Below, piece by piece: positions 1-64,000 of a stretch of 64,000 bases of DNA (within the stretch, counting starts at the first letter, position 1; each line of letters opens with the position of its first letter). The position numbers and the translations under genes were made by a program. The notes beneath the pieces were generated by a model that saw only the letters and a program-made list of their open reading frames with translations, was not told where the DNA came from and searched no databases. The stretch is from an uncultured Gammaproteobacteria bacterium. GTDB taxonomy: Bacteria; Patescibacteriota; Microgenomatia; Levybacterales; UBA12049. The DNA lies in assembly GCA_964490105.1 (NCBI GenBank), contig CAZAZU010000003.1, positions 245 to 64,244 of the forward strand, read 5' to 3'.

Positions 1-1
1 C

Positions 2-514
2 TCTCCGGATTATGAACTAAGATGCGCTATTCTTCTTACTAAAGCTAAAAAGTTCAACTTTGATTTAGATATTGAGACGGCTAAGATTATCGCTCAAAAA
101 ACAGAGGACACAAGAGAACTCGAAGGACTTCTTTTAAGGGTTATGACCGAAGCCTCCAATGAAAACAGCGGTGCCAGTCCGGGATTAGCTGAAAAAGCGC
201 TTAAATCTAACGATGATCTTAGACGGGAGCTTCGACCTGAAGATGTAATCAATAGCATATGCGAGTTTTATCAGATCAAACCTACACAGCTTAAAGGAAC
301 CAAAAGAGATGCAAAATTAGTAAGAGCTAGGCAAGCTTGCATGTACGTATTAAAGAAGGAGAGTGGGCTAACTTTTTCTGAAATTGGAAATTTACTAGGC
401 GGAAGAGATCACACAACCATAATGCATGGGGTAGAAAAAATTGAAGGATTAATCTCTGCTCACAAGCTGACTGAAGAGTCACTGGGAATAAAAGAACTAA
501 GCCAAAAAAACTAA
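2..514 (+). CDS. dnaA: Chromosomal replication initiator DnaA, C-terminal part; 5' end lies outside the window
   Basis: Frame 2 is open from position 2 to TAA at 512-514. Domain IV signature ...KGTKRDAKLVRARQACMYVLKKESGLTFSEIGNLLGGRDHTTIMHGVEKIE is the DnaA HTH DNA-binding domain. dnaN follows. Confidence 0.9.
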   Translation, partial: SPDYELRCAILLTKAKKFNFDLDIETAKIIAQKTEDTRELEGLLLRVMTEASNENSGASPGLAEKALKSNDDLRRELRPEDVINSICEFYQIKPTQLKGTKRDAKLVRARQACMYVLKKESGLTFSEIGNLLGGRDHTTIMHGVEKIEGLISAHKLTEESLGIKELSQKN

Positions 515-674
515 TGTTGAAAACTATTTTAAATTTATACACATATGAAAACTGAAAACTTATCAACCCGTAATCCACATAAGTTATCTACAAGTTATCC
601 ACATTTTTCTAGCCACGAATCGTTGCTTTTTTCCACTTTTCCTGGTAACCTACTACAACTACAAATTAATATAT
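515..674. promoter_or_regulatory. Candidate oriC segment in the dnaA-dnaN spacer with three DnaA boxes and an AT-rich stretch
   Basis: TAATCCACA at 571-579, TTATCTACA at 584-592 and perfect-consensus TTATCCACA at 595-603, all direct and spaced 4-13 bp apart. AT-rich 515-560. Classic dnaA-dnaN context. Confidence 0.6.
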
Positions 675-1790
675 ATGTTTAGAGCCACAGTATTATCTTC
701 TAATTTGAGAGCTGGGATATCTTTCGCAAATCATGCAATTTCTTCTAGAAGTCAGTTACCGATTCTTTTGAATTTTTTATTAAGCGCAAGAGACGGGAAT
801 GTGTTTATATCAGCTACAGATTTGGAAATAGGAATAATAATTAAAATTCCAGCAAAAGTAGAAGAAGAGGGAGAGGTAAGTATCTCCGCTAAGACATTTG
901 TAGACTTGGTTTCAAACATAGACCAGGAAAAGCTTACCCTTGAGCTTAAGGAAAATGTGTTAATGCTTCAGGCCGACAAGCTTAAAACCTCATTTCCAAC
1001 ACTTTTAGCCCAAGAATTCCCAAAGCTCTATGAAACAAAAGGGGAAAAGCAAGCCGAATTTAAGAAAGAAGAATTAGAGAAAGAAATACAGAAAATAGTT
1101 TTTTCCTCAGCGGGGGATATGGGTAGACCTGCTTTGTCAGGAGTTCTAATAAGAAAAAATTCAAACGGGGAAATTGTCGTAGTTGCAACAGATGGATATA
1201 GGTTGTCTTTGAAGCAGGGTTTATCTGAAAAATTAAAAGCAGGGGAGAGCATGGACCTTTTAGTTCCAGCCAGGGTAATTAAGGAACTAGCCGGTCTAAA
1301 AGAGGAGAGCGAGAACATCACTCTTTATGTGGTAAAAGAGGGAAACCAGGTGCTGTTTGAGTGCGGAGATGCGACAATTATCGGGAGGCTTATTGAAGCA
1401 GAATATCCCGATTACCAGAAGATAATTCCAGACGAGTCTACAACTAAAGCAGTTTTTGATAAAAACCAAGCCCATCAGGCTGTTAGGGCATGTTCTGTGT
1501 TTGCAAGGGAAGCTGCAAATATCGTAAAAATGAACATTGGAAACGGAAAAGTGGTTTTTTCCGCAAGCGCGTCCTCGGTGGGGGAGAATGAGGTAGAAAT
1601 TGAAGCAAAAACAACTGGGGAAGAGAACGAAATAGCGTTTAATGCTAGATATTTACTTGAGTTTTTCTCAGCAATTGACGGAGAAGAGGTGTCGTTTGAG
1701 ATGACAGGACCGCTTAGTCCGGGAGTATTTAAGATTGAAAAAGAACCATCATATCTCCACCTAATAATGCCGATCAGAATTACAGACTAG
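675..1790 (+). CDS. dnaN: DNA polymerase III beta sliding clamp
   Basis: 371 aa directly downstream of dnaA. Length and three-domain-like layout typical of DnaN. Conserved position. Confidence 0.8.
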   Translation: MFRATVLSSNLRAGISFANHAISSRSQLPILLNFLLSARDGNVFISATDLEIGIIIKIPAKVEEEGEVSISAKTFVDLVSNIDQEKLTLELKENVLMLQADKLKTSFPTLLAQEFPKLYETKGEKQAEFKKEELEKEIQKIVFSSAGDMGRPALSGVLIRKNSNGEIVVVATDGYRLSLKQGLSEKLKAGESMDLLVPARVIKELAGLKEESENITLYVVKEGNQVLFECGDATIIGRLIEAEYPDYQKIIPDESTTKAVFDKNQAHQAVRACSVFAREAANIVKMNIGNGKVVFSASASSVGENEVEIEAKTTGEENEIAFNARYLLEFFSAIDGEEVSFEMTGPLSPGVFKIEKEPSYLHLIMPIRITD

Positions 1791-1793
1791 ATT

Positions 1794-2363
1794 TTATTCT
1801 AATCCATGGTTTGGTTTCTCAAAACCCAATTCAAGAGGTTTGGCAACGTTCTTTAGGAATTCTTCACGGCTTTGAGGTGAGAAATAGATTATTTTAACAA
1901 TATCCTCATCGTTAAACGATGAAATTCCAACCCCACCGTCGAGAAAAATGTAATATGAGATAACCTCATCGTAAGGATCATACATTTTTAAATCTGGTTC
2001 TCCATACTTTTTTTTATAGTCACTTAATTTCCCTCTGGAAGAATCGAAGACATTTTCAACGGAATACTTAACCTTATCATTTTCAATAGTTATTGAATTT
2101 TTATAATCTTCAGAACGAGTATTGTATAAAAGATTGGTTCTGTTCCCGTCTTCTTCTATCGAAACAGGCTCTCCTTTTAGTTTGACAACGTCTTCTCTTG
2201 AAGCTTCTCCTGGTTTTAGTTTTTCGAAATCGCTAGTTTTACTAAATATATTATTGACAGCGCCGTCTGTAGTAAATATCAAAAAAGAGATTATTATAAA
2301 AATTATAATGAATGTTCCCGCGAGGGTAATTAATAGTTTGTCAGAAATGTTTAACCTGTTCAT
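1794..2363 (-). CDS. Hypothetical membrane-anchored protein with N-terminal TM helix; last gene of the minus-strand T4SS-like block
   Basis: 189-aa ORF. N-terminal hydrophobic helix LLITLAGTFIIIFIIISFLIF. No recognisable domain. Confidence 0.4.
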   Translation of the reverse strand: MNRLNISDKLLITLAGTFIIIFIIISFLIFTTDGAVNNIFSKTSDFEKLKPGEASREDVVKLKGEPVSIEEDGNRTNLLYNTRSEDYKNSITIENDKVKYSVENVFDSSRGKLSDYKKKYGEPDLKMYDPYDEVISYYIFLDGGVGISSFNDEDIVKIIYFSPQSREEFLKNVAKPLELGFEKPNHGLE

Positions 2364-2365
2364 TA

Positions 2366-3184
2366 TTAGTTAAATTCGTATCCTCCGTATACATTATCTT
2401 TTGCCCATTTATAGATTGATGGACATTCATTTTTAAAGTTATTTATATTGGCATATTCTCCGTCTTTTTTATTATACACGTATAATGCCATAGCTTCAGC
2501 GCTCGATTCGCTTACAAGCGAATAGGAAGACAAGCCTCTTCTGTTGTATGTCTTAATAACACCTTCTGAGGCAAAGCAATTAGGGTCTTCTCTCATAAGT
2601 CTTGTTCTTGGAAACTCCTGCTGAAGGAGTCTGTAATGCCTTTGCTTCATTAAATGACCGGTTTCATGAAGATATAGGAATGCATAAGGAGCGAACGTAC
2701 TAGTTGCGATTTTTGAACAATTGCTAAATTTAATAACCTGTGAATCATAAACTCTGCCCGCTGCTCCCAACACGCTGCTGTTGTTATAGCACTCGATGGA
2801 AAACTTATCGCCTGGTTCAAGGAGCTTAAGGAATCTTGAAGACGCTGAAGGTATTCTATATGCTTTATGAATTCCTTGTCTGGCAGCGCAATTTACGTTT
2901 TCGGCGGGAGCATAATTGTCAGGCCATCCGCTTCCTCCCTCTTTTATTATTACGCCAAAATCGTCTCTTAATCTTTGGTCTATGCTTCCGCAGTCGGGGG
3001 CTGGTCCTGTGTCTGGGCCTGGGTTTGGACCAGGGTCGCCCTCGTCGCTTCCCAGCCCTACGATGGTAGTAACAGCATCGATAATAAAGTTTTCCTGAGA
3101 TTGTGCGAGCGCTGATTTAGAAAAACTCAAAAAAGTAATCAGGGCAACAACCAAAAACAAAAAAATTTTTTTCACTCCAAACAT
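2366..3184 (-). CDS. Secreted protein with HExxH motif; putative zinc metallopeptidase
   Basis: Signal peptide MFGVKKIFLFLVVALITFLSFSKSALA. LYLHETGHLMKQRH contains HETGH (zincin-like HExxH). 2-bp gap to the next gene. Confidence 0.35.
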   Translation of the reverse strand: MFGVKKIFLFLVVALITFLSFSKSALAQSQENFIIDAVTTIVGLGSDEGDPGPNPGPDTGPAPDCGSIDQRLRDDFGVIIKEGGSGWPDNYAPAENVNCAARQGIHKAYRIPSASSRFLKLLEPGDKFSIECYNNSSVLGAAGRVYDSQVIKFSNCSKIATSTFAPYAFLYLHETGHLMKQRHYRLLQQEFPRTRLMREDPNCFASEGVIKTYNRRGLSSYSLVSESSAEAMALYVYNKKDGEYANINNFKNECPSIYKWAKDNVYGGYEFN

Positions 3185-3222
3185 ATTTTATGCACTTAAA
3201 AAATAAAAAAGCAAATTAACAT

Positions 3223-5745
3223 TTAATTATTAACTACGCGAGGAATGCATGAATTGTTGCAGGCAGCCGGGGTTTGAATTTTTCGCGCATCTTCTATGTC
3301 TCCACAAAGCTTGCGATTGTTTCTGTATTTTGGATAATAGCAAAAGCAGTATGCCGTTTGCCAGGCCTCGAAATTGTTGCCAAGGCCAGCTTGAACTTTA
3401 TTGTATGAGACTGCGTTTTGAGCTTGTCTTTGCCATGGGACATCTCCCTTTGTATTTTTTTCCTCATTCCATGGCTTGAAAGGATCTACTCGTCCATTTG
3501 TGTAGCTTGAGTCCATTTGAAAATGTCCCCAGGTGTTATTACTTGATCCATATCCATTGGGGCCGTTGCCTACGGATTCGCATTGAGCTATTTTTACGAA
3601 GAAGTCTACTTTTTCCGGATCACTTTCAAAGCGAGACAATACCTGTCGTAGTTTTTCAAGAGAGAAGTTGCATAAGGGATCTCCGAAATTTGCAGCATTC
3701 ACGTTAAATCTTCTTCGGATAGTGCTCATAATACTTGCATAGTTGGCATTCCCGCAGTCGTCTGTTGTTGGCGGGCTATTTGCGCCTTCAAACAGGTCTC
3801 CGCTGTCATCAGGAGTTGAGATTTCCGCAGCGCACCCCTCAATATATATTCGATTAGTGATGGTTACGTCGTCTTCGGGGTTAATAGTTATCTTGAAAGT
3901 AAAGCTCATGGGGGCAAATCCTTTACTTGACGCTAGGTTTTCTGTTAGCTTCCATTTCACGATCGTTTCTGGATCTGAATCAATTCTATAGCTGCCAGTT
4001 GTAAGCTCAGATCCTTCTACGAGGGTTGACTGCGGCGGGATCGCATCTACGAATGTAATGTCCTCAAGATCGCATTTCGCTTCGCGTGAATCATGAATCA
4101 GCCCAATTTGATAGGTAATATTCTCGCCGTTTGATATTTCGCGAGGCCCGACCTTAAAATAAGAAATACCCGCATAAGGACTCTCTACAATAGCCTCCTC
4201 AGGTATAAGAGTATCGTCTCCTGACGGGGCAAAGAATATGGAAAAAATCGTTATAACAAGAAAAATTATTAATGCAATTAGGATTGCAAGCGGTAGGCTA
4301 ACGGCTGAAAGGGAGACGCCAATGCCTGTTAAAATTTTCGCAAGCACTATGGACGCAACACTTATAACTGTTCCTCCGATTCCTAAAATACTACCGGCAA
4401 TTGCGCTAAGCGCTGTGGTAAAAACTCCTCCGATGGCGCTGGCAACAGAGCCGATCAAGGATCTTTTAAACAAATTCAGAAGAAAATTCAGGGGATTAGT
4501 TAAGTTTTTTAATTTTTTACTAGCTAGATTAAGTCTTGAACTTAGTTTTCCAAGTTTCGTTTTTTGAAAACGTTGCCCTATCTTAGAATTGACAGCTCTG
4601 TGTTGTGCACTTGCTATTGCCCTGCTTCTAATTTGTCCCGGGGAGTAGTAGACTAATTTGCTGCGGAGAGTTTTATTGGCCTGGGGGGGCGCTGACTGAC
4701 CCCCTTTTAACGTATTCGGAGTAGTTTTATTTGCAAGAGTGTTTGGGGGTTGTGCGCCCGGTAGGGTATTAGATGGAATAGGAGTCCATGCTGTTGTGTT
4801 GGGCTGTGCTTGCTGCGAGGGGTTTAAGGGCTGGGGAATATTTGCAGTTGGATTTCTCCTAAGCGCTTTTGATAATCTGCTTTGATTTTGAATAGCTGCG
4901 GCTTCATCTCTTTGTCTTCTTCTTTCAATTGCGGCATAAAGCTCTGGGTCATTATATTTTTGCGCCCATTCTCTTGCGAGCTTTGGTGAATGTAGGGCTA
5001 TGTGGTCATGGATTTCTTCATTGGAACGAGAAATTGACATCGCTCGATCCCCGGTTCTTCTAGAAGGGTCTTTTTGATCCCATGCTTTTGTAGCGTTTGC
5101 TACATATTGTTTCCGTATTTGATCGAACTGAGCGTAGTCAAGATTTTTTCCCCTTGCGTCCCATCTGTTGATTGCCTGAGCAAGCTCCATATCGTTCGGG
5201 TTTTTACTTGCCCACTCTCTGGCCTTTTTCTCAAAATATCCCACGAGATAATCGTGTCTTTCGGCTTCCGCACGGTCATATGCCTCCTGCTGAGTGCCCG
5301 CCCTATTTGGATCTTTTTTTCTTTTTGGGTTTTTTTGAAGCTTTTTTTCCTCTTTTTCCCAGCGTTTTGCAAAAATTTCTCCGTATTCATTAGAGTGTTT
5401 CTTGAATTGCTCGTAAGTCATTTCTTTGTCTCGTAAAAGTTTTATTCCTCCAATTGTCAATCCTACCGCACCTAGTCCAGGCAGAGTAGATGATGTTTCT
5501 TTTGATGTGGAGGGTTTTGCTGATTCAATTGATATTTCAGCGCCTAAGGACCTTGCTGTTCCAAGATCTGCCCTCCCCTGCCAAAGCCCTAATGAATTTA
5601 GAAGTCCATTGTTCGTTAAGATTTTTTCGAATTCTGCAAAGTCTTTAGTTGTTAAGATTGCGTTTTGATCAGCAGGGGAGAGGTTTTCGATTTGCTTAGC
5701 AAACCATCTAGCATTCTCTATGATTAATTTTGAATCATCGGCCAT
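3223..5745 (-). CDS. Large membrane protein with C-terminal lysozyme-like (Rpf/transglycosylase-like) domain; candidate T4SS-associated peptidoglycan hydrolase (VirB1 analog)
   Basis: 840 aa. Central Gly/Ala/Ser-rich multi-TM segment (GSVASAIGGVFTTALSAIAGSILGIGG...IFLVITIFSIFF). C-terminal KIAQCESVGNGPNGYGSSNNTWGHFQM resembles the CESGGNW...GYYGGLQFS..TW transglycosylase-like motif. Lies immediately downstream of VirB4. Confidence 0.5.
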   Translation of the reverse strand: MADDSKLIIENARWFAKQIENLSPADQNAILTTKDFAEFEKILTNNGLLNSLGLWQGRADLGTARSLGAEISIESAKPSTSKETSSTLPGLGAVGLTIGGIKLLRDKEMTYEQFKKHSNEYGEIFAKRWEKEEKKLQKNPKRKKDPNRAGTQQEAYDRAEAERHDYLVGYFEKKAREWASKNPNDMELAQAINRWDARGKNLDYAQFDQIRKQYVANATKAWDQKDPSRRTGDRAMSISRSNEEIHDHIALHSPKLAREWAQKYNDPELYAAIERRRQRDEAAAIQNQSRLSKALRRNPTANIPQPLNPSQQAQPNTTAWTPIPSNTLPGAQPPNTLANKTTPNTLKGGQSAPPQANKTLRSKLVYYSPGQIRSRAIASAQHRAVNSKIGQRFQKTKLGKLSSRLNLASKKLKNLTNPLNFLLNLFKRSLIGSVASAIGGVFTTALSAIAGSILGIGGTVISVASIVLAKILTGIGVSLSAVSLPLAILIALIIFLVITIFSIFFAPSGDDTLIPEEAIVESPYAGISYFKVGPREISNGENITYQIGLIHDSREAKCDLEDITFVDAIPPQSTLVEGSELTTGSYRIDSDPETIVKWKLTENLASSKGFAPMSFTFKITINPEDDVTITNRIYIEGCAAEISTPDDSGDLFEGANSPPTTDDCGNANYASIMSTIRRRFNVNAANFGDPLCNFSLEKLRQVLSRFESDPEKVDFFVKIAQCESVGNGPNGYGSSNNTWGHFQMDSSYTNGRVDPFKPWNEEKNTKGDVPWQRQAQNAVSYNKVQAGLGNNFEAWQTAYCFCYYPKYRNNRKLCGDIEDARKIQTPAACNNSCIPRVVNN

Positions 5746-5747
5746 AG

Positions 5748-7724
5748 TTACGTGCTTTTATCAAAATCGGAAAACCCAGGAATAACTTGAGGCTGAGGCG
5801 AAGCTTGAACGCTTGAAATGCCACTATTTGCGCTCGGCTGCTGAATGGGTTGAGCGTTCAATTCTGGACCTGGTAATCCTGACGTGTTTGCAAATGAAGT
5901 ATCGTTCATTATTTTTTCCTGCTGAGCCCTTTTTAGAAGTTCCTCGGGATTTGAGGTTATTAAATTGTGCTCGAAGGGGGCCGAAAGAACCTTCATAGAT
6001 ACATGACTTTGACCTGCGAAAAATAGTCCTTCCCCGACATTTGCCGAAAGAAGAAGCTGTTTTTCTTGCTCTGAAAGATAAAAAATCTCCGATACTAGAT
6101 CAACTTCGGTAGGGCTTTGCTTTAAAAGCATTTGAATGGATGAGTTGGAAAGTATTGCTTTTCCATAGTCAGTAGAAAGAAAATCTTGAACATCTTGCGT
6201 TGCGGTAGTTAATGCTAAGTAGTATTTTCTCGCTCTCTTAGCTACCCCATGGATAAAAGAGGCTGAATCTTGGTATTTCATTAAATACCATGCCTCATCT
6301 AAAACCAATAGACGTTTTTTGAGGTCTTTTCTAACCCTTGTCCAAATAAAATCTAAGATTATATGCATGGCAACAGGGCGTAGTTGATCTTCAAGTCCCT
6401 GAGTGGAAAAAGCTGTAAGAGGATTTTTGATATCGAAATTTGATTGTTGGTTAAAGATTCCCGCCATGCTCCCTTTTATAAATTTTTCCAGCCTTAGAGC
6501 AAGATCCCTTGATACTTGATCTTCATTCCCAATCAAAACCTTATAAAGGTCTTCCATGAGGGGTGGTTCCTTGGTTTGCGTAGTTGGATCTGCGGTGATC
6601 CCCTTTTGCTTATAGGTTTCGACTAGTGCTCTGTCTAATATTGCGTCATATGAAGCGTCAAGGTCTCCCATGACTATCCTAAGAAGCGCATGAAGCGATA
6701 AGATTTTAAGACCCAACTCGTTTTCTCCCTCTTCATATCTTCCTGAAAGATCAAACGGATTAATTTTAACGGGTGAAGCTGGAGTAAACTCTATGTATTC
6801 TCCTCCCATGGTTCTTGTTAGAATTCCATATTCGCCTTCAGGGTCTATTACTATCACTTCGGTTCCAAACATAAACTGCCTCATGACCTCAAGTTTTATT
6901 AAATACGATTTTCCGGATCCTGATTTTCCAAAAACTACTTCGTTTCCGTTCTCAAGAGAATAGCGGTCGAAAATTATAAGCGAGCCGTTAAGTTGATTAA
7001 TTCCATACATTACGCCTTTGTCTTGCGTTAATGTGGCAGAAGTGAAAGGGAAAGTGGACGCAAGGGACGTGGTATCCATATTTCTGGGAAGAAATAATTG
7101 ATCTTCGGCTAAAGGAATTGTAGATTTGAATCCGTCTTCCATTTGAAGCGTGGCTGGTTTTGCTATAACAAGAATAGAGGCGAGTAGAGTCTTAAGTCTT
7201 TTAGATGCCTCATCAAGCTCGTGTTTTTCTTCCGATACTAAGGTGATGTAAAGACTGAATTGAAAGAATCTCTCAATACCTTTCGCTAGCTCTTCCTGTA
7301 CCGCGAGCGCATCTTCAAGAGCTGCTTGTACCTTAGGGTCTAAAACTTTATTGTTTTGCTGTTGCTCCATTAAGGTTGCTTCCATTTCACCAATCTTCCT
7401 TCTCAGGTCATCAAGAGCATCGGGAGATGACGTTGGATAGCAGAACATTGAGATATTTAAGGAATGATCGAAATCAATTAATGGCTCAAGCCAATTTGGA
7501 GAAACAAATCTGGGATATCCTACCACAAAAAAAGTTTTATAGAATTTTTCTCCTACGCGAATATGCCCAAAATCTACCTCAATCGATGCTGGAGCGATTA
7601 TGTCAGTAACAGAATTCATTCCCCTTTCGATTCTGTTTATCCCTGCATTTGCTGGATGAGCCGTTGCCCCAGGGATAGAATGTTGTGGGGATTGAATTGT
7701 TTTATTTTTGTTAAATAATTTCAT
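5748..7724 (-). CDS. virB4: VirB4/TrsE/CagE-family type IV secretion ATPase
   Basis: 658 aa. Walker A GKSGSGKS, DPEGEY motif, Walker B LLVLDEAWYLM, then ...TATQDVQD. Overall VirB4-like architecture. 4-nt overlap with the upstream gene. Confidence 0.85.
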   Translation of the reverse strand: MKLFNKNKTIQSPQHSIPGATAHPANAGINRIERGMNSVTDIIAPASIEVDFGHIRVGEKFYKTFFVVGYPRFVSPNWLEPLIDFDHSLNISMFCYPTSSPDALDDLRRKIGEMEATLMEQQQNNKVLDPKVQAALEDALAVQEELAKGIERFFQFSLYITLVSEEKHELDEASKRLKTLLASILVIAKPATLQMEDGFKSTIPLAEDQLFLPRNMDTTSLASTFPFTSATLTQDKGVMYGINQLNGSLIIFDRYSLENGNEVVFGKSGSGKSYLIKLEVMRQFMFGTEVIVIDPEGEYGILTRTMGGEYIEFTPASPVKINPFDLSGRYEEGENELGLKILSLHALLRIVMGDLDASYDAILDRALVETYKQKGITADPTTQTKEPPLMEDLYKVLIGNEDQVSRDLALRLEKFIKGSMAGIFNQQSNFDIKNPLTAFSTQGLEDQLRPVAMHIILDFIWTRVRKDLKKRLLVLDEAWYLMKYQDSASFIHGVAKRARKYYLALTTATQDVQDFLSTDYGKAILSNSSIQMLLKQSPTEVDLVSEIFYLSEQEKQLLLSANVGEGLFFAGQSHVSMKVLSAPFEHNLITSNPEELLKRAQQEKIMNDTSFANTSGLPGPELNAQPIQQPSANSGISSVQASPQPQVIPGFSDFDKST

Positions 7725-8383
7725 TTTACTAGCCCTGTGTTTGGTTTTGCGCCCTTAACAATGGTGTCGCTAATGCCGTCTGAGATATGGGCACCACTGT
7801 CAGAATTGTAAATTTCATAAAAAAGCCTAATGAGTTCGTTTTTTTCAAGAATTTTTGATTTTACACCTGCTCTCATGAGCTCCTGAATGACAGATTGAGC
7901 TTTTGACATAAGAAGATTTCTAGCGTCAATGATTACCGCTTGTTTATTTTTAGCGTTTGAGACGCCACTGACTCCTTTTTCGAGAAAGGAAAATGAAATA
8001 GCAATATAGAATTTTTTATCAAGCACAGACTTATCGCGAACGAGTTGCGAGACAAAATCCTTATACATATTTATTTGAGCTGCAAGATTTGGATTAAGAG
8101 CTTTTTGAGCCTGCTGTTCCAGGAGCGTTACATATGAGCTTATGTCTAATTTTCTGCTTAAAATAACAATCTGAATCGGAAAAGAAAGGGAGTTTAGAAG
8201 GGAGGCATATGAAAGAATTTTTGCCTGCTGTTCTTCGTTTGATTGTAAAGCAAAATTTGTAGCTACGATCTCCATAATCAGGCAGGCATTCCCTCCAGAA
8301 AGAATAACCATATTTTCAACAATGTCTTCGATTTCTATAAATTTTTGCGTTGTTGCAGTTATTTTCTGAGCAGAGTTTTTCAT
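7721..8383 (-). CDS. Hypothetical protein inside the T4SS-like operon
   Basis: 220 aa with no TM segment. ATGA overlap with virB4 suggests translational coupling. Confidence 0.4.
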   Translation of the reverse strand: MKNSAQKITATTQKFIEIEDIVENMVILSGGNACLIMEIVATNFALQSNEEQQAKILSYASLLNSLSFPIQIVILSRKLDISSYVTLLEQQAQKALNPNLAAQINMYKDFVSQLVRDKSVLDKKFYIAISFSFLEKGVSGVSNAKNKQAVIIDARNLLMSKAQSVIQELMRAGVKSKILEKNELIRLFYEIYNSDSGAHISDGISDTIVKGAKPNTGLVK

Positions 8384-9663
8384 TAGTTAAAAAGCTCCCT
8401 TCTTAATTCTTCTCTTGAGTCAACCGAGAGTATCTCAAGCGGCATAATAGGTGCGCCCGTAGCTTCAATTTCCACCGCATCGAATCTGTTTTGAGCTTTA
8501 GGATCTTCAAATGTGATTATGTATTTCCCGTTTGAAAGGGAGGTGGCAGCTGCGAATTGCCCAAGTCCGTTAGTTTTAAACGCTCTTACAGGGTTGTCCT
8601 GAGGATCTTTAACCTCTACGAGTATATTGGGTAAGGGATTACCTCGGGGATCCTTTACAATGCCTGTTATGAGATTTGGCTCTTGTGTGGCAGCGGGAAT
8701 TCCTATGCTTTTTTCCATTCCCGGAGGAACTTTTCTTACCCTCTGAGTTTGGGGAAGGGTATTAAGAGTTGTAGGATTAAACTTAGGTTGGGTTTGTCCT
8801 TCGAGCTTTGCCTTAAGCGATAAAAGTTCTTTTTCAAGCTCCTCTCTCTGTCTTGTAGCTTCAATTAATGCTTTTTCAAGTTCCTGAGTTTTTTGATGCA
8901 TGGTTCCAGCATTTGCGATATTAGTTTCTGTGTTCTCGAGCGCTTTTGCTTCCTCAAGCTCTTTTTGAAGCGTAGATACTTCAGCTTCGAGCTTTTTTTC
9001 GTTTTCTTCAATTTTTTCTTCAGCTTCCTCAGCTTTTGCATCAACAAGGTCATCTAGGTTCCCTGAAAGCATTGCTGGCTGAGTATTATCCGGAAGCTCT
9101 ACCACTTTGCCAGGCATATCAGTTGGAGCTTGAGTAGGCGGAGCTGGTTGAATTTGCGGTTGAATTGCCTGGATCTGAGGTGATTCTTGGGCAGGTTGGG
9201 GCATTTGCTGAAAGACTTGGAGTGGTTGTTGAATAGGCTGCTGAGCAATTGCCTGAACGGGCTGCGCCTGTTGGGGCTTAGTCTGTTCTTGCTGATTACT
9301 TAATATAATATTTTGAGGCCGAGCTTGTTGAATAGTCTGATTGGGGACTGAAGCAAGACTGCCTCCTGATTTTTTATAAATATATTGAGTTGGTGCAAAC
9401 ATAGCCTTGATTAGATTAATAATCATTACATCTAGGGGTCGTCCGTCTACGGGTATGAAGGCTAAGGCTACTCCTAATCCCAGGAACAGGAGCGCCAATG
9501 GGAGTTTAATTATAAGGAAAATAGGTAGTATAAAAAAACAAAACCATGCTAGGACAGTGCCTCCAGCTAGATATGCAAATTGCTTAACGGTCATATTGCC
9601 GATAAGCTTAAATTGAAACCCCGTAATGTCTTGCGGTATTGGATGATTCTCCATAGGCAGCAA
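8383..9663 (-). CDS. Membrane protein with two N-terminal TM helices (VirB3-like position), Q/P-rich linker, coiled coil and C-terminal CarboxypepD_reg-like beta-sandwich
   Basis: TM helices AYLAGGTVLAWFCFFILPIFLIIKLPLALLFLGLGVALAFIP. QQP-rich low-complexity region. Heptad-like EEAEEKIEENEKKLEAEVSTLQKELEEAKALE. C-terminus GIVKDPRGNPLPNILVEVKD...TNGLGQF...GKYIITFE. Confidence 0.45.
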   Translation of the reverse strand: MLPMENHPIPQDITGFQFKLIGNMTVKQFAYLAGGTVLAWFCFFILPIFLIIKLPLALLFLGLGVALAFIPVDGRPLDVMIINLIKAMFAPTQYIYKKSGGSLASVPNQTIQQARPQNIILSNQQEQTKPQQAQPVQAIAQQPIQQPLQVFQQMPQPAQESPQIQAIQPQIQPAPPTQAPTDMPGKVVELPDNTQPAMLSGNLDDLVDAKAEEAEEKIEENEKKLEAEVSTLQKELEEAKALENTETNIANAGTMHQKTQELEKALIEATRQREELEKELLSLKAKLEGQTQPKFNPTTLNTLPQTQRVRKVPPGMEKSIGIPAATQEPNLITGIVKDPRGNPLPNILVEVKDPQDNPVRAFKTNGLGQFAAATSLSNGKYIITFEDPKAQNRFDAVEIEATGAPIMPLEILSVDSREELRRELFN

Positions 9664-9789
9664 ACAAAATAACTACTAGTATCTAGTACCTATTTACTAG
9701 CTAATAGAATATAACGTGAAAAAAAGGGATTCAAGGCGATCGAAATAGATCAGTTTTAGAGAAAAATGAAGCTAATTGTGAAAACCTCT

Positions 9790-10197
9790 TTAAGGAGTAA
9801 AGCAGGATCCTGATCTGCACTGTTGGATGTCTGGGCGCGGACAATCAAAGCGATCCGTACAAGGGACACATTGGGAAAACCCAAACCGGGTTATGCAGGC
9901 CTCTCTTACTCCGGTAGCCTTTGCAATAACAGGTAAGATTATAAAAGACAAAAGAATCAAAACAAAACCAAGCACAGCGAACGTGAGAGTTTTCCTCGCT
10001 CCTTCTGCTTGCTTAGGATCTCCACCAGAGGTTACAAACTTAAATCCACTAATAATAATAAAGATAATAGCTACGAGCCCTGATAAAACCAATAACCAGA
10101 AAATAACATTTCCGACTATGACCGGGAAACAGTTGACCGTAGCGACTTGATCGCCTCCTCCTACTAAACAACCGCTATCTTTTAATGCTTGCCACAT
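9790..10197 (-). CDS. VirB2/TrbC-like two-TM pilin-like protein, paralog 1, with Cys-rich C-terminal tail
   Basis: 135 aa. Hydrophobic hairpin around the conserved TSGGDPKQAEGARKTLTFAVLGFVLILLSFI motif. C-terminal 8-Cys tail. Confidence 0.55.
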   Translation of the reverse strand: MWQALKDSGCLVGGGDQVATVNCFPVIVGNVIFWLLVLSGLVAIIFIIISGFKFVTSGGDPKQAEGARKTLTFAVLGFVLILLSFIILPVIAKATGVREACITRFGFSQCVPCTDRFDCPRPDIQQCRSGSCFTP

Positions 10198-10242
10198 AGA
10201 GTTAGCGTAACAAAGAGAGATTTAAAAAACAAGGGGAATAGA

Positions 10243-10668
10243 TTAGTCAACCAAGTTAGGGATAATGATGTTTCCTCCGGTTAGTGATCCGGCATCAAAT
10301 AGCTGTAATACGAAGTTGATGATAAAGTAGGAGACGAAAACAAGCACTAAGCCTACAAGTGCAGCTACGATCGTTCCTCTTGCAGCCTCTACTTTGCCTT
10401 TATCCCCACCAGACATAATCCATTTGATTCCTCCGTAGACTAGAAATCCGATAGCTAATATAACAGCTACTATGAATAGGATTGTTATTATATTTGAAAT
10501 CATTGGACCTACTCCATCAGCCCCAAGCGAACATAAAGCTCCAAATCTGAGTCCTCCGCCTGGATTGTCAGCGCATGGATCAATCGGACCAAAATCCTGA
10601 GCAAATGCAATTGGGGTAAGACTTAAATAAGTTGCTGTAGAAAATATTAGAGCAGATAACTTTTTCAT
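10243..10668 (-). CDS. VirB2/TrbC-like pilin-like protein, paralog 2
   Basis: Signal peptide MKKLSALIFSTATYLSLTPIAFA if the ATG at 10666-10668 is used; the ORF track's 10707 start is TTG. Hairpin with MSGGDKGKVEAARGTIVAALVGLVLVFVSYF motif. Confidence 0.55.
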   Translation of the reverse strand: MKKLSALIFSTATYLSLTPIAFAQDFGPIDPCADNPGGGLRFGALCSLGADGVGPMISNIITILFIVAVILAIGFLVYGGIKWIMSGGDKGKVEAARGTIVAALVGLVLVFVSYFIINFVLQLFDAGSLTGGNIIIPNLVD

Positions 10669-10722
10669 TAGTAATATGATCGTATGAGGTTTTGAATTGT
10701 TTGTCAAGAGGTAAATTCGAGG

Positions 10723-11178
10723 CTAAAATGCACATCCCGGTCTAGATGGATTACATTGACACCTGTATCTTCCGGTATCCGCATCTCTTCTGCATAAGGG
10801 TCTGTCTGGATTTGGACAAGTTCCAAATGTGTCACCTCCGCATCTTGAGGTGCTAGCGGGTAGATCTAAAACCTTTACTTGGAAAAGAGCAGAAACGGTG
10901 CTAATTATCATAAAAGATGCGAAACCAACTATAAGACCGATTATTGCATAGATTATTTTTTTTCTTGCCGCCTCAACTTTGTTTTTGTCTCCTTGTGATG
11001 TTATATAGGAAATACCTCCCCAAATTAGAAAAAAAAGCGCAGTCAGCGTGAGGAGTATGAACAACACTGTCATTCCGTTTGAGATAAGACTAAGAAGGGT
11101 TTCGTCTCCTCCTGATGGCATTCCCATAATAGGGTCAATTCTTTTTCCGCCAGGTAGCGCTAATGCAATTTTTTCCAT
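10723..11178 (-). CDS. VirB2/TrbC-like pilin-like protein, paralog 3, with Cys-rich C-terminal tail
   Basis: Hairpin with TSQGDKNKVEAARKKIIYAIIGLIVGFASFMI. C-terminal Cys-rich CGGDTFGTCPNPDRPLCRRDADTGRYRCQCNPSRPGCAF. The track's N-terminal 11 aa (MIFWDYLDLDN) is read-through into the 349-bp repeat, so the start was trimmed to the ATG at 11176-11178. Confidence 0.55.
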   Translation of the reverse strand: MEKIALALPGGKRIDPIMGMPSGGDETLLSLISNGMTVLFILLTLTALFFLIWGGISYITSQGDKNKVEAARKKIIYAIIGLIVGFASFMIISTVSALFQVKVLDLPASTSRCGGDTFGTCPNPDRPLCRRDADTGRYRCQCNPSRPGCAF

Positions 11179-11179
11179 A

Positions 11180-11528
11180 TTATCTAAATCCAGGTAGTCC
11201 CAGAATATCACGGGTTATTAATTCAAGTAAAGCTAAGGAGAATATTATGAACAGAAGTCCAACTATCGCTGCGGTTAGTTGATCTCTGGCATTCTTAACT
11301 TTCTCAGGATCTCCCTGGGAAGTCATCAGCTTATATCCTGCAATAATTATGATTATTATTACTATTCCTCCGGAAATGCTTAAAACAAACCCAAGCATCC
11401 ATCTGGTAAATCCAGCTGAATCTGTTCTCACAAATCCGATTGCTGTTTTAATCTTTGTACACCCCTTAGCATCTGTATATGATGATCCATTCTTAGCACA
11501 AGGAAGGGAGAGAGGGTCATTTTGTTGA
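11180..11528. repeat. 349-bp direct repeat, copy A (3' end of pilin paralog 4 plus the junction)
   Basis: Appears identical, on reading, to 12141-12489. Encodes the shared C-terminal pilin module. Confidence 0.85.
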
Positions 11529-12097
11529 AGAGTCGTATCGCTTTCATAATCAGTATGAAAGCCTGGGACATCTCCCTCAGCAAAAGGCCTACAGAGGGGT
11601 GTTTTTGAGTCAGAGTAAGCCTTAGAGGTCATTTGATAAAACTTGCCATCTGCTGGATCCTTAAATACGCAGTAATTCATACTACATAGATTGCCTAGGC
11701 CTTTTCTGCACTGGTCATTGCTCGTGGTGCATGTGTCGCTAGCGTTTAGTTCACAGCGGTCTGTTTCGTCTGGAACATCTCTCACCTCACATCCTCTATA
11801 TGCATTTGCGCTACATATTTGATCATCTGGGCATGGTGAGGGAGGGTTTGGGTTAGGCGCTCGTTGTTCGCTTGAGCATTCGAAAGCCGTTTGGCTTGGA
11901 TTGCAAACCACATCGTCATTAACATATACACATTTCCAAACTCCGGCATCGTTATAAGGGTGTGCAGTTTTTCCGCTTACTCGAGGGCATGTAAAGCAAT
12001 CGCTGCCATTGCCTCGAGCGGCAAATGATGGATTTGATCCAAGTGCAAAAAGTAGGAAAAAAAATATAGGGACGAGAATTGTTAATATTTTTCTCAC
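11180..12097 (-). CDS. Secreted Cys-rich ectodomain fused to a C-terminal VirB2-like pilin module, paralog 4
   Basis: GTG start in frame at 12095-12097 gives signal peptide VRKILTILVPIFFFLLFALGSNPSFAA. About 20 Cys in the ectodomain. The C-terminal 116 aa are identical to paralog 5 (YKLMTSQGDPEKVKNARDQLTAAIVGLLFIIFSLALLELI). Confidence 0.55.
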   Translation of the reverse strand: MRKILTILVPIFFFLLFALGSNPSFAARGNGSDCFTCPRVSGKTAHPYNDAGVWKCVYVNDDVVCNPSQTAFECSSEQRAPNPNPPSPCPDDQICSANAYRGCEVRDVPDETDRCELNASDTCTTSNDQCRKGLGNLCSMNYCVFKDPADGKFYQMTSKAYSDSKTPLCRPFAEGDVPGFHTDYESDTTLQQNDPLSLPCAKNGSSYTDAKGCTKIKTAIGFVRTDSAGFTRWMLGFVLSISGGIVIIIIIIAGYKLMTSQGDPEKVKNARDQLTAAIVGLLFIIFSLALLELITRDILGLPGFR

Positions 12098-12140
12098 AAC
12101 TTTATCGTAGGTAAAACTTAGAGGAATTGCAAGAAAGGGG

Positions 12141-12489
12141 TTATCTAAATCCAGGTAGTCCCAGAATATCACGGGTTATTAATTCAAGTAAAGCTAAGGA
12201 GAATATTATGAACAGAAGTCCAACTATCGCTGCGGTTAGTTGATCTCTGGCATTCTTAACTTTCTCAGGATCTCCCTGGGAAGTCATCAGCTTATATCCT
12301 GCAATAATTATGATTATTATTACTATTCCTCCGGAAATGCTTAAAACAAACCCAAGCATCCATCTGGTAAATCCAGCTGAATCTGTTCTCACAAATCCGA
12401 TTGCTGTTTTAATCTTTGTACACCCCTTAGCATCTGTATATGATGATCCATTCTTAGCACAAGGAAGGGAGAGAGGGTCATTTTGTTGA
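12141..12489. repeat. 349-bp direct repeat, copy B (3' end of pilin paralog 5 plus the junction)
   Basis: Appears identical to 11180-11528. The copies are 961 bp apart. Confidence 0.85.
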
Positions 12490-13535
12490 TATCTGATACT
12501 GCTAACGCAGCCCTTTCCTTGTATGCATCTAAGGTTATTTCTTTCATTACAATAACCTTTGCTTTCCGGCATCGCTTCATCTCCTGACGGCGTAACGCAC
12601 TTACCATCATTCCATGTGTCAGTGCTTTTGCATTTATAACATGTATTTCCGAAGTCTTCGGGAGCTTCTTTGCAAGTTCCCGTAAGAGCATCTCTGCCGT
12701 TTTTATCACAAATTAAATTGTCGCAGCAGCTGCCCTGACTGCCTGCATTACCGCTACAGGTTTCCCCTTTATTATTGCAGAAGTCGGGTGGCGGATAGCC
12801 TTTTGGATATGCGCAGTATGTTCTAATTTCATTGCCCTTTCTGTTATTACATCGTGGACCAGGCCCCGATCCGCACACATTGCCAATTCCCTGAACCTCC
12901 TTGCAGTCATGAGTGCTTTTAGGGCAATTAGGATCTCTATTAGCGCACCAATCTCTTTCAGAGTCAGGGGTAGTACATCTTCCTTCTCCGGCAACACATC
13001 TTGTTCCTTGGGCAGAGCAATCAACTCTTGAAACAGGGTCTCTTAATTCGCTTCCCTTTACGCATAGATCTGCTGCGTTGCTCCATGTAAATCCCGAAGC
13101 GCATCGGGGACAGCTTTGGGGCGTTGCGGGGATTGGATTTGTTGCTGAGCAGTCAGCAGCAACCACATCTGGTCCTGGAGTGAAGCCTGCGGTTTGGTCG
13201 CTGCAGCCATGGTCAAACCCTCCGCCTATATCGCACTTGGAAAGTGTCCAGCTGATTGTTTTTCCTTCCTGGCTTTTTGAAACGTCAATCGTGTAGGGAG
13301 AAGATGTTATTCTGGTTTCCGGTATGCCCGTAGCGTTAAATTTCCAAAAGTAGCTATTACTATCTGCCGTAGAGTATGTCCATTCAAACTTAATTCTGGA
13401 AGTTTCATTGTCTGGTCCCCCACAAAACGGGTTAGCTCTAAGGTTTTGTGGCGGATTGGGAATTGCGTGTGCGACTTCTGGTAAAAAAAATACCATTGCA
13501 AGAAAATAAATAACTAAGATCAGAATTTTTCTCAC
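12141..13535 (-). CDS. Secreted large Cys-rich ectodomain fused to a C-terminal VirB2-like pilin module, paralog 5
   Basis: GTG start with signal peptide MRKILILVIYFLAMVFFLPEVAHA. More than 40 Cys in the ectodomain. C-terminal 116 aa identical to paralog 4. Shares a 27-bp 5'-end block and the 349-bp 3' block with paralog 4. Confidence 0.6.
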   Translation of the reverse strand: MRKILILVIYFLAMVFFLPEVAHAIPNPPQNLRANPFCGGPDNETSRIKFEWTYSTADSNSYFWKFNATGIPETRITSSPYTIDVSKSQEGKTISWTLSKCDIGGGFDHGCSDQTAGFTPGPDVVAADCSATNPIPATPQSCPRCASGFTWSNAADLCVKGSELRDPVSRVDCSAQGTRCVAGEGRCTTPDSERDWCANRDPNCPKSTHDCKEVQGIGNVCGSGPGPRCNNRKGNEIRTYCAYPKGYPPPDFCNNKGETCSGNAGSQGSCCDNLICDKNGRDALTGTCKEAPEDFGNTCYKCKSTDTWNDGKCVTPSGDEAMPESKGYCNERNNLRCIQGKGCVSSIRYQQNDPLSLPCAKNGSSYTDAKGCTKIKTAIGFVRTDSAGFTRWMLGFVLSISGGIVIIIIIIAGYKLMTSQGDPEKVKNARDQLTAAIVGLLFIIFSLALLELITRDILGLPGFR

Positions 13536-13571
13536 AACTTTATCGTAGAAGAATAAAATTCGATTTGCAAA

Positions 13572-14879
13572 TTAGGAAGAGAATTTAAAGCCTCGGCCTT
13601 TTATTGTTTGGATGTGCGTAGGAGAGTTAGGGTTTTCCTCGATTTTTTTTCTTACCCTAAAAATTAGCTGATCTAAGGCTTGCTCAGTTACTCCTGCGGT
13701 CGAAGCTTGATCTCCCCATACGCTACTGATTATCTCGTCTCTCTCTAAGATTTTTTCAGGGTTTAAGGCTAAGAATTTAAGCAACTTAAACTCTGAGGAT
13801 GTTAATCCTTCAGATAGGATGAGATTGCCTTTTATTATTTCATTTGTTGACTCATCATAGATAATCTCATTTTTGGCGTTTTTAAGTTCATTTTTTGCAA
13901 ATTCTTCTAAAAGGGGAACAGCAAATTTATTATTTTTGACTAAGTCTATTGCCACTAGATGGCTTGATTCGGTAGCGTCTTCCTTAGCAATTAGATTTTG
14001 CTCAAACGGGGTAAGGGATTTCCAGATTTCTGTTAAAACTGCCTTAACTCGCGTATTTGATAAAAGAAATTCTTTAATGTTCTTTTTAACCCCTTCATTG
14101 ATGCACGCTTCAGTACTTACAAGCCATAGTTTTCCCAAACCGCCGGTAACTTTAATAATTTCATCAAGAGTAGGTTGATTAATAGTTTTGTCTGTAGATT
14201 TTTTAATATAGCTTAACCTAAAGTTTCTAATTTTCTCATCTCCTAGCGAGAGATAGACTAAATTCCCTACTAAAAATTCATAAAAAGTTGATAAAACGTC
14301 ATGCCCTATTGTTTCCTCAAGCGGGCGATTAAGGGGAAAAACACAAGAAAATCTGTATTTTGCTCTGTCTCTTAATACTTTTAAGTTTTCAAAAAATACA
14401 GGCTCAACTACGCCCACATATTCTTCAAATTTGTCAAAAAGAAGAACTATGGTTAATTCCTTATGTAAGCATAAATAGTCAATTGTTTTTTTAAATCCTT
14501 GAAAAATTACTAACTCATCGCCTGATTTTAAACTCTCATCTAAGATTGCTTTGGTAAACTTATATTCTTCGTTCAGTTTTCTCTCCTGTAGGGAATCTAC
14601 GAGCTCTAAAAACATGTATTTAGTAGAATCAGACAGCGGTCTTTTTTTAATCTCAGAAAAATTTAGCATTACGAAATGGAACCATTTTTGATTTTCTCCC
14701 AGATGAAGATGACGCGCCTTTGTGTTATATGCAAGAATTCGAAGCACGTTACTTCTCCCAACACCGGGAAGTGAAATAACTTGTGCTGAATTACCACTTT
14801 TAATATAGGAAATTATTTTTCCTATTTCTTCTTTTCTGGAATCCGGCGGGTAAAGTGATTCAAAGTGCGTAGGTTCCAT
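13572..14879 (-). CDS. Putative transcriptional regulator: N-terminal ATPase-like domain plus C-terminal OmpR/PhoB-type winged helix
   Basis: C-terminus LSEGLTSSEFKLLKFLALNPEKILERDEIISSVWGD...TEQALDQLIFRVRKKIEENPNSPTHIQTIKGRGFKF matches the Trans_reg_C pattern. N-terminus has a degenerate P-loop-like LPGVGRSNVLR. First gene of the minus-strand block. Confidence 0.55.
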   Translation of the reverse strand: MEPTHFESLYPPDSRKEEIGKIISYIKSGNSAQVISLPGVGRSNVLRILAYNTKARHLHLGENQKWFHFVMLNFSEIKKRPLSDSTKYMFLELVDSLQERKLNEEYKFTKAILDESLKSGDELVIFQGFKKTIDYLCLHKELTIVLLFDKFEEYVGVVEPVFFENLKVLRDRAKYRFSCVFPLNRPLEETIGHDVLSTFYEFLVGNLVYLSLGDEKIRNFRLSYIKKSTDKTINQPTLDEIIKVTGGLGKLWLVSTEACINEGVKKNIKEFLLSNTRVKAVLTEIWKSLTPFEQNLIAKEDATESSHLVAIDLVKNNKFAVPLLEEFAKNELKNAKNEIIYDESTNEIIKGNLILSEGLTSSEFKLLKFLALNPEKILERDEIISSVWGDQASTAGVTEQALDQLIFRVRKKIEENPNSPTHIQTIKGRGFKFSS

Positions 14880-14950
14880 AGCTTTGGTTATTTAATTGTA
14901 AGTGTTTTATAAGGTTTTTATCAAGCTCGTAGGAGTGGTTTGACTTAAAC

Positions 14951-17900
14951 TTGCTCCATATGACACAGGAAATTCTTACAGGATCCATTCAACAGATTCA
15001 GGGTAAGCAAATTGAATTGACAGTAAGAAGCATAAATCCTACACTGAATAGAGGGGGAGAAATCTTTATGTCAGACGCTGGAATTAATACTGAAGCACCA
15101 CAAGCCGTAAGACCTGTCGCAACAAGCGGGGAATTACCTGCTCTTCCGAGAGCGGGGGGGATGTCTCTTGAAGGATTGACTCCGGCTCAACAAATTGATG
15201 CCAAAAGAACTATAAAGCTTATTGAGGATCTAGGTTTTAAGCCAAAAGAAGTGACTTCTAAAGGTAGAACTGAGCAGACGGCTCAGTCAGTTGTTGAAAA
15301 TGCAGGCTTAGATAGTCAGGATCCAGTAGTTTTAAAAAGATCTCGCGATTTAGCAAATAAAGAAGATTTAACAGCAGAGGAGACTGCAGAACTACTTCAA
15401 GCAAATTCTGGGAGAATTTCAAAAGCAGAAGAGTTACTTAAGGAATCATTAGGCAGAGAATTAACTGATGCTGAGAAAAAAGCAATCTTAAGAGCTCATT
15501 TTGTGGGATTTGGTGAAAAAGGAAAAGATGAAAAAAGAGACTCTGGTGTATTTAATGTAAGCCAGGAGCAGTTAGCGGAAAAAGCAAGAATTCTTAAGGA
15601 TGCAGGTTTTGATAAAGAACAAAGACGAGAAATCATAGAATCAGGTCTTGCTGCAGGTGCTCCTCCAGCTCCAGCTAATCCCATGGATGCAAGAAATCAG
15701 GCAATTGCCGATCTGGCTAATCTAAATCTTACGTTAAAGCTTGCTGATATTAGAGACAAAATATTGGCCTTACATGCAGAAGCACAAGCGGGCAATCAAG
15801 GAGCTGGTCTAGTGCCAAATCCTGATGGAATATCTTCTGAGACATTTGATGCTATCTATAAAGGATTTTTTGAAAGAGTAAAAAATGTCTTGAACATGCC
15901 AAATCCCCCCGTTGAGGTTTTAGCACTTGAGCAGCAACTCAAGCAAATAAAAGATCTAGATGACAGAACTCACGAGCAACGAGGACCGCAAGAGAATTTT
16001 ATAAATGAATACGACTTTCTAGTAAAACAGCTTGTAGATGTTGGGCCAAATAATCCTCAGAGGCAGCAGTTTGAGCAAATGCTCGTAGATAGGGTTGTGG
16101 CATTTACCGCTTCTGGGGTTAATCCTTCAAATGACAATATTTACGATATGACTTTAAAGAGAATTATTCAAACAGATGTTTTAGTGTCGAATCCTGTACT
16201 ACAAGAGCAGGTGAGATCGGCGCTAGATAGATTGGTGGTTAGAATTGTAGGATTACCACTACAATCTGATACGGGAGATTTTGACATCGGATTTTATGGA
16301 GGAATTAATTTTGCCTCTATAAAAAATCTTTTACTCTCTATGTCTCAGGACCCATCATACTTTGAAACTAGAGAGATACGCAGGTTATATAGCCAAATGA
16401 ATCTAACAACAAGAGATGCGTATGTACAGTTTAGAGATACAAGAAGAGACCAGAATCTTAATGTGGGATCAAAATTTGAAGCAATGAGAATAGTCCATGA
16501 GTTAAATAAAATGATTGTTCAAAATCAGCTTGATGCTGCTAACCAGGCAGCGCCTCAATTAGGGCCTGAGTATGTTCAGGCATTGTCTAAGTCAAAAGGA
16601 GTTGCATCTGTATTCAGGATTATGGAGTCTGGAATTCTGGATCTTATGGCTAGAGATGGATATATGGCCAAAGGCAGATATGATGCATTAATGGGTAAAG
16701 CACAAAGTCAGGAAACTGGAAGATTTGATAACTCAGGAAATGCATCTATTGTTAAGCAGATTAGAAAAATGCAAGAGCAGCTGGGATCATTGCCGCAAGG
16801 TGCTCAAGCAGGATTAACTCAAGACATGAAGCAATTACTCCAGATGGAAGATTGGGAAGTAGACCTAGCATTTAATTTGGGAAGAAATCTTTATAACATT
16901 TTACATAGATCTGCTGAGCTATCTTCATGGGGAAGATTGCCAAAAGGACTTAAGGCATTTACAAATTCCGTATTTGGAGGATTTAGAAATATTTATAACC
17001 CTGGACTCCATGTTCTAGAAAGATTTAAGCCAGGCGCAGGCAGAGGAGGATATAGATTATTTGAAATGTTTATGGATGCAATGCAAAGACGAAGAAAAAC
17101 TATGGAAGGTTACGGAGACATGAATTTGGAGCAGGTTAGGGGCGACCTTATTAAATTCTTTGAGCTTCCTTCTATCGCTGGCCAAAGAGGATTTATTTCT
17201 TCATGGAAAGCAAATGAGGGAACCCTAACAATGGTGGAAACTAATTTTACCCCACAGGGTATTTTCGGTCAATTCGATATACATTCCCAAATGCACCTAG
17301 AGGAAGATGGATCAAAAATTTTTGATAGAGCTACAGGGATTGTGCCGGGTAGAGGCATTGGTCATTTCCTGGATACAGATGCGTTAACTTTCATTAATAG
17401 CGCAGGGGAGCAGTTTGAATGGGGTAAGCTATCAGATGGGCAGAAAGCTGATTATTTCAGATCTTTATTTTTTGAACCCGGAACGGGAGGCCACGGACAT
17501 GACCCAGTGTTAAGACGGGATATAAATATTGGATTAGGGGTAATTTATAAAACCGCGCTGGGGCCAGCGGGGGGGCATCATGGGCATGAAAGTCATCACC
17601 TCAATGAAGTTAAAGAACAAATAAGGAGATTGATATGGGAGCGCGCTGCTGAAGAAAATCCACTTGCAGTTTTGCCTTATCTACATAAGCTTAAATTTAG
17701 CGCCGATCATGCGCCTGTTACTGTAGGGCAGGGGCCTCAGGCAAGAACAGAGGTTGTGGCAGGAAAAACCTTACTTGCTGATGTGTATCAAGCACCAGTA
17801 ATGAGCGATTCCAAAGTAAAATTCATGCTGCTAAATGAGTGGAGAATGTCAAAGATTAAGGAAGGGAATCTCAACTACACTTTAGTTGATGCTATAAATG

Positions 17901-18727
17901 AGATTGATGCATCAATGGGAGTACAGAGAGATCCTATTACGCACGCTATAACCAATCAAGTCGCCGTTATGGGGCTTAGTCTCACTCAAGAAGAATATGA
18001 ATTATACGATAGGATTGTTGAGAGCGCAAAATTAGCATCTAGAGATATGGCAAATGTAAGGTATGGCTTTGTGGCATTTGCGAATGATCTTCCTTTTGAA
18101 AAAGAGAACTTTGATGTTTTGGGAAATAACGCATATCAAAGGCACTTCGGAGATGTGGTTCAGATAAATAGCTCAACACAAGCTATGATAGACGCATTTG
18201 ACAATCTTGGTACAGTAAAAGATTTTCATGGAGTGGTCGAGGTTGTGGGTAAATTTGAAAAAGGAATTACTGCAGTTCATGGGGATGCTGCAGCCAAAGA
18301 TAAAGCAGCTCCTTTAGTAGAGGCTATTACAAGATTTTTTAGAAGAGGTGAGAATGCAGGTGGAGAAAAATTCGTTGAAGAGGATAAAAAAGGCCCAATG
18401 GCTAAAATGAAAAGATATTTTAGGCAATGGGACGAGGTGCATTCAGTCTTGCAACAGTTTCATAAAGCAAACTCTATCGCTCAGCAGGAATATAATGTTG
18501 AAGCATTGGCATTAGATAGGCATCAGATTTACTTACTTCAGGAGGAGTTGATGGCAAGTGGATTTATGGGGCATGATCAGGAAGAGGAGTTTAGGAAAAA
18601 CTTTGGAGGGTTCTTGGGTTTTATAACAAGAATGATGCTTGAAGGATTCTTAAGGACTGGAAAATTATCTACGATAATAACAGCGAGAGGTTTGTTGGGG
18701 AGTTCATTTAAAGGTGCAATTGAATAA
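14951..18727 (+). CDS. Large soluble hypothetical protein (1258 aa), divergent from the regulator. The real start may be the internal Met at about 15069
   Basis: Long uninterrupted ORF with no TM segment. Helical, charged N-terminal third. His-rich motifs GGHGHDPV and GGHHGHESHH near 17490-17600. Confidence 0.5.
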   Translation: MLHMTQEILTGSIQQIQGKQIELTVRSINPTLNRGGEIFMSDAGINTEAPQAVRPVATSGELPALPRAGGMSLEGLTPAQQIDAKRTIKLIEDLGFKPKEVTSKGRTEQTAQSVVENAGLDSQDPVVLKRSRDLANKEDLTAEETAELLQANSGRISKAEELLKESLGRELTDAEKKAILRAHFVGFGEKGKDEKRDSGVFNVSQEQLAEKARILKDAGFDKEQRREIIESGLAAGAPPAPANPMDARNQAIADLANLNLTLKLADIRDKILALHAEAQAGNQGAGLVPNPDGISSETFDAIYKGFFERVKNVLNMPNPPVEVLALEQQLKQIKDLDDRTHEQRGPQENFINEYDFLVKQLVDVGPNNPQRQQFEQMLVDRVVAFTASGVNPSNDNIYDMTLKRIIQTDVLVSNPVLQEQVRSALDRLVVRIVGLPLQSDTGDFDIGFYGGINFASIKNLLLSMSQDPSYFETREIRRLYSQMNLTTRDAYVQFRDTRRDQNLNVGSKFEAMRIVHELNKMIVQNQLDAANQAAPQLGPEYVQALSKSKGVASVFRIMESGILDLMARDGYMAKGRYDALMGKAQSQETGRFDNSGNASIVKQIRKMQEQLGSLPQGAQAGLTQDMKQLLQMEDWEVDLAFNLGRNLYNILHRSAELSSWGRLPKGLKAFTNSVFGGFRNIYNPGLHVLERFKPGAGRGGYRLFEMFMDAMQRRRKTMEGYGDMNLEQVRGDLIKFFELPSIAGQRGFISSWKANEGTLTMVETNFTPQGIFGQFDIHSQMHLEEDGSKIFDRATGIVPGRGIGHFLDTDALTFINSAGEQFEWGKLSDGQKADYFRSLFFEPGTGGHGHDPVLRRDINIGLGVIYKTALGPAGGHHGHESHHLNEVKEQIRRLIWERAAEENPLAVLPYLHKLKFSADHAPVTVGQGPQARTEVVAGKTLLADVYQAPVMSDSKVKFMLLNEWRMSKIKEGNLNYTLVDAINEIDASMGVQRDPITHAITNQVAVMGLSLTQEEYELYDRIVESAKLASRDMANVRYGFVAFANDLPFEKENFDVLGNNAYQRHFGDVVQINSSTQAMIDAFDNLGTVKDFHGVVEVVGKFEKGITAVHGDAAAKDKAAPLVEAITRFFRRGENAGGEKFVEEDKKGPMAKMKRYFRQWDEVHSVLQQFHKANSIAQQEYNVEALALDRHQIYLLQEELMASGFMGHDQEEEFRKNFGGFLGFITRMMLEGFLRTGKLSTIITARGLLGSSFKGAIE

Positions 18728-18749
18728 AAGCTATTGAAAGTTAAGTATG

Positions 18750-20351
18750 CTATCCTCCAAGAAGTTGACTGATGATTCTTCCTCGCTGTCTGTGTTTTGC
18801 ATCTAAGCTCATTGGGTCATGTTGAATAGCAGCGGCACCTTTAAGTCCTCCTCTAATTGCGCCACCAGCAGCTGCGGTAGGCTGGAAAACAGGGCCGTAA
18901 TTAACATTTGGAGCTTTAATAGCGCCTCTAGTAATTTGAAGTACGTGAGGTGTCATAAATAAGAATCCTAAAGCTATCACACCAGCAAATATTTGGCTGG
19001 AGTCCCCGGTTCCTCCACCTACAAGGGGCGGGATAAATAAGGTTCCAGTCTCGATTGTGTTTTGTGGATCTGATGCAATATCGCTGAATACTTTTCCTAA
19101 GATAAACATAGACATAGCAGTAGGGAATACGGCCAGATTAGCAAGCATATCCTTAAACCAGGGGCTTACGCCAGTGGAAGAGCCTGGGAACAGGCCAATT
19201 AAGATCCAGAACGGTGCAAAAACGATATCTAATAAGATGTTTATGTACGCAGTTATTAATATAATCCATAGGCGAATTGCAGTATAAATTAAAGCCAAAA
19301 ATATAATTAAAGCTGAGGCTAAGCCCACTATTAAGCCTACTACTGCAGTAAATAGATTACCTACAAAATCAAAAAGACCAGGTTCAAAATTTACGCTCCC
19401 GCGTCCGCTAGGAGATCCATTTAGAGCGTTCATAACTAAATTTCTCATTGTGTCAGATCCCTGAAGTGCTAATTCAGGAAATCCTCCCCCAAATCCCGCT
19501 CCTAAGTCATCGCTTGGGTCACCTGGCCAAAGTCTGTTAATTGCATCAAATGGGGTAGGGGATGTAGTTATTTGTCCTAAGTTGCCGATCTCATGTCCCG
19601 GAATGTTGGCTAGTACACCGCCAACTAGATATAAGGCTACGTACATAACATCTATCAGAAGTCCTGCTATTGCAAAAGAAAAAGTGACCAGTATTATTCC
19701 CGTAATAATTCTAGGAATCTGGTTTTCTATGGTCATTACTGTGCGGGGGTCAATATGAACACGGAACATGATAGCTAGACCAATTAATACAAAAATAATA
19801 ACGAAGAGTAAGTAGGCTATATTTCTCATAGCCACCCAGATCTCTAGAAGCGGTCTAATTCCGCAAAACCCTACTCCCTGTACTGCTCCGGCACACTCTC
19901 CTGCCCGCGGTTCTTGAGCGTATGTGTTTTTGGCTATACCGAAATTGCCGGCTAGGTAATTAATGTATTGACCTGAGCTTGTAGGAGGTGTAAATGTGGC
20001 GGCAATCAGTGTGCCCATTACGCCTAATGCCCCTCCGCCATTTTCTACGAAACCTATCCTCCCTGTTACAGGATCAACTCCTAAGCATCTATGATCTTGT
20101 CTAATTGGATCAAAACCGCCAAGCTGACAAACAGTTGCAGCCATAAGTTCAATTACTGTGCTTTGTACGTATGTGCGCTGGTCCTTTGGTACATCAGAAT
20201 TGAGGCCGGTGGTATTCTTTTCTGTTTTTATAATATCGCTATTTTTTACCTCCGTAGTTATAGATGCTTGCGCAAAAGAATTTTTAGTAAAAAGAAAGAA
20301 AAGTGAGCCTAAAAAGACAAATAAAATTAATACTCGGGCAGAGAGCTTCAT
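18750..20351 (-). CDS. Polytopic membrane protein; candidate VirB6/TrbL-like T4SS channel component
   Basis: Signal peptide, then at least six hydrophobic helices across 533 aa with a periplasmic loop after the signal. Lies near the VirB4 cluster. Assignment rests on topology alone. Confidence 0.4.
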   Translation of the reverse strand: MKLSARVLILFVFLGSLFFLFTKNSFAQASITTEVKNSDIIKTEKNTTGLNSDVPKDQRTYVQSTVIELMAATVCQLGGFDPIRQDHRCLGVDPVTGRIGFVENGGGALGVMGTLIAATFTPPTSSGQYINYLAGNFGIAKNTYAQEPRAGECAGAVQGVGFCGIRPLLEIWVAMRNIAYLLFVIIFVLIGLAIMFRVHIDPRTVMTIENQIPRIITGIILVTFSFAIAGLLIDVMYVALYLVGGVLANIPGHEIGNLGQITTSPTPFDAINRLWPGDPSDDLGAGFGGGFPELALQGSDTMRNLVMNALNGSPSGRGSVNFEPGLFDFVGNLFTAVVGLIVGLASALIIFLALIYTAIRLWIILITAYINILLDIVFAPFWILIGLFPGSSTGVSPWFKDMLANLAVFPTAMSMFILGKVFSDIASDPQNTIETGTLFIPPLVGGGTGDSSQIFAGVIALGFLFMTPHVLQITRGAIKAPNVNYGPVFQPTAAAGGAIRGGLKGAAAIQHDPMSLDAKHRQRGRIISQLLGG

Positions 20352-20401
20352 TAATTTAAGTTTGATCCATTTTCAAAAATATGTCAAGTTAAATTGAAGT
20401 G

Positions 20402-20488
20402 CGGAGAGGGCGAGATTCGAACTCGCGGTAGGCTTGCACCCACAGCTGTTTTCAAGACAGCCGCACTAGTCCACTATGCGACCTCTCC
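20402..20488 (-). tRNA. tRNA-Ser(UGA), class II
   Basis: Reverse complement GGAGAGGTCGCATAGTGGAC...GCTGTCTTGAAAACAGC...GGTTCGAATC. Anticodon loop CTTGAAA. Long variable arm. CCA not encoded. Confidence 0.8.
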
Positions 20489-20534
20489 GTGGTGAGTATT
20501 TTATCAGTTTTATTAGCTTGAGCCAAGGGAATAT

Positions 20535-22082
20535 TTATCTTCTTGGGGTGGTGCCTTCTAGGGTACCCTCTTTTATGGTTTTGCCAGTTTGATTTGTAGT
20601 AGTTATTACTGATGAAATGAGAGCAATTTTTAGGAAATCCAAGAGAATCCTTTTGCGTTTTTCTTTATTTATGGTGGCATAATGTAATCTTGCAGCTTCA
20701 TATCTAAGCCTAGCTTCTTTAAGTGCTTGTGGAGAGGCACCATTTTCTTGCAAATTTCTATATTCTGTTTTTGCTTCATCTCTAATCTCTTTCGCGCCAT
20801 CAGCCATACTTCTTAGAACTTTACTATATTCTGTTTTGGTATTTTTAGCTCGAGCTTTAGCTCTGGTAAAAATCCCTTTATAGGTTTTATCTCTTTTTGC
20901 AATTAAATCTTTTAGGGCTTTTCCGGCTTCAGCCAAAGCCTGTGGAGTTTCGCGCCCAGCATTAACGCTATCTTTAGCCTGGATAAAAGCTGCACTTATC
21001 ACTAAACCCTCTTCATTATTCATCGCATCCTCTAATGCCAATTGGGCTTTATATATTCTTTCATCTGATGCTTTTCCAGATGTTAGCTCGTCTAGGTTTG
21101 CTTTTGCCGGCGTAATAAGCGAAAACAAAGGTGGTTCTTCTTTTGCTTCTTCTGTTGCCGCAATAATTTCACTTACTAATTCCTCGTCCACTGTTTCCTC
21201 AGGTTCTTGCGCAGGTATATCAGTATCAGCTGGGGGCTCAACAGGAGCACTGGGTAATTCAGTGGCTGCTGAAGCCAGCTCTGGGTCAATTACCTCACCA
21301 TCCGTAGCCGCAGGGGTAGGCTCACTAGTTTCAATACTCGAAACGTTATTCCCTAAATGTCTCTCTGAAAGGGTTTCTCCGTTTTCCCCTTGGTACTTTC
21401 TTGTATCGTATACGCTCATTCCTATCCTAGGAGTTAAGCTAGCCTTTTTTACAACTATTGGTTTTCCATTCTCATAAACTACCAAATATAGATTGTTAGG
21501 GTTAGTCACGGATTCAAGATTTGCTATGGAGACCGCAGAGTCATCTGCTTGTCTTTCTACTATGTATGATTGGAGAGGGCTACCTTCGATTTGCACTGCT
21601 TCAAGAACTCGCTGAGCTTCTTCAGCGTTTAAGTCCATAAATACGGTAATTCCTTGTTTTTCATGTTGCTCACCTGTCTCTGTTTTAAATCTTGTTGTTT
21701 TTCCATCGGAATCATATGTATAAACTGAGCCATGGTCTGTGGTAAAAGATTTTATGCGCGATCCATTTTCAGCTCGAGGTGGCTCTGCGGACGTTACTTT
21801 AGGCTCCACTTTTCCATCTGGTTCTAGCTTTTTTGGAGTAGGGAGGCCTGCGGCATCAGCTAAGGCTGCATCAACTCTGGGAGGATTTGCAGTTAAATCT
21901 GCTTCAATAGTTCCGGCAAGCACATTATTAGCGGCTACAACACTTGCATCTGGTGGTTTTGGTACAGAGGGAGCAATAGGAGGCCTTGCTGCTTCTGAAG
22001 GTCTTGGTGTTCCATCTGGCATACTTGGTATTACGCTCATATGTTCTATCATAAGTCTAGATTTATAAGCTCTTTTTGTCAA
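20535..22082 (-). CDS. Hypothetical protein with Ala/Pro-rich N-terminal half and coiled-coil C-terminus
   Basis: 515 aa, compositionally GC-richer than its surroundings. No TM segment or signal peptide. Confidence 0.45.
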   Translation of the reverse strand: MTKRAYKSRLMIEHMSVIPSMPDGTPRPSEAARPPIAPSVPKPPDASVVAANNVLAGTIEADLTANPPRVDAALADAAGLPTPKKLEPDGKVEPKVTSAEPPRAENGSRIKSFTTDHGSVYTYDSDGKTTRFKTETGEQHEKQGITVFMDLNAEEAQRVLEAVQIEGSPLQSYIVERQADDSAVSIANLESVTNPNNLYLVVYENGKPIVVKKASLTPRIGMSVYDTRKYQGENGETLSERHLGNNVSSIETSEPTPAATDGEVIDPELASAATELPSAPVEPPADTDIPAQEPEETVDEELVSEIIAATEEAKEEPPLFSLITPAKANLDELTSGKASDERIYKAQLALEDAMNNEEGLVISAAFIQAKDSVNAGRETPQALAEAGKALKDLIAKRDKTYKGIFTRAKARAKNTKTEYSKVLRSMADGAKEIRDEAKTEYRNLQENGASPQALKEARLRYEAARLHYATINKEKRKRILLDFLKIALISSVITTTNQTGKTIKEGTLEGTTPRR

Positions 22083-22189
22083 TTTTACTGAACTTTGAAG
22101 TCCAGTATGAAAACTTAAAAATCTAAAAATGAGTTTATACTGAATGAAGCCGAACTACTTGATATTAACTTTACAGAAAATTTATAGAT

Positions 22190-22531
22190 TTAAGCTTGGG
22201 GATTTGAGGTAAGAGTTTTTGCAGTCTGGATTGCCTGATCAATTTGTCCCTGTTTTATCGAATCACGCATAGAATTTAGCGCTAAGTCTCTTTTCTCATC
22301 CGTCACTTTTTCAAGTTCTTCTAAGTACACTTCATTTGCCTCTTTATATTTTTGCCCCAAGCCTTTTAGCTTGTTAAGTAAATCTGCCTGATCTTTAATG
22401 GGTAGCGCTGCAAGAAAGTCTCTCGCAAGTTGCTGAGCTTCAGGCGCTTGGAGTTTGTTTTGCTTTAGATGTTCTACGATTAACTCAAGTAGTTCTTTTT
22501 TTACTAATTCAATTTCATCAGTAAGATTCAT
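22190..22531 (-). CDS. Hypothetical small helical protein
   Basis: 113-aa ORF. No recognisable motif. Confidence 0.35.
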   Translation of the reverse strand: MNLTDEIELVKKELLELIVEHLKQNKLQAPEAQQLARDFLAALPIKDQADLLNKLKGLGQKYKEANEVYLEELEKVTDEKRDLALNSMRDSIKQGQIDQAIQTAKTLTSNPQA

Positions 22532-22610
22532 AGTCCTATTATCTATACAAAAGTTTAAAAATCAAATAGCAAATATTGACGATAGTAAGAGGTTGAGTTA
22601 AAGTATAGGT

Positions 22611-23165
22611 ATGGATTCTGCCCCAGAAAACGATCAAGATCAAAGAACTAGCAATACGCTTCCTCAGGAGCATGACCACACTGTTAGAACCCTTATTTCT
22701 TGGTCTGCTCCCGGAAGGCCGTTTAAGCAGCGCGGTAAACAATTTTATACCACGGCCATCCTAATTGCTTTTTTTATCGAAGTAATTTTATTTCTCTTTT
22801 CTCAATATATGCTAATGTTTGTAGTGGCCTCATTAGTTTTTGTATCGTTTGCTTTCGCGTATGTTCCGCCAAAAAACTTTCACTATAAAATTTCAACTGA
22901 AGGATTTATGCTGGAAGACCATTTTTATATATGGCATGAGCTATACGATTTTTACTTTACTAAAAGAAATGGAGAAGATATCTTAAACATAAGAACAAAA
23001 AGTATTTTTCCGGGAATTTTGACCATTACATTAGGTGATATTTCTAAGGATCATGCTAAGGATGTTCTGGTTAGGTATTTACCTTATAGGGAATATATTA
23101 AACCGACATTTATGGAAAAATCGGGAGATTGGCTTTCTAAAAATTTTCCTCTGGAAAAAGTTTAA
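22611..23165 (+). CDS. Hypothetical membrane protein
   Basis: 184 aa. Two adjacent TM helices near residues 55-100. Confidence 0.4.
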   Translation: MDSAPENDQDQRTSNTLPQEHDHTVRTLISWSAPGRPFKQRGKQFYTTAILIAFFIEVILFLFSQYMLMFVVASLVFVSFAFAYVPPKNFHYKISTEGFMLEDHFYIWHELYDFYFTKRNGEDILNIRTKSIFPGILTITLGDISKDHAKDVLVRYLPYREYIKPTFMEKSGDWLSKNFPLEKV

Positions 23166-23166
23166 C

Positions 23167-23256
23167 TGGCGGAGAGTGGGAGATTCGAACTCCCGGTCGC
23201 CTTACGACGACATCCGCTTTCCAAGCGAACGCACTAGGCCACTATGCGAACTCTCC
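23167..23256 (-). tRNA. tRNA-Ser(GGA), class II, CCA encoded
   Basis: Reverse complement GGAGAGTTCGCATAGTGGCCTAGTGCGTTCGCTTGGAAAGCGGA...GAGTTCGAATCTC...GCCA. Anticodon loop TTGGAAA. Confidence 0.8.
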
Positions 23257-23284
23257 TCGCCTTGCTCGGAGTAAACTCCAGCAG

Positions 23285-23710
23285 TTATTTAATTAGTTTT
23301 TTTGCTTCTTCCCAGGCTTCTTTTTCGGATGCATAAGTTAATTTTTCCAAAACTTGATTATAATCTATCCAGGCAACTTCTTCCATCTCGTTATCATGAT
23401 CATTTGTGTCTCCGCCTTTAAATTTCATAATGAAATAGTAAACAGTTTTTTTAATTTTCTCATTATCCCAAACATAAAAATATGAAGTTGGTTTTATTTC
23501 AGTTTCAATTTCTCCGTCTATTCCTGTTTCTTCTTTAACTTCTCTTATTGCTGTTTCTTCTTTCGTCTGGTGTTTGTTATCTTCCTTGTCTCCAATTAAT
23601 CCTTTTGGAAAAACCCAGCCATGATGCTGGGAATGCTTAGCCATAAGAATAAGCGTATTATCGCCTTCTTTTTTGTAAACTATTCCGCCTGCTGAAAATT
23701 CAAATTTCAT
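23285..23710 (-). CDS. NUDIX hydrolase
   Basis: Nudix box GDKEDNKHQTKEETAIREVKEETGI. Start trimmed to MKFEFSAGG because the longer ORF-track start would overlap two tRNAs. Confidence 0.75.
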   Translation of the reverse strand: MKFEFSAGGIVYKKEGDNTLILMAKHSQHHGWVFPKGLIGDKEDNKHQTKEETAIREVKEETGIDGEIETEIKPTSYFYVWDNEKIKKTVYYFIMKFKGGDTNDHDNEMEEVAWIDYNQVLEKLTYASEKEAWEEAKKLIK

Positions 23711-23720
23711 AATTAAATCC

Positions 23721-23808
23721 TGGCGGAGGGTGCAGGATTTGAACCTGCGTAGGACTTGCATCCTCGAGTTTTCGAAACTCGTGCAATTGGCCGCTATGCG
23801 AACCCTCC
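23721..23808 (-). tRNA. tRNA-Ser(CGA), class II, CCA encoded
   Basis: Reverse complement GGAGGGTTCGCATAGCGGCC...CGAGTTTCGAAAACTCG...GGTTCAAATCC...GCCA. Anticodon loop TTCGAAA. Confidence 0.8.
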
Positions 23809-23812
23809 AATG

Positions 23813-23885
23813 CGCGCCTGGCGGGAATCGAACCCACAACCTCAAGATCCGCAATCTTGCGCTCTATCCGTTGAGCTACAAGCGC
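23813..23885 (-). tRNA. tRNA-Arg with apparent GCG anticodon
   Basis: Reverse complement GCGCTTGTAGCTCAACGGATAGAGCGCAAGATTGCGGATCTTGAGGTTGTGGGTTCGATTCCCGCCAGGCGCG. Anticodon stem CAAGA/TCTTG, loop TTGCGGA. Confidence 0.65.
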
Positions 23886-23924
23886 ATATGTGTATTTTAG
23901 TTGATTAAGTGAGGCTAAGCAAGC

Positions 23925-24893
23925 TTAGAGGCTTACGCATTTAGCGAGCGGAATGTATATTGTTTTGTTGAAAAACTTAATTGATCTGTAGCTTCGTGAG
24001 CACGTAAATCTTGGTCCTGAAAATATTACCTTAGGAGTAGGCAGAGGAGGTGTGGGAGAGACGCTTGGAGTTGGAGCCACTGTGATCGTAGGACTTGGTA
24101 CAGAGGTTGGGGCAATTGTCGCGCTTGGCATATTCGTCGGTGAAGGACTTATTGGTGTCATAGTTGGAGAAGGCGAAATGGTGGGAGTCAAGGTGACTGC
24201 AGGAGTTGCGCTAGGAGTTACAGATGGAGTTCCGAGTGGTTCAGTGGAAGACATACTGTTTTGTGGCTGAGGTGTGGCTCTTGAAACGAAATCTGATGAA
24301 TTATTATTAGTGTCTTCACTATTTCCCATAAATTCATCAGTTCCTCCTATTCCCATCGATGAGGCTGTCGAAGATGAATTAGCTTTTCTTTCAACGCTTG
24401 TTCCTCCTGCAGGTTCAGCTAAAGAAGTCCCTTCCCCAAAAGTCGTACCAGGATTTCCAATACTTACAGCATCAATTACTATTCCAGCTGCCAGCGAGCC
24501 ATCAATTATAGCCAAGCTATTATCATTAGCTATTGTTCCGCTCCCACTGCTATCACATAATAAAGAAGGATTAAGGCTGGTATTGCACCAAAGAAAAAAG
24601 CCACGCGCTGGAATAACATCATCTGAGGTGAAGGTAACGATATTGGCGCTAGTTGTTCCGCTGGTTCTTTTACCAAGTCTCATTCCATCAAGGCTTATGT
24701 CTAATTCTGTTGGGTTATAGATCTCTACAAAATCCTGCGTAGTCGTGCCGATACCAGCTCCACTAATCTGTATCTCGGAAATTACTAAATTGGTGGCTGT
24801 AGCAGCAGACACATTCTGGAATTTATTCAAAATAACTGCCGAAAAAAAGAGGATTAAGGATATACCCAAGAGTGAAGGCAGCGCTCTTCGCAT
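23925..24893 (-). CDS. Secreted lamin-tail-domain (LTD) protein with Pro/Thr/Ser-rich C-terminal region
   Basis: Signal peptide. LVISEIQISGAGIGTTTQDFVEIYNPTELDISLDGMRLGK fits the LTD consensus (INEI...DEFIELYN...L.GW.L). A PT-rich low-complexity tail follows. Confidence 0.55.
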   Translation of the reverse strand: MRRALPSLLGISLILFFSAVILNKFQNVSAATATNLVISEIQISGAGIGTTTQDFVEIYNPTELDISLDGMRLGKRTSGTTSANIVTFTSDDVIPARGFFLWCNTSLNPSLLCDSSGSGTIANDNSLAIIDGSLAAGIVIDAVSIGNPGTTFGEGTSLAEPAGGTSVERKANSSSTASSMGIGGTDEFMGNSEDTNNNSSDFVSRATPQPQNSMSSTEPLGTPSVTPSATPAVTLTPTISPSPTMTPISPSPTNMPSATIAPTSVPSPTITVAPTPSVSPTPPLPTPKVIFSGPRFTCSRSYRSIKFFNKTIYIPLAKCVSL

Positions 24894-24969
24894 ATTAATT
24901 TAGGTATAATCCCATTTTAATTATTAGTCAACTATTATTAAATGTATCAGTCTTATTGTTTTATCAAAG

Positions 24970-25054
24970 CGGAGGAGGAGAGATTCGAACTCTCGAAATC
25001 TTGCGATTTGGCGGTTTAGTAAACCGCTGCACTAGGCCACTATGCGACTCCTCC
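24970..25054 (-). tRNA. Class II tRNA (Ser-like) with apparent anticodon ACU
   Basis: Reverse complement GGAGGAGTCGCATAGTGGCCTAGTGCAGCGGTTTACTAAACCGC + 17-nt variable arm + GAGAGTTCGAATCTCTC + CTCCTCC. Canonical 5-bp stem GCGGT/ACCGC gives loop TTACTAA. Identity uncertain. Confidence 0.55.
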
Positions 25055-25064
25055 TTTAGCTACT

Positions 25065-25154
25065 TGGCGGAGGGTACAGGATTCGAACCTGCGTGAGTCT
25101 TACGACTCAGGGATTTAGCAAACCCCCGCAATGGACCAACTATGCGAACCCTCC
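25065..25154 (-). tRNA. tRNA-Ser(GCU), class II, CCA encoded
   Basis: Reverse complement GGAGGGTTCGCATAGTTGGTCCATTGCGGGGGTTTGCTAAATCCC...GGTTCGAATCC...GCCA. Anticodon loop TTGCTAA. Confidence 0.8.
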
Positions 25155-25178
25155 TTGGGGTAGGGGAATTATACCATT

Positions 25179-25742
25179 TTAAACTTCGTATTCGTAGATT
25201 TTTCCTCTCTCGTTCTCGTATGAGGCCATTTGAACATCTGTCATTTTTTCGAAGTGTTTTCTAAATGGTCTAATACTGTTTCCGCTAGCACAAATAAAAA
25301 TAATGTCATTTTGCCATACGTTTGCTAATACTTCATTTAGAAATTCCATTACTCTTTTCTCCACATCTTTTATGCTTTCGCCGTTTGGCGGAGGAGAGTC
25401 GTATCCACGGTGCCATGCGGGATATTCCTTGGGATAAAGTTCTTCGGTTTTTTTCTTACTTTTCCCAGTGAGATCTCCGTAATCTCTTTCGCGAATGCGA
25501 GGATCTGCAACAACCATAATTTCTTTACCTTTATGAGGCTCAAGAACAATATCTAGTGTATGCTTGCATCTAATTAAAGGTGAGGTAAAAGCTTTTGTGA
25601 CCTTTTTATCTTTTAGTGTATGAGCTATTTTTTTAGCTTCTTCAATTCCAGATTCTGTTAGATCTGGATCACGTTTTCCTGAAAATATCCCTTCTAGGTT
25701 GTCCGTGGTTTGTCCGTGTCTAAATAAAAATATTTTTGCCAT
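25179..25742 (-). CDS. Histidine phosphatase, phosphoglycerate mutase family
   Basis: N-terminal IFLFRHGQTTDN...SGKRDPDLTESG (RHG catalytic motif). Confidence 0.7.
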   Translation of the reverse strand: MAKIFLFRHGQTTDNLEGIFSGKRDPDLTESGIEEAKKIAHTLKDKKVTKAFTSPLIRCKHTLDIVLEPHKGKEIMVVADPRIRERDYGDLTGKSKKKTEELYPKEYPAWHRGYDSPPPNGESIKDVEKRVMEFLNEVLANVWQNDIIFICASGNSIRPFRKHFEKMTDVQMASYENERGKIYEYEV

Positions 25743-25760
25743 TTGTGTTTATATAATTAT

Positions 25761-26453
25761 ATGGGGCTACTAGATTTCATTTTCCCAAAATACTGTGTAA
25801 ATTGCAAAAAATTTGGAGATTACCTTTGTTCTAACTGTTTTTCTCGTCTTTCCTTTGATACTAAAAACATTTGTTTGGTCTGCGGTCGGCCTTCTTACAA
25901 CGGCTTGACTCATCCCATTTGCAAAAAGAGAAGCACCCCGGATGGGGTTTTTACGGGTGTAGTTTTTAATAAAATATCTAAAAAATTAATATATCAATTT
26001 AAATACAGGCCATATCTATCAGGATTATCTGTATTTATCGCTGATCTTTTATATGATTCGTTAATTCAAAATGAAGAATTTAATAGGATTTCAGGTTTGT
26101 CTTTGATTTTAGTTCCAATACCATTGAGTAAGGCCAAATATAAAAAAAGAGGATATAATCAGGCTGAAATTTTAGCAAAAGAGCTTGGGAAAAAATTAAA
26201 TCTTGAGGTTTTAGATTGTTTGGAGCGAACCAAAGAAACAGTTACCCAGGTGGGTCTTAGTAAGAACGAAAGAAAAGAAAATATAAAGGGGGCATTTGTT
26301 GTTAAGAAAAAGTATGAAGAAAGTTTAAAAAATATGAATATATTGATTATTGATGATGTTTTGACAACAGGAGCCACTATTTATGAAGCAACTATGGTCT
26401 TAAAGAAGTCAGGATCGAGTAAAATCTGGGGTGTTGCGTTTGCCAGGGAGTAA
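25761..26453 (+). CDS. comFC: ComF family protein (ComFC-like): zinc ribbon plus phosphoribosyltransferase domain
   Basis: CxxC...CxxC N-terminus (CVNCKK...CSNCF; CLVCGRP...HPIC). PRT signature ILIIDDVLTTGATIYEA. ATG at 25761 preferred over the track's TTG at 25743. Confidence 0.7.
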   Translation: MGLLDFIFPKYCVNCKKFGDYLCSNCFSRLSFDTKNICLVCGRPSYNGLTHPICKKRSTPDGVFTGVVFNKISKKLIYQFKYRPYLSGLSVFIADLLYDSLIQNEEFNRISGLSLILVPIPLSKAKYKKRGYNQAEILAKELGKKLNLEVLDCLERTKETVTQVGLSKNERKENIKGAFVVKKKYEESLKNMNILIIDDVLTTGATIYEATMVLKKSGSSKIWGVAFARE

Positions 26454-27312
26454 TAGCATCTCCATTTGCTCTTCTTCTTTCAGTAAGGAATTGAGGGTTA
26501 TATCTCATAAAATCAGGCATATGAGGTAATGCTTTTTTAATATCATCTGCGCGTCTTCTTGCGGTTTTTCTTTCTCCGGAAGTAATCTTTAAACCATATT
26601 GTCTCATTAGTTCAGGGTGCAGCATATCAAGCGCCTGAAGTCGCATAAAATTTTTGATTGCTCTTGGGACTGAGGCATGCTCTAATAAAATATAAGGTAT
26701 CAGGCTCATGGCGGCGTCACCTACTGCAAGCCTACCATCATAAATCATTCTCTCAAGATGATTTTGGATGCCATCATATGTTTCAGGTAAAGTTTTTGGT
26801 TTTAATCCCATTGGGGCAAAAACTCCTGAGACCGCGTCCTTAGTGTATTCATCCCTTTCAGAATCAGATAAAGGACCGACAAATCTTTGGTATCCTTCAA
26901 CTGAGCCGACAATTAATGTTCCCGCAACTACTCCTTGAGCTTCTTGAGTCATGGGGGAATAAGACTTGCCTTCCTGATGCGCACCAGTTGTGGTAGTTAG
27001 TTTGCGTCTAAAATCTGGATTTGCATGGACATTGTTTATGCGCGTTAATGCTTCTTCTGCTTCCGCATTGGTACCATGAATAATATCAAATCCAAGCGTT
27101 GCATTTAATCTTAGTCTTCCGAGCGTGTTTCTTTGAATTTCGCCAGTGTGAACCAAGAGTTCGCCTACTCGTGGATCCGCAGCTTGAGTAAGTAATGCGC
27201 TTTGACCGCCCAGAATTGGTGCAGCCTCGCTTGCTACTCTTATTAAAGCTCCTGAGGGATTAAACCTTAAATTATTTGGACCAGAGTTTGGTCCGTATTC
27301 AACTCTTGTCAT
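26392..27312 (-). CDS. Hypothetical protein. Start placed at MTRVEYGPN; the 3' end overlaps comFC convergently by 62 nt
   Basis: About 300-aa ORF with no secure motif. The longer track start at 27390 would run through a terminator hairpin. Confidence 0.4.
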   Translation of the reverse strand: MTRVEYGPNSGPNNLRFNPSGALIRVASEAAPILGGQSALLTQAADPRVGELLVHTGEIQRNTLGRLRLNATLGFDIIHGTNAEAEEALTRINNVHANPDFRRKLTTTTGAHQEGKSYSPMTQEAQGVVAGTLIVGSVEGYQRFVGPLSDSERDEYTKDAVSGVFAPMGLKPKTLPETYDGIQNHLERMIYDGRLAVGDAAMSLIPYILLEHASVPRAIKNFMRLQALDMLHPELMRQYGLKITSGERKTARRRADDIKKALPHMPDFMRYNPQFLTERRRANGDAITPWQTQHPRFYSILTSLRP

Positions 27313-27318
27313 TTTTAT

Positions 27319-27348
27319 TAAAAAACCCGCTACGAGCGGGTTTTTAAT
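27319..27348 (-). terminator. Rho-independent terminator downstream of tmRNA
   Basis: aaaaacccgc-tacg-agcgggttttt is a perfect 10-bp hairpin flanked by A/T runs. On the minus strand it sits 3 nt past the tmRNA 3' end. Confidence 0.6.
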
Positions 27349-27350
27349 TG

Positions 27351-27737
27351 TGGAGATGTCGGGAAGTGATCCCGAGTGCAAGAAATGCAAATTAAAATGT
27401 CTACAAGCTTAGTTGATTATTATTTTGATCACTCTATCCTTTGAAAATCAACATTCATAAATAGAGCCGAGGTTATAATTACAATAAAGAGCTAACCAGC
27501 TTCTTTACAGTTTTCTTGGCTGATTTATGCTCAAAATATCTCACCAAGAGAAGATATAGTGAACAGCTCTAAAGCTTAAGCGTATGCTAAAGCTGGTTGA
27601 GCACTAGAAGGAGAGAAAGCTCTCCCTATAGCGTTAAATGTTTTTGAAACATTTATATTTGATCAAATTTTACGTCTTTTAATCGTGGACGGCTTGCAAT
27701 TATTAATGTACTGATCTTGTCGATGCAATGCATCCCC
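27351..27737 (-). ncRNA. ssrA: tmRNA (ssrA), absent from the ORF track
   Basis: Minus-strand 5' end GGGGATGCATTGCATCGACAAGATC matches the tmRNA 5' consensus GGGGnnGnnnnGnnTCGAC. 3' end ...TCGGGATCACTTCCCGACATCTCCA forms a T-arm plus acceptor. G3:U70 pair. Lies 41 nt downstream of smpB and is followed by a terminator. Confidence 0.7.
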
Positions 27738-27777
27738 AAGGAACGAATAATAGCAAATTTAGCCTCAATTGTCAAGT

Positions 27778-28230
27778 TTACGAGGCTAGCTCCTGCTCAA
27801 TTTCGCGGTCTAAATCTGCTTTTTTCTTAGCCGTTTTTTTATCAAATTTCTTCTTTCCTTTTCCTACTCCAACTTCTAGTTTTATTAATCCATGTTTTTC
27901 ATAAAATGAAATCGGAACAAGGGTTAAATTTGCGCCATCCGTCTTGTGTTTGAGGCTAATTATCTCGCTTTTATGAAGAAGTAGCTTTCGGGTTCTAGAT
28001 TCGTCATACCCTTCTGGCCTTGCGTATTCATATGGGAATATTTTTGCATTTACTAAATATGCTTCTGAGCCCATAATTCTGACATAGCTTCCAGTTAGAT
28101 CTGCATGTTCCATTTTAATCGCTTTAACCTCAGCTCCATTTAGGTTTATTCCAGCCTCAAATCTTTCAGAAATAAGATAGTCGTAAAAAGCCCTTTTATT
28201 GGTGATTTTCATATGGAAATAATACGCCAA
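27778..28230 (-). CDS. smpB: SsrA-binding protein SmpB
   Basis: KITNKRAFYDYLISERFEAGINLNGAEVKAIK matches the SmpB N-terminal consensus (NRKA.HDY.IEE..EAGI.L.G.EVKS.R). Confidence 0.85.
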   Translation of the reverse strand: MAYYFHMKITNKRAFYDYLISERFEAGINLNGAEVKAIKMEHADLTGSYVRIMGSEAYLVNAKIFPYEYARPEGYDESRTRKLLLHKSEIISLKHKTDGANLTLVPISFYEKHGLIKLEVGVGKGKKKFDKKTAKKKADLDREIEQELAS

Positions 28231-28248
28231 AAGAGAGGAATTGTAAAT

Positions 28249-30183
28249 TTAGTTTATGTCGATTTTATAGACTTTACTATTTGAGAGAACAAAGATTGCG
28301 TTATCAGCCTCATTAACGTCAATGTCTGTTGCGCTTTTTAATACACTTGCCTGATAAGACTTAATGAATTTTCCTTCTTTATCCAGGACTACAATTCTAG
28401 AGTTTCCGTTGTCTAAAACATAAATATTGTCGAAATCTTCACCTGTAATAATTCGGGTGGGGGAGGACATTTCTTTGTCAATTCCGCTTACTTCAAAATC
28501 ATCTTCAGCGCCTCTTGTGTACTTATTGATTGAACCGTTATTAAATAGTACATAGATTGACCCATCAATCGCCAAGCTAGTAGCATCTGAGAGGTCTACT
28601 TCTTCTGTCAGATAATCGCTTTCTGTGTAATCGTCTTTGCCTGGTACAAATTTAGAAATTCCAGCTTCTTTATCCAAAACGTAAATATTAGATCCGAATA
28701 CTCCAATTCCCGAAGCTGTTTCCCAGCTTTTATCAAATAAAGATTCCTTAGAATCATTCCCTTTATCAACTGAATTAGCTCCTTTGTCATCTAAGAAATA
28801 AACGAAGTCCTCATTTTGAGTAAAATGAGTTGCATCTGGATTGTCTATCTCTATAGAAAGAAGTTTGCTTTCTGATTTATCAACTTCAGCCGCCGATATT
28901 CCACCTTGTCCGTCGCCGGTAATTTCGTTATTTACTTTGGTTAAAAGTTCTTCGATTTGATTGTCTTCATCAGACCCTTCTTTGAATGTGTCTTTATTTT
29001 TATCTAATAAGTTTTTGGCTGTCCTAAAACTTTCTTGAGCGAGCGATGCATTTAGGTCTTTTAGATTCAGCCCTTCATCGTATTTTTCCTGTGCTTCGTT
29101 AAATATTCCTGCAAATTTTTCTTGGGAGCCTTGGTTTTGTCTATTTATGAGCGCAAGGGCTCCGCTAATTACAATTACTGCAATTAAAACAATTGCAATT
29201 GTTAATATGATTTTTCTTGAATGCCCCAAATTTCCTGGTAATTTTTTAAGAAATCCTAAGCTAAAACCCATGGACATCTTTCTTCTTCTCGTTGGAATTT
29301 GATCTGCTAAGAAGGGGGAAGGGGTTTCAGCAGGCGCAGGCTGTTCAGGGATTGGTTGGTTAGATCCAATTAATGTTTCTGTTGATTCGTTAAATCCTGT
29401 TTCTGACTTTTCTAGATTTTCGGTTGGTTGTTCAATTGCTTCTTCATCGCTTTTTTCTAAGTTTTGCTCATCAGTTTCTACATCTGAATCCCTCTCGATA
29501 TCCTCTTCAGTAGCTGCTTCAGTGTGAGCTTCAGATTCTGATTCATCCACTGGAAGCGCAGCTTGGGATAGTTCTTGAGCGTTTAACTTTTTATATAGAA
29601 GAATTACGGCTGAAGCAGCGCCTTCTGTTTTTTCATGAAGATGGGGTGCGAGGTTTTCGGAGATTTCATCTGGAGTATTATTGTCCAGTGCTGAAGCGAG
29701 AGTTGCAGACTGTATAACTTTTGTAAATGATTTAGTCTGCAAGACTATAATGTCACCTTCCTGAACGTAACCAGACGCTGATTTAATAGCAAGTTCTTCG
29801 CTTGCTTCAAGAACTGTTCCGATTTTTTCTCCTCTTTTGAGAATTGCTTTTCCGCCTCCTGTTGCAAATAGATAAAGAACGTTTTCGTTTAAATAGCAGA
29901 TTACAAATGAAAGCTTTATCCCTGTTTTTACCCTTTCTGCCGTAGTATTTACAGCCTGTTTGATTGACTCTAAATCTTTATTTTCTAGAGTAAAAAATTC
30001 ACTTTCTAAAGTAGAAATTAGATCTTTACCTAATGAGTTTAAGTGTTCTTCGCCTTCCTGGGGAGTAGTATCGGTCTGGAGGGACAATGCAGCAAAGAGT
30101 CGGCCTGCGCTATATGCCTGAGACCAAGCCGTAGGCGTAGGTGTTGCTACTACTTTACTAAATGCTAGATTTGTTTCTGCCAT
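28249..30183 (-). CDS. Membrane protein: N-terminal cytoplasmic domain, single TM, coiled coil, C-terminal beta-propeller-like repeats
   Basis: TM helice IILTIAIVLIAVIVISGALALI. C-terminal repeated IYVLD/IFVL blocks. Acidic low-complexity linker. Confidence 0.4.
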   Translation of the reverse strand: MAETNLAFSKVVATPTPTAWSQAYSAGRLFAALSLQTDTTPQEGEEHLNSLGKDLISTLESEFFTLENKDLESIKQAVNTTAERVKTGIKLSFVICYLNENVLYLFATGGGKAILKRGEKIGTVLEASEELAIKSASGYVQEGDIIVLQTKSFTKVIQSATLASALDNNTPDEISENLAPHLHEKTEGAASAVILLYKKLNAQELSQAALPVDESESEAHTEAATEEDIERDSDVETDEQNLEKSDEEAIEQPTENLEKSETGFNESTETLIGSNQPIPEQPAPAETPSPFLADQIPTRRRKMSMGFSLGFLKKLPGNLGHSRKIILTIAIVLIAVIVISGALALINRQNQGSQEKFAGIFNEAQEKYDEGLNLKDLNASLAQESFRTAKNLLDKNKDTFKEGSDEDNQIEELLTKVNNEITGDGQGGISAAEVDKSESKLLSIEIDNPDATHFTQNEDFVYFLDDKGANSVDKGNDSKESLFDKSWETASGIGVFGSNIYVLDKEAGISKFVPGKDDYTESDYLTEEVDLSDATSLAIDGSIYVLFNNGSINKYTRGAEDDFEVSGIDKEMSSPTRIITGEDFDNIYVLDNGNSRIVVLDKEGKFIKSYQASVLKSATDIDVNEADNAIFVLSNSKVYKIDIN

Positions 30184-30237
30184 TTCATCTTTTCCGGCTT
30201 ATTTAGCCGACTCATTTTCTATACGATAATTCCAGTT

Positions 30238-30480
30238 TTATAGAATGATTAGGGCAGCAACAAAAATAATCACTCCTATTATAGCATTTATTATTGCAAT
30301 TGAGTTAAGTAATATTGAACTGGCGCCATCATCGACCACTTTTTGCATTGCTCGAGCCTGTTTATAGACGATTAATAGGAATATTACAGTAATCAGACTT
30401 AATATAAGGAATATAAATTTGAGAATTGTTAAAAATTGAAAAAAGTTAAAAAGTATATCAAGCATGTTTTGTTTTTCCAA
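30238..30480 (-). CDS. Small hypothetical membrane protein (2 TM)
   Basis: 80-aa hydrophobic ORF overlapping the upstream gene by 23 nt. Confidence 0.35.
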   Translation of the reverse strand: MEKQNMLDILFNFFQFLTILKFIFLILSLITVIFLLIVYKQARAMQKVVDDGASSILLNSIAIINAIIGVIIFVAALIIL

Positions 30481-31141
30481 TCAGATTATTTATAGTTTTT
30501 ATTACTTTTTCAGGATGAGGAACAGCTAGGAATTCAAAATTTGACGATGGACCTGCCGTATGAAGATTAACGTCCCCGAAATCAAAAATTGATCTTATTA
30601 TGCCGACCTGTGAATAACCAACATCTTCTACCTGAGAAAGCTTTGTGGCATCAACATTTTCATAAATTAAACTTGAAAAATCAATATCAATAATTCTTTT
30701 ATTGGTAACAACAGAAATGTTGTAAAACCAGCTTAAATATTTAATGAAAACATAGGAAAAAACAATCTGATAGTAAAAGATTGTCGCAAAAATTATGAAA
30801 TTGTAAGGTATAAAAGTAATATCAATGATTCCAAAGGAATTAACATAAAACATGAATGGGAAAACGAGGACTGCGCCAATTGCTCGTATCATCCATGGAA
30901 CGTTAGTCACAAAATGCCTTCTTAAATAAAGGAGTATTTCTTCATCATCCTGTAAGTCAGCGACTCTTACTGCCTGTGGATGATCACAATAAGCTGATAT
31001 TAGATGGCTGTGAATGTGTTTCCCTTTTTGTGGTGTAATGTGTGGTTTTGCTTGGGTGCTCTCTTCCACAGGTTTTGCTTCAGAGGTTTTCTCAGCTTCT
31101 GTATTAGGGTGAGCAGGATTTCCTACAAAAATATCAGGCAT
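30458..31141 (-). CDS. Hypothetical membrane protein
   Basis: 227 aa with multiple TM helices in the central region. Confidence 0.4.
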   Translation of the reverse strand: MPDIFVGNPAHPNTEAEKTSEAKPVEESTQAKPHITPQKGKHIHSHLISAYCDHPQAVRVADLQDDEEILLYLRRHFVTNVPWMIRAIGAVLVFPFMFYVNSFGIIDITFIPYNFIIFATIFYYQIVFSYVFIKYLSWFYNISVVTNKRIIDIDFSSLIYENVDATKLSQVEDVGYSQVGIIRSIFDFGDVNLHTAGPSSNFEFLAVPHPEKVIKTINNLIGKTKHA

Positions 31142-31167
31142 GTTGTGCGGGCGTACTTTATTATACG

Positions 31168-32811
31168 TTACTTTTTTTCAATATTAAAGAATGCAAATCC
31201 AGATTGTGGAATTGACAAATGACCCGGTGCTCTTAAATTAAATGCTCTTTTAAAATCATCACCGGATAGTGAAACACCATTTATTGTAACGTTTGAAGTG
31301 TTTCCGTTTCCCTGGGAAACTGAAACACTTGTAGCCTGACTAATCCCTCCTTGACCAGAAACTAAATTTCTAAGCTCATCCATGCTGTAAGGATTTCCTC
31401 CCCAGCAGTCAGTGGTAACCGGTGTAATTCGGGAAGTGTCAATTCCTGAAGTTCTAAGTGCAATTGCTGCATTAACTATGTCAGCCATTTCTGTGGGGGA
31501 AAGCCATGGATTATTTCTTCCGCATTTTCCAGAAGAAACACTATATCCTTGTGTATACCAGGCTTTATACAGCCATGGTGAGCCTCCTAATTTATCATAA
31601 GCTTTATCTATAAAATTTCCTCCACCCCCACCGTCTGTCGTATCCCAGCCGCGGGTCGTTGTAAATCCTCCATGAGTAGATGCATAGTATGTAACGACAC
31701 CTTCGATAACCTGACCGCGTGTCGATTGAACTGCTTGTCGCCATGCCTCGGGCGGATTTGAAGCTTTGCCGTCATTATAAACCTGGCATGCTTCAGTAGT
31801 GCAGATCTCTTTTCCCTCGCTTTTATATCTATATGCATAAGTTCTTGCTGCAATTGCTTGAGCCTTTAAAGCTTCAGGGTGCCAGGTGGAAGGCATTTCA
31901 GCAATTCCCATTAAGTATCTTTCCTCAAAGTTCATGCTGCCAAACCCCGCCACCTGAATATCTCCGCCTGTGTCTTTACCAACGGGTTCTTTTCCATAAT
32001 ATGCGTTAAGAATTTGATTTACGCTTTGTCCGCTTTGCGCTCTGCCCCGAGCTCCATACTGACTCATTCCTTTTCTGTGAGTGTGAGCTCCAAATGAAAA
32101 CACTGCGAAATATCCGGAAGGAGCAGCTTCTCTAAATCCAACAATTGACGCGTTATAATCATCAGCTAAATTGCTATCCCCAATGGTGGCTGTAAAAGTT
32201 CCGGATCTTGCATTAATGATTTCCTGCTGTTTTGCAGATAATGCCGCAATTTGTCCGGTTAAATTGGACTGGTAGGTTTTTGCTTCGCCGATTATTTTAT
32301 CTAGATTAGCTTTTACTGTGGCTAGTTTTATTTTTTCGTTCTCGAGCGCTTCCTTTTTTTCCTCCAAAGTGTTAATTGAGAGTGCAATATTGGTAATAAT
32401 CATTTTATCCTGGTCCGCTGCAGCTTTTTGGTAAGCAAGAATTTGAGTTATTTCAGAAGCTGAATTTGAAGAAAGAAATACGAGTATTGGGGAATTGTAA
32501 TGACTTTTAATATAGTAGTTTCTTATCGCTAGATTTAATTTGTCTGTTTGTTTTTCTAAATCTTTATATCCTTTATCAATATCGTTTCCTTTTTTAACTA
32601 CATCTGCTTCTATAAATGCGACGCGTGATTTAATACTCGCAACTTGTTGTTCTAATGGAGCTGTGGCAGATTTTGAATCATTCAAAGCTTTTGTTAAGTC
32701 TGCAATTTGTTTATTTAAATCATCAAGCTCATCTCCTCTGGCTTTTCCGACACCTAATAGAAGAGAAGATAGGATAAGAAATAAGAAAACTAAAAAAGAA
32801 AATTTGGGCAT
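31168..32811 (-). CDS. SpoIID/LytB-domain protein with N-terminal signal/anchor and coiled coil
   Basis: AHTHRKGMSQYGARGRAQSGQSVNQILNAYYG...EMPSTWHPEALKAQAIAARTYAY matches the SpoIID consensus (GMSQYGA...EALKAQAVAARTYA). Confidence 0.8.
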   Translation of the reverse strand: MPKFSFLVFLFLILSSLLLGVGKARGDELDDLNKQIADLTKALNDSKSATAPLEQQVASIKSRVAFIEADVVKKGNDIDKGYKDLEKQTDKLNLAIRNYYIKSHYNSPILVFLSSNSASEITQILAYQKAAADQDKMIITNIALSINTLEEKKEALENEKIKLATVKANLDKIIGEAKTYQSNLTGQIAALSAKQQEIINARSGTFTATIGDSNLADDYNASIVGFREAAPSGYFAVFSFGAHTHRKGMSQYGARGRAQSGQSVNQILNAYYGKEPVGKDTGGDIQVAGFGSMNFEERYLMGIAEMPSTWHPEALKAQAIAARTYAYRYKSEGKEICTTEACQVYNDGKASNPPEAWRQAVQSTRGQVIEGVVTYYASTHGGFTTTRGWDTTDGGGGGNFIDKAYDKLGGSPWLYKAWYTQGYSVSSGKCGRNNPWLSPTEMADIVNAAIALRTSGIDTSRITPVTTDCWGGNPYSMDELRNLVSGQGGISQATSVSVSQGNGNTSNVTINGVSLSGDDFKRAFNLRAPGHLSIPQSGFAFFNIEKK

Positions 32812-32875
32812 TAGATTATTATATCAAATCAAATGTTGATAGATGGATTTTCTTGTGATATTATGGCACCCTAGT

Positions 32876-33457
32876 ATGGAAGAGATCTCTTATTCAGGAG
32901 CCAATCAGCCTTCAAAAAAAAGAATTTCGAAAAGAGTCGCCCTGTTTGGAATATTCTTCGTAATTATCTTATTGCTCCTTGGAAGTGTCGCTTATTTTGT
33001 AACAAGCGGAAGTGAGCCTGAAGAAGATAGTACGTCGATTACTTTAACTGAGGATTCAGAAGATGAAGTAGCTATGGAAGAAGAGCCAACGGTTACACCT
33101 GAGGAAACAGAAGCACCAACTCCATCAAAAGCACCTACAAAAGCGCCGACTAAAGCAGCAGACGAAGCAGATACTCCTGCAAGTTCGGGTTCAGTTGCAG
33201 TGCAGAATGGTAGCGGAGAATCCGGGGTTGCTGGTGCAGCAGCTGCTGTTATAAAAGAGGCCGGGTTTACGATTGCATCAACGGGAAATGCAGACAACTT
33301 TGATTATACGGATGTAACAATTCAGGTAAAAAACTCAAAGAAAAGTATTTTAGCTGATTTAGAAAAGGCATTATCAGCAGATTACACGATAGGAGACACA
33401 TCAACAGATCTTCCAGAAGCGACATCTTACGACGCTTTGGTTATAATAGGAAAGTAA
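32876..33457 (+). CDS. Membrane-anchored LytR_C-domain protein
   Basis: TM anchor VALFGIFFVIILLLLGSVAYFV. Acidic/Pro-Thr linker. C-terminal VAVQNGSGESGVAGAAAAVIKEAGFTIASTGNADNFDYTDVTIQV fits LytR C-terminal domain architecture. Confidence 0.5.
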   Translation: MEEISYSGANQPSKKRISKRVALFGIFFVIILLLLGSVAYFVTSGSEPEEDSTSITLTEDSEDEVAMEEEPTVTPEETEAPTPSKAPTKAPTKAADEADTPASSGSVAVQNGSGESGVAGAAAAVIKEAGFTIASTGNADNFDYTDVTIQVKNSKKSILADLEKALSADYTIGDTSTDLPEATSYDALVIIGK

Positions 33458-34071
33458 TGATAATTCCGACAATCCTCGAAACACGCTGGGAGGAGATTGA
33501 GAAAAAGTTCGAAATATATAAAGGCTTTGCAAAAGCAGTTCATGTAGATTTTTTAGATGGGAAATTTGAAGAAAATACCACTTTTTTAAATCCAGAACCA
33601 TTTGCTAAATATTCAAAATATTTTGACCTCGAAGCACATTTAATGGTAGAAGAGCCGATTGATTACATTGAAAATTTATCCAAAGCAGGATTCAGGACTT
33701 TTTTAGGGCATATCGAAAAGATGAGTGATCAGGTGGAATTTGTAGCTCGTGGACAGGAGTTGGGCGGAGTAGGTTTGGCACTAGACATTGATACGCCGGT
33801 TTCAAATATTAGAGTTTCTTTTGAAGATTTAGATAGGATTTTACTTATGGCAATTCATGCTGGTGCTTCGGGCAGGCCTTTTGATGAAAAGGTTTATGAA
33901 AAAATAAGTGAGGTTTCAGGCTCCGGTTTTACAAAAATTCAGGTCGATGGGGGGGTAAGTGATCAAACACTGCCAAAATTAAGAGAAAATGGGGCTAGTA
34001 TGTTTTGCGTAAACAGCTTTCTTTTTAAAGGTGACCCGGAGTCACAATTTCGTTTACTTGAGTCGCTTTAA
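33457..34071 (+). CDS. rpe: Ribulose-phosphate 3-epimerase-like (TIM barrel)
   Basis: PTILETRWEEIEKK...VHVDFLDGKF...EAHLMVEEP...LALDIDTP...ILLMAIHAG..G.PF...QVDGGVS aligns with Rpe landmarks (IAPSIL...HVDVMDG.F...HLMV..P...LALNP...VLVMSV.PGFGGQ.F...VDGG). Confidence 0.6.
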   Translation: MIIPTILETRWEEIEKKFEIYKGFAKAVHVDFLDGKFEENTTFLNPEPFAKYSKYFDLEAHLMVEEPIDYIENLSKAGFRTFLGHIEKMSDQVEFVARGQELGGVGLALDIDTPVSNIRVSFEDLDRILLMAIHAGASGRPFDEKVYEKISEVSGSGFTKIQVDGGVSDQTLPKLRENGASMFCVNSFLFKGDPESQFRLLESL

Positions 34072-36509
34072 GGATTTGGTCTTTGTTCATTTAATCCAAT
34101 CGATCTGCATACGCCCCTATTTTCAGTACCCTTTATAAAGTATTCATTTCTTCCTCCGCAAGGTCTTGCTACGATATTTGCAGGAAGAGAATAAATTTCA
34201 TCTTTAGGATTACTATCCTTTAATAAATTATTCATAATTTTATTCCAGATTGGCGCAGCTCCTGTAATACCTGAGGCTAAAAGAGGGTTCATGGGAGTAT
34301 TATCATTATTGCCGACCCATACCGCAGTCAGGACTTTGGGTGTATACCCAATTGTCCAGTTATCTCTTTTGTTATCAGTTGTTCCTGTTTTTACAGATAC
34401 AATGTGTTTTGGAATATTTAGGGGAGAATTCAGTCCAAACCCCATGGAGCGCGCGTTATTATCCGCTAAAATATTTGAAATGATAAATGCAACCTCCTCT
34501 GGCATAGCTCTTTTTTCTTTAATTTCATTTTTTTCCTCTAGTATTGCCCCCTGATAATTTGTAATTTTTAGAATCGGATTTAGTTCAACCTTCTTCCCCT
34601 TATTTGCCAGTGTTCCATAAACAGTAGCCATTTCAGTCATTTTTGCTTCAGCTGCTCCTAATGTAATTGCGAGTCCATAGTTTTCCGGATCCTGCCAGGT
34701 AGAGATGCCCATTTTTTTACCAAGGTTTACCATAGTAGAAACTCCTATTTGATTTAAGGTTTTCACTGCGGGAATGTTTATGGAATTTCCAAGAGCATTT
34801 CTTAAAGTTACATTGCCATGAAACCTTCCGTCATAATTAGCCGGAGAATATGGGGGTGATCCTGGCGATGCAAAAGAGACGGGGGTATCCTGAATAGTTG
34901 TTGCCCCAGTGTATCCATTCATGAGTGCAGCTGAGTACGTAACAACTTTTATGGTTGATCCCGGTTGTCTTAAAGCAGTCGTAACATTATAGTTCCCTCC
35001 ATTTGGATCGTAATAATCTTTGCCCCCAACCATAGCCAGAATATCTCCGTTTGTTGGATTAGTTATTAATGCTCCTGCATTTGTGAAGTTAAGGTATCCT
35101 GCTTTTTCAACTTCGTCAGTAATAATCTTCTGAGCCATGTCCTGAGTTTTTAATTCAAGACTTGTTATGACAGTAAGTCCGCCACGCTCAACAACCGGAA
35201 GTCCGTATCTTTCTATCAAGAGATCTTTTACGTACATTACGAAGTGTGGAGCCTTTATACTATTTTGATTAGGTTTAAATACTAGTTTTTCTTTCTGGGC
35301 TTTTTCTGCTTCCTCTTTTGTTATAAATTTAAGCTCCCTCATTCTAGTAAGCACATCTCTTTGTCTTCCTTTCCAAAGATCGGGAGTTCCGCTATATGGT
35401 GAATAAATCGACGGAGCTTGGGGAAGTCCGGCTAGGAAAGCGCTTTCTGCGAGAGTTAATCGCCTTACATCTTTCCCGAAGTAAGTTTGTGCTGCGGCTT
35501 GTGCGCCCCAGGTAGTTCCTCCATATGGTACTTGATTAAAGTACATTTCTAAAATTTCATCTTTTGTATATATTTGCTCAGCCCAAACGGAAAGAATAAC
35601 TTCTTTAATCTTTCGCTCAATAGTTCTATCCGGAGTAAGAAGCCTTGCTTTTATAAGTTGCTGTGTGATGGTTGAGCCTCCCTGAAGCGGTTTTCCTGTA
35701 AGGTCAGCGTATGCAGATCTTATTATTGCTAAAATATCAAAACCCGGAGTTGAGTAGAAATTTTTATCCTCGATTGCAATTGTTGCATTTTTAAAATCTT
35801 GGGGAATTTCAGACAGGGGTACGTTCGTTCTGTTTTGATTTGCATAAATCTGATAGAGGAGCACTTTATTTCGATCATAAATTTTTGTGGTTTGGGCAAT
35901 TTCCTGATGTGATAATTCCGCAGGATTTGGTAAGTTTTTTATTAATACATAAGAAATTATAGGGAGGAAAATAAACAAAAATGAAAAAAGAGTGCCGATA
36001 AAAGCATACTTAAATCTTGTTTTAAAAGGTAAGGTTACTGGAAGTCTTGGTCTTCCTCTTTTTTTGTGTTTTTTTATGTGAGGTGTATGAAGCTTGGGAG
36101 TATTTATTTTTGGCATTCCTATTTTTGGAAAGCTGATTCTAGGAAGTGAAAATTTAGGAATTTTAATTTCAGGGATAGTAGTTTTCGGGATATGAAATTT
36201 AGGAAAATTGTACTTTGGAATTTTAAACTTAAAGTTTACGCTAGGTAGCTTAAAATCTGGAATATTTATTTTTGGTAATCTAATTTCTGGCTTTTTTATT
36301 TCAGGGATTTTTAGTGAAATATTTTTTTTCCGCGTACTCTCTTGATTGAATATCTCTTTCTCAACATGTTTTTTAGAATTAAGCCGTGGAGTATTTCTGC
36401 TTAATGCTTCAACTAATTTCCAAGGGGAAGAGAATACAAAAATTGTAACATCACCTATAAAAATTAAAATTTTCGCAACAAAAATAATCAAAGATTTTAA
36501 TATATCCAT
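34068..36509 (-). CDS. Class A penicillin-binding protein (transglycosylase plus transpeptidase) with unusual N-terminal xPKx peptide repeats
   Basis: GT51 motifs EDKNFYSTPGFD and GGSTITQQLIK. Transpeptidase STIK. N-terminal tandem IPKF/LPKI repeats encoded at about 36060-36330. Confidence 0.85.
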   Translation of the reverse strand: MDILKSLIIFVAKILIFIGDVTIFVFSSPWKLVEALSRNTPRLNSKKHVEKEIFNQESTRKKNISLKIPEIKKPEIRLPKINIPDFKLPSVNFKFKIPKYNFPKFHIPKTTIPEIKIPKFSLPRISFPKIGMPKINTPKLHTPHIKKHKKRGRPRLPVTLPFKTRFKYAFIGTLFSFLFIFLPIISYVLIKNLPNPAELSHQEIAQTTKIYDRNKVLLYQIYANQNRTNVPLSEIPQDFKNATIAIEDKNFYSTPGFDILAIIRSAYADLTGKPLQGGSTITQQLIKARLLTPDRTIERKIKEVILSVWAEQIYTKDEILEMYFNQVPYGGTTWGAQAAAQTYFGKDVRRLTLAESAFLAGLPQAPSIYSPYSGTPDLWKGRQRDVLTRMRELKFITKEEAEKAQKEKLVFKPNQNSIKAPHFVMYVKDLLIERYGLPVVERGGLTVITSLELKTQDMAQKIITDEVEKAGYLNFTNAGALITNPTNGDILAMVGGKDYYDPNGGNYNVTTALRQPGSTIKVVTYSAALMNGYTGATTIQDTPVSFASPGSPPYSPANYDGRFHGNVTLRNALGNSINIPAVKTLNQIGVSTMVNLGKKMGISTWQDPENYGLAITLGAAEAKMTEMATVYGTLANKGKKVELNPILKITNYQGAILEEKNEIKEKRAMPEEVAFIISNILADNNARSMGFGLNSPLNIPKHIVSVKTGTTDNKRDNWTIGYTPKVLTAVWVGNNDNTPMNPLLASGITGAAPIWNKIMNNLLKDSNPKDEIYSLPANIVARPCGGRNEYFIKGTENRGVCRSIGLNEQRPNP

Positions 36510-36613
36510 AATTTATAAATGAGCAGGAGAGATAAGTACGACTTTTAGCCTCAGAATTTAACTAAGTCCAAGCTGGATTATACAAAATTGAAGGTTTACT
36601 TAAAAGAGGGACT

Positions 36614-38782
36614 TTAAGGGTTTGGAGTGGGAGATGGTGAGAGCTCTGGATGAGCACATGTTACGCAATATCTGTCTCCAGTGTCATCAGTTATAACATA
36701 GTGTTCTTTAAGCTCTAGATTATCTGTCTGTTTTGGATCTTTTGGAATATTTTGTGTTGTTTTATCTACAAAAATATTTGTTTTGCCCGGATCTCTTCTT
36801 TTAGGAAATTTATTTCTCACAAAATAATCTGCTCTCATCTCGCATGTAGATCCTTCTGCCGGAAATAAACCTGAATGACGACAGACATTTAATCTAACCG
36901 CATTTTGAGGGGGAATTAGAGGCGAAGTTTTTTCATCTTCAAGAAGAAACGACATAATCTCATTCCAAATAGGGGATGCTCCTGTTACTCCTGAAACAAC
37001 AGCTCCCATCGGAGTATTATCATTATTTCCAACCCAGGTGGTAACTACATATTTAGGAGTGTATCCTATCGTCCAGTTATCTCTGTAGTCATTTGTGGTT
37101 CCTGTTTTTACAGAAACAGTTTGGCCCGGGATATTAAGAACTGAATTTGTACCGAATGCCATCGCTCTTGCCTGGTTGTCAGATAAAATATCAGAAATAA
37201 TAAAGGTGACTTCTTCAGGAAGAACTCTTTTACCAAATATTGGCGCCTGGTTTTTTTTCTTTTCAAGAGTTTTTCCGCGGCTGTCTTTTACCTCGATAAC
37301 TGGATTCAGATCTACGCGGTAACCTTTATTTGCAAACACTCCAAATGCCGTAGTCATATCAAGCATTGTTACTTCTCCTCCTCCAAGAGTTAAGGAAAGT
37401 CCGTACCTTTCGGCATCTGTAAATGTATTAATTCCCATGGCAGCAGCTGTTGCCATCATTGTCTCAACTGTATTAAGTTTTAGCATTTTTACTGCAGGAA
37501 TATTTAAAGAGCTTGCTAAAGATTCTCTAAGGGTTACTGCTCCATGAAATTTTCCGTCATAATTTTTAGGACAATATGAAGGGCCATTTGATTGGGGATA
37601 GCAGGTTTCTTTATCAACGAATACTGTGGCTGCGGAATAACCGTTTTGAATACCTACTGCGTAATTGATCGGCTTAATTGAAGATCCAGGTTGTCTAAGG
37701 GCTAGCGCTATATTTACATTTCCATCAATTGAAGTGTCGAAATAATCTTTACTTCCCACCATAGCTAATATATCTCCGTTTGCGGGATCGCTTACTACTG
37801 CTGCTCCATTAGAAACTCTAGCAAATCTTAGCTTTGCTACCTCAGTAGCAACAGCAAGCTCGGCAAATGCTTGGACACTTGAATCGAGTGTGGTTGTTAT
37901 CTGGAATCCACCTTCTTCAGTGAATTTTTTACCATATTTCTCCTCCATCATATCTCTAATGTAGAGAACAAAGTGGGGAGCCTGGATATTATTGGAAATA
38001 TTTTTATATTCTAATTTTTGATTTCTAGCTTTTTCTTCCTCTTCTTCTGAAATATATCCTTGTTCTCTCATTTGCCTAAGAACAAGTTCTTGTCTGTCTT
38101 TTGCTAGGTCTGGACGGGATCCAAAAGGAGAATAAAGAGTCGGGCTTTGGGGAAGACCTGCTAAGAGTGCTGCTTCAGCAAGAGTTAAGTCCTTAGCACT
38201 TTTTCCAAAATAAGTTTTAGCAGCGGCCTCGATTCCATAGGCTGTTCCTCCATATGGAATTTGATTTAGATACATTTCGAGAATTTGAGATTTAGAATAT
38301 AAAACTTCAGTTACGAATGCTAAAACAATTTCCTTAACTTTTCGCTGAATTGAGCGCTCTGAAGTTAAAAGACTGCTTTTTATAAGCTGTTGGGTGAGAG
38401 TTGAGCCTCCTTGTATGGGTTTTCCTGATACATTTGCGACTAGTGCTCTAGTGATTCCTCTTATATCAATTGCGCCGTGTTTGTAGAAATCTTTATCTTC
38501 AACTGCAATCGTGGATTCTTGAACATGCCTCGGGATATCTTTAAGCGGAATCTGGATCCTGTTCTTATTTGAATAAACTGTATATAAAAGTTTTCCGTCT
38601 CGATCAAAAATTTGACTAGATTCAGGAATTGAAGATGGATTATTTAGGCGGGTTGGGGAGGGAAGATCTTTTAAGACAAAACTATACGTAAATATTCCCA
38701 AGGGAATTGCCAAGAGTACAATGACTAATCCGAAATACTTTTTCTTGCGAAATTTCCGATAGAATTTCCTGATAGTTCCCAT
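36614..38782 (-). CDS. Class A penicillin-binding protein (second tandem paralog)
   Basis: EDKDFYKHGAID, GGSTLTQQLIK, SSIK and KTGTT motifs. Confidence 0.85.
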   Translation of the reverse strand: MGTIRKFYRKFRKKKYFGLVIVLLAIPLGIFTYSFVLKDLPSPTRLNNPSSIPESSQIFDRDGKLLYTVYSNKNRIQIPLKDIPRHVQESTIAVEDKDFYKHGAIDIRGITRALVANVSGKPIQGGSTLTQQLIKSSLLTSERSIQRKVKEIVLAFVTEVLYSKSQILEMYLNQIPYGGTAYGIEAAAKTYFGKSAKDLTLAEAALLAGLPQSPTLYSPFGSRPDLAKDRQELVLRQMREQGYISEEEEEKARNQKLEYKNISNNIQAPHFVLYIRDMMEEKYGKKFTEEGGFQITTTLDSSVQAFAELAVATEVAKLRFARVSNGAAVVSDPANGDILAMVGSKDYFDTSIDGNVNIALALRQPGSSIKPINYAVGIQNGYSAATVFVDKETCYPQSNGPSYCPKNYDGKFHGAVTLRESLASSLNIPAVKMLKLNTVETMMATAAAMGINTFTDAERYGLSLTLGGGEVTMLDMTTAFGVFANKGYRVDLNPVIEVKDSRGKTLEKKKNQAPIFGKRVLPEEVTFIISDILSDNQARAMAFGTNSVLNIPGQTVSVKTGTTNDYRDNWTIGYTPKYVVTTWVGNNDNTPMGAVVSGVTGASPIWNEIMSFLLEDEKTSPLIPPQNAVRLNVCRHSGLFPAEGSTCEMRADYFVRNKFPKRRDPGKTNIFVDKTTQNIPKDPKQTDNLELKEHYVITDDTGDRYCVTCAHPELSPSPTPNP

Positions 38783-38888
38783 CAGATAATAATACCATTC
38801 ATGAAGTCATAGAAACAACAATTTACCTCGTATCTTTTTTATTGAAACGATTAAATTAGATCAACAACCCTTAGAAAAAAGTTAACGG

Positions 38889-39938
38889 ATGAACTATAAT
38901 AATTCTGTGATTTCAATAGAACAAATTCAAGCTTTCCTGCACTTTCTTACGATCCCTTTTGTCGGTTTAAATTTTATAGATATAGCAATCTTTGTAATAG
39001 TTGCTTTTTATGCTCTGGAAGGATATGCACTGGGTTTCATAAAAGGATTTGCAGATTTTATAAGCTTTTTGGCCTCATTTTTATTTGGACTTACTTTTTA
39101 CGATATTTTTGGAGATTTTTTGGTTAATACTTTTAGTATTCCGAAAGGCTTCGGAAATGCATTAGGATTTTTTCTGGCTGCATTCGTTTGTGAAGTTGCG
39201 TTAACCATTTTACTTAGGAGCATTATTCTTCCTTTTATTTTTAAGAGTCTTGAGAAAATTAATTATCCCAAGAAAGCAGAAAAAATCTTAGGAATTTTAC
39301 CTGGAGTTTCATCTGCCTTTGTTCTTTTGTCTTTTATTTTAACTATGGTGGTGGCACTTCCTCTTTCACCGTTTATGAAAAATTCTGTCGCATCATCAAA
39401 GCTTGGAGAGCCGCTAGTCTCAAATATTCAGGGATTTGATAAAGAGCTTAATGATGTTTTCGGCGGAGCAGTAAACGACGCATTAACTTTTTTAACTGTT
39501 GAGCCGAAGAGCGATGAGCTTTTAGAGTTGAATTTTACGACCACAAATGTAAAAGTTGACAGAGATTCTGAAGTAGAAATGCTTGCCTTAGTTAATGCCG
39601 AAAGAGAAAACTTAGGACTTGTTCCCGTGGAGGAAGACCCTAGTTTAAGAGAGGTGGCCAGAGCTCATTGTACAGATATGTTAGAGCGTGGATATTTTTC
39701 TCACTATACACCTGAAGGAAAATCACCTTTTGACAGAATGGCTGAAGCAGATATCGCTTATAAATTTGCAGGAGAAAATTTAGCCTTGGCGCCTTCCACA
39801 AAACTTGCCATGAAGGGACTTATGAACAGCGCTGGGCATAGAGCAAATATTCTTTCGGAAAATTTCGGAAGAGTAGGGATAGGTGTAATTGATGGGGGAA
39901 TTTACGGAGAGATGTTTTGCCAGGAATTTTCAGATTAA
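38889..39938 (+). CDS. CvpA-like membrane domain fused to C-terminal CAP/SCP (YkwD-like) domain
   Basis: Four TM helices in the N-terminal half. C-terminus MLALVNAERENLGL...HCTDMLERGYFSH...GEN...GHRANIL. Confidence 0.55.
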   Translation: MNYNNSVISIEQIQAFLHFLTIPFVGLNFIDIAIFVIVAFYALEGYALGFIKGFADFISFLASFLFGLTFYDIFGDFLVNTFSIPKGFGNALGFFLAAFVCEVALTILLRSIILPFIFKSLEKINYPKKAEKILGILPGVSSAFVLLSFILTMVVALPLSPFMKNSVASSKLGEPLVSNIQGFDKELNDVFGGAVNDALTFLTVEPKSDELLELNFTTTNVKVDRDSEVEMLALVNAERENLGLVPVEEDPSLREVARAHCTDMLERGYFSHYTPEGKSPFDRMAEADIAYKFAGENLALAPSTKLAMKGLMNSAGHRANILSENFGRVGIGVIDGGIYGEMFCQEFSD

Positions 39939-39941
39939 TTT

Positions 39942-40976
39942 ATGACTAATTTGCCCAACTTAGAATCTGGAGAAGTTAAAGATAAAAAAGTAATTCTAAG
40001 ATATGAGTGTGATGTCAGACTTTCTGAAAGCGGAGAAATTCTAGATGAAACAAGGCTAGTTTCAGGCTTTTCTACTATAGAATATCTTCTTGATAATAAT
40101 TGTGAAGTAATAATTATCGGTCATTTAAGACGCCCCGAGGGGTGGGATGAAAAATATAGTCTTCTTCCTGTTGCTAAATGGTTTGCCAAGGAATTTGAAT
40201 CAAAAGAATCTGAAGTTGAATTAGGTAAATTTAAAGGCTGGAAGATTAAAGACCGGCTTATTTTGCTTGAAAATTTACGCTTCTTTAAAGAAGAAAAAGA
40301 GAACGAATCTAATTTTGCAAAAGAATTAGCAAGTCTTGGAGAGGTTTATGTTAACGAAGCATTTGGATCAAGTCACCGAGGGCACGCTTCTATAGTTGGA
40401 ATTCCAAAGCTTTTACCTTCATTTCCGGGGTTTCATTTTACAAAAGAAGTAAGAGTCTTAGATGAGGTTGTTAATCTGCCAATTAACCCTCTTACTATTA
40501 TACTAGGTGGAGCAAAGATGGAAACAAAGATTCCAATTGTTTCTAGAATGCATCAGATTGCTGATTATATTTTAATTGGAGGCAAAATTGCCGGCGAAGA
40601 TAGAAGAAGAATTGAGGATGTAAGGAGTAGTAAGGCTAAAATTATAATTGCTGATTCTTCAGAGGATGGGAAGGATATTTCAAAAAAAACAGTGAGCGAA
40701 TTTGAAAATATTATTTCTCAAAGCGGAATGGTGGTTTGGAATGGACCGATGGGATACATCGAGGGCGGATTTGAGCAAGGGACTCTTTCAATTGCAAAGG
40801 CTATTGTAAATAGTGGTGCATATAAAATCTCCGGGGGAGGGGACACTGTCGCTTTTTTAAATAAGCATAAATTATTTGATAAATTTGATTTTGTATCTAT
40901 GGGGGGAGGAGCCATGTTAGAATTTTTATCTGGAGATTCACTTCCTGGTGTTGAGGCGCTACAAAATAGCTCTTGA
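39942..40976 (+). CDS. pgk: Phosphoglycerate kinase (short form)
   Basis: KVILRYECDVRLSESGEILDETRLVSGFSTIEYLL...IIGHLRRPEG and EAFGSSHRGHASIVG match PGK N-domain motifs. TGA stop. Confidence 0.75.
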   Translation: MTNLPNLESGEVKDKKVILRYECDVRLSESGEILDETRLVSGFSTIEYLLDNNCEVIIIGHLRRPEGWDEKYSLLPVAKWFAKEFESKESEVELGKFKGWKIKDRLILLENLRFFKEEKENESNFAKELASLGEVYVNEAFGSSHRGHASIVGIPKLLPSFPGFHFTKEVRVLDEVVNLPINPLTIILGGAKMETKIPIVSRMHQIADYILIGGKIAGEDRRRIEDVRSSKAKIIIADSSEDGKDISKKTVSEFENIISQSGMVVWNGPMGYIEGGFEQGTLSIAKAIVNSGAYKISGGGDTVAFLNKHKLFDKFDFVSMGGGAMLEFLSGDSLPGVEALQNSS

Positions 40977-41007
40977 TGAATTTTGTACTTAGATTTATAC
41001 TCTATAG

Positions 41008-41604
41008 ATGACACCCCAAGACCTTAAAGATATTAGAAATATTACTGTATCGGGCCGAATCGCCTCTGGATCCACAACTCTTGCAAAACATTTAGCCGAC
41101 ACTCTCGGGTGGCGCCATGTAGAAGGCGGGGATATTTTTTGGGAAAGAGTAAGAGGAAGGCTTGGGCTTGATCCAAAAGACACAGATAAAAGACCGGATG
41201 ATGAAGATAAAGTTTTTGATGAAGAGCTCAAAAAAATGTTAACAAATGATAAAAATCTGATTCTTGAGACTAAGCTGGCGGGATTTAATGCGCAAGATAT
41301 CCCTGGTGTATTTAAAATTCTTGTAGTTTGTGAAGATTCTGCTGGGGAGGATCATATGGATATTAGAATAGATAGGCTTATTAATCGTGAACAGCAGTCA
41401 TTAGAAAGTGCAAAACAAGAAGTAATTGAAAGAGAAAAAAACGATATAGATAAATGGAGGAGAATGTATGCCAATGGAGACGAGAATTGGATTTATTGGG
41501 ATAGGAAATACTACGATTTTGTAGTTAATACCTATTCACATAATGCTGATGAAAGTCTTAATTTGGTTCTTGAACAGCTTGGTTTTTCAAAGAAAACTTC
41601 TTGA
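41008..41604 (+). CDS. P-loop NTPase, cytidylate-kinase-like
   Basis: ITVSGRIASGSTTLAKHLADTLGW P-loop with kinase-like architecture. Confidence 0.4.
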   Translation: MTPQDLKDIRNITVSGRIASGSTTLAKHLADTLGWRHVEGGDIFWERVRGRLGLDPKDTDKRPDDEDKVFDEELKKMLTNDKNLILETKLAGFNAQDIPGVFKILVVCEDSAGEDHMDIRIDRLINREQQSLESAKQEVIEREKNDIDKWRRMYANGDENWIYWDRKYYDFVVNTYSHNADESLNLVLEQLGFSKKTS

Positions 41605-41653
41605 AATTAAGATTTCATAGTGGTAGAGTAGGCTAGTTCTACAGTTAACATTT

Positions 41654-42241
41654 ATGAAGAGTCTAATAAAGTTAATATCGGGAATAATTTTTTTCATAAT
41701 TATAGTTTCATCTTCTGCTCAAGCGCAGGTGATGGAAGTAACCACAAAACCTACGGAAAGTATCCCAATGCCTACTACCAGTCTAACTCCAAGTCCGGTT
41801 CCTGAAGCTGTCCAGTACCAGCTTCCATATCCTGGAATTCTTCCAGGAAGCCCCTTGTATTCAATAAAAATGATTAGAGATAGAATTATGGAGATTTTAA
41901 TCTCAGATCCAGTAAAAAAATCCAATTTTTATTTACTTCAAGCTGATAAAAGAACAGCGAGCGCTTTAATGCTCTATGAGAAAAATGAAGACAAAACGGC
42001 AGAAACTACATTAACAAAAGCCCAAAAATATTTAGAAAAATCTTTAGTAAAAGCACAGGAGGCAAAAAATTCGGGCAAAGACGTCGGGGATATATTTGCA
42101 AGAATTAAAGATTCTTCATCAAAACAAAAACAGGAAATAGAAATAATTAGCGGAAAATCTAAGGAAAAAAAAGAATCTTTGAAAGATGACCTGGAAAAGG
42201 TAAAAAACATCGAAAAAAGTGCAGATCAACTTAAGCCGTAA
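41654..42241 (+). CDS. Secreted hypothetical protein
   Basis: Signal peptide MKSLIKLISGIIFFIIIVSSSAQA. Helical, Lys-rich. Confidence 0.4.
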   Translation: MKSLIKLISGIIFFIIIVSSSAQAQVMEVTTKPTESIPMPTTSLTPSPVPEAVQYQLPYPGILPGSPLYSIKMIRDRIMEILISDPVKKSNFYLLQADKRTASALMLYEKNEDKTAETTLTKAQKYLEKSLVKAQEAKNSGKDVGDIFARIKDSSSKQKQEIEIISGKSKEKKESLKDDLEKVKNIEKSADQLKP

Positions 42242-42403
42242 AATATAGATTCTTAGAATAAATGTACTAATTTTTTACTCGGGTCTTTAATTTTTAATCA
42301 TATTTTTATACCCGATTTTTCCCTGATTTTTCTCTTAATTTTGGTCCTGTTTAAAAATGAGGCTAGAAAAACGACTGATATTTTTTGATCTAGTATTTGT
42401 TAG

Positions 42404-42432
42404 TTGACACCCCACTGTTAGCGGCATATGAT
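42404..42432 (+). promoter_or_regulatory. Sigma-70-type promoter of the nrdR-nrdJ operon
   Basis: TTGACA at 42404-42409, 17-bp spacer, TATGAT at 42427-42432. Confidence 0.55.
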
Positions 42433-42439
42433 CGATCTT

Positions 42440-42457
42440 GGCACTAGATTTAGTGTC
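42440..42457 (+). promoter_or_regulatory. Candidate NrdR box (operator)
   Basis: Inverted repeat CACTA-GATT-TAGTG resembles the NrdR-box palindrome (acaCwAtATaTwGtgt). About 10 bp downstream of the -10 element. Confidence 0.45.
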
Positions 42458-42492
42458 TGAACTTTAAGAATTTGCCCGAAGAAAAATAAGCT

Positions 42493-42942
42493 ATGAAATG
42501 TCCATATTGCGGTTCCCGCGAAACAGAAGTAGTAGAAACCAGAGACAGTGAAGATCTTGAGACAATAAGAAGAAGACGAAATTGTGTTAAGTGCGAGAAG
42601 AGATTCACGACTTATGAAAGAGTAGAGAATGTTAATCTGGTAGTTATTAAAAAAGATGGACGACGAGAACAGTTTAATAGAGATAAACTAAGAAACGGAA
42701 TTTCTAGATCCTGCGAAAAGACTACGGTATCAGTTGAAGACATTGAGAAGATAATAGTAGAAGTAGAAAGAGAATTAAGAGGAGCAGACTCGGTAGAAGT
42801 AGAAAGTAAAAAAATAGGGCAAATGGTGGCTGGAAGACTAAAGAAATTAGATAAAATTGCATATATAAGATTTTCGAGTGTATTCAAAAGATTTGTAGAC
42901 ATAGAAGACTTTGAAAAAGAAGTCAAAAAATTAATAAATTAA
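42493..42942 (+). CDS. nrdR: Transcriptional repressor NrdR
   Basis: MKCPYCGSRETEVVETRDSED...RRRRNCVKCEKRFTTYERVE zinc ribbon plus ATP-cone. Confidence 0.9.
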   Translation: MKCPYCGSRETEVVETRDSEDLETIRRRRNCVKCEKRFTTYERVENVNLVVIKKDGRREQFNRDKLRNGISRSCEKTTVSVEDIEKIIVEVERELRGADSVEVESKKIGQMVAGRLKKLDKIAYIRFSSVFKRFVDIEDFEKEVKKLIN

Positions 42943-42945
42943 ATT

Positions 42946-45357
42946 ATGAAATTAGACGGTGTAAGACAAAAAGTATTTTTAGACAGATATTCTTTAAAAG
43001 ATAAAGAAGGAAATCCCATGGAACAAACTCCAGATGAGATGTGGAGAAGAGTTGCTAAGGGAATTGCAGGACAGGAAAAGAAGGCTGACCAGAAGCATTG
43101 GGAGAAGAAATTCTATGATTCGATGGAAGGATTTAAGTTTCTTCCAGGGGGACGCATTTTAGCTGGCGCTGGAACTGGATTTGATGTCACATATTTTAAC
43201 TGCTTTGTTATCCCATCTCCAAAAGATTCCAGGGATGGAATTTTAGATAATCTTAAGATAATGATTGAAATCATGGCAAGGGGCGGAGGAGTAGGAATCA
43301 ATCTATCAAGTCTTCGTCCAAAGGGTTCTCGCGTTCGAAAAGTAAATGGTTTTTCATCTGGCCCTATGAATTGGGCAGAGCTTTATTCACTAGCCACAAA
43401 AGACATTGTTCAGCAGGGAGGATCTCGAAGGGGAGCTCTTATGCTCATGCTTCATGATTGGCATCCAGACATCGAAGAATTTATTACTGTAAAACAGGAC
43501 CTAACTCGCATTAACGGTGCTAACCTTTCAGTTTGCGTAAGTGACGCATTCATGGAAGCTGTAAAAGCAGACGCTGACTGGGATTTGGAATATCCAGATC
43601 TGGATGACCCTAAGTATGATGAAAAATGGAATGGAGACCTTGAAGGCTGGAAAAAGCTTGGAGGAAAAGTCGTAGTTAAAAAAACAGTTAAAGCAAAATA
43701 TCTTTGGGATTTAATTTGTACAGCTGCTTGGACTTCAGCAGAGCCAGGTCTTCACTTCCTTGACCGCTCAAACAAAAGATCAAACACAGCATATTTTGAA
43801 ACTCTAATCGCTACTAACCCATGCGGAGAACAGCCCCTTGGAGCTTGGGCAGTTTGTAATTTAGGAGCTATGAATTTGTCTGCTTATGTAAATGAAAAAG
43901 GTGAGTTTGAATACACGAGATTTGGAAAAGATGTAAGAGTTGCGATGAGATTTTTAGATAATGTGATTGATGACACATACTACTTCTTTAAAGAGAATGA
44001 AAAAGTTGCAAAAGATATTAGAAGGACTGGTCTTGGAATTCTAGGATTAGCTGATGCTTTAATAAAAATGAAGTTAAAGTATGGAGCTCCTGAATCAGAA
44101 GCGACTATTAAAAAGATTTTCGAAACTTTAAGAAATGAAGCTTATGATGCATCAGCTGATATCGCAAAAGAGAAAGGCGCTTTTCCTAAATTTAACAAAG
44201 AAAAATATCTAAAGGGATACCACATTCAAAGACTTCCTAAGGAAATTCAAGCAAAGATTGCAAAAAATGGAATTAGAAATGCTGTTCTACTCACAATTGC
44301 TCCAACAGGAACCACAAGTTTGATTTCTGGAGTTTCTTCTGGGGTAGAGCCAGTTTATGAGTTTGAGTTTATCAGGCGAGATAGGCTAGGGGAGCACAAA
44401 ATGTATCACCCTCTATATGAAGAGTGGAAAAAAGCCAATCCTGACGCCGAGAAACCTGGATACTTTGTTAGTGCAAATGATTTAACTCCAGAAGAGCACG
44501 TGACGGTTCAGGCAATTGCTCAGGAGTATATTGATTCTTCAATATCTAAAACTGTTAATGCTCCAAATGCTCATACTGTCGACGACGTAAAAAATCTCTA
44601 CATGTCAGCATATGACAATGGGCTTAAGGGCGTAACTTATATGAGGGATGGAAGTCGCGAGGGAGTTCTATCCAGAGTAGAAGAGAAGAAAGAAGAAGTA
44701 AAAGTTCCGGATGTAGCTAACCACACAGTAAGAGCACCCCGTCCTATGATGATGGAAGGAGTAACGTATAAGACTCAAACTCCAGTCGGGGATACCTACA
44801 TCACTCTTAATCATGATCAGAACAGAGAGCCATTTGAGATGTTTATAACTATCGGAAAAACAGGTTCTGATGTCGCAGCTATGGCTGAAGCATTGGGGCG
44901 CATGATTTCTCTTAATTTAAGTCTCGCAGGCAACCTGCCGCCGCGCGAGAGAATTAGACAAGTTATAAGTCAGCTGTCCGGAATAGGAGGAGCAAGAAGT
45001 GTGGGATTTGGAGAAAATAGAGTCAGATCTCTTCCTGATGCTGTTGCAAAAATATTAGCAAAGCAATATGCATTTAAAGTAAACGGTGTAGTAGAGGACA
45101 AATTAGTTCCGCCTTCAACTGCAAATGGTCATTCGGAAACACAGATCCCATTAACTGCAGATGCTCCGGTTGAGGAAAAATCTGAGCCACAGGAGGAAAT
45201 ATCAGTTCTTCAGCAGCTTCCTCTTCAAGAAGGAATCACAATTGACACAAAACCGAAGACTCACAACTTTGATATTTGCCCAGAATGCGGAACTTCAGCT
45301 TTTGTATTCGAAGAGGGATGCGGTAAGTGTTACGCTTGCGGTCATTCTGAATGCTAG
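42946..45357 (+). CDS. nrdJ: Class II (adenosylcobalamin-dependent) ribonucleotide reductase NrdJ
   Basis: 803-aa monomeric RNR with active-site NPCGEQPL and C-terminal Cys cluster CPECG...CGKCYACG. Not class Ia (no R2 gene) and not class III. Confidence 0.8.
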   Translation: MKLDGVRQKVFLDRYSLKDKEGNPMEQTPDEMWRRVAKGIAGQEKKADQKHWEKKFYDSMEGFKFLPGGRILAGAGTGFDVTYFNCFVIPSPKDSRDGILDNLKIMIEIMARGGGVGINLSSLRPKGSRVRKVNGFSSGPMNWAELYSLATKDIVQQGGSRRGALMLMLHDWHPDIEEFITVKQDLTRINGANLSVCVSDAFMEAVKADADWDLEYPDLDDPKYDEKWNGDLEGWKKLGGKVVVKKTVKAKYLWDLICTAAWTSAEPGLHFLDRSNKRSNTAYFETLIATNPCGEQPLGAWAVCNLGAMNLSAYVNEKGEFEYTRFGKDVRVAMRFLDNVIDDTYYFFKENEKVAKDIRRTGLGILGLADALIKMKLKYGAPESEATIKKIFETLRNEAYDASADIAKEKGAFPKFNKEKYLKGYHIQRLPKEIQAKIAKNGIRNAVLLTIAPTGTTSLISGVSSGVEPVYEFEFIRRDRLGEHKMYHPLYEEWKKANPDAEKPGYFVSANDLTPEEHVTVQAIAQEYIDSSISKTVNAPNAHTVDDVKNLYMSAYDNGLKGVTYMRDGSREGVLSRVEEKKEEVKVPDVANHTVRAPRPMMMEGVTYKTQTPVGDTYITLNHDQNREPFEMFITIGKTGSDVAAMAEALGRMISLNLSLAGNLPPRERIRQVISQLSGIGGARSVGFGENRVRSLPDAVAKILAKQYAFKVNGVVEDKLVPPSTANGHSETQIPLTADAPVEEKSEPQEEISVLQQLPLQEGITIDTKPKTHNFDICPECGTSAFVFEEGCGKCYACGHSEC

Positions 45358-45390
45358 TTTGTAAAGCAAGAGCTAATAGTTTATAGTTAT

Positions 45391-45530
45391 TTTCAATAAG
45401 GAAAGGGTAAGTGAGGCGTAAATCCTCCACAGTGCCGCTACCGTAAAGTCCCGATTTAATCGGGATAAAGTCGGAAAACCACCTTATGTAGATTCTCGAG
45501 CAAGATTTTTTGGCGAACTTCTCGAGATCC
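45391..45530 (+). promoter_or_regulatory. Candidate cobalamin (AdoCbl) riboswitch
   Basis: AAGGAAAGGGTAAGTGAGGCGTAAATCC...CCACAGTGCCGC...AAAGTCGGAAAACCACC carries GGGAA/AATCC and a B12-box-like AGTC.GGA.ACC. Followed by the CTCGAG...CTCGAG hairpin and RBS GAGGAG. Downstream genes are B12-related. Confidence 0.45.
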
Positions 45531-45555
45531 TTACAGGATAACGAGGAGTTTTTTT

Positions 45556-45963
45556 ATGGCAAAGAAATTAAAAATTATTTTAGGAATCTTTCTACTTCTA
45601 TTAGTTTCGTTTTTAATTTTATTTTTTAAATTTTATCAAGATGAAATGGAATGGTATAGCCGTAATGGTTTGGTCCCGGTTAAGAATTCTACGATTACAT
45701 CTACTGATATGCCGGTTAAGACAGAAACACATGTTTCATATTACGGAGCCGAAGGGAAGAATGCTCTAGAATTATTGGGGGAATATGAGCAATTTGAACA
45801 AGCATCCTCAGGATTGGTTATTTCTATAAATGGAAGAAGAGCTGAGGAAAAAAATAGAGAGTTTTGGGCTTTTTATATCAATGGGAAAACAGCAACTTTA
45901 GGGCCTGAAGATTACGTTACAAAGAAAGGAGATTTGATTGAATGGAAAATAGAAGAATATTAA
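45556..45963 (+). CDS. DUF4430-like surface protein; candidate cobalamin-binding component
   Basis: N-terminal TM/signal. C-terminus YINGKTATLGPEDYVTKKGDLIEWKIEEY resembles the DUF4430 ending (...dGD.i.w.y). Confidence 0.45.
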   Translation: MAKKLKIILGIFLLLLVSFLILFFKFYQDEMEWYSRNGLVPVKNSTITSTDMPVKTETHVSYYGAEGKNALELLGEYEQFEQASSGLVISINGRRAEEKNREFWAFYINGKTATLGPEDYVTKKGDLIEWKIEEY

Positions 45964-46493
45964 ATTTTGAAAAATTACTTTTACCTTTAATAATCATTGT
46001 ATTTGGAGCAACTTTAAGGCTAATCCCGCACCCTGCAAATGTAGCGCCAATTGCTGCGATAGCTATTTTTGGAGGTGTATATCTTAATAAAAAATATGCT
46101 TTGGTTTTGCCGATTTTGGCTATGATTGTTTCAGATATTTTTTTGGGATTTAGTGTAAGTACGCCGCTTGTATATGCAAGCTTTCTTATTTCAGGGGTAA
46201 TTGGTTTATGGTTAAAAAATCACAAACATTTACCTTTAGTAATAGGCGCAACACTAGCTTCATCGATAATCTTTTTTCTGTTAACAAATTTTAATTTTTG
46301 GTACGTGACATCTTTATATCCAAAGACATTCGATGGAATGATTCAGGCATATTTTATGGCGTTGCCATTTTTCAGGAACACAGTAATCGGAGATTTAATT
46401 TACGTAGGTTTGTTTTTTGCAAGCTTTGAAGTGATATTAAAATTATCAAAGGAGTTCTATGGCAGGACCAATTTATACAAAAACAGGGGATAA
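45942..46493 (+). CDS. Small polytopic membrane protein; candidate substrate-capture component for the corrinoid
   Basis: 183 aa, about 5 TM helices. Overlaps both neighbours inside the riboswitch-controlled unit. Confidence 0.35.
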   Translation: MENRRILNFEKLLLPLIIIVFGATLRLIPHPANVAPIAAIAIFGGVYLNKKYALVLPILAMIVSDIFLGFSVSTPLVYASFLISGVIGLWLKNHKHLPLVIGATLASSIIFFLLTNFNFWYVTSLYPKTFDGMIQAYFMALPFFRNTVIGDLIYVGLFFASFEVILKLSKEFYGRTNLYKNRG

Positions 46494-46998
46494 GGGAAAA
46501 ACCTCATTATTTGATGGTAAGAGAGTTTTAAAATCAGATAAAAAAGTTGAGACTTACGGCACGATTGATGAGTTGAACTCTGCGATTGGTGTAGCTTCAG
46601 CTTTTATTAAGATAGCCTCAGTAAATAAGGAGTTAGAGGAAATTCAAAATGATCTTTTAGAAATCGGTTCGTCGCTGGCTGTTTCTTCTACATTACCAGC
46701 TCCGCAGATTGCAAATCGTCCTAAAGAGTTTGAAGTTTTAATTGATAAATTGACTAAAGAAATGCCACCTCTTAGTCAATTTATTTTGCCGGGCGGTGGA
46801 AAGGGCGGATCTCTTATTCATGTTGCACGTACGATAGCTAGGAGGGCTGAAAGACGTATCGTAGATTTAAATAGAACTGAAGAGATAGACAATACTATTA
46901 TTGTTTATTTAAACCGTTTATCAGATTTATTGTTTACCATTGCCAGATTTGTAAATTACAAAGAAAAGAAAAAAGAAAAAATCTGGAGGAAAAAATGA
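46459..46998 (+). CDS. PduO-type ATP:cob(I)alamin adenosyltransferase
   Basis: [40 protein letters not shown] matches the PduO/MMAB N-terminal consensus (IYTRTGD.G.TSL..G.RV.K...R..AYG..DELNS). Confidence 0.75.
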   Translation: [179 protein letters not shown]

Positions 46999-48386
46999 GC
47001 CCTGATGTTAAGCCGTTGATTCCAGATTTGTCTCGTGAAATAGCGAACAGAAAATATTCACATGCTGACAGAAGAATAAACGGGAGCTTAGCGACAGTTG
47101 TTTTGGTAAATTCATTAGTAGGTGTTCCGTCTGTAACTCCAGCTGATATAAATATTTCACTTGGCGCTCCAGTTGGAGTGGTTGAAGCTAGCTTAGGTGA
47201 TTATCAAAAGCCTGATTTGAAAACAGTTGTAATCTTCGATCAGGGTTTACGATTTCCGCCTTCAAACACACCTGGTATAACAAGCGAAATAGAGGCTCCA
47301 ATTTTTGCTACCAAAGAAGCAGGTTCTGATCCAAGTAAGCGTGCTGCTGCATACGACTTTAATTTAGATGTTATTGCGAGAGAAAGTATAAAAAGTGTTG
47401 AAGATCCTGTGCTTAGACAGCTAAAGTTAGAGGAGCAAAAAAGATATGTTAAAACTCAAGTTGAAACTCTTTTGGGAGAAAAAATGCATGTTCTTTTGAG
47501 AATTACCCGATATGACATTAAGGATGGAAAGTTTTACGGAGAAGATATGCCTGGTCCTGCAATCGAGTCTTTTAAAAGAGGAAGGGATCACAGGAGATTG
47601 CATGGAAATTCCGTAGATCATAAAAGAGAAGATGCAGAGATAGATGGAATCGAATTAATTGAATCAAGAATGGCAGAGGTTGAAATTGGAGATGAGGAGT
47701 TTTTTGCTTCCCCTCCAGGAGGAACTTATCCTGGGAATTTTTACGATATTGCAACAAAAAAAGTAGATGAGAGAGGGGAATATGTGGAATTTAGGCGATA
47801 TAGTTCAGGTTTAAGTTATGAAGAATACAGAGATTTTTACAGAGAAATGGGTGCTGAAACTCCCGATGATCCATCTGACGCATTTTTCTTGAGTACTCCG
47901 ATTCAAATTAAAGATTCTAGGTTTCAGGATGCAGACGCTTTGCACGCATATTTACATCGAGATCATGAGTATATGGAAAGAGAAGAGTTTGATCAAATCA
48001 TGCGCTTCTCAAGTGGAGTAGTAGAAAATTATGCTGCAAATCCTACTCTTTTTAACCTTAGAGCGGCGATTAATAAGGCTGATGAGGTAAGAAAAATGCG
48101 TAAAGAAGGGATAGAAGTTGTCATGAGTTACAGTGCTATTGATCTTAATCGAGAAATTATGGCTCTAGGTTCTCAAAAGGTAGACATAGAAAACCTGCCC
48201 TGCGGCAACCTGAATTTAAATGAAGCTGATGGACCGGCTGATACAGTAAGTGCATTTGACAGGAGTTATGAATTTGATGCAGTGGGAGCTTGCGTATCAT
48301 GTGGCAGGGAGGGTATGCTCGGCCCATGTGGATTGTGTGAGCCGTGTGATGCAAAAGCACGAAGAGATCAGAAAAAACTCAAATAG
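46995..48386 (+). CDS. Hypothetical protein with C-terminal Cys cluster, translationally coupled to the adenosyltransferase
   Basis: 463 aa. ATGA overlap with the upstream gene. C-terminal CVSCGREGMLGPCGLCEPC. Confidence 0.4.
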   Translation: MSPDVKPLIPDLSREIANRKYSHADRRINGSLATVVLVNSLVGVPSVTPADINISLGAPVGVVEASLGDYQKPDLKTVVIFDQGLRFPPSNTPGITSEIEAPIFATKEAGSDPSKRAAAYDFNLDVIARESIKSVEDPVLRQLKLEEQKRYVKTQVETLLGEKMHVLLRITRYDIKDGKFYGEDMPGPAIESFKRGRDHRRLHGNSVDHKREDAEIDGIELIESRMAEVEIGDEEFFASPPGGTYPGNFYDIATKKVDERGEYVEFRRYSSGLSYEEYRDFYREMGAETPDDPSDAFFLSTPIQIKDSRFQDADALHAYLHRDHEYMEREEFDQIMRFSSGVVENYAANPTLFNLRAAINKADEVRKMRKEGIEVVMSYSAIDLNREIMALGSQKVDIENLPCGNLNLNEADGPADTVSAFDRSYEFDAVGACVSCGREGMLGPCGLCEPCDAKARRDQKKLK

Positions 48387-48447
48387 CTGTTAGTTTTTTG
48401 TAATGATTATTTCAAGCCCCAGAGCTTTATTGTGATAATATAGTTAT

Positions 48448-48816
48448 ATGAATGAAGATCAAAATTTGATACCTAAAATTCCTGCCGCGCCAGTTCCATC
48501 TGAAGCAGAAAAGCTAGCTAGAGCTGAAATTGCGCAAGCTGATGACTTCACACAGGCAACACATCAACTGCCTGTGATTGCAGATGAGCTTTCGACGTTT
48601 ATAAAGCCAGTAGCTCAACCCGAGCATTCGCTTGAGGGAACAGGTGCGATGCAAACTCCCGCAAAGCTCTCTACGGTAGATGGATCTGGAATTAGTTTAC
48701 CTGATGGTTTTGGTACACCTGAAGCTGCAATCGCTGCAACAAAAGGAAAAGCTACTGAAGGATCAACGGGTGCTGGTTTAGTATACGAAAGACAAATAGA
48801 AAGAAAGGCAGCTTAA
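48448..48816 (+). CDS. Hypothetical small protein
   Basis: 122-aa ORF lying 2 nt upstream of the coupling-ATPase gene. Confidence 0.3.
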   Translation: MNEDQNLIPKIPAAPVPSEAEKLARAEIAQADDFTQATHQLPVIADELSTFIKPVAQPEHSLEGTGAMQTPAKLSTVDGSGISLPDGFGTPEAAIAATKGKATEGSTGAGLVYERQIERKAA

Positions 48817-48818
48817 CT

Positions 48819-51179
48819 ATGATAGGAAATCCTTTCGCATTAATGTTTAACCTCATGTTGGCCATATTAATTCTTGGCCTTCTTTCTGCTGTAATCGGGG
48901 GGATCAGTTATTTGCTAGCTCTTAGATATAAATTTAGAAATAGAGAAAAAGCTTCTCTTGATTCAACTTTACTCCAGATTGCACTGCCACGTGACAACGA
49001 GATAAAAATTGATGCTGCAGAGCAATTGTTTGCAAGCTTTGCCTCATTACACAAGAGCGGAAAACCACAATGGCTAGTAGATCAGCCGGTTCTTTCTTTT
49101 GAAATCGTTGGAATGCCTGGAGATATTAGATTTTTTGTTTCTGTCCCAAATAAATATAAAGATTTTGTGGAAAAACAGATTAACGGAGCCTATCCTGATG
49201 CTGAAATAAAAGAAGTTACTGAAAAAACCTCTTTAAAAGAAGGGTTTGTGGTCGGAAATGATTACAATATTTTCGGAGAAAATTCTAAAGTGGCATTTGC
49301 TCAGTTAGGGCTAAAGAAATCTAATTATGAGCCAATTAAAACTTATAAAGAATTTGCTGTAGATCCGCTTTCGACCATCACTTCAGTATTAGCGAAAATG
49401 ACAGAAGGGGAGGGAGCAGCTATACAAATTCTTGTTTCTCCGGCTGAATCAGGATGGAAGAAGTTAGGTAAAGATCACGTCTCTCATACTAAGAAAGAAG
49501 AGGCAAATCCTGAAACCGCTAAGTATTCAGTGGATGCAAAAGAACTTGAGTCAATTGAATCAAAAGTCAGTAAGCCCGGATTTAATACAGTTATTAGGTT
49601 AGTTGTTGCGTCATCAACTAAGGAAACAGCTGAAGCTCATTTAAGTAATATTAAAAATGCTTTTAGTCAGTTTAATGGTCATAATTCTTTCACAAAAGTT
49701 TCGGTTAAAAGACAAAAAGCATTTATGGATGATTTTATATACAGATATCATCAGAGACGCGGTGCTCCTTCAATTCTTAGTTCTGAAGAACTAGCTACAA
49801 TTTTTCATTTTCCAAATAAGTCTGTGTCGACCCCGCATATTTACTGGGTTAGTTCTAAAAGAGCACCAGTTGCCGCACATGTTCCAACAACCGGTCTTTT
49901 CTTAGGGAAGAGCGTTTATCGTGGATTATCACGGGATGTTTATGTAGAGAGGGATGATAGAAGAAGACATACTTATATTATCGGAAAAACCGGAACCGGA
50001 AAAACAGAATTTTTAAAACAAATGATTCTTCAGGATATAAAAAACGGAGAGGGAGTAGGAGTAGTAGATCCTCATGGAGATCTTATTGAAGATATATTGC
50101 AAATGATTCCTCCAGAGCGCGCAGAGGACGTAATTTTATTTGACCCTTCAGATACAAGCAGACCAATGGGACTTAATATGTTAGAAGCTGATACTGAAGA
50201 AGAAAAGCACTACGTTGTTTCTTCTATAGTGGGGCTTATGTATAAGCTTTATGATCCGAATAAAACTGGTATTATCGGACCCCGTTTTGAGCACGCGATT
50301 CGTAACGCGATGCTTACAGTTATGAGTAGAAAAGGAAGCACATTTATCGAGGTCGTTCGCGTTCTAACTGATGCAAATTTTGTTCAGGAACTTCTTCCTC
50401 ACGTTCAGGATCCAATTGTTAGACGTTACTGGACAGATCAGATTGCACAGACTTCAGACTTCCATAAGTCAGAGGTTTTGGATTACATCGTTTCAAAGTT
50501 CGGCCGTTTCGTTACAAATAAAACTATGAGAAATATTATTGGCCAATCTGAATCGGCATTTAACATGAAGTATGTAATGGACAATCAGAAGATTCTTCTT
50601 ATAAATCTCTCAAAAGGAAAGATTGGAGAAGAGAACTCAAGCTTCTTAGGTTTGATTCTTGTCCCAAAGATTCTAATTGCAGCTATGAGCAGGCAGAATA
50701 TGCCGATGGAGCAAAGAAAAGACTTTTTTCTCTACGTTGACGAGTTCCAGAATTTTGCTACCCCTGACTTTGCCCAGATTTTATCAGAAGCACGAAAATA
50801 TCGTTTGGATTTAATTGTGGCAAATCAATTTATAGGGCAAATGGAAGAAGAAGTTAAAAATGCTATTTTTGGAAACGTAGGTACACTGGCTGCTTTCCGT
50901 GTAGGAGTAACTGATGCAAATTATCTTCAACACGAATTTCAGCCTACATTTTCAGAAGCAGATCTTATAAACATTGATCGTTTCAATTGTTATATGAGAA
51001 CTGTAGTAAACGGTGAGCCAGTTCCTCCATTTTCTCTTGATACCACAAAAGATATGGAACAAGAGCAAGCTGCTAAGAATCCAAGAGTTGCAGAATTAAT
51101 AAAAGAATTATCAAGGTTAAAGTATGGAAAAGATGTGAACGTAATAGAGCAGGTAATAGGTCAACGCGCCCAACTATAA
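48819..51179 (+). CDS. VirD4/TraG/TrwB-like type IV coupling protein (FtsK/HerA-superfamily ATPase) with N-terminal TM anchor
   Basis: Two N-terminal TM helices. Walker A IIGKTGTGKTEF. Walker B FFLYVDEFQNF followed by R..LDLIVANQFIGQM (T4CP-like pattern DE...R...Q...Q). Confidence 0.6.
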   Translation: MIGNPFALMFNLMLAILILGLLSAVIGGISYLLALRYKFRNREKASLDSTLLQIALPRDNEIKIDAAEQLFASFASLHKSGKPQWLVDQPVLSFEIVGMPGDIRFFVSVPNKYKDFVEKQINGAYPDAEIKEVTEKTSLKEGFVVGNDYNIFGENSKVAFAQLGLKKSNYEPIKTYKEFAVDPLSTITSVLAKMTEGEGAAIQILVSPAESGWKKLGKDHVSHTKKEEANPETAKYSVDAKELESIESKVSKPGFNTVIRLVVASSTKETAEAHLSNIKNAFSQFNGHNSFTKVSVKRQKAFMDDFIYRYHQRRGAPSILSSEELATIFHFPNKSVSTPHIYWVSSKRAPVAAHVPTTGLFLGKSVYRGLSRDVYVERDDRRRHTYIIGKTGTGKTEFLKQMILQDIKNGEGVGVVDPHGDLIEDILQMIPPERAEDVILFDPSDTSRPMGLNMLEADTEEEKHYVVSSIVGLMYKLYDPNKTGIIGPRFEHAIRNAMLTVMSRKGSTFIEVVRVLTDANFVQELLPHVQDPIVRRYWTDQIAQTSDFHKSEVLDYIVSKFGRFVTNKTMRNIIGQSESAFNMKYVMDNQKILLINLSKGKIGEENSSFLGLILVPKILIAAMSRQNMPMEQRKDFFLYVDEFQNFATPDFAQILSEARKYRLDLIVANQFIGQMEEEVKNAIFGNVGTLAAFRVGVTDANYLQHEFQPTFSEADLINIDRFNCYMRTVVNGEPVPPFSLDTTKDMEQEQAAKNPRVAELIKELSRLKYGKDVNVIEQVIGQRAQL

Positions 51180-51184
51180 TGATG

Positions 51185-51256
51185 TGGGCTAGCTTGGGAT
51201 CGAACCAAGGACATCTACTTTATAAGAGTAGCGCTCTACCACTGAGCTACTAGCCC
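51185..51256 (-). tRNA. tRNA-Ile with UAU anticodon
   Basis: Reverse complement GGGCTAGTAGCTCAGTGGTAGAGCGCTACTCTTATAAAGTAGATGTCCTTGGTTCGATCCCAAGCTAGCCCA. Anticodon loop CTTATAA. Confidence 0.75.
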
Positions 51257-51306
51257 GAATGGAGAGTATTATAACATTTCCAACCTGAAATTTGCCTGGG
51301 GTTAAA

Positions 51307-52167
51307 TTAAAGCTCTGAGAGGACTTGGGATTCTGAGGCTCTATCCGGAACGTATTCTAAGTATCTTTCTGTAGTAGATAATCTCTTGTGACCTAATATT
51401 TTTGAAAGTAAAACAATTGAAGCTCCATGTTTTAAGTGATGAGCCACAAAAGTATGTCTTAAATCATTTACCTTCGCATTTTTAATCTCAGCTAATCTAA
51501 AGTATCTTTCAACTGAAGTTCTAATGTTTCTAATTAAGAAGGGCTTTCCTGATTTAGTAATAAACAAATGATCTTCTGTTACTTTTGGACGAATATCCAG
51601 ATACCTTTTTAAGGCTTCCTGAGCCCTTTTATTAAGGGGAACTAGGCGTTCGCCGTGTTTCTCCATTGCCGGGATATGAAGTGAGTCTTTTTGAATGTCT
51701 GAAAGACGTAGTGCTGTTAATTCTCCGATTCTGATACCTGTTTGAAGTAATAATTCAATAATTGCCGACATTCTAGCATCATTTCTAGCTGCATCACGTA
51801 GCGCTCTATATTCAGTTGGAGTTAAGATTCTAGGAGGAGCAAGCTGATATTTAGGATGTGCGACTAATAGAGAAGGGTCATCAGTGATGAATTCATTGAT
51901 TTTTAAAAACCTATAAAAAGTTCTCGTAGAATTAATTTTTCTGGAAATTGACTTAGGAGTGTAGCCGTCGTTATTCATTTTAGCTAAGAAAGCTTCAATG
52001 TCTTCCTTAGAGACATCATGAACATGCTGTCTTTCAAGCTCATTTAAGAAGCCAACAAGCTGCTCGATGTCTTTTCCGTATGCTACAATTGTAGAGGTCG
52101 AATGACCTTTATCTTTTAAAAAACTTTTGAACTGCGAACTGGCATCAGCGAGTTTTATTTGATTCAT
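51307..52167 (-). CDS. Tyrosine recombinase, XerC/XerD-like
   Basis: SAM-like N-terminal domain. C-terminal ...LRHTFVAHHLKHGASIVLLSKILGHKRLSTTERYLEY (R...HxxR...Y). Confidence 0.7.
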   Translation of the reverse strand: MNQIKLADASSQFKSFLKDKGHSTSTIVAYGKDIEQLVGFLNELERQHVHDVSKEDIEAFLAKMNNDGYTPKSISRKINSTRTFYRFLKINEFITDDPSLLVAHPKYQLAPPRILTPTEYRALRDAARNDARMSAIIELLLQTGIRIGELTALRLSDIQKDSLHIPAMEKHGERLVPLNKRAQEALKRYLDIRPKVTEDHLFITKSGKPFLIRNIRTSVERYFRLAEIKNAKVNDLRHTFVAHHLKHGASIVLLSKILGHKRLSTTERYLEYVPDRASESQVLSEL

Positions 52168-52207
52168 AATGGCCTATAATATCACAGTTCTGAGCTCGTA
52201 GTCAACT

Positions 52208-52546
52208 ATGAAAAAAATATTTTTCTTAATCTCAATTGCTATCTGTATTCTGATAATTAACGCACTTCTACGCTCAATTTATGACTTATGGAACAAACAG
52301 GACTTAGTTGTTACCGCTGAAAATGATTTAAGAAGAGAAAAAAAGGAAAATGAGAAATTAAAGCAGCAATTGGTCTTAGTGCAAGATGAAAATTTTGTAG
52401 AGACTGAGGCTAGAAATAAGCTTTTTATGGTTAAACCTGGAGAATCGGGAGTAATAGTTCCATCAGAATTGATCCAGAAGAAAGAGAAAAAAGAAGTTGA
52501 AAATATTCCAAACTGGCAAAAATGGGTGAAATTATTTAAAAATTAA
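52208..52546 (+). CDS. FtsB/DivIC-like septum formation initiator
   Basis: N-terminal TM, coiled coil, then ...EARNKLFMVKPGESGVI, which is characteristic of the family. Confidence 0.5.
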   Translation: MKKIFFLISIAICILIINALLRSIYDLWNKQDLVVTAENDLRREKKENEKLKQQLVLVQDENFVETEARNKLFMVKPGESGVIVPSELIQKKEKKEVENIPNWQKWVKLFKN

Positions 52547-53340
52547 GATTCTTTTATTTTAATTTCTGTTTCAACTGCTGGTTTGTCGAATAAATTTGAA
52601 GCAGATCCACCCCGCAGGAATAATTCCATGAATCGGTCGGTGTGCCCTGAAGAGCCTGGTGCAAAAGCTAATTCTCCCTCGTGAATATTAAAAGTGCCGT
52701 CAGTATACGTAGCTACATGTTTTTTACCGTTAACCTCAACTGTTAGCATTTGTCCTGGTTTATATTTAGCCTCAGATGAGTAGATAGATGTTTTTATATT
52801 TCCATAACCATCAATTGAGGCGATAACATTTTTAGGAGCATCGGGAATGATGCTTACACTTTCAGGAGTTCCTATGAAAGACTTATCTCCTTTAATCATT
52901 TTGGCTACAGGAAAGGGATATTTATCTCGGCTTCGGAACTGTGAGCCTTCATTTTCAACAATTACATGATGGAATTTATCAATAAACGGCTTTATAAATG
53001 AGAAATTATAGCCTGCATTTATTCCTACTAACTCAAATCCATTTTTTAGTTTTGCATACATCAGAACTTCTCCTTTATTATTTTTTTGAGCGTGTTTCTT
53101 ATCTTTTCTTGGAGCAGTATTAGAGAAAATGTAAGTTTTTTTTAGGTTTGGAGTAAGTGCTACTTGGTAAATCCAAAAACCGGTATTAACTGTAGAGAAG
53201 GGTGGTGTGGACTGAGTATGAATATATACATCGGGGATAAGGTTTCGAAGTCTAATGATAACCTCTGTAAATGCCGGATCACCTGTTCCGTAATCTGAAA
53301 TTAGAATTAAAGTTTTATCCACAGCCGTTAAATATACCAA
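52543..53340 (-). CDS. SAM hydroxide adenosyltransferase-like (DUF62 family)
   Basis: N-terminal ILISDYGTGDPAFTEVIIRL...P...IHTQSTPPF fits the family pattern (TDFG..D.Y......I.....I.D..H.I.PF). Confidence 0.45.
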   Translation of the reverse strand: MVYLTAVDKTLILISDYGTGDPAFTEVIIRLRNLIPDVYIHTQSTPPFSTVNTGFWIYQVALTPNLKKTYIFSNTAPRKDKKHAQKNNKGEVLMYAKLKNGFELVGINAGYNFSFIKPFIDKFHHVIVENEGSQFRSRDKYPFPVAKMIKGDKSFIGTPESVSIIPDAPKNVIASIDGYGNIKTSIYSSEAKYKPGQMLTVEVNGKKHVATYTDGTFNIHEGELAFAPGSSGHTDRFMELFLRGGSASNLFDKPAVETEIKIKES

Positions 53341-53376
53341 AAATAAATTAAAAAAGGAAGCCTAAGCTTTCCTGTA

Positions 53377-53451
53377 TGGTGGCGGCGGCGGGGTTCGAAC
53401 CTGCGACCATTGCCTTATGAAGACACCGCTCTACCACTGAGCTACGCCGCC
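53377..53451 (-). tRNA. tRNA with CAU anticodon (elongator Met or Ile2-lysidine type), CCA encoded
   Basis: Reverse complement GGCGGCGTAGCTCAGTGGTAGAGCGGTGTCTTCATAAGGCAATGGTCGCAGGTTCGAACCCCGCCGCCGCCACCA. Loop TTCATAA. One mismatch each in the anticodon stem and the T stem. Confidence 0.65.
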
Positions 53452-53590
53452 TAGCGTTGCTTGGGACAAACCTCACGGTTTTTCCCAACGATTTCCCTTT
53501 GTGGTTGCGCGACAGCGGAACTCATCAAGTACGCTGTAACCGCGCATGTATTTTAACATGTTAAGTAGGCTTAATCAAACTTACGGGAGT

Positions 53591-53619
53591 TTGCCCTGAG
53601 GCTGTAAAGCTGGTATAAT
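53591..53619 (+). promoter_or_regulatory. Sigma-70-type promoter with extended -10
   Basis: TTGCCC at 53591-53596, 17-bp spacer, TGGTATAAT at 53611-53619. Confidence 0.5.
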
Positions 53620-53625
53620 ACGCTA

Positions 53626-53730
53626 ACGCGCGGGGTAGTGTACAGTGCACGTGAGGCTCATAATCTCACAGGCTAGGCGCAACTCCTAGCCCCGCAACAC
53701 AGTCTAGGCTCGCAATTGCGAGCCTATTTT
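53626..53730 (+). ncRNA. Candidate small structured RNA (about 105 nt) of unknown family, bracketed by a promoter and a terminator
   Basis: GC-richer than its surroundings. Internal hairpins GTGAG...CTCAC and GGCTAGG-cgcaact-CCTAGCC. Terminator AGGCTCGC-aatt-GCGAGCCT + ATTTTAT at 53705-53730. Confidence 0.4.
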
Positions 53731-53743
53731 ATATAATACGATT

Positions 53744-55057
53744 ATGGATCAATTTAAAAATAAGAAAATTGCGGTAATTGGGGGAGGGTTAGAGGGAAAA
53801 TCCTCTGTAGAATTTTTCAAAAGAAATGGCGCAGATGTAGAAATTCGAGATCAGAATCAGGGCGAAGATTATTTAGAAGATCTTGAAAAGTTTGATTTAA
53901 TAATTCGTTCTCCGGGTGTTAAATTATCAGATCTTGAAGGAAAAGTTGATAGAAAAAAGATCTCTTCTCAGACAAAAATTTTTATGGATCTTTGTCCGTG
54001 CGCAGTAATTGGTGTGACTGGAACAAAGGGAAAGGGAACTACCTCGAGCTTAATATATGAAATGCTTAAGGCGGAGGGCAGGGATGCATATTTAGGGGGA
54101 AATATTGGTGTTCCGCCGTTAGATTTTTTAGAAAAGCTTACTTCAAATTCATGGGTGGTTCTTGAAATGAGCTCATTTCAGCTTGCAGATTTAGAAAAAA
54201 GCCCTCACATAGCAGTGATGCTGATGGTGACTTCGGAGCATATGGATTATCACAATGATATTAATGAATATGTGGAGTCGAAGCGAAACATTTTAAGCCA
54301 CCAGACAGAAAATGATTTTGCAATCGTAAATAGAGATTATCCGCCAAGCAATGAATCTGATATTTTGACTGAAGGAAAAGTTTATTATGTATCCCGGGAG
54401 CGGGAAGTAGAGGAGGGGTGTTTTGCGTTAGGAAACCAGGTAATTCTCAGAACAAACGGTAACTCGATACCTATAATCGATACCCGGGAACTTCTTTTAA
54501 GAGGAGATCATAACCAGGAAAATGTCTGTGCTGCAACAATTGCTGCTTATCTAGCAGGAGTTAGGGTTGGAACCATAATTAAGACCCTGCAGTCATTTAA
54601 AGGTCTGGAGCATAGGCTTGAATTAGTAGCTAAAATAAATGGAGTCGAATACTATAATGATTCATTTTCTACAACGCCTGAAACGGCAATTGCCGCGATA
54701 AAATCTTTTAAAAATCCTGAAATTTTAGTGCTTGGGGGGTCTACGAAGAATAGTGATTTTGCAGAGTTAGGAAAAGTAATAGGGGAAGCAGAAAATATAA
54801 AAGCAATAATTCAAATTGGCGAAGAATGGAACAGGATAAAAGCAGAAATTAAAACAGTTAGACCCGAAACTCTAATAATAGAAGGAGCTAAAAATATGGA
54901 ACAGGTAATTACCGCAGCTTCTAAGATTGCTGTTTCTGGAGATGTTGTTATTCTTTCACCTGCAGCTGCATCTTTTGATAAATTTAAAAATTATAAAGAC
55001 CGCGGAAATCAGTTTAAGGAACAAGTATTTAAATTAAAAGAAAATTCCGCACAATGA
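53744..55057 (+). CDS. murD: Mur ligase, most likely UDP-N-acetylmuramoylalanine--D-glutamate ligase
   Basis: KKIAVIGGGLEGKSSVEFF Rossmann N-terminus. GVTGTKGKGTTSSL P-loop. Mur ligase C-terminal domain. Confidence 0.6.
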   Translation: MDQFKNKKIAVIGGGLEGKSSVEFFKRNGADVEIRDQNQGEDYLEDLEKFDLIIRSPGVKLSDLEGKVDRKKISSQTKIFMDLCPCAVIGVTGTKGKGTTSSLIYEMLKAEGRDAYLGGNIGVPPLDFLEKLTSNSWVVLEMSSFQLADLEKSPHIAVMLMVTSEHMDYHNDINEYVESKRNILSHQTENDFAIVNRDYPPSNESDILTEGKVYYVSREREVEEGCFALGNQVILRTNGNSIPIIDTRELLLRGDHNQENVCAATIAAYLAGVRVGTIIKTLQSFKGLEHRLELVAKINGVEYYNDSFSTTPETAIAAIKSFKNPEILVLGGSTKNSDFAELGKVIGEAENIKAIIQIGEEWNRIKAEIKTVRPETLIIEGAKNMEQVITAASKIAVSGDVVILSPAAASFDKFKNYKDRGNQFKEQVFKLKENSAQ

Positions 55058-56229
55058 AGCCCTCACTTAAGATAATTTCAAAAGATAAATCTGCAAGAGC
55101 AGGAGTAATAAAAACTCCACATGGGGATGTTTTGACACCTGCATTTTTTCCAGTAGGCACAAAAGGGACTCTTAAGAGTATAACTGGAGCGCAAATTAGA
55201 GAGATTGGTCCTCAAGCGGTTCTTGGAAATACATATCATCTTATGCTTCAGCCAGGAGAGGAAATGGTGGCTAAGATGGGAGGTCTTTCTAGGATGATGG
55301 ATTGGAATGGTCCCACATTTACTGACAGTGGTGGATTTCAAGTTTTTTCTTTGGGAGTTGGTCTTGAAAAACCAGGAGTGAAGTTCTTAAAAGAAGATAC
55401 GGCCACAAATATTGAAGAGTCTAAGCCTCGTTTGAATAAGATCACAGAAGATGGAGTAGAGTTTCAATCTCATATTGATGGATCAAGGCATAAATTAACT
55501 CCAGAAAGCTCGATTGAAATTCAAGAAAAACTAGGCGCAGATTTAATTGTCGCATTTGATGACTTAGAATCGCCAACATACTCTAAAGCTGAAACAATGA
55601 AAAGTCTGGAGCTTACAGAAAAGTGGCTCTTAAGGTCACTAAAGGCCCAAAAGACGCACGATCAGCTTATGTATGGAGTAACTCATGGTGGGCAATTTGA
55701 AGATCTTCGTAAAAAGAGCGCGAAGTTTGTAAATGAACATTTCGATGCGATTGCACTTGGAGGCGCACATGCTTCTAAGAAAAATCTTTATGAAGTAGTC
55801 GAATGGACAGTAGAGGAATTAGATGAAGAAAAGCCAAGACATTTGCTGGGAATTGGAGAAGTGGATGATATTTTCGAAGCAGTTGAGCGAGGAATTGATA
55901 CTTTTGATTGTGTAATTCAAACAAGACTTGGACGAATGGGACATGTTTTTGTGAGTCCAAAAGAGGGAAATGTAAAAAATAGATTTAGATTTGATATCAC
56001 AAAATCTAAATTTGCTTCTGACCTAAAACCAATTGATCCTAATTGTGATTGCTATGTTTGCAAAACTTATCCGAGAGCATACATAAACCACTTGTTTAGA
56101 AGTAGGGAATTGCTAGCTTACACATTAGCCTCATATCATAATGTCTATTTCGCTGTAAGTTTGACCAATAAAATAAGACAATCTATCATCGATGGAAAGT
56201 TTGCCTCCCTCAAAAAATCCTGGATTTAA
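55054..56229 (+). CDS. tgt: Queuine tRNA-ribosyltransferase
   Basis: TPAFFPVGTKGTLK...LGNTYHL... and Zn site CDCYVCKTY...H. Confidence 0.85.
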   Translation: MKPSLKIISKDKSARAGVIKTPHGDVLTPAFFPVGTKGTLKSITGAQIREIGPQAVLGNTYHLMLQPGEEMVAKMGGLSRMMDWNGPTFTDSGGFQVFSLGVGLEKPGVKFLKEDTATNIEESKPRLNKITEDGVEFQSHIDGSRHKLTPESSIEIQEKLGADLIVAFDDLESPTYSKAETMKSLELTEKWLLRSLKAQKTHDQLMYGVTHGGQFEDLRKKSAKFVNEHFDAIALGGAHASKKNLYEVVEWTVEELDEEKPRHLLGIGEVDDIFEAVERGIDTFDCVIQTRLGRMGHVFVSPKEGNVKNRFRFDITKSKFASDLKPIDPNCDCYVCKTYPRAYINHLFRSRELLAYTLASYHNVYFAVSLTNKIRQSIIDGKFASLKKSWI

Positions 56230-56244
56230 TGCTATAATCCTCTC

Positions 56245-57225
56245 ATGGATAAGAAAAAGGTTTACAGTGGAATTCGTGCGACAGGACGCCTTCATTTAGG
56301 CAATTATTTTGGTGCCGTAAAAGGAATGCTTGAGCTTCAGGATCAATATGACTGCGTATTCTCAGTTGTTGATCTTCATGCCATAACGACCCCATATGAT
56401 CCTAAAAGCTTACAGCAAAACGTAAAAGATGTAGTATTGGATTATCTAGCAGCAGGACTTGATCCTGAAAAATGCTTGATTGAAATCCAGAGTAGGGTAC
56501 CAGAGCACACTGAGCTTGCTTATCTTTTATCTACAATTTATCCGGTGAGTCGCCTTGAAGACCTGCCGACTTATAAAGATAAAAAAGCCCAATATCCAAA
56601 ATATGTAAATATGGGACTTTTATATTATCCAGTTCTAATGGCAGCGGATATTATGCTTTATAAAGCTGAGCTTGTTCCTGTTGGGATTGATCAGGAGCCT
56701 CATTTGGAAGTGACTCGAGAGATAGCTCGTAAGTTTAATTCGGTTTATGGACCTACTTTTCCAGAGCCAGAGAGGTTTAAAACATTTGGTGAATATATCC
56801 CGTCCCTTATGGGGGAAGGGAAGATGAGTAAGACAGTTGAGGGTTCTTCCATACTTTTAACTGATAGTTTGGAGGAGATAAAAAGAAAGATTGCAGCTGT
56901 TCCCACTGATTCAGGAACAGAAGGCGGAGATCTTCCAAAAACTGGCGGAGTTGCAGCATTATTTAGTTTCCTAAAGCTATTTAATCACGCAGATTTGTAC
57001 ACTAAATATGAACAGGATTATAAAGCAGGTGCTATCAGATATTCTGAAATGAAAGCTGATGTTGCTCAGGCAATTTTTGATGTTCTAGATCCGATTCAGC
57101 AAAAAAGAAAAGAAATAGAAAGCACCTTTAATCTTGAGCGCATGATAAATGATCACACTAATATTTGCCGGGAAGTAGCCGCCAAAACACTTTTAGAAAC
57201 AAAACAAAAAATGGGCCTCGTTTAG
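56245..57225 (+). CDS. trpS: Tryptophanyl-tRNA synthetase
   Basis: SGIRATGRLHLGNYFGAVK (HIGH region) and GKMSKTVEG (KMSKS). Confidence 0.85.
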   Translation: MDKKKVYSGIRATGRLHLGNYFGAVKGMLELQDQYDCVFSVVDLHAITTPYDPKSLQQNVKDVVLDYLAAGLDPEKCLIEIQSRVPEHTELAYLLSTIYPVSRLEDLPTYKDKKAQYPKYVNMGLLYYPVLMAADIMLYKAELVPVGIDQEPHLEVTREIARKFNSVYGPTFPEPERFKTFGEYIPSLMGEGKMSKTVEGSSILLTDSLEEIKRKIAAVPTDSGTEGGDLPKTGGVAALFSFLKLFNHADLYTKYEQDYKAGAIRYSEMKADVAQAIFDVLDPIQQKRKEIESTFNLERMINDHTNICREVAAKTLLETKQKMGLV

Positions 57226-57264
57226 CTTTAAATTTAAGCCCAAGTGTGATATACTTTTTCATCA

Positions 57265-59133
57265 ATGGCAGCAGGCAGAAAAACAAAGAAAACGCTTTTC
57301 CCCAAGCTTAATAAAAAAGTAAAGAACTGGAAAAATCTTCTTATCTATGGATCTGTTTTTATTTTCCTAGGACTTCTGTTTATAGGTGTGAATCAGCCTA
57401 CAGCTACTCAAGATTCAGTTCCTTTGTCACAAGCGATTCAGGAAGTTAAAAGAGGAAACGTAAAAGAGATTGAGGTTCATGATAATAAGCTTGTTTTAAA
57501 GCTTGACGATAAAAATGTAGAAGCTTTTAAGGAGCCGGGTTCAAATGTATATACTCTTTTTAAGGATGCAGGAGTGGATCTAAGTAAAACAAAGGTAAGT
57601 ATTAATGATAAAACCACATTAAATAACTGGATTAGTATTTTTGCATCTCTTCTTCCGATTCTTTTAATGGTAGGTTTCTTCTACTTTATTTTTAGACAGG
57701 CTAGAGGAGCGCAGGATAGCGTATTCTCTTTTGGTCAATCAAAAGCTAAGCTTTACAGTAAAGATACTCCAAAGATTTCATTCGCAGACGTAGCTGGAGT
57801 TGATGAGGCTAAAAAAGAACTAGAGGAAATAGTAGACTTCTTAAAAAACCCAGGTAAATATAAAAGTATTGGCGCAAGAACTCCAAAAGGAGTTCTTATG
57901 ATTGGACCTGCTGGAACTGGAAAAACACTTCTAGCTCGTGCTACAGCTGGAGAGGCAAACGTTCCTTTTTTCTCAATTGCAGGATCAGAATTTATGGAAA
58001 TGTTGGTCGGAGTTGGAGCAAGTCGAGTTCGTGATTTGTTTGGAACAGCTAAGAAAAGTCAGCCTGCAATTATTTTTATAGATGAAATTGATGCAATCGG
58101 AAGACAAAGGAGCTCTGGATTTATGGGAGGACATGATGAGCGCGAACAAACATTGAATCAGATTTTGGTCGAGATGGACGGATTTTCTCCAAATGAACAA
58201 TTGGTAGTTATGGCTGCAACTAATAGACCTGATATTTTGGATCCTGCACTCGTTCGTCCGGGTCGTTTTGATCGCCGTGTTGCTTTAGAGCTTCCAGATG
58301 TAGAGGGAAGAAAAAATATCTTACAAATTCACGCTAAGAATAAGCCAATGGATGTGAAAGTGGACTGGGATAAAGTAGCGAAGAGAACTGTCGGATTTTC
58401 AGGAGCAGATCTGGAAAATATGCTTAATGAAGCCGCGATTAGAGCTGCAAGAAATAACAGAAAAAAGGTAGATATGTCAGATCTTGAGGAAGCAGCTACC
58501 AAGGTAAAGCTAGGCCCTGAAAAGAAAAGACTTCAAACAGATATGGATAGGAAAATGACAGCGTATCATGAAGCAGGACACGCATTGGTGGGTTGGGAAA
58601 TGCCTCACATAGATCCAATTCATAGAATCTCAATTGTCTCTAGGGGAATGAGTCTTGGGCATACTATGACAGAGCCAATTGATAGAGTTCATGAAACTAA
58701 GTCACATCTTATTGAGGAAATCGCGATGATGCTTGGAGGCCAAGCTGCTGAAAGAATCGTATTTAATGACATCACAACTGGAGCATCAAATGATATCGAG
58801 AGAGCGACAAATATAGCGCGAGCTATGGTTATGAGATTTGGAATGAGTAGTCTTGGACCAGTTACTTTAGAGGTTCAAAAAGAAAGTCCATATGACACAG
58901 ATAGTCTTTCTCCTGAAATGCAGGCAAAAGTAGATAATGAGGTTAAGAAGATTATTGATGAGGGGCTAGAAGAGGCGACTAAGGTTCTTAAGAGACTAAG
59001 AAAAAAGCTGGATTTATTAGCTGAAGAGCTTCTAAAACAGGAGACAATAGAGTCTGAAGGATTTGAAAAGCTAATAGGACCTAAAAAAATGCTTCCGGGC
59101 CATAAGCCTGCCATCCTCCCAATCGAAGCCTAA
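57265..59133 (+). CDS. ftsH: ATP-dependent zinc metalloprotease FtsH
   Basis: [19 protein letters not shown] region, HEAGHAL zinc motif, N-terminal TM. Confidence 0.9.
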
Positions 59134-59175
59134 TACCTCTTGACAATTGAGTAAAAAAGTATAACAATTGCGTCA

Positions 59176-59778
59176 GTGAAGCAATTCGACAAAATCGGCC
59201 TTATTAAACATGCTTGGGAGCTAGTTAAAAAGAACGCTAAATTAGTAGCGCTTTTAATGGTGGCTTTTGTGGGCTATCAAATAATTCAAGGAGTAGTTCA
59301 GGGATTTTTTGGAGAAGGCATGCTCGCTTCATTAGTATCTTTAGGTTTTACTGTTTTAACTCTTTTCTTCCAAATTGGATTCATTAAGATAATCTTAAAG
59401 CTAATTGACGGTCATAAAGCTGAAATTACTGAGTTATGGGCATATCCTCAGTATCTTCTTAGGATGATTGGAGCCACAATCGTTTATACGATAATTGTGG
59501 CTATAGGATTTATTTTATTAATAATTCCTGGAATTTATCTGGCGTTAAGGCTTCAATTCTATAGTTATTACATAGTAGATAAAAACGCAGGAGCAATGGA
59601 TTCACTTAGAATGAGCTGGAAAGCAACTGATAAGAATGTAATTAATATATTCTTATTTATGCTTTTAATAATCGGAATAAATATTCTTGGGGCCTTAGCT
59701 TTAGTGGTTGGACTTCTAATTACTATTCCAGTTTCATTTATCGCAGTTACTCTTCTTTATAGAAAACTCTCCGCTTAA
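59176..59778 (+). CDS. Hypothetical polytopic membrane protein
   Basis: 200 aa with 4-5 TM helices. Confidence 0.4.
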   Translation: MKQFDKIGLIKHAWELVKKNAKLVALLMVAFVGYQIIQGVVQGFFGEGMLASLVSLGFTVLTLFFQIGFIKIILKLIDGHKAEITELWAYPQYLLRMIGATIVYTIIVAIGFILLIIPGIYLALRLQFYSYYIVDKNAGAMDSLRMSWKATDKNVINIFLFMLLIIGINILGALALVVGLLITIPVSFIAVTLLYRKLSA

Positions 59779-59808
59779 GTTTATCTCCAAACTTGCTATA
59801 ATCCAACT

Positions 59809-60741
59809 ATGTCAAAGCTCGTTTTAGTTGATGGTAATGCTATAGTTCACCGAGCGTATCATGCGCTTCCTCCGCTTCACAAGACTGAAGATGGTCAATT
59901 AACTAACGCAGTATACGGCTTTTTCTCAATGGTTTTAAAGATTACTGCAGATCTTGCTCCAGATCATCTAATTGTTTGCTTTGATCGTGCGGCTCCTACT
60001 TTTAGAAAGCAAATGTTTTCAGGTTATCAGGCGACAAGACCAAAGATGGATGATGGTCTTTCAAATCAATTTAAGATAATTAGGGAGGTTTTAGATAAGG
60101 TTAAAATATCTGTTTTTGATCTTGATGGGTATGAAGCAGATGATCTTATCGGAACTTTAGCAAAACAGGCTGCAGAAGAGAATAAAGAAAACCAAGTAAT
60201 AATTGTAACAGGAGATCGTGATTTACTTCAGTTGGTTAATTCTCAGGTTTTAATACTTGCTCCAATAATTGGAGTTACGAAAATGATTTTATTTGACTCC
60301 GATAAAGTAAAAGAAAAATATGGAGTTGATCCGTCTCATTTTGTAGATTATAAAGCGCTCATTGGGGATAATTCTGATAATTATCCTGGGGTTGGGGGGA
60401 TTGGTCCAAAGACAGCTGTAGATTTAGTAAATAAATTTGGAACACTTGAGGAGATTTATGAGAATTTAGGAGAGGTGAGTCCTAGAATTTCTGAAAAACT
60501 TGCAACTGACGCAGAGCAAGCAGTTATGGCTAAAAAACTTGCAATGATTGAAGTAAATGCGCCGATTCATCTTAAGTTTAACAATTGTGAAGTTAAGAGT
60601 ATAGATCGAGAGGCTTTACTTTCTTCGTTTGAAAAGCTAGATTTTAATAGTCTAATTACGAGATTTAAATTAGATCAAAAACCGAAAGTAGAAAAACCTA
60701 AAAAAACAGAGCCTAGTAAAGATCAATTAGGATTATTATGA
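59809..60741 (+). CDS. 5'-3' exonuclease (FEN-like, Pol I N-terminal domain homolog)
   Basis: LVLVDGNAIVHRAYHA...TGDRDLLQLV...GVGGIGPKTAVDLV (H3TH). Confidence 0.8.
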   Translation: MSKLVLVDGNAIVHRAYHALPPLHKTEDGQLTNAVYGFFSMVLKITADLAPDHLIVCFDRAAPTFRKQMFSGYQATRPKMDDGLSNQFKIIREVLDKVKISVFDLDGYEADDLIGTLAKQAAEENKENQVIIVTGDRDLLQLVNSQVLILAPIIGVTKMILFDSDKVKEKYGVDPSHFVDYKALIGDNSDNYPGVGGIGPKTAVDLVNKFGTLEEIYENLGEVSPRISEKLATDAEQAVMAKKLAMIEVNAPIHLKFNNCEVKSIDREALLSSFEKLDFNSLITRFKLDQKPKVEKPKKTEPSKDQLGLL

Positions 60742-61841
60742 AGGTTGCAATAGTACACGATTACATTAAGGAGTATGGAGGCGCTGAGCGCGTGTTGGAG
60801 TCATTACATAATGTATTTCCAAATGCTCCAATTTACACTTCTGTCTATTTGCCTAAATATCTTGGGCCTCACAAAGAGCGATTTGAAAAGTTTGATATCA
60901 GGACTTCCTGGGCTCAAAATCTGCCATTTAAAGCAAAACTTATTAGCCCACTTCGCTTAATTGCTCCTCTAATTTTTGATTCTATGGATTTTTCTAAATA
61001 TGATGTGATTATTGTTTCTGCGACTGGAGCATATAATCCAAATTTTATAAATAAAAAGAACGCGAAAGTTATTTGTTATTGTCACACGCCGCCTCGTTAT
61101 TTATATGGTTATGAGACAGCTAGGAATTGGAGAAAAAATATAATTACTAGAGTAATTGGCTCTCTTTCTATTCATTTTCTTAGGATCATTGACCATAGGT
61201 CTTCACAAAATGTTGATCAATTCATAGCTAATTCTAATAATACAAAAGCTAGAATTGAAAAATTCTACAGAAAAGATTCAGTTGTTATTTATCCTCCAGT
61301 AGAAGTTTCAAGTGGCGCCGTAGAGAAGGGGGATTATTACTTAGCTGGAGGAAGAATTGCTAGGGCAAAACATCCAGATCTTATAATGCGAGCATTTCTT
61401 AAAAATGGACTTCCTTTGAAAGTTTTTGGAAAAAGTTTTGGAGGATATGAAAAAGAAATTGCAGATTTATTAAAAGAAAAAGGATCGAATGTTGAATATC
61501 TAGGGGAGATAAGTGACACTGAGAAAGACAAATTAATGAAGGGTGCAAAAGGCTTTATTTTTGCCTCACTTGATGAGGATTTTGGGATAATTCCAGTTGA
61601 ATCTATGATGAATGGGACTCCGGTTATCGCTCATAAATCAGGCGGAGTAATTGAGACTGTAGTAGAGGGAAAAACCGGGGTATTTTTTGACGACCTAACA
61701 ATTGAAAGTATAAACAGTGCGATCAAAAAATTTGAAAAAATAAAGTTTAATGCTTCGGAACTACAAAAACACGCAGATAAATTTAGTAAAAAAAGATTTG
61801 AAAAAGAGATAAAAGATTTTGTTGACAAAGTTACAAGATAG
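60738..61841 (+). CDS. Glycosyltransferase family 4-like (GT-B)
   Basis: MKVAIVHDYIKEYGGAERVLESL N-terminus and E..G.P motif region (ESMMNGTPVIAHKSGG). Confidence 0.65.
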   Translation: MKVAIVHDYIKEYGGAERVLESLHNVFPNAPIYTSVYLPKYLGPHKERFEKFDIRTSWAQNLPFKAKLISPLRLIAPLIFDSMDFSKYDVIIVSATGAYNPNFINKKNAKVICYCHTPPRYLYGYETARNWRKNIITRVIGSLSIHFLRIIDHRSSQNVDQFIANSNNTKARIEKFYRKDSVVIYPPVEVSSGAVEKGDYYLAGGRIARAKHPDLIMRAFLKNGLPLKVFGKSFGGYEKEIADLLKEKGSNVEYLGEISDTEKDKLMKGAKGFIFASLDEDFGIIPVESMMNGTPVIAHKSGGVIETVVEGKTGVFFDDLTIESINSAIKKFEKIKFNASELQKHADKFSKKRFEKEIKDFVDKVTR

Positions 61842-61856
61842 AGCTATAAACTCCTA

Positions 61857-62147
61857 ATGTCAGATTTAGAAAGAGATGTTCCTAGGGCAGTAAAGTGGAT
61901 TGAATTAATTGTCCCAAATGGAACCCCAGAATTTAAAATAAGGAGAAGAACTCAGATGGTAGCGAATTATCATTTTGAAGGGGCAATAATTGAGGCTATG
62001 GATGTGTTTGGTACAATTGCTATGTCGACAGTAAGTATAGAAGCAGTTAGGCCAGAAAGAGTAGGCGCTTTAAATCTTAAAGAAGAAAGAATAGGAAGAA
62101 TAGTTGATGCTCTAAAACCGGTCATAGAGGATGTAGAAGATGCCTGA
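61857..62147 (+). CDS. Hypothetical small protein
   Basis: 96-aa ORF; overlaps mutM start by 8 nt. Confidence 0.3.
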   Translation: MSDLERDVPRAVKWIELIVPNGTPEFKIRRRTQMVANYHFEGAIIEAMDVFGTIAMSTVSIEAVRPERVGALNLKEERIGRIVDALKPVIEDVEDA

Positions 62148-62982
62148 ATTACCAGAAGTAGAAACAGTTAAATTGGGACTCCAAAAATATTTAAAAGGTC
62201 ATAAATTTGTTGATGTTGAAATATTATCTAAGGGAATATTTGATGGAGATCCGAAAGATATAATAGGCTCAAGAGTTATTGAAATTAAGCGTTTTGGTAA
62301 AGGCTTGGTAATTGATTTGGATAATGGTAAAAGTTTGGCCATACATATAAAACTAACTGGACAAGTTATCTATAGAGATCCAAAAACGGCGAAAGTTCCA
62401 GTAAGTCCTCAAAAAGTAAAAACTCTTCCAAATAATGCGACTAGAATTATCTTTAAGTTAGATCGCGACGCAATTTTATATTTTAATGATCTTCGCAAGT
62501 TCGCATGGATAAGAGTTCTTCCTACAGAAAAAGTAATGGAAATGCCATTTTTTAAGAATATGGGACCTGAGCCATTTAAAGATTTAACTTATGAGAAGTT
62601 TGAAAAGATAATCAGTAATTCAAAGATTGTCGTTAAGCCTTTAATTATGGATCAAACAAGAATTGGGGGAATTGGAAATATTTATGCAAATGACGCGTTG
62701 TTTTTAGCGAAAATTGATCCCAGAAGACGCGCTAATACGTTAATTTTGCCTGAAATAAAAAAACTTTATGACGCAGTTTTAAGTGTTATGGAGAAAAGTA
62801 TGAAGTACGGTGGCGCATCGGAGCTAAATTTTGTAAATGTGATGGGACAGGAGGGAGAATATCAAATGCATTCTCTTGTCTATGGGAAAAAAGGAAAGCC
62901 TTGTTCTAATTGTAAAAATGAAATTAAGAAAATATTCCTAGGAGGACGGGGAACTTTCTTTTGTCCCACCTGCCAAAGCTAA
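62140..62982 (+). CDS. mutM: Formamidopyrimidine-DNA glycosylase
   Basis: MPELPEVETVK N-terminus and C-terminal zinc finger CSNC...CPTCQ. Confidence 0.8.
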   Translation: MPELPEVETVKLGLQKYLKGHKFVDVEILSKGIFDGDPKDIIGSRVIEIKRFGKGLVIDLDNGKSLAIHIKLTGQVIYRDPKTAKVPVSPQKVKTLPNNATRIIFKLDRDAILYFNDLRKFAWIRVLPTEKVMEMPFFKNMGPEPFKDLTYEKFEKIISNSKIVVKPLIMDQTRIGGIGNIYANDALFLAKIDPRRRANTLILPEIKKLYDAVLSVMEKSMKYGGASELNFVNVMGQEGEYQMHSLVYGKKGKPCSNCKNEIKKIFLGGRGTFFCPTCQS

Positions 62983-63106
62983 AGCTTAGGCGATTGCGGG
63001 CAGGGAGAATTGTCAGAAATAATCTTCCCTTATTGACTGTTTTAGGGGATTGGAATAGAATTAGTGCTAACAAAGTACCCTTTAGGGTCTTTTTTTAAGC
63101 TTATTT

Positions 63107-63814
63107 ATGGGTTCAAACTATACAGATAAGGTCGTAATCTCGGTCGGAGGATCTCTTATTTACCCCGACGGAGGAATTGACACTAAGTTCCTCGAAAAGC
63201 TTAATAAGTTCGTAAGAGAACAGTTGGCGGCAAATCCTAACCGCCAATTTTTTTTGATAACAGGAGGAGGAACTATCGCTCGTCATTATAGAGATGCAGG
63301 AGCAGAAGTAATAAAACATGAGCTTACCCGAGACGATTTAGATTGGCTAGGAATCCACGCCACAAAAATGAACGCCCATTTAGTTAGAACAATTTTTAGA
63401 GATATAGCTCATCCATTTGTACTTAAGCATTATGAAATTATTAGAAAGGTCGAGGAAAGAGTAGTCGTCGCATCCGGATGGAAGCCTGGATGGTCGACTG
63501 ACTACTGTTCTGTAATGATTTGTGAAGACTACGGAATAAAAACCCTCATTAACCTCTCCAATATAGACCAAGTTTACAACGATGACCCCAGAAAAAATCC
63601 AGACGCAAAACCACTTGATAAGATTTCATGGACTGATTTTAGAAAAATGGTGGGAGATGAGTGGATTCCTGGAATGAACTCTCCATTTGATCCGATCGCT
63701 TCTAAGAAAGCGCATGAATTAGGAGTAAAAGTGGTAGTTTTAAATGGAAATAATATGGAAAATCTTGAAAATTACTTCAACGGAAAAGACTTCAAAGGTA
63801 CTGTGATAGAATAG
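63107..63814 (+). CDS. pyrH: UMP kinase (amino-acid kinase fold, archaeal-like short form)
   Basis: KVVISVGGSLIYPDGGID...LITGGGTIAR... Confidence 0.6.
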   Translation: MGSNYTDKVVISVGGSLIYPDGGIDTKFLEKLNKFVREQLAANPNRQFFLITGGGTIARHYRDAGAEVIKHELTRDDLDWLGIHATKMNAHLVRTIFRDIAHPFVLKHYEIIRKVEERVVVASGWKPGWSTDYCSVMICEDYGIKTLINLSNIDQVYNDDPRKNPDAKPLDKISWTDFRKMVGDEWIPGMNSPFDPIASKKAHELGVKVVVLNGNNMENLENYFNGKDFKGTVIE

Positions 63815-63818
63815 GCTC

Positions 63819-64000
63819 GTGCTATCCCATCTTACTCTTCAAAACTTTCGCAATTATAAGAAATCTAGCTTTGATTTTAAAGATAAGTCTTTAATAATAA
63901 TTGGCCCAAATACCGCAGGAAAATCAAATCTCATAGAGTCGATTTTTCTTTTATCTACTGGAAAAAGTTTTAGAGCTGAAAAAGATTCTCAGATGGTAAA
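63819..64000 (+). CDS. recF: DNA replication/repair protein RecF, N-terminal fragment (GTG start); continues past the window
   Basis: VLSHLTLQNFRNYKKSSFDFKDKSLIIIGPNTAGKSNLIESIFLLSTGKSFRAEKDSQMV matches RecF (L.L.NFRNY...G.NG.GKTN.LEAI..L..G.SFR). Not in the ORF track because it lacks an ATG and a stop. Confidence 0.65.
   Translation, partial: MLSHLTLQNFRNYKKSSFDFKDKSLIIIGPNTAGKSNLIESIFLLSTGKSFRAEKDSQMV

Follow-up and report, generated by a model that had tools for sequence, protein, structure and literature searches.

We analysed a 64,000-nucleotide stretch of contig CAZAZU010000003.1 from an uncultured bacterium of the Levybacterales (hereafter, the window), in which the gene for a predicted regulator lies between a block of type IV secretion system (T4SS) genes and the gene for a large protein (Table 1). 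The open reading frame called by the initial annotation was real: it starts with ATG, and residues 37-47 of its 435-aa product read LPGVGRSNVLR, as had been reported. It is not a chance feature, because more than 766 homologs are present in public data, nearly all of them full length, with 50-88% identity among the best 120. The gene indeed heads an unbroken minus-strand block (14879 to 1794). The large plus-strand gene points away from it, at a distance of 71 nt when counted to the listed TTG start and of 80 nt when counted to a conserved ATG. We take this ATG at 14960, whose CATATG context is kept across loci, as the start of the large gene and reject the listed TTG at 14951. For the second pilin-like gene, the listed start GTG 12172 was rejected in favour of GTG 12097.

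The regulator had been suggested to be specific to this type of locus, and comparative data agreed: the same synteny with T4SS genes was found in about 58 loci, with 33-88% identity between regulators. In L001-L059, flipped orientations included, the regulator gene was flanked by the pilin/VirB4 operon on one side and by the large gene on the other; the locus is within ~15 kb of dnaA/dnaN. The T4SS block encodes five T4SS_pilin paralogs, PrgI (VirB3-like), a VirB4-type ATPase (5748-7724) and unknown proteins; a 220-aa protein of the block has counterparts marked TraC-like in L001, L003 and L004. PADLOC returned no defence-system match for the regulator or its neighbours, and Pfam detected no histidine-kinase family among the neighbouring proteins (675-25742). 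The regulator appears to be a conserved, previously unstudied transcription factor of Levybacteria, which are ultra-small CPR bacteria, and is predicted to bind DNA; its family seems to serve specifically the T4SS region of the Levybacteria chromosome next to the replication origin.

Table 1. Features of the regulator locus and of the predicted target units, in window coordinates
Feature	Coordinates	Strand	Details
Regulator gene	13572..14879	-	435 aa, ATG start; N-terminal NTPase module and C-terminal OmpR-type wHTH
P-loop NTPase core and lid, aa 1-262	14094..14879	-	AF2 secondary structure, Foldseek, Pfam matches in relatives
Walker A-like loop, aa 36-44	14748..14774	-	S-L-P-G-V-G-R-S-N; Arg replaces canonical Lys
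Walker B-like strand, aa 145-153	14421..14447	-	V-L-L-F-D-K-F-E-E; NACHT-style hhhhD-x-h-[DE]-[DE]
Small helical winged-helix-like linker domain (putative), aa 268-334	13878..14078	-	AF2 helices and two short strands
OmpR/PhoB-type wHTH (Trans_reg_C), aa 337-435	13575..13871	-	Pfam and Foldseek
T4SS block downstream of regulator	1794..13535	-	Pfam; same order in L001-L006; beside dnaN, dnaA
Pilin-operon promoter module in 36-bp spacer	13533..13570	-	-35 TTGCAA 13570-13565, 17 nt, TACGAT 13547-13542, 6 nt, GTG 13535
Site 1, candidate operator	14895..14925	.	31 bp, three direct repeats, 11-bp spacing; cross-locus conservation
Regulator's promoter-like site	14895..14924	-	-35 TTGATA 14924-14919, 18-nt spacer, -10 TACAAT 14900-14895
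Large-gene -10 box TAAACT	14946..14951	+	20 nt past site 1, 8 nt before ATG 14960
Large fast-evolving protein, main predicted target	14960..18727	+	1255 aa with the ATG 14960 start; 1258 aa with the listed TTG 14951 start
Site 2	22158..22188	.	Minus strand: 20 nt, then TAAACT 22137-22132, upstream of p515
p515, predicted site 2 target	20535..22082	-	Pro/Ala/Glu-rich, C-terminal hydrophobic segment
p533, polytopic membrane protein	18750..20351	-	Downstream of p515
Site 3	48386..48416	.	Then extended -10 TGTGATAAT 48431-48439, leaderless ATG 48448
p122 and VirD4/TrwB-type T4SS coupling protein, predicted site 3 target	48448..51179	+	48448-48816; 48819-51179

An N-terminal ATPase-like P-loop module of roughly 330 residues had been placed ahead of an OmpR/PhoB-type winged helix-turn-helix (wHTH) domain, and this arrangement was borne out by Foldseek and family profiles. 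In an AF2 model of the regulator (pLDDT 89, pTM 0.74), the NTPase core forms a five-stranded alpha/beta domain at residues ~30-210, followed by a helical lid at residues ~215-262. A Pfam scan of the window protein matched residues 1-335 to no family and found no receiver domain, and a profile of the whole family searched against PDB sequences gave OmpR-domain matches only, so the clue to the fold of this module had to come from structure prediction and Foldseek. The N-terminal matches were Orc4, Orc1, Cdc6 and the archaeal ATPases 2qen and 2fna (E 1e-6 to 2e-4), as well as MuB, which had the best target-normalised TM among them. TM values to ORC/Cdc6 and archaeal ATPases were low (0.3-0.45, at ~12% identity), and the best 50 Foldseek matches of the model included no solved STAND structures. 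The putative assignment of the linker domain leans on full-length Foldseek alignments to ORC/Cdc6 proteins, which consist of AAA+, lid and winged-helix (WH) parts.

Among 40 close family members, Pfam detected AAA_35 in ten, weak STAND-family matches in three to four and the ORC-CDC6-like model in one (E 0.0025). More distant homologs of the N-terminal domain (phmmer E 1e-17 to 1e-8) passed the cutoffs for nSTAND1 (36.0 and 34.7 against 27.1), AAA_16 (33.6 against 32.6) or AAA_22 (32.9 against 27), with AAA_35 reaching 27.1 against 27. The model suggests that the N-terminal module adopts an ORC/Cdc6-like AAA+ fold, with relatives that match nSTAND1 and AAA_16. Neither Pfam nor the AF2 model revealed sensor repeats after the NTPase module, or any extra domain between residue 335 and the DNA-binding domain.

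The P-loop had been described as degenerate, which is misleading. R42, at the position of the canonical Lys, occurs in 119 of the best 120 homologs, next to invariant or near-invariant G39 (120/120), G41 (120/120) and S43 (118/120). Judged by this conservation, the Lys-to-Arg change is a fixed variant under purifying selection in the Levybacteria clade and not decay. Distant homologs keep the canonical Lys (GxSGxGKSN), and one branch of the superfamily has no Walker A Lys at all (G-M-K-R-V-G-I-S). Set against the STAND Walker A pattern GxxxxGK[ST], the window protein differs in reading G-V-G-R-S. In the Walker B-like strand, D149 and a basic R/K150 are each found in 120/120 of these homologs and E152 in 115/120. 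Compared with the STAND pattern hhhhD[DE], D149 and the distal acidic pair are kept, whereas the residue that follows D149 is basic; the corresponding sequence in distant homologs is FDQFD or FDEFD. An Arg-type Walker A together with a D-(R/K) Walker B suggests that a nucleotide or phosphate ligand is bound and that hydrolysis is poor; the Lys-to-Arg change may also mean no nucleotide binding whatsoever.

The C-terminal domain is a clear member of the OmpR/PhoB family by sequence and predicted fold. The Trans_reg_C profile (PF00486), on which the initial annotation had staked its assignment, matched residues 359-433 (E 6.6e-20; 71.4 bits against a gathering cutoff of 26.2) and was found in 40/40 aligned family members. 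Matches to PDB sequences (PhoB, OmpR, RegX3, ToxR) were restricted to residues ~337-434, and Foldseek gave TM values of 0.69-0.78 to the DNA-binding domains of OmpR, RstA, VicR, YycF and ToxR. The wHTH fold of the AF2 model comprises strands 339-342 and 347-350, helices 361-372, 380-388 and 399-413, and a hairpin at 423-433. Response_reg had no match at E<=1 in the window protein, and NCBIfam response-regulator models aligned only to residues ~330-434, far below their cutoffs. Residues Q400, A401, D403, Q404, R408 and R410 of the recognition helix are invariant in the family. Because this helix is almost invariant, it offers no covariation signal with the variable base of the repeats described below; such a helix would be compatible with a conserved core DNA motif.

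The spacers at 14880-14950 and 13536-13571 had been proposed as places to look for direct repeats of the OmpR type. Searching the window alone gave no convincing repeats in either spacer, and they became visible only across loci: the first spacer holds conserved repeats, and the second holds none, containing instead a promoter and a palindrome. The conserved element (site 1) carries the plus-strand repeats TTGTAAG (14896-14902), TTATAAG (14907-14913) and TTATCAAG (14918-14925), and its T/A/A positions were 90-100% conserved with an 11-bp period in 30 loci. In ~50 of 58 loci, 33-36 nt (25-27 nt in some) separate it from the point where the large gene starts, with weaker copies in L024 and L051, and this distance holds even where a gene has been inserted or the regulator is flipped. 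In L024, L035 and L038, where the regulator is divergent from the pilins, the element stays by the large gene.

The geometry downstream of the element was similarly regular. A TAnnnT sequence occurred exactly 20 nt past the element in 51 of 52 distinct promoters, and an ATG followed the -10 box after 6-10 nt in all 52. These -10 boxes are of the sigma70 type, and their 20-nt distance from the element end is one helical turn further than that of pho or afs boxes. The large-gene promoter has no -35 hexamer, and its predicted geometry would yield a near-leaderless mRNA. In the opposite orientation, site 1 overlaps the promoter of the regulator, which is also conserved across loci. Site 1 by itself could be simply this sigma70-type promoter, TTGATA-18-TACAAT; a further role is suggested only by the conservation of its middle unit, by its constant spacing from the large gene and by sites 2 and 3.

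When scored with the full 31-bp position weight matrix (PWM), sites 1, 2 and 3 reached 35.7, 27.8 and 23.0, respectively, against a background of no matches >=17 in 412 kb of related DNA and a maximum of 16.4 in shuffled versions of the window. A PWM built from the two-repeat core was not significant for site 2 (16.7) or site 3 (12.1), with shuffle maxima of up to 21.4; sites 2 and 3 are supported by the full PWM, the 412-kb background, identical downstream geometry and conservation. All three sites precede T4SS-linked genes in the same orientation, and extra copies of the element in other loci have the identical geometry. In L001, L002, L010, L021 and L045, homologs of p515 or p113 are preceded by equivalents of site 2. 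Site 3 was kept in the close relatives L167, L169 and L170 and was degraded at the same position in L168 (full PWM 11.6). Among 68 coupling-protein loci from metagenomes, the full PWM found no counterpart of site 3 and the core PWM found none at the expected position (61 scorable). Because site 3 is conserved only in the closest relatives, we treat the VirD4 link as clade-specific.

Pfam, PADLOC and PDB searches found no known domains in the large protein; only 12 homologs were found, with 45% identity in the genome whose regulator is 88% identical. The membrane protein p533 is the most conserved neighbour, with tblastn matches in 52 loci; PDB sequence searches with it and with the large protein gave nothing useful. 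A tRNA (20402-20488) separates p515 and p533. The coupling protein matched the Pfam families TrwB_AAD_bind (2.8e-9) and TraG-D_C (1e-5), and its homologs are named 'type IV secretion system DNA-binding domain-containing protein'.

The initial annotation had proposed a locus-specific, possibly nucleotide-sensing activator at the head of the 13-kb minus-strand block. The cis-elements do not mark this block as its target: they track the divergent large gene and recur at two other places in the window. Direct control of the pilin block is not supported by this evidence. The pilins have a consensus-like promoter of their own, TTGCAA-17-TACGAT. This pattern was present in 22 of 58 loci, flipped ones included, and the promoter, with its near-consensus -35, looks activator-independent. 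A palindrome, ATTTGCAAAT (13563-13572), overlaps the pilin -35.

The architecture of the regulator had been called unusual. This is correct among characterised regulators, but the layout is not rare: an exhaustive search with the N-terminal domain gave 354 clusters at 50% identity, mostly of ~430-470 aa and most with the same layout. A C-terminal Trans_reg_C domain was present in 7 of 10 distant members scanned. Relatives of the N-terminal domain occur in Chloroflexota, and distant homologs, which lie away from origins, occur fused to, or located beside, TIR, TCAD9, CHAT and kinase modules of the sort that characterises conflict systems. Literature searches on nSTAND1 and on STAND and Trans_reg_C NTPases, and an eLife paper on conflict systems, yielded no account of the NTPase-wHTH architecture; a candidate precedent (PMC11404848) was rejected, as it concerns an ordinary response regulator.

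AfsR and the large SARPs of Streptomyces (wHTH, BTAD, NOD (NB-ARC) and TPR) likewise combine an OmpR-type DNA-binding domain and a STAND/NOD NTPase in one chain. The binding site of AfsR consists of two direct repeats of 11 bp that cover a poor -35, and it is the binding of ATP, not its hydrolysis, that activates the protein (PMC10936776). The element described here has the same 11-bp period and sits at -35-less promoters, but its three repeats end at about -33, whereas the two of AfsR are centred at -29.5. The domain order is also reversed, with the NTPase N-terminal and the wHTH C-terminal; the window protein lacks BTAD (0/40 members), a TPR sensor and a Pfam NB-ARC match, carries Arg in Walker A, and has 435 aa compared with ~1000. 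MalT/LAL proteins, which are activators that bind repeated sites as oligomers, share the N-terminal NTPase and C-terminal DNA-binding domain. The regulator differs from them in having an OmpR-type rather than a LuxR/GerE domain and no sensor/SUPR domain, and in being about half their size; no MalT-type Pfam matches were found in the window protein or the 40 members.

Classical targets of OmpR/PhoB proteins are tandem direct repeats, with a ~10-11 bp period, that lie upstream of the -35 or replace it. Unlike OmpR/PhoB response regulators, the window protein has no receiver and no phospho-acceptor Asp, and carries the ~335-aa NTPase module instead. Orc1/Cdc6 and archaeal ATPase_2 proteins (PDB 2qen, 2fna) were the best whole-chain structural matches, with a lid and a C-terminal WH following the AAA+ core; their WH, however, is not of the OmpR type, and their function is replication initiation or unknown. 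Distant homologs that reach the nSTAND1, AAA_16, AAA_22 or AAA_35 cutoffs share the C-terminal Trans_reg_C domain, whereas the window protein falls below detection by these models, and proteins of these families typically have effector and repeat domains, not a single wHTH. Sigma54_activat and HTH_8, which mark the sigma54 enhancer-binding type, were absent from the window protein and the 40 members.

On balance, we think that the protein is probably a sensor-less STAND/AAA+ NTPase-wHTH one-component regulator of the element-bearing, T4SS-linked units, with a presumed dependence on nucleotide. The proposed link between protein and element draws on their adjacency, on the type of repeat expected for such a domain and on the nearly invariant recognition helix. 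The NTPase module would gather several protomers, whose wHTH domains would bind head-to-tail to the three 11-bp-phased repeats (core TTGTnAG), covering about -63 to -33 of the -10-only promoters. The bound regulator would then recruit RNA polymerase in the manner of OmpR, PhoB and SARP/AfsR. In almost every genome the activated unit would be the large gene, to which this clade would add the p515(-p533) and p122-VirD4 units. Binding at site 1 should also repress transcription of the regulator itself, because the repeats coincide with its oppositely oriented TTGATA-18-TACAAT promoter. The switch would be set when a nucleotide is bound or exchanged, or through a partner protein, and not by a hydrolysis cycle.

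Several observations would also fit a pseudo-NTPase scaffold, in which the N-terminal domain only oligomerises or docks another protein, for instance one of the T4SS: Arg stands in for the catalytic Lys at position 42 in 119/120 homologs, R/K rather than E follows D149, another branch of the superfamily (G-M-K-R-V-G-I-S) has lost the Lys entirely, and a sensor domain is absent. Inactive STANDs ('iSTAND') have already been described as a concept (PMC7159879). Such a protein would still be a DNA-binding regulator of the same promoters, controlled by protein contact or by its own concentration. We regard this as rather unlikely, because an empty pocket would give little reason for the invariance of G39, G41, S43, D149, E152 and R185, and Arg is still able to contact phosphates. 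A different possibility is that the protein is mainly an autoregulated repressor or a regulator of the pilin/VirB4 operon, the element being a bidirectional promoter used by RNA polymerase or another factor. TTGATA-18-TACAAT is a good sigma70-type promoter, only 36 bp, with no terminator-like site, separate the gene from the pilins directly downstream, and the real operator could lie elsewhere, for example in the ATTTGCAAAT palindrome over the pilin -35. However, the element remains by the large gene in the three loci where regulator and pilins diverge, and sites 2 and 3 have no gene on the opposite strand for a bidirectional promoter to drive. OmpR-family domains typically bind direct repeats, and the near-consensus -35 gives the pilin promoter its activator-independent appearance. 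We therefore consider this explanation improbable.

The structural matches to Orc4, Orc1 and Cdc6, the target-normalised TM of MuB and the location within ~15 kb of dnaA/dnaN could point to an ORC/Cdc6-like or MuB/DnaA-like AAA+ protein that works in DNA loading, at the origin or in T4SS DNA handling, and not in transcription. It would be very surprising if this were so: the TM values are only 0.3-0.45, sequence profiles favour nSTAND1/AAA_16, the transcription-factor domain at the C-terminus is genuinely of the OmpR type, the element has promoter geometry (-10 box and start codon) with a copy also 34 kb away, and the distant homologs are not near origins. We give equally little credence to a defence or conflict STAND (NLR/Avs-like) with a DNA-binding effector and an incidental T4SS link. 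The TIR, TCAD9, CHAT and kinase modules of distant homologs would agree with such a role, but PADLOC gave no matches, the protein has neither a sensor repeat domain nor a toxic effector, and the chromosomal synteny is strict and vertically conserved, with a matching cis-element across Levybacteria.

CPR/Patescibacteria have very few recognisable regulators. Their T4SS reportedly lies near the origin and, in Saccharimonadia, is essential for epibiotic growth, and a recent survey of T4SS in CPR/Patescibacteria describes no regulator (PMC12102498). The 31-bp three-repeat element with its defined geometry is new here. For one large CPR lineage, our results provide a testable circuit made up of a candidate transcription factor, a predicted 31-bp operator and a small predicted regulon. 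The predicted regulon sets the large protein, the membrane-protein unit and the coupling protein apart from the pilin/VirB4 operon with its separate strong promoter. A bolder reading, which we put forward tentatively and consider somewhat unlikely as a whole, is that a minimal, sensor-less NLR-like (NOD) switch with an Arg P-loop and an OmpR wHTH is the dedicated master regulator of the T4SS host-interaction arm of Levybacteria and acts on leaderless promoters without a -35 by way of a new three-repeat operator, and that 'NOD-OmpR' proteins form a widespread, unrecognised one-component class, also present in conflict systems of Chloroflexota and other phyla. If this were true, the host-interaction arm would consist of the hypervariable large protein, the membrane component and the VirD4 coupling protein, and the wiring of 'NOD-OmpR' into conflict systems would include TIR, TCAD9-CHAT and kinase fusions. 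Beside AfsR and MalT, the minimal, sensor-less NTPase-wHTH layout would be a third topology joining a STAND-type NTPase to a DNA-binding domain, and its naturally fixed Lys-to-Arg P-loop could reveal how such proteins switch without hydrolysis.

The regulator gene is a real open reading frame, and its C-terminal ~100 residues form an unambiguous OmpR/PhoB-type winged helix. The initial annotation had placed a Trans_reg_C domain at this end, behind an LPGVGRSNVLR motif, in the first gene of a minus-strand block lying divergent from a large plus-strand gene; all of these points were borne out. The profile search named there as decisive for the domain gave a clear match (Pfam aa 359-433, E 6.6e-20, 71.4 bits against a cutoff of 26.2), and alignments to NCBIfam response-regulator models and to the PDB chains of PhoB, OmpR, RegX3 and ToxR were confined to aa ~330-434. 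A Pfam scan of the window protein detected neither a receiver domain nor any other Pfam family in aa 1-335. We rejected a response-regulator identity, as the protein has no REC domain.

Using a 40-sequence alignment as input, we obtained a confident AlphaFold2 model (pLDDT 89, pTM 0.74). Foldseek searches against the PDB indicated that the C-terminal part resembles the DNA-binding domains of OmpR, RstA, VicR, YycF and ToxR (TM 0.69-0.78). The N-terminal part matched Orc4, Orc1, Cdc6 and the archaeal ATPases 2qen and 2fna (E 1e-6 to 2e-4), and likewise MuB, with low TM-scores of 0.30-0.45; the ORC/Cdc6 likeness is one of fold only. Among 40 family members, AAA_35 was weakly matched by 10, and nSTAND1, AAA_16, ORC-CDC6-like or AAA_22 by a few. 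We file the N-terminal domain as a STAND/AAA+-class NTPase, with no claim of strict STAND membership.

In distant homologs, Walker A is canonical (G-x-S-G-x-G-K-S-N) and Walker B is NACHT-like (hhhh-F-D-x-F-D/E); in the Levybacteria clade, the Walker A Lys is replaced by Arg. This Lys is retained in outgroups at 38-45% identity and entirely gone in one separate branch. The P-loop had been called degenerate, but conservation argues for a fixed and selected Lys-to-Arg variant rather than decay: G39 and G41 are kept in all of 120 close homologs, R42 in 119 (the remaining one has Lys) and S43 in 118. Outside Walker A, D149 (120/120) is invariably followed by R or K, E152 is kept in 115, R170, R172 and K174 in all 120, and R185 in 113. 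Because Lys-to-Arg changes in P-loop NTPases usually spare some nucleotide binding and cripple hydrolysis, the NTPase may be a binding-type switch.

A search of 5.8 billion proteins produced more than 766 matches to the regulator. Of the best 120, almost every one spans the full length (mostly ~430-470 aa), at identities of 48-100%; they are annotated as "winged helix-turn-helix domain-containing protein" and nothing more, and their named sources are Candidatus Levybacteria or "Patescibacteria group". Among species-representative genomes, full-length members are almost confined to Levybacteria, the exceptions being one Curtissbacteria member (33% identity) and two Chloroflexota relatives (23%). 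Many TPA MAG contigs with the Levybacteria-type locus (among L007-L057) are titled "uncultured Gammaproteobacteria bacterium", and one "Bacteriovorax", apparently a placeholder or wrong taxonomy.

An exhaustive phmmer search of 1.84 billion cluster representatives with the N-terminal domain alone returned 354 clusters at E<=1e-3 and 94 at <=1e-10, most of 430-470 aa. Seven of the ten distant members scanned have a C-terminal Trans_reg_C; the remaining three (~340-370 aa) have no wHTH. Most of these distant members also match nSTAND1, AAA_16, AAA_22 or NACHT, some above Pfam cutoffs. Given these cluster counts and the layout shared by distant members, a P-loop NTPase followed by an OmpR wHTH is a genuine, fairly widespread class; the unusual architecture first noted thus holds as a layout and not as a local oddity. 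Two of the seven wHTH-bearing members are fusions (Ser/Thr kinase-NTPase-wHTH and NTPase-wHTH-TCAD9-TIR), and a REC-TCAD9-CHAT protein adjoins one Chloroflexota homolog (locus L061, 7588-11344), suggesting that the module in other phyla is also the transcriptional arm of conflict systems. The second Chloroflexota homolog has no T4SS context. The distant homologs fused to a Ser/Thr kinase or to TCAD9 and TIR are P0222 (1784 aa) and P0234 (781 aa).

The window begins within dnaA, with dnaN next, and the minus-strand block is a monoderm-type T4SS of Patescibacteria. Such systems have been described in Microgenomatia near dnaA, with pilin arrays, in a study that mentions no regulator or DNA-binding protein for them (PMC12102498). 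In all homologous loci with enough flanking sequence, the regulator is flanked by the pilin/PrgI/VirB4 operon on one side and by a divergent gene encoding 870-1440 aa on the other; a ~530-600-aa membrane protein, and often a NUDIX gene, comes next after the large gene, and dnaN-dnaA is found at the distal end of the T4SS operon. In L024, L035, L038 and L051, the regulator is upstream of the large gene in the same direction; its divergence from the pilin genes can be seen in L024, L035 and L038. Many loci have a small four-helix-bundle gene (23S_rRNA_IVP/bAvd) inserted beside the regulator. Genes of this type, found at variable T4SS-locus positions in L003, L004, L006 and further loci, look like a mobile or selfish insertion. 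Several loci have short tandem repeats between the inserted gene and the regulator ATG, immediately in front of the latter (L003: CTAGTTGCTAGTTTCTAGTTGCTAATTGCTAA).

Coordinates of features (window positions unless a locus or aa is named)
Feature	Position	Strand	Remarks
Regulator	13572-14879	minus	435 aa, ATG start
LPGVGRSNVLR	aa 37-47		regulator
Alpha/beta core	aa ~30-210		regulator, AlphaFold2 model
Helical lid	aa ~215-262		regulator, AlphaFold2 model
Small helical, winged-helix-like region	aa ~268-334		regulator, AlphaFold2 model
OmpR domain	aa 337-435		regulator, AlphaFold2 model
Minus-strand block	14879 down to 1794	minus	uninterrupted; five T4SS_pilin paralogs, PrgI (VirB3-like), VirB4-type ATPase (P-loop_TraG/AAA_10), unknown proteins
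220-aa protein		minus	in the block; counterparts in related loci marked TraC-like
TTGCAA-17-TACGAT-6-GTG modules	13533-13570, 12095-12132	minus	one for each of the first two pilin-like genes
Identical pilin segment	11180-11479, 12141-12440		first two pilin-like genes
Site 1	14895-14925		PWM 35.7
Site 1 units	14896-14902, 14907-14913, 14918-14925	plus	TTGTAAG, TTATAAG, TTATCAAG
Large gene	14960-18727	plus	
tRNA gene	20402-20488		between p515 and p533
p515	20535-22082	minus	
Site 2	22158-22188		PWM 27.8; TAAACT at 22137-22132
tRNA gene cluster	23170-23885, 24970-25154		around NUDIX gene
tmRNA gene	27348-27737		
Site 3	48386-48416		PWM 23.0
tRNA gene	51185-51256		directly past VirD4-like gene, with recombinase
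Xer-like tyrosine recombinase	51307-52167		position kept in L167-L170
23S_rRNA_IVP/bAvd-like genes	L003 9582-9962; L004 9599-9970, 15315-15692; L006 9600-9962, 11377-11757, 13137-13544		
DUF6922 + AbiEii pair	L003 11333-12219		toxin-antitoxin/abortive-infection type, between regulator and pilin genes; one relative

A repeat search of the window spacers, where the initial annotation had advised looking for OmpR-type direct repeats, gave nothing convincing. A 31-bp element emerged once the upstream sequences of 58 loci were aligned; its sequence on the regulator's strand is CTTGATA-N4-CCTyAyAA-N3-mCTtACAA, three units with an 11-bp period and the consensus C-y-T-n-A-y-A-a. Among 30 loci, T14, A16 and A18 of the middle unit are conserved in 30, 28 and 29, and T25, A27 and A29 of the last unit in 29, 27 and 29, respectively; the first-unit T/A/A positions were fixed beforehand by the CTTGAYA anchor used for alignment. 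A PWM built from the aligned elements found only two sites in the 64-kb window besides site 1. Maxima in shuffled windows were <=10.8 in 19 of 20 shuffles and 16.4 in one, and 412 kb of related CPR DNA contained no match >=17.

The element tracks the large gene, lying 33-36 nt (25-27 in some loci) from its start in ~50 of 58 loci. It stays there where the inserted gene separates it from the regulator by ~500 nt, as well as in the flipped loci L035 and L038; L024 and L051 have weaker copies at the same place (17.9 and 10.6, respectively). Across 52 distinct large-gene promoters, the repeats are followed toward the gene by a TAnnnT box after exactly 20 nt in 51 and 21 nt in one (TAAACT 25, TACAAT 8, TAGAAT 6, others 13), a -35 hexamer is absent, and an ATG lies 6-10 nt past the box in all 52. 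The predicted mRNA has little or no leader. ATG 14960, and not the listed TTG 14951, is the start codon that is conserved. In the other direction, the 31 bp make up a good sigma70-type promoter, TTGATA-18-TACAAT, from which the regulator is transcribed, on its own or together with the inserted small gene.

Searches of Pfam, PADLOC and the PDB found no relatives of the large protein, and only 12 homologs were detected among 5.8 billion proteins. It is 45% identical in a genome whose regulator is 88% identical; the clade's coupling proteins are far more conserved (73-96% identity among the best 120 matches). Because it diverges fast behind a conserved promoter, we speculate that it may be an effector or host-interaction protein.

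Site 2, upstream of p515 with a tRNA and then the polytopic membrane protein p533 beyond, has identical geometry (three repeats, 20 nt, -10 box), which recurs before p515 or p113 homologs in L001, L002, L010, L021 and L045. Site 3, 34 kb away, directly precedes the genes for a 122-aa protein and a 786-aa VirD4/TrwB-type coupling protein (TrwB_AAD_bind 2.8e-9, TraG-D_C 1e-5), and is followed by an extended -10 (TGTGATAAT) with an ATG 8 nt further. All three sites have the same orientation to the downstream gene. Among close relatives (coupling protein identity 84-93%), L167, L169 and L170 keep site 3, with two TTGTnAG units, the extended -10 and a leaderless ATG, and L168 has a degraded copy at the same position. 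As it was not found in 61-68 more distant coupling-protein loci, we treat the VirD4 link as clade-specific. The Xer-like recombinase past the VirD4-like gene may be the chromosome's own Xer or may mark the border of an integrated element. The large protein (MTQEIL, 14960-14980) and the 122-aa protein (MNEDQNL, 48448-48470; MNE... in many orthologs) both have M-x-E-x-(Q)-x-L-type N-termini, and both mRNAs are apparently leaderless; the sequences compared included L167-L170. Such a start may reflect a common N-terminal signal or a constraint on translation initiation.

The element scan of the window found no copy near the pilin/VirB4 operon. The pilin genes have their own consensus-like module, TTGCAA-17-TACGAT-6-GTG, with two copies in the window; it is present in 22 of 58 loci, some of them flipped. 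Its spacing implies that pilin-like mRNAs may be leaderless and GTG-initiated, and GTG 12097 (MRKILTIL..., signal peptide) is probably the start of the second pilin-like gene, in place of the listed 12172. At their 3' ends, the first two pilin-like genes are 100% identical over at least 300 nt; this segment encodes the same ~113-aa T4SS_pilin/transmembrane C-terminus in both, and the Cys-rich N-terminal ectodomains in front of it differ, in a cassette-like layout.

OmpR/PhoB and SARP domains bind repeats head-to-tail, and we propose that the regulator wHTH would bind the three 11-bp-phased repeats in this way, with the NTPase module supplying oligomerization and a presumably nucleotide-dependent on/off switch. 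Bound at about -63 to -33, the regulator would switch on the -35-less promoter of the large gene and, in the window's clade, likewise those of p515 and p122-VirD4; at site 1, the bound protein would in addition block its own gene's promoter and so act as a negative autoregulator. Some features fit this mechanism poorly: the distance from the end of the element to the -10 exceeds that of pho or afs boxes by one helical turn, the third unit is invariant (TATCAAG) at the large gene and different at site 3, and the two-repeat core alone is statistically undistinctive.

AfsR is the closest precedent: it pairs an OmpR-type DNA-binding domain with a NOD, recognizes two 11-bp direct repeats that overlie a poor -35, and needs ATP binding, not hydrolysis, for its activation (PMC10936776). 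Like AfsR or MalT, the regulator would be an NTPase-gated, oligomerizing activator on repeated sites. It belongs to neither family: its wHTH is C-terminal, and BTAD, TPR, LuxR HTH and sensor domains are missing. The literature searched contained no description of an NTPase-then-OmpR architecture or of a Patescibacteria T4SS regulator. Taken by itself, the architecture is a minor curiosity; the conserved candidate operator, together with a small predicted T4SS-linked regulon, is a directly testable entry into CPR gene regulation.

Follow-up and report, generated by a model that had tools for sequence, protein, structure and literature searches.

Genes and features of the locus

The locus lies in a 64-kb window, which is the whole stretch of DNA that was analysed, and comprises a small ORF, a gene for a membrane-anchored ATPase of the T4CP family, a tRNA-Ile gene and a gene for a Xer-type tyrosine recombinase. 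The ATPase (48819–51179, plus strand; 786 aa) was delimited from the ORF list, family models and the predicted fold. The start given in the first-pass annotation, 48448, belongs to a separate 122 aa ORF (48448–48816, plus strand, from the ORF list) whose stop codon precedes the ATPase ATG by 2 nt. The product of this ORF has a low-complexity N-terminal part and a short basic C-terminal helix, and the ORF gave no family matches. In most related loci, the position directly upstream of the ATPase is occupied by a co-directional ORF of 110–190 aa, often with a C-terminal helix of the W-L-x6-L-K-K type. The small ORF probably encodes a fast-evolving partner of the ATPase, and the two genes appear to be expressed together. 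An extended −10-like box, TGTGATAAT (48431–48439, plus strand), was read from the sequence 8 nt 5' of the small-ORF ATG and may be the promoter of this two-gene unit, with a leaderless or near-leaderless start; this is a weak inference, since the two-hexamer scan missed the box.

The precomputed Pfam architecture of the ATPase is DUF8128, TrwB_AAD_bind and TraG-D_C. A single N-terminal transmembrane (TM) helix is found at residues ~6–36 (48834–48926, plus strand). A TM pair had been proposed, but the protein has one anchor, because this segment is the only hydrophobic one in the Kyte–Doolittle scan and the AF2 model builds the N-terminus as one long helix (residues 5–47). The basic stretch RYKFRNREK that follows implies that the C-terminal side is cytoplasmic. 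The next domain, DUF8128, is an alpha/beta domain of residues ~49–330 (48963–49808, plus strand; delimited by AF2 and Foldseek), which reached a pLDDT of 89.4 when modelled alone. Its 14 best Foldseek matches were all TrwK/VirB4 (E 6e-10 to 2e-5, TMq 0.43–0.55), and the matches after these were unrelated and began at E 1.5e-3. According to this model, the domain is predicted to fold like the N-terminal domain of VirB4. The P-loop motor domain covers residues ~360–745 (49896–51053, plus strand; Pfam, Foldseek and AF2 secondary structure), and an all-alpha insertion (residues ~460–574 in the AF2 model) separates Walker A from Walker B, as in TrwB. Both motifs noted in the first pass are present: Walker A is GKTGTGKT (residues 389–396; 49983–50006, plus strand) and Walker B is FLYVDE (residues 637–642; 50727–50744, plus strand). 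G389, G392, G394 and K395 of the former and Y639, D641 and E642 of the latter are invariant in an alignment of 26 ATPase sequences, down to 33% identity. The full-length AF2 model has a pLDDT of 86.6.

The tRNA-Ile gene, with anticodon UAU (51184–51256, minus strand), had been noticed before and is found by both ARAGORN and Rfam (RF00005; 73.9 bits, threshold 29). It is convergent with the ATPase gene, its 3' end lying 5 nt from the ATPase stop, and shares the minus strand with the recombinase. Its 5' end faces the recombinase, which thus lies off the 3' (att) side of the tRNA. An extended −10 box, TGTTATAAT (51268–51276, minus strand), was read from the sequence 11 nt upstream of the tRNA 5' end, and the tRNA-Ile of relatives is preceded by equivalent TGnTAnAAT boxes. 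This box is the predicted own promoter of tRNA-Ile, inverted along with the gene. The same tRNA-Ile(UAU) occupies the same slot downstream of the ATPase in 22 of 83 related loci, with plus orientation in 18 of these 22.

The oppositely oriented tyrosine recombinase described earlier was confirmed at 51307–52167 (minus strand; 286 aa) by Pfam, NCBIfam, PDB matches and alignment. It has a SAM-like core-binding domain (57.6 bits) and a catalytic Phage_integrase domain (103.5 bits), with the catalytic residues R146, K170, R237, H260 and Y269. The best family models are XerD, XerC and XerA; in the PDB, E. coli XerD matches best (1a0p, 99 bits). The XerD score of 179.5 bits is below the equivalog cut-off of 329.6, and those of XerC (335) and XerA (220) are not reached either. 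Homologs are 78–99% identical, nearly all 286 aa long, and have an invariant catalytic set. Judged by family models and homologs, the recombinase is a conserved core Xer-type enzyme, as the caveat to the first-pass annotation had anticipated. No dif site or FtsK partner for it was identified in the window. The two-hexamer scan placed a promoter-like site, TTGACT-18-TATTAT with TG (10 of 12 matches), at 52176–52205 (minus strand) in the divergent xer–divIC intergenic region; it is only suggestive, since the scan overall performed no better than chance.

Family and genomic context of the ATPase

Computational analysis of the ATPase showed that it is a T4CP-type protein (VirD4/TrwB family) of the monoderm/archaeal kind. 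It exceeds the Pfam cut-offs of TrwB_AAD_bind (36.8 bits against 20.5, residues 379–678) and TraG-D_C (25.9 against 22). Its best NCBIfam matches are all T4CP models, namely TraD and the CD1115 VirD4-like model (residues 365–691), every one of them far under the equivalog cut-offs. The closest solved structures by sequence are TrwB and DotL, and the family profile ranks PDB entries in the same way (TrwB 4e-7, DotL 5e-6), with HerA at 2e-3 or above and no match to FtsK or VirB4. The grouping with HerA/DUF87 ATPases, named in the first pass as possible counter-evidence, was not observed. By hhalign, the ATPase aligns with a Niallia plasmid homolog over its full length (probability 100%, E 1e-49, columns 73–738). 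Immediately downstream of this homolog are a replication-relaxation gene, TcpE and a VirB4-like ATPase, and another homolog belongs to a T4SS cluster on a haloarchaeal plasmid. Family models, profile ranking, predicted fold and the plasmid-module homolog all uphold the earlier reading of a VirD4-like ATPase encoded at a distance from the VirB4 block.

More than 7,800 homologs of the ATPase were found, with 6,028 representatives at 50% identity and E ≤ 1e-30. The best 120 clusters are 73–100% identical and come from Levybacteria/Patescibacteria, many on contigs of 0.4–1.1 Mb, and 80 species-level loci cover most CPR classes. Genomes with ~73% ATPase identity share the block NrdR-RNR-CobAT-ATPase-tRNA-Xer-DivIC-MurD-TGT, and the gene order is identical in two relatives (L001 and L003). 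ATPase identity rises and falls with that of the flanking housekeeping genes. A minus-strand Xer gene follows the ATPase in 19 of the 83 related loci, and adjacency of tRNA-Ile and Xer to the ATPase persists down to 44% ATPase identity. These data show that the ATPase is a vertically inherited core chromosomal gene of a Levybacteria-like Patescibacteria genome. The tRNA-Ile and Xer genes, both independent housekeeping genes, have stood next to the ATPase since before Microgenomates diversified.

Competing explanations and the link to the T4SS

The T4SS gene set of the window comprises a VirB6-like gene, virB4 (5748–7724), a gene in the TrsD position, PrgI/VirB3 and five VirB2-like pilins. It lies near dnaN (675–1790), which matches the usual adjacency of the Patescibacteria T4SS to dnaA/dnaN (PMC12102498). 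The ATPase is 41 kb from virB4 and 35 kb from a pilin gene ending at 13535, which is the last one recognisable as T4SS; the ~29 kb given previously is reached only when the T4SS block is taken to include the unannotated ORFs up to ~20 kb. In the likeliest mechanism, the ATPase would form a hexameric NTPase in the membrane that takes over substrates and passes them on to the origin-proximal, conjugation-derived T4SS. Since no relaxase was found in the 64-kb window, protein is a likelier cargo than DNA. The overall explanation, an inherited T4CP-family ATPase that may serve the distant T4SS, beside independent tRNA and Xer genes, is reasonably probable, and its functional coupling to the T4SS stands at about even odds. 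Against this explanation speak the scarcity of virB4 nearby (within 10 kb of the ATPase in only 1 of the 83 loci) and the combination of one TM helix with a VirB4-like domain, unlike the classical two-TM VirD4/TrwB.

A second ATPase of the VirB4 type, though divergent, or a helicase of the HerA/DUF87 type is an improbable alternative to a T4CP, although several matches point that way. The lowest Foldseek E-values of the full-length model are to TrwK/VirB4 (9e-17) and not to TrwB, the N-terminal domain matches the VirB4 N-domain only, and HerA structures are among the fold matches. DUF87 exceeds its Pfam cut-off (25.8 against 23.2 bits, residues 382–443), and PADLOC mad8 matches partially (69.9 bits). 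However, the DUF87 and HerA matches are limited to the surroundings of Walker A, the VirB4 family model gives 19 bits where its cut-off demands 643, and the N-domain profile does not link the protein to the genome's own VirB4 or the neighbour of VirB4. The motor fits TrwB (TMt 0.62–0.67, rmsd ~5 Å) much better than VirB4 or HerA (16–18 Å), a genuine VirB4 is already encoded, and no NurA-like or defence partner adjoins the ATPase. A tRNA gene beside a tyrosine recombinase is a typical island junction, and the first-pass annotation had suggested, with reservations, that this one may be the boundary of an island or ICE, a remnant or partner element supplying the coupling ATPase. The matches of the recombinase to PHROG integrase families, the distant ATPase homologs on plasmids and large Bacillus phages, and the GIY-YIG-like ORF or PIN/antitoxin-like pair in the tRNA–xer gap of some relatives agree with such an origin. 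However, no repeat of the tRNA-Ile 3' half (att) was found in the window, even with 3 mismatches, and the recombinase is on the wrong, 5' side of the tRNA. Composition is like that of the flanks (tetranucleotide z −0.1 to −1.4, GC 0.37–0.40), housekeeping genes lie on both sides in an order conserved at only 73% ATPase identity, and the tRNA and Xer adjacency spans several CPR classes. The recombinase is also a core, fixed-length, Xer-like gene, and a transfer from conjugative elements of monoderms, if there was one, must be older than the CPR radiation. The island boundary was thus rejected: tRNA-Ile and the recombinase mark no integration junction, and this reading is largely refuted and very remote in likelihood.

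A further explanation is that a T4CP of conjugative descent was exapted as a T4SS-independent, membrane-bound translocase with a housekeeping role. This role could be DNA handling in chromosome resolution or division, as suggested by the long-standing position of the ATPase beside Xer and DivIC in Microgenomates. Exaptation of the t4cp homologue has been suggested before (PMC12102498). In that study, T4CP homologues were near virB4 in only 148 of 5,713 cases and occurred in 2,918 of 3,035 Patescibacteria genomes, whereas VirB4 occurred in 2,417, although matches to t4cp1 and t4cp2 are pooled in the genome counts. In Southlakia epibionticum, Tn-seq showed the t4cp homologue to be non-essential while the other T4SS genes were essential (PMC12102498), but this gene may or may not be the DUF8128 ortholog; the T4SS of this species was described as having no recognisable coupling protein or relaxase (Wang et al., PMC10633639). 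The high conservation of the ATPase (at least 73% across many species), the ATPase-Xer(-)-DivIC order held to 44% identity and the position between CysS and DnaX in Parcubacteria also favour a housekeeping role. Nevertheless, only in Microgenomates and Dojkabacteria does Xer adjoin the ATPase, and many of those loci have lost this adjacency, so it may be mere inherited gene order. In addition, FtsK_SpoIIIE scores 16.4 bits, under its cut-off of 24, the family profile gives no FtsK signal, and no gamma-domain-like C-terminus is present. A separate FtsK/TcpA-type protein exists in many CPR genomes (t4cp2 rows, Table S3), and ftsK is annotated in TM7x. Exaptation is a tentative explanation and rather unlikely.

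Comparison with known systems

The ATPase shares the P-loop motor with both Walker motifs, the all-alpha insertion, the TraG-D_C region and N-terminal membrane anchoring with VirD4/TrwB-type T4CPs (TrwB of R388, PDB 1e9r/1gki; DotL/IcmO), and among solved structures TrwB and DotL match it best, by sequence as well as by profile. In contrast to the two-TM N-terminal domain of TrwB, its N-terminus consists of a single TM helix and, after it, a VirB4-N-domain-like module of ~280 residues. Its gene, unlike those of VirD4/TrwB, has no linkage to relaxase or MPF genes and is core-chromosomal and highly conserved. VirB4 (TrwK of R388, PDB 7o43/8rtd) likewise combines an N-terminal alpha/beta domain, whose fold is a specific match, with a C-terminal motor, but no sequence-level relationship is detectable and the motor of the ATPase is T4CP-like. 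Proteins in the T4CP position of plasmids (Niallia sp. NZ_CP137637, WP_338473401.1; Natrinema NZ_CP101874) are homologous over the full length, including the N-terminal domain, although identity is only 24–32%. Their genes form part of conjugation modules, next to a gene of the relaxase family, TcpE and a VirB4-like ATPase, with a pilin on the archaeal plasmid, whereas the ATPase gene of the window stands alone on the chromosome. The Natrinema annotation has one ORF for the N-domain and another for the motor. The recombinase resembles XerD/XerC/XerA in length, two-domain architecture, R-K-R-H-Y catalytic residues and a chromosomal, conserved and syntenic gene; it differs in its sub-equivalog scores and in the His of HxxR, which is replaced by N234 and is Asn in 121 of 121 sequences.

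The closest parallel is the set of Patescibacteria T4CP homologues of the same phylum (Quinonero-Coronel et al. 2025, PMC12102498), which are likewise VirD4-type and encoded far from a dnaA/dnaN-proximal chromosomal T4SS; this T4SS is MPF-FATA-derived and without relaxase, as in the window. The ATPase belongs to this known, phylum-wide coupling-protein family encoded far from T4SS genes and presumably corresponds to its t4cp1 matches. The domain architecture of the ATPase, its small upstream partner and the tRNA-Ile/Xer synteny are new beyond that work.

Architecture of the ATPase

The first-pass annotation had described a VirD4-like coupling ATPase next to tRNA-Ile(UAU) and a tyrosine recombinase, and all three features exist according to ORF calls, ARAGORN/Rfam and Pfam. 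The ATPase is encoded by a 786-aa ORF at 48819-51179 (+). Its Walker A (GKTGTGKT, residues 389-396) and Walker B (FLYVDE, residues 637-642) motifs were correctly recognized and are invariant in an alignment of 26 sequences down to 33% identity. The feature start at 48448 was misplaced; it belongs to a separate 122-aa ORF (48448-48816, +), which stops 2 nt before the ATPase ATG. A small ORF at this position −1 recurs across the phylum, with a disordered N-terminal part and an amphipathic C-terminal helix. Likewise, the N-terminal transmembrane (TM) pair is reduced to one hydrophobic segment and one modelled helix.

The type IV coupling protein (T4CP, VirD4-like) reading of the ATPase is upheld by Pfam models, profile ranking and a TrwB-like fold. 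Pfam TrwB_AAD_bind (36.8 bits, cut-off 20.5) and TraG-D_C (25.9 bits, cut-off 22) both pass. The NCBIfam matches are all T4CP models, including TraD variants and the CD1115 VirD4-like model over residues 365-691, and no score comes near the cut-off of its equivalog or subfamily model. The single sequence found TrwB and DotL as PDB relatives. When the family profile was compared with the PDB, a check proposed with the original claim, TrwB ranked at 4e-7, DotL at 5e-6 and HerA at 2e-3 or higher, and neither FtsK nor VirB4 was recovered.

An AlphaFold2 model from a diverse alignment (pLDDT 86.6, pTM 0.76) contains a single N-terminal helix (residues 5-47), an alpha/beta domain (residues ~49-330) matching the precomputed Pfam DUF8128, and a P-loop motor (residues ~360-745) with an all-alpha insertion (residues ~460-574) between Walker A and Walker B. 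The modelled C-terminus consists of two short helices. The only hydrophobic segment (residues ~6-36) is modelled as one long helix, so the protein has one TM anchor. In Foldseek comparison, the predicted motor lies on TrwB with TM 0.62-0.67 and an rmsd of ~5 Å. The lowest E-values of the full-length model go to VirB4/TrwK because both domains align there. The N-terminal domain modelled alone (pLDDT 89.4) retrieved VirB4/TrwK chains as its top 14 fold matches (E 6e-10 to 2e-5, TMq 0.43-0.55), followed by unrelated matches at E 1.5e-3. A profile of this domain detected no sequence-level relationship with VirB4 of the same genome or with the gene beside VirB4. By family models and predicted structure together, the ATPase combines a T4CP-type motor with a single TM anchor and, between the two, a VirB4-N-domain-like module.

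The tRNA-Ile junction and the recombinase

tRNA-Ile(UAU) was called by ARAGORN at 51184-51256 (−) and scores 73.9 bits in Rfam against a threshold of 29. The recombinase is a 286-aa tyrosine recombinase at 51307-52167 (−) with a SAM-like N-domain. Both genes share a strand, and the 3' end of the tRNA is the one next to the ATPase stop, which puts the recombinase on the tRNA 5' side. The reported adjacency to the ATPase stands, with the recombinase upstream of the tRNA 5' end and on the same strand as the tRNA.

This junction had been interpreted as a possible boundary of an island or integrative and conjugative element (ICE). The integrase of a tRNA-targeting island or ICE sits within the element, directly past the 3' end of the tRNA, whereas here the recombinase is upstream of the 5' end. 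Such elements also show variable presence among relatives and/or deviant composition, whereas here the synteny is kept and the composition is ordinary, with GC of 0.37-0.40 and tetranucleotide z of −0.1 to −1.4 around the ATPase locus, like the remainder of the window. The proposed search for a direct repeat of the tRNA 3' end gave none within 64 kb: the 3' half has no exact repeated k-mer of at least 11 nt, and the 3' 22-mer has no match allowing up to 3 mismatches. No att- or dif-like repeat was found around the recombinase, and no dif-like palindrome beside the gene. Xer recombinases work at a dif site close to the terminus; this window is origin-proximal. The missing att repeat, the position of the recombinase on the wrong side of the tRNA, the conserved synteny and the ordinary composition together speak strongly against an island or ICE boundary. 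Adjacency of a tRNA and a recombinase alone is a poor predictor of islands when the recombinase is Xer-like.

The best models for the recombinase are XerD (179.5 bits), XerC (170.1 bits) and archaeal XerA (156.7 bits), and none of these scores reaches the equivalog cut-off of its model. The best PDB match of the recombinase is E. coli XerD, with XerA next. Across 120 clusters, homologs of the recombinase share 78-99% identity and almost always have a length of exactly 286 aa, and many lie on long contigs that also carry the ATPase. Synteny of the recombinase with divIC is conserved. Of the catalytic set R-K-H-R-H-Y, the residues R146, K170, R237, H260 and Y269 do not vary among 121 sequences. 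In place of the HxxR His, all 121 close homologs have Asn (residue 234, NDLRH), with the other catalytic residues intact, and Asn234 may be a clade signature of Levybacteria Xer. By sequence comparison, the recombinase looks like a core, vertically inherited Xer-type enzyme rather than an element-borne integrase; this assignment does not imply membership in XerC or XerD proper.

In relatives, tRNA-Ile is preceded by its own extended −10 box. The same box (TGTTATAAT, − strand, 51268-51276) precedes the inverted tRNA-Ile in the window, so promoter and tRNA flipped together in this lineage and also in the related loci L001/L002, L010 and L017. In 18 other loci (e.g., L003-L007, L011, L019, L028 and L043), tRNA-Ile points the same way as the ATPase. 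The flip is not explained by inverted repeats on its flanks, as none were found. The gaps between tRNA and xer in relatives, with genes identified from translated ORFs alone, encode mostly ordinary genes (Nudix-like, MFS transporter, PBP2-like and surface protein). Two gaps contain small selfish-looking cassettes, namely a GIY-YIG-like ORF (L004, 12521-12802) and a PIN-domain/antitoxin-like pair (L028, 12305-12981). These cassettes indicate that the slot tolerates small insertions; the slot in the window holds none. No integrase-bearing island was present in any relative's gap examined.

The same slot contains the AUA-reading tRNA-Ile(UAU) in L001, L003-L008, L010-L017, L019, L022, L028, L035, L041 and L043, and the tRNA keeps this place across Microgenomates and some Dojkabacteria- and Saccharibacteria-labelled genomes. 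In most bacteria, AUA is decoded by a lysidine-modified CAU tRNA made by TilS. Conservation of tRNA-Ile(UAU) in this slot suggests TilS-independent AUA decoding in these lineages.

Gene order in the window and across Patescibacteria

A word-indexed search returned more than 7,800 ATPase homologs, and an exhaustive search gave 6,028 representatives at 50% identity (E <= 1e-30). The exact protein is already deposited in public databases. The best 120 clusters are 73-100% identical, belong to Levybacteria or Patescibacteria wherever named, and many lie on 0.4-1.1 Mb contigs. L001 (on a 1.08-Mb contig) and L003, two loci with an ATPase ~73% identical, have the same gene order as the window. This order consists of NrdR, ribonucleotide reductase (RNR), cobalamin adenosyltransferase (CobAT), unknown proteins of ~460 aa and ~130-170 aa, and the ATPase, followed by tRNA-Ile(UAU), Xer (−), DivIC, and then MurD and TGT.

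A locus survey with one genome per species gave 80 loci, which span most Patescibacteria (CPR) lineages: Microgenomates groups, Dojkabacteria, WWE3, Saccharibacteria, Berkelbacteria, Parcubacteria groups and Peribacteria. Of the 83 loci in total, 19 have Xer downstream of the ATPase in the opposite orientation, with ATPase identities as low as 44%. tRNA-Ile(UAU) comes after the ATPase in 22 of the 83, some of them without Xer, and has + orientation in 18 of these 22. virB4 is located within 10 kb of the ATPase in a single locus of the 83. The identity of flanking housekeeping genes and that of the ATPase track each other across loci. In Parcubacteria, the ATPase gene lies between CysS and DnaX instead. 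The ATPase is a core gene, not cargo, and its locus is an ancestral arrangement of genes retained in a reduced genome. New descriptive points are the VirB4-like N-domain, the putative small partner ORF upstream and the deeply conserved synteny with tRNA-Ile and Xer; the T4CP situation at the phylum level is already covered (PMC12102498).

The window is origin-proximal, with dnaN (675-1790) near its start. A type IV secretion system (T4SS) block of the Gram-positive type adjoins dnaN on the − strand. It contains an 840-aa protein without a family match, VirB4 (5748-7724, −), which matches VirB4 family models, a 220-aa gene in the TrsD position, PrgI/VirB3, and five consecutive T4SS_pilin (VirB2-like) paralogs (9790-13535, −), two of which have fused long N-terminal extensions (330 and 464 aa). 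Composition deviates most in the pilin block (tetranucleotide z up to 2.5), in keeping with surface proteins that evolve fast. The distance between ATPase and VirB4 block had been estimated at ~29 kb; virB4 itself lies 41 kb from the ATPase, and the last gene that can be recognised as T4SS, the pilin ending at 13535, lies 35 kb from it. Five large ORFs of 515-1258 aa without a Pfam match (3223-5745, 14951-18727, 18750-20351, 20535-22082 and 28249-30183) lie beside or after the T4SS block and could encode VirB6-like components of the T4SS or its substrates. No relaxase was detected anywhere within the 64-kb window.

Between the T4SS block and the ATPase locus lie housekeeping genes, including two class A PBPs, SpoIID, PGK, NrdR, RNR, DUF4430, DUF6580 and CobAT. 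NrdR, RNR, DUF4430, the DUF6580 membrane protein and the PduO-type CobAT form a coherent cobalamin module at 42493-46998, which suggests that B12 is taken up and adenosylated for use by a B12-dependent RNR. Relatives of this RNR have a TSCPD domain, and DUF4430 is possibly B12-binding. The stop of CobAT and the start of the following ORF overlap at 46995-46998. That ORF is a 463-aa orphan (46995-48386, +) with a Cys-rich zinc-ribbon-like C-terminal tail. This orphan matched no family library searched, and a search of 5.8 billion proteins gave only 20 homologs, every one of Levybacteria type. Its counterparts in L001 and L003 share 18-32% identity with it, compared with ~73% for the ATPase. Beyond the recombinase, on the right, come DivIC, a SAM-hydroxide-adenosyltransferase-like gene, two tRNA-Met calls, MurD and TGT.

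Several tRNA calls in the window are uncommon. ARAGORN placed tRNA-Ser(ACU) directly beside tRNA-Ser(GCU) (24969-25054 and 25065-25154), and an A34 anticodon for Ser is unusual in bacteria. This tRNA-Ser(ACU) is probably no artefact because the related locus L038 also carries one, ~1 kb upstream of its ATPase. tRNA-Arg(GCG) at 23812-23885 is likewise uncommon. A 70-nt tRNA-Met(CAU) at 53629-53698 (+) is an ARAGORN call below the Rfam tRNA gathering score, and its neighbour, tRNA-Met at 53377-53451, passes Rfam with 63.2 bits. The 70-nt gene has a counterpart on the same side in L001, so it may be a divergent tRNA, possibly of the initiator or Ile2 type.

Coupling, repurposing and comparison with known translocases

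Homologs of the ATPase also occur outside CPR. A tblastn search against plasmids gave 240 records below 32% identity, from Streptomyces, Bacillus, Clostridium, haloarchaea and Sulfolobus, and 22 of the 240 cover at least 80% of the query. The homolog on a Niallia plasmid is full length (hhalign probability 100%, E 1e-49, columns 73-738) and is directly followed by a replication-relaxation-family gene, TcpE, a VirB4-like ATPase and conjugal transfer proteins. A homolog on a Natrinema plasmid adjoins a T4SS DNA-transfer protein and a pilin. Outside CPR, the architecture thus holds the coupling-protein position of monoderm and archaeal conjugation modules. The same ancestry was proposed for Patescibacteria VirB4 (PMC12102498). 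Relatives are also found in large Bacillus phages and in phrog_5156 (312 bits). On the Natrinema plasmid (NZ_CP101874, 8764-13018), the N-domain and motor regions are annotated as adjacent overlapping ORFs of 399 and 1021 aa, which represent either a natural split or a frameshift. The free N-domain ORF recalls TrsD, a free-standing VirB4-N-domain-like protein.

In Patescibacteria, the ATPase and the small upstream ORF would be made together, and the ATPase would form a membrane-anchored hexamer and then serve as the substrate receptor of the origin-proximal T4SS. With no detectable relaxase, the T4SS cargo is probably protein. The chances that the ATPase is genuinely coupled to the T4SS are roughly even. 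Exaptation of the ATPase to another role is unlikely, though a real contender. T4CP homologues are present in 2,918 of 3,035 genomes, against 2,417 for VirB4, in counts that pool t4cp1 and FtsK/TcpA-like t4cp2 profiles, and only 148 of 5,713 T4CP homologues, again with t4cp1 and t4cp2 pooled, lie near virB4 (PMC12102498). In Southlakia, a t4cp homologue that is not necessarily the DUF8128 ortholog is dispensable and the T4SS is essential, and exaptation of T4CP homologues was raised there as a possibility (PMC12102498). Epibiotic growth requires the T4SS in the single Patescibacteria species where this was tested.

A more specific proposal, which we consider improbable, is that the DUF8128-T4CP ATPase is not the Patescibacteria T4SS coupling protein but a domesticated translocase, with a VirB4-like N-terminal docking domain and a small fast-evolving partner, in a T4SS-independent role in essential cell biology. 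One possible form of this role is DNA handling tied to Xer-mediated chromosome resolution or division; the ATPase stayed encoded beside Xer and division genes in Microgenomates and Dojkabacteria. If the proposal were true, the architecture would be a deep intermediate between VirB4 and VirD4. The ATPase and neighbouring Xer as an FtsK analogue have little support, given that the ATPase has no FtsK signal, CPR have separate FtsK-type proteins and the adjacency is clade-limited.

The useful remainder after the island reading dissolves is modest. A conserved T4CP-type ATPase is now concretely described, with a single TM helix, a module resembling the VirB4 N-domain and a motor resembling that of TrwB. 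Its putative partner, the conserved small ORF upstream, and its full-length homologs from the conjugation modules of monoderms and archaea provide defined constructs and interaction hypotheses for T4SS feeding versus repurposing.

Other ATPase classes match poorly. As VirB4, the ATPase scores 19 bits with TIGR00929 (cut-off 643) and has no Pfam VirB4-type matches (P-loop_TraG or AAA_10); the likeness of its N-terminal domain to VirB4 is at the fold level only. As FtsK/SpoIIIE, it reaches 16.4 bits with PF01580 (cut-off 24) over only 22 residues and gives no match in the profile search. FtsK/SpoIIIE has a gamma (winged-helix) domain, whereas the ATPase ends in its two short helices. DUF87 passes narrowly, but just in the Walker A neighbourhood (residues 382-443). 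A HerA/DUF87 helicase is improbable, as HerA appears only at E of at least 2e-3 and the N-domain is VirB4-like, not a HAS-barrel; neither NurA nor a defence effector was found among the neighbours. With VirD4/TrwB, the ATPase shares a P-loop motor of the FtsK-HerA superfamily with intact Walker A/B and, in the predicted structure, the all-alpha insertion in the nucleotide-binding domain and an overall likeness to TrwB. VirD4/TrwB proteins act as hexameric NTPases, stimulated by substrate, that bring substrates to a T4SS channel. VirD4/TrwB begins with two TM helices and a short periplasmic loop, whereas the ATPase has one TM helix followed by the VirB4-N-domain-like module. VirD4/TrwB is typically linked to relaxase and/or mating-pair-formation genes; the ATPase of the window has no such linkage, whereas its distant plasmid homologs do.
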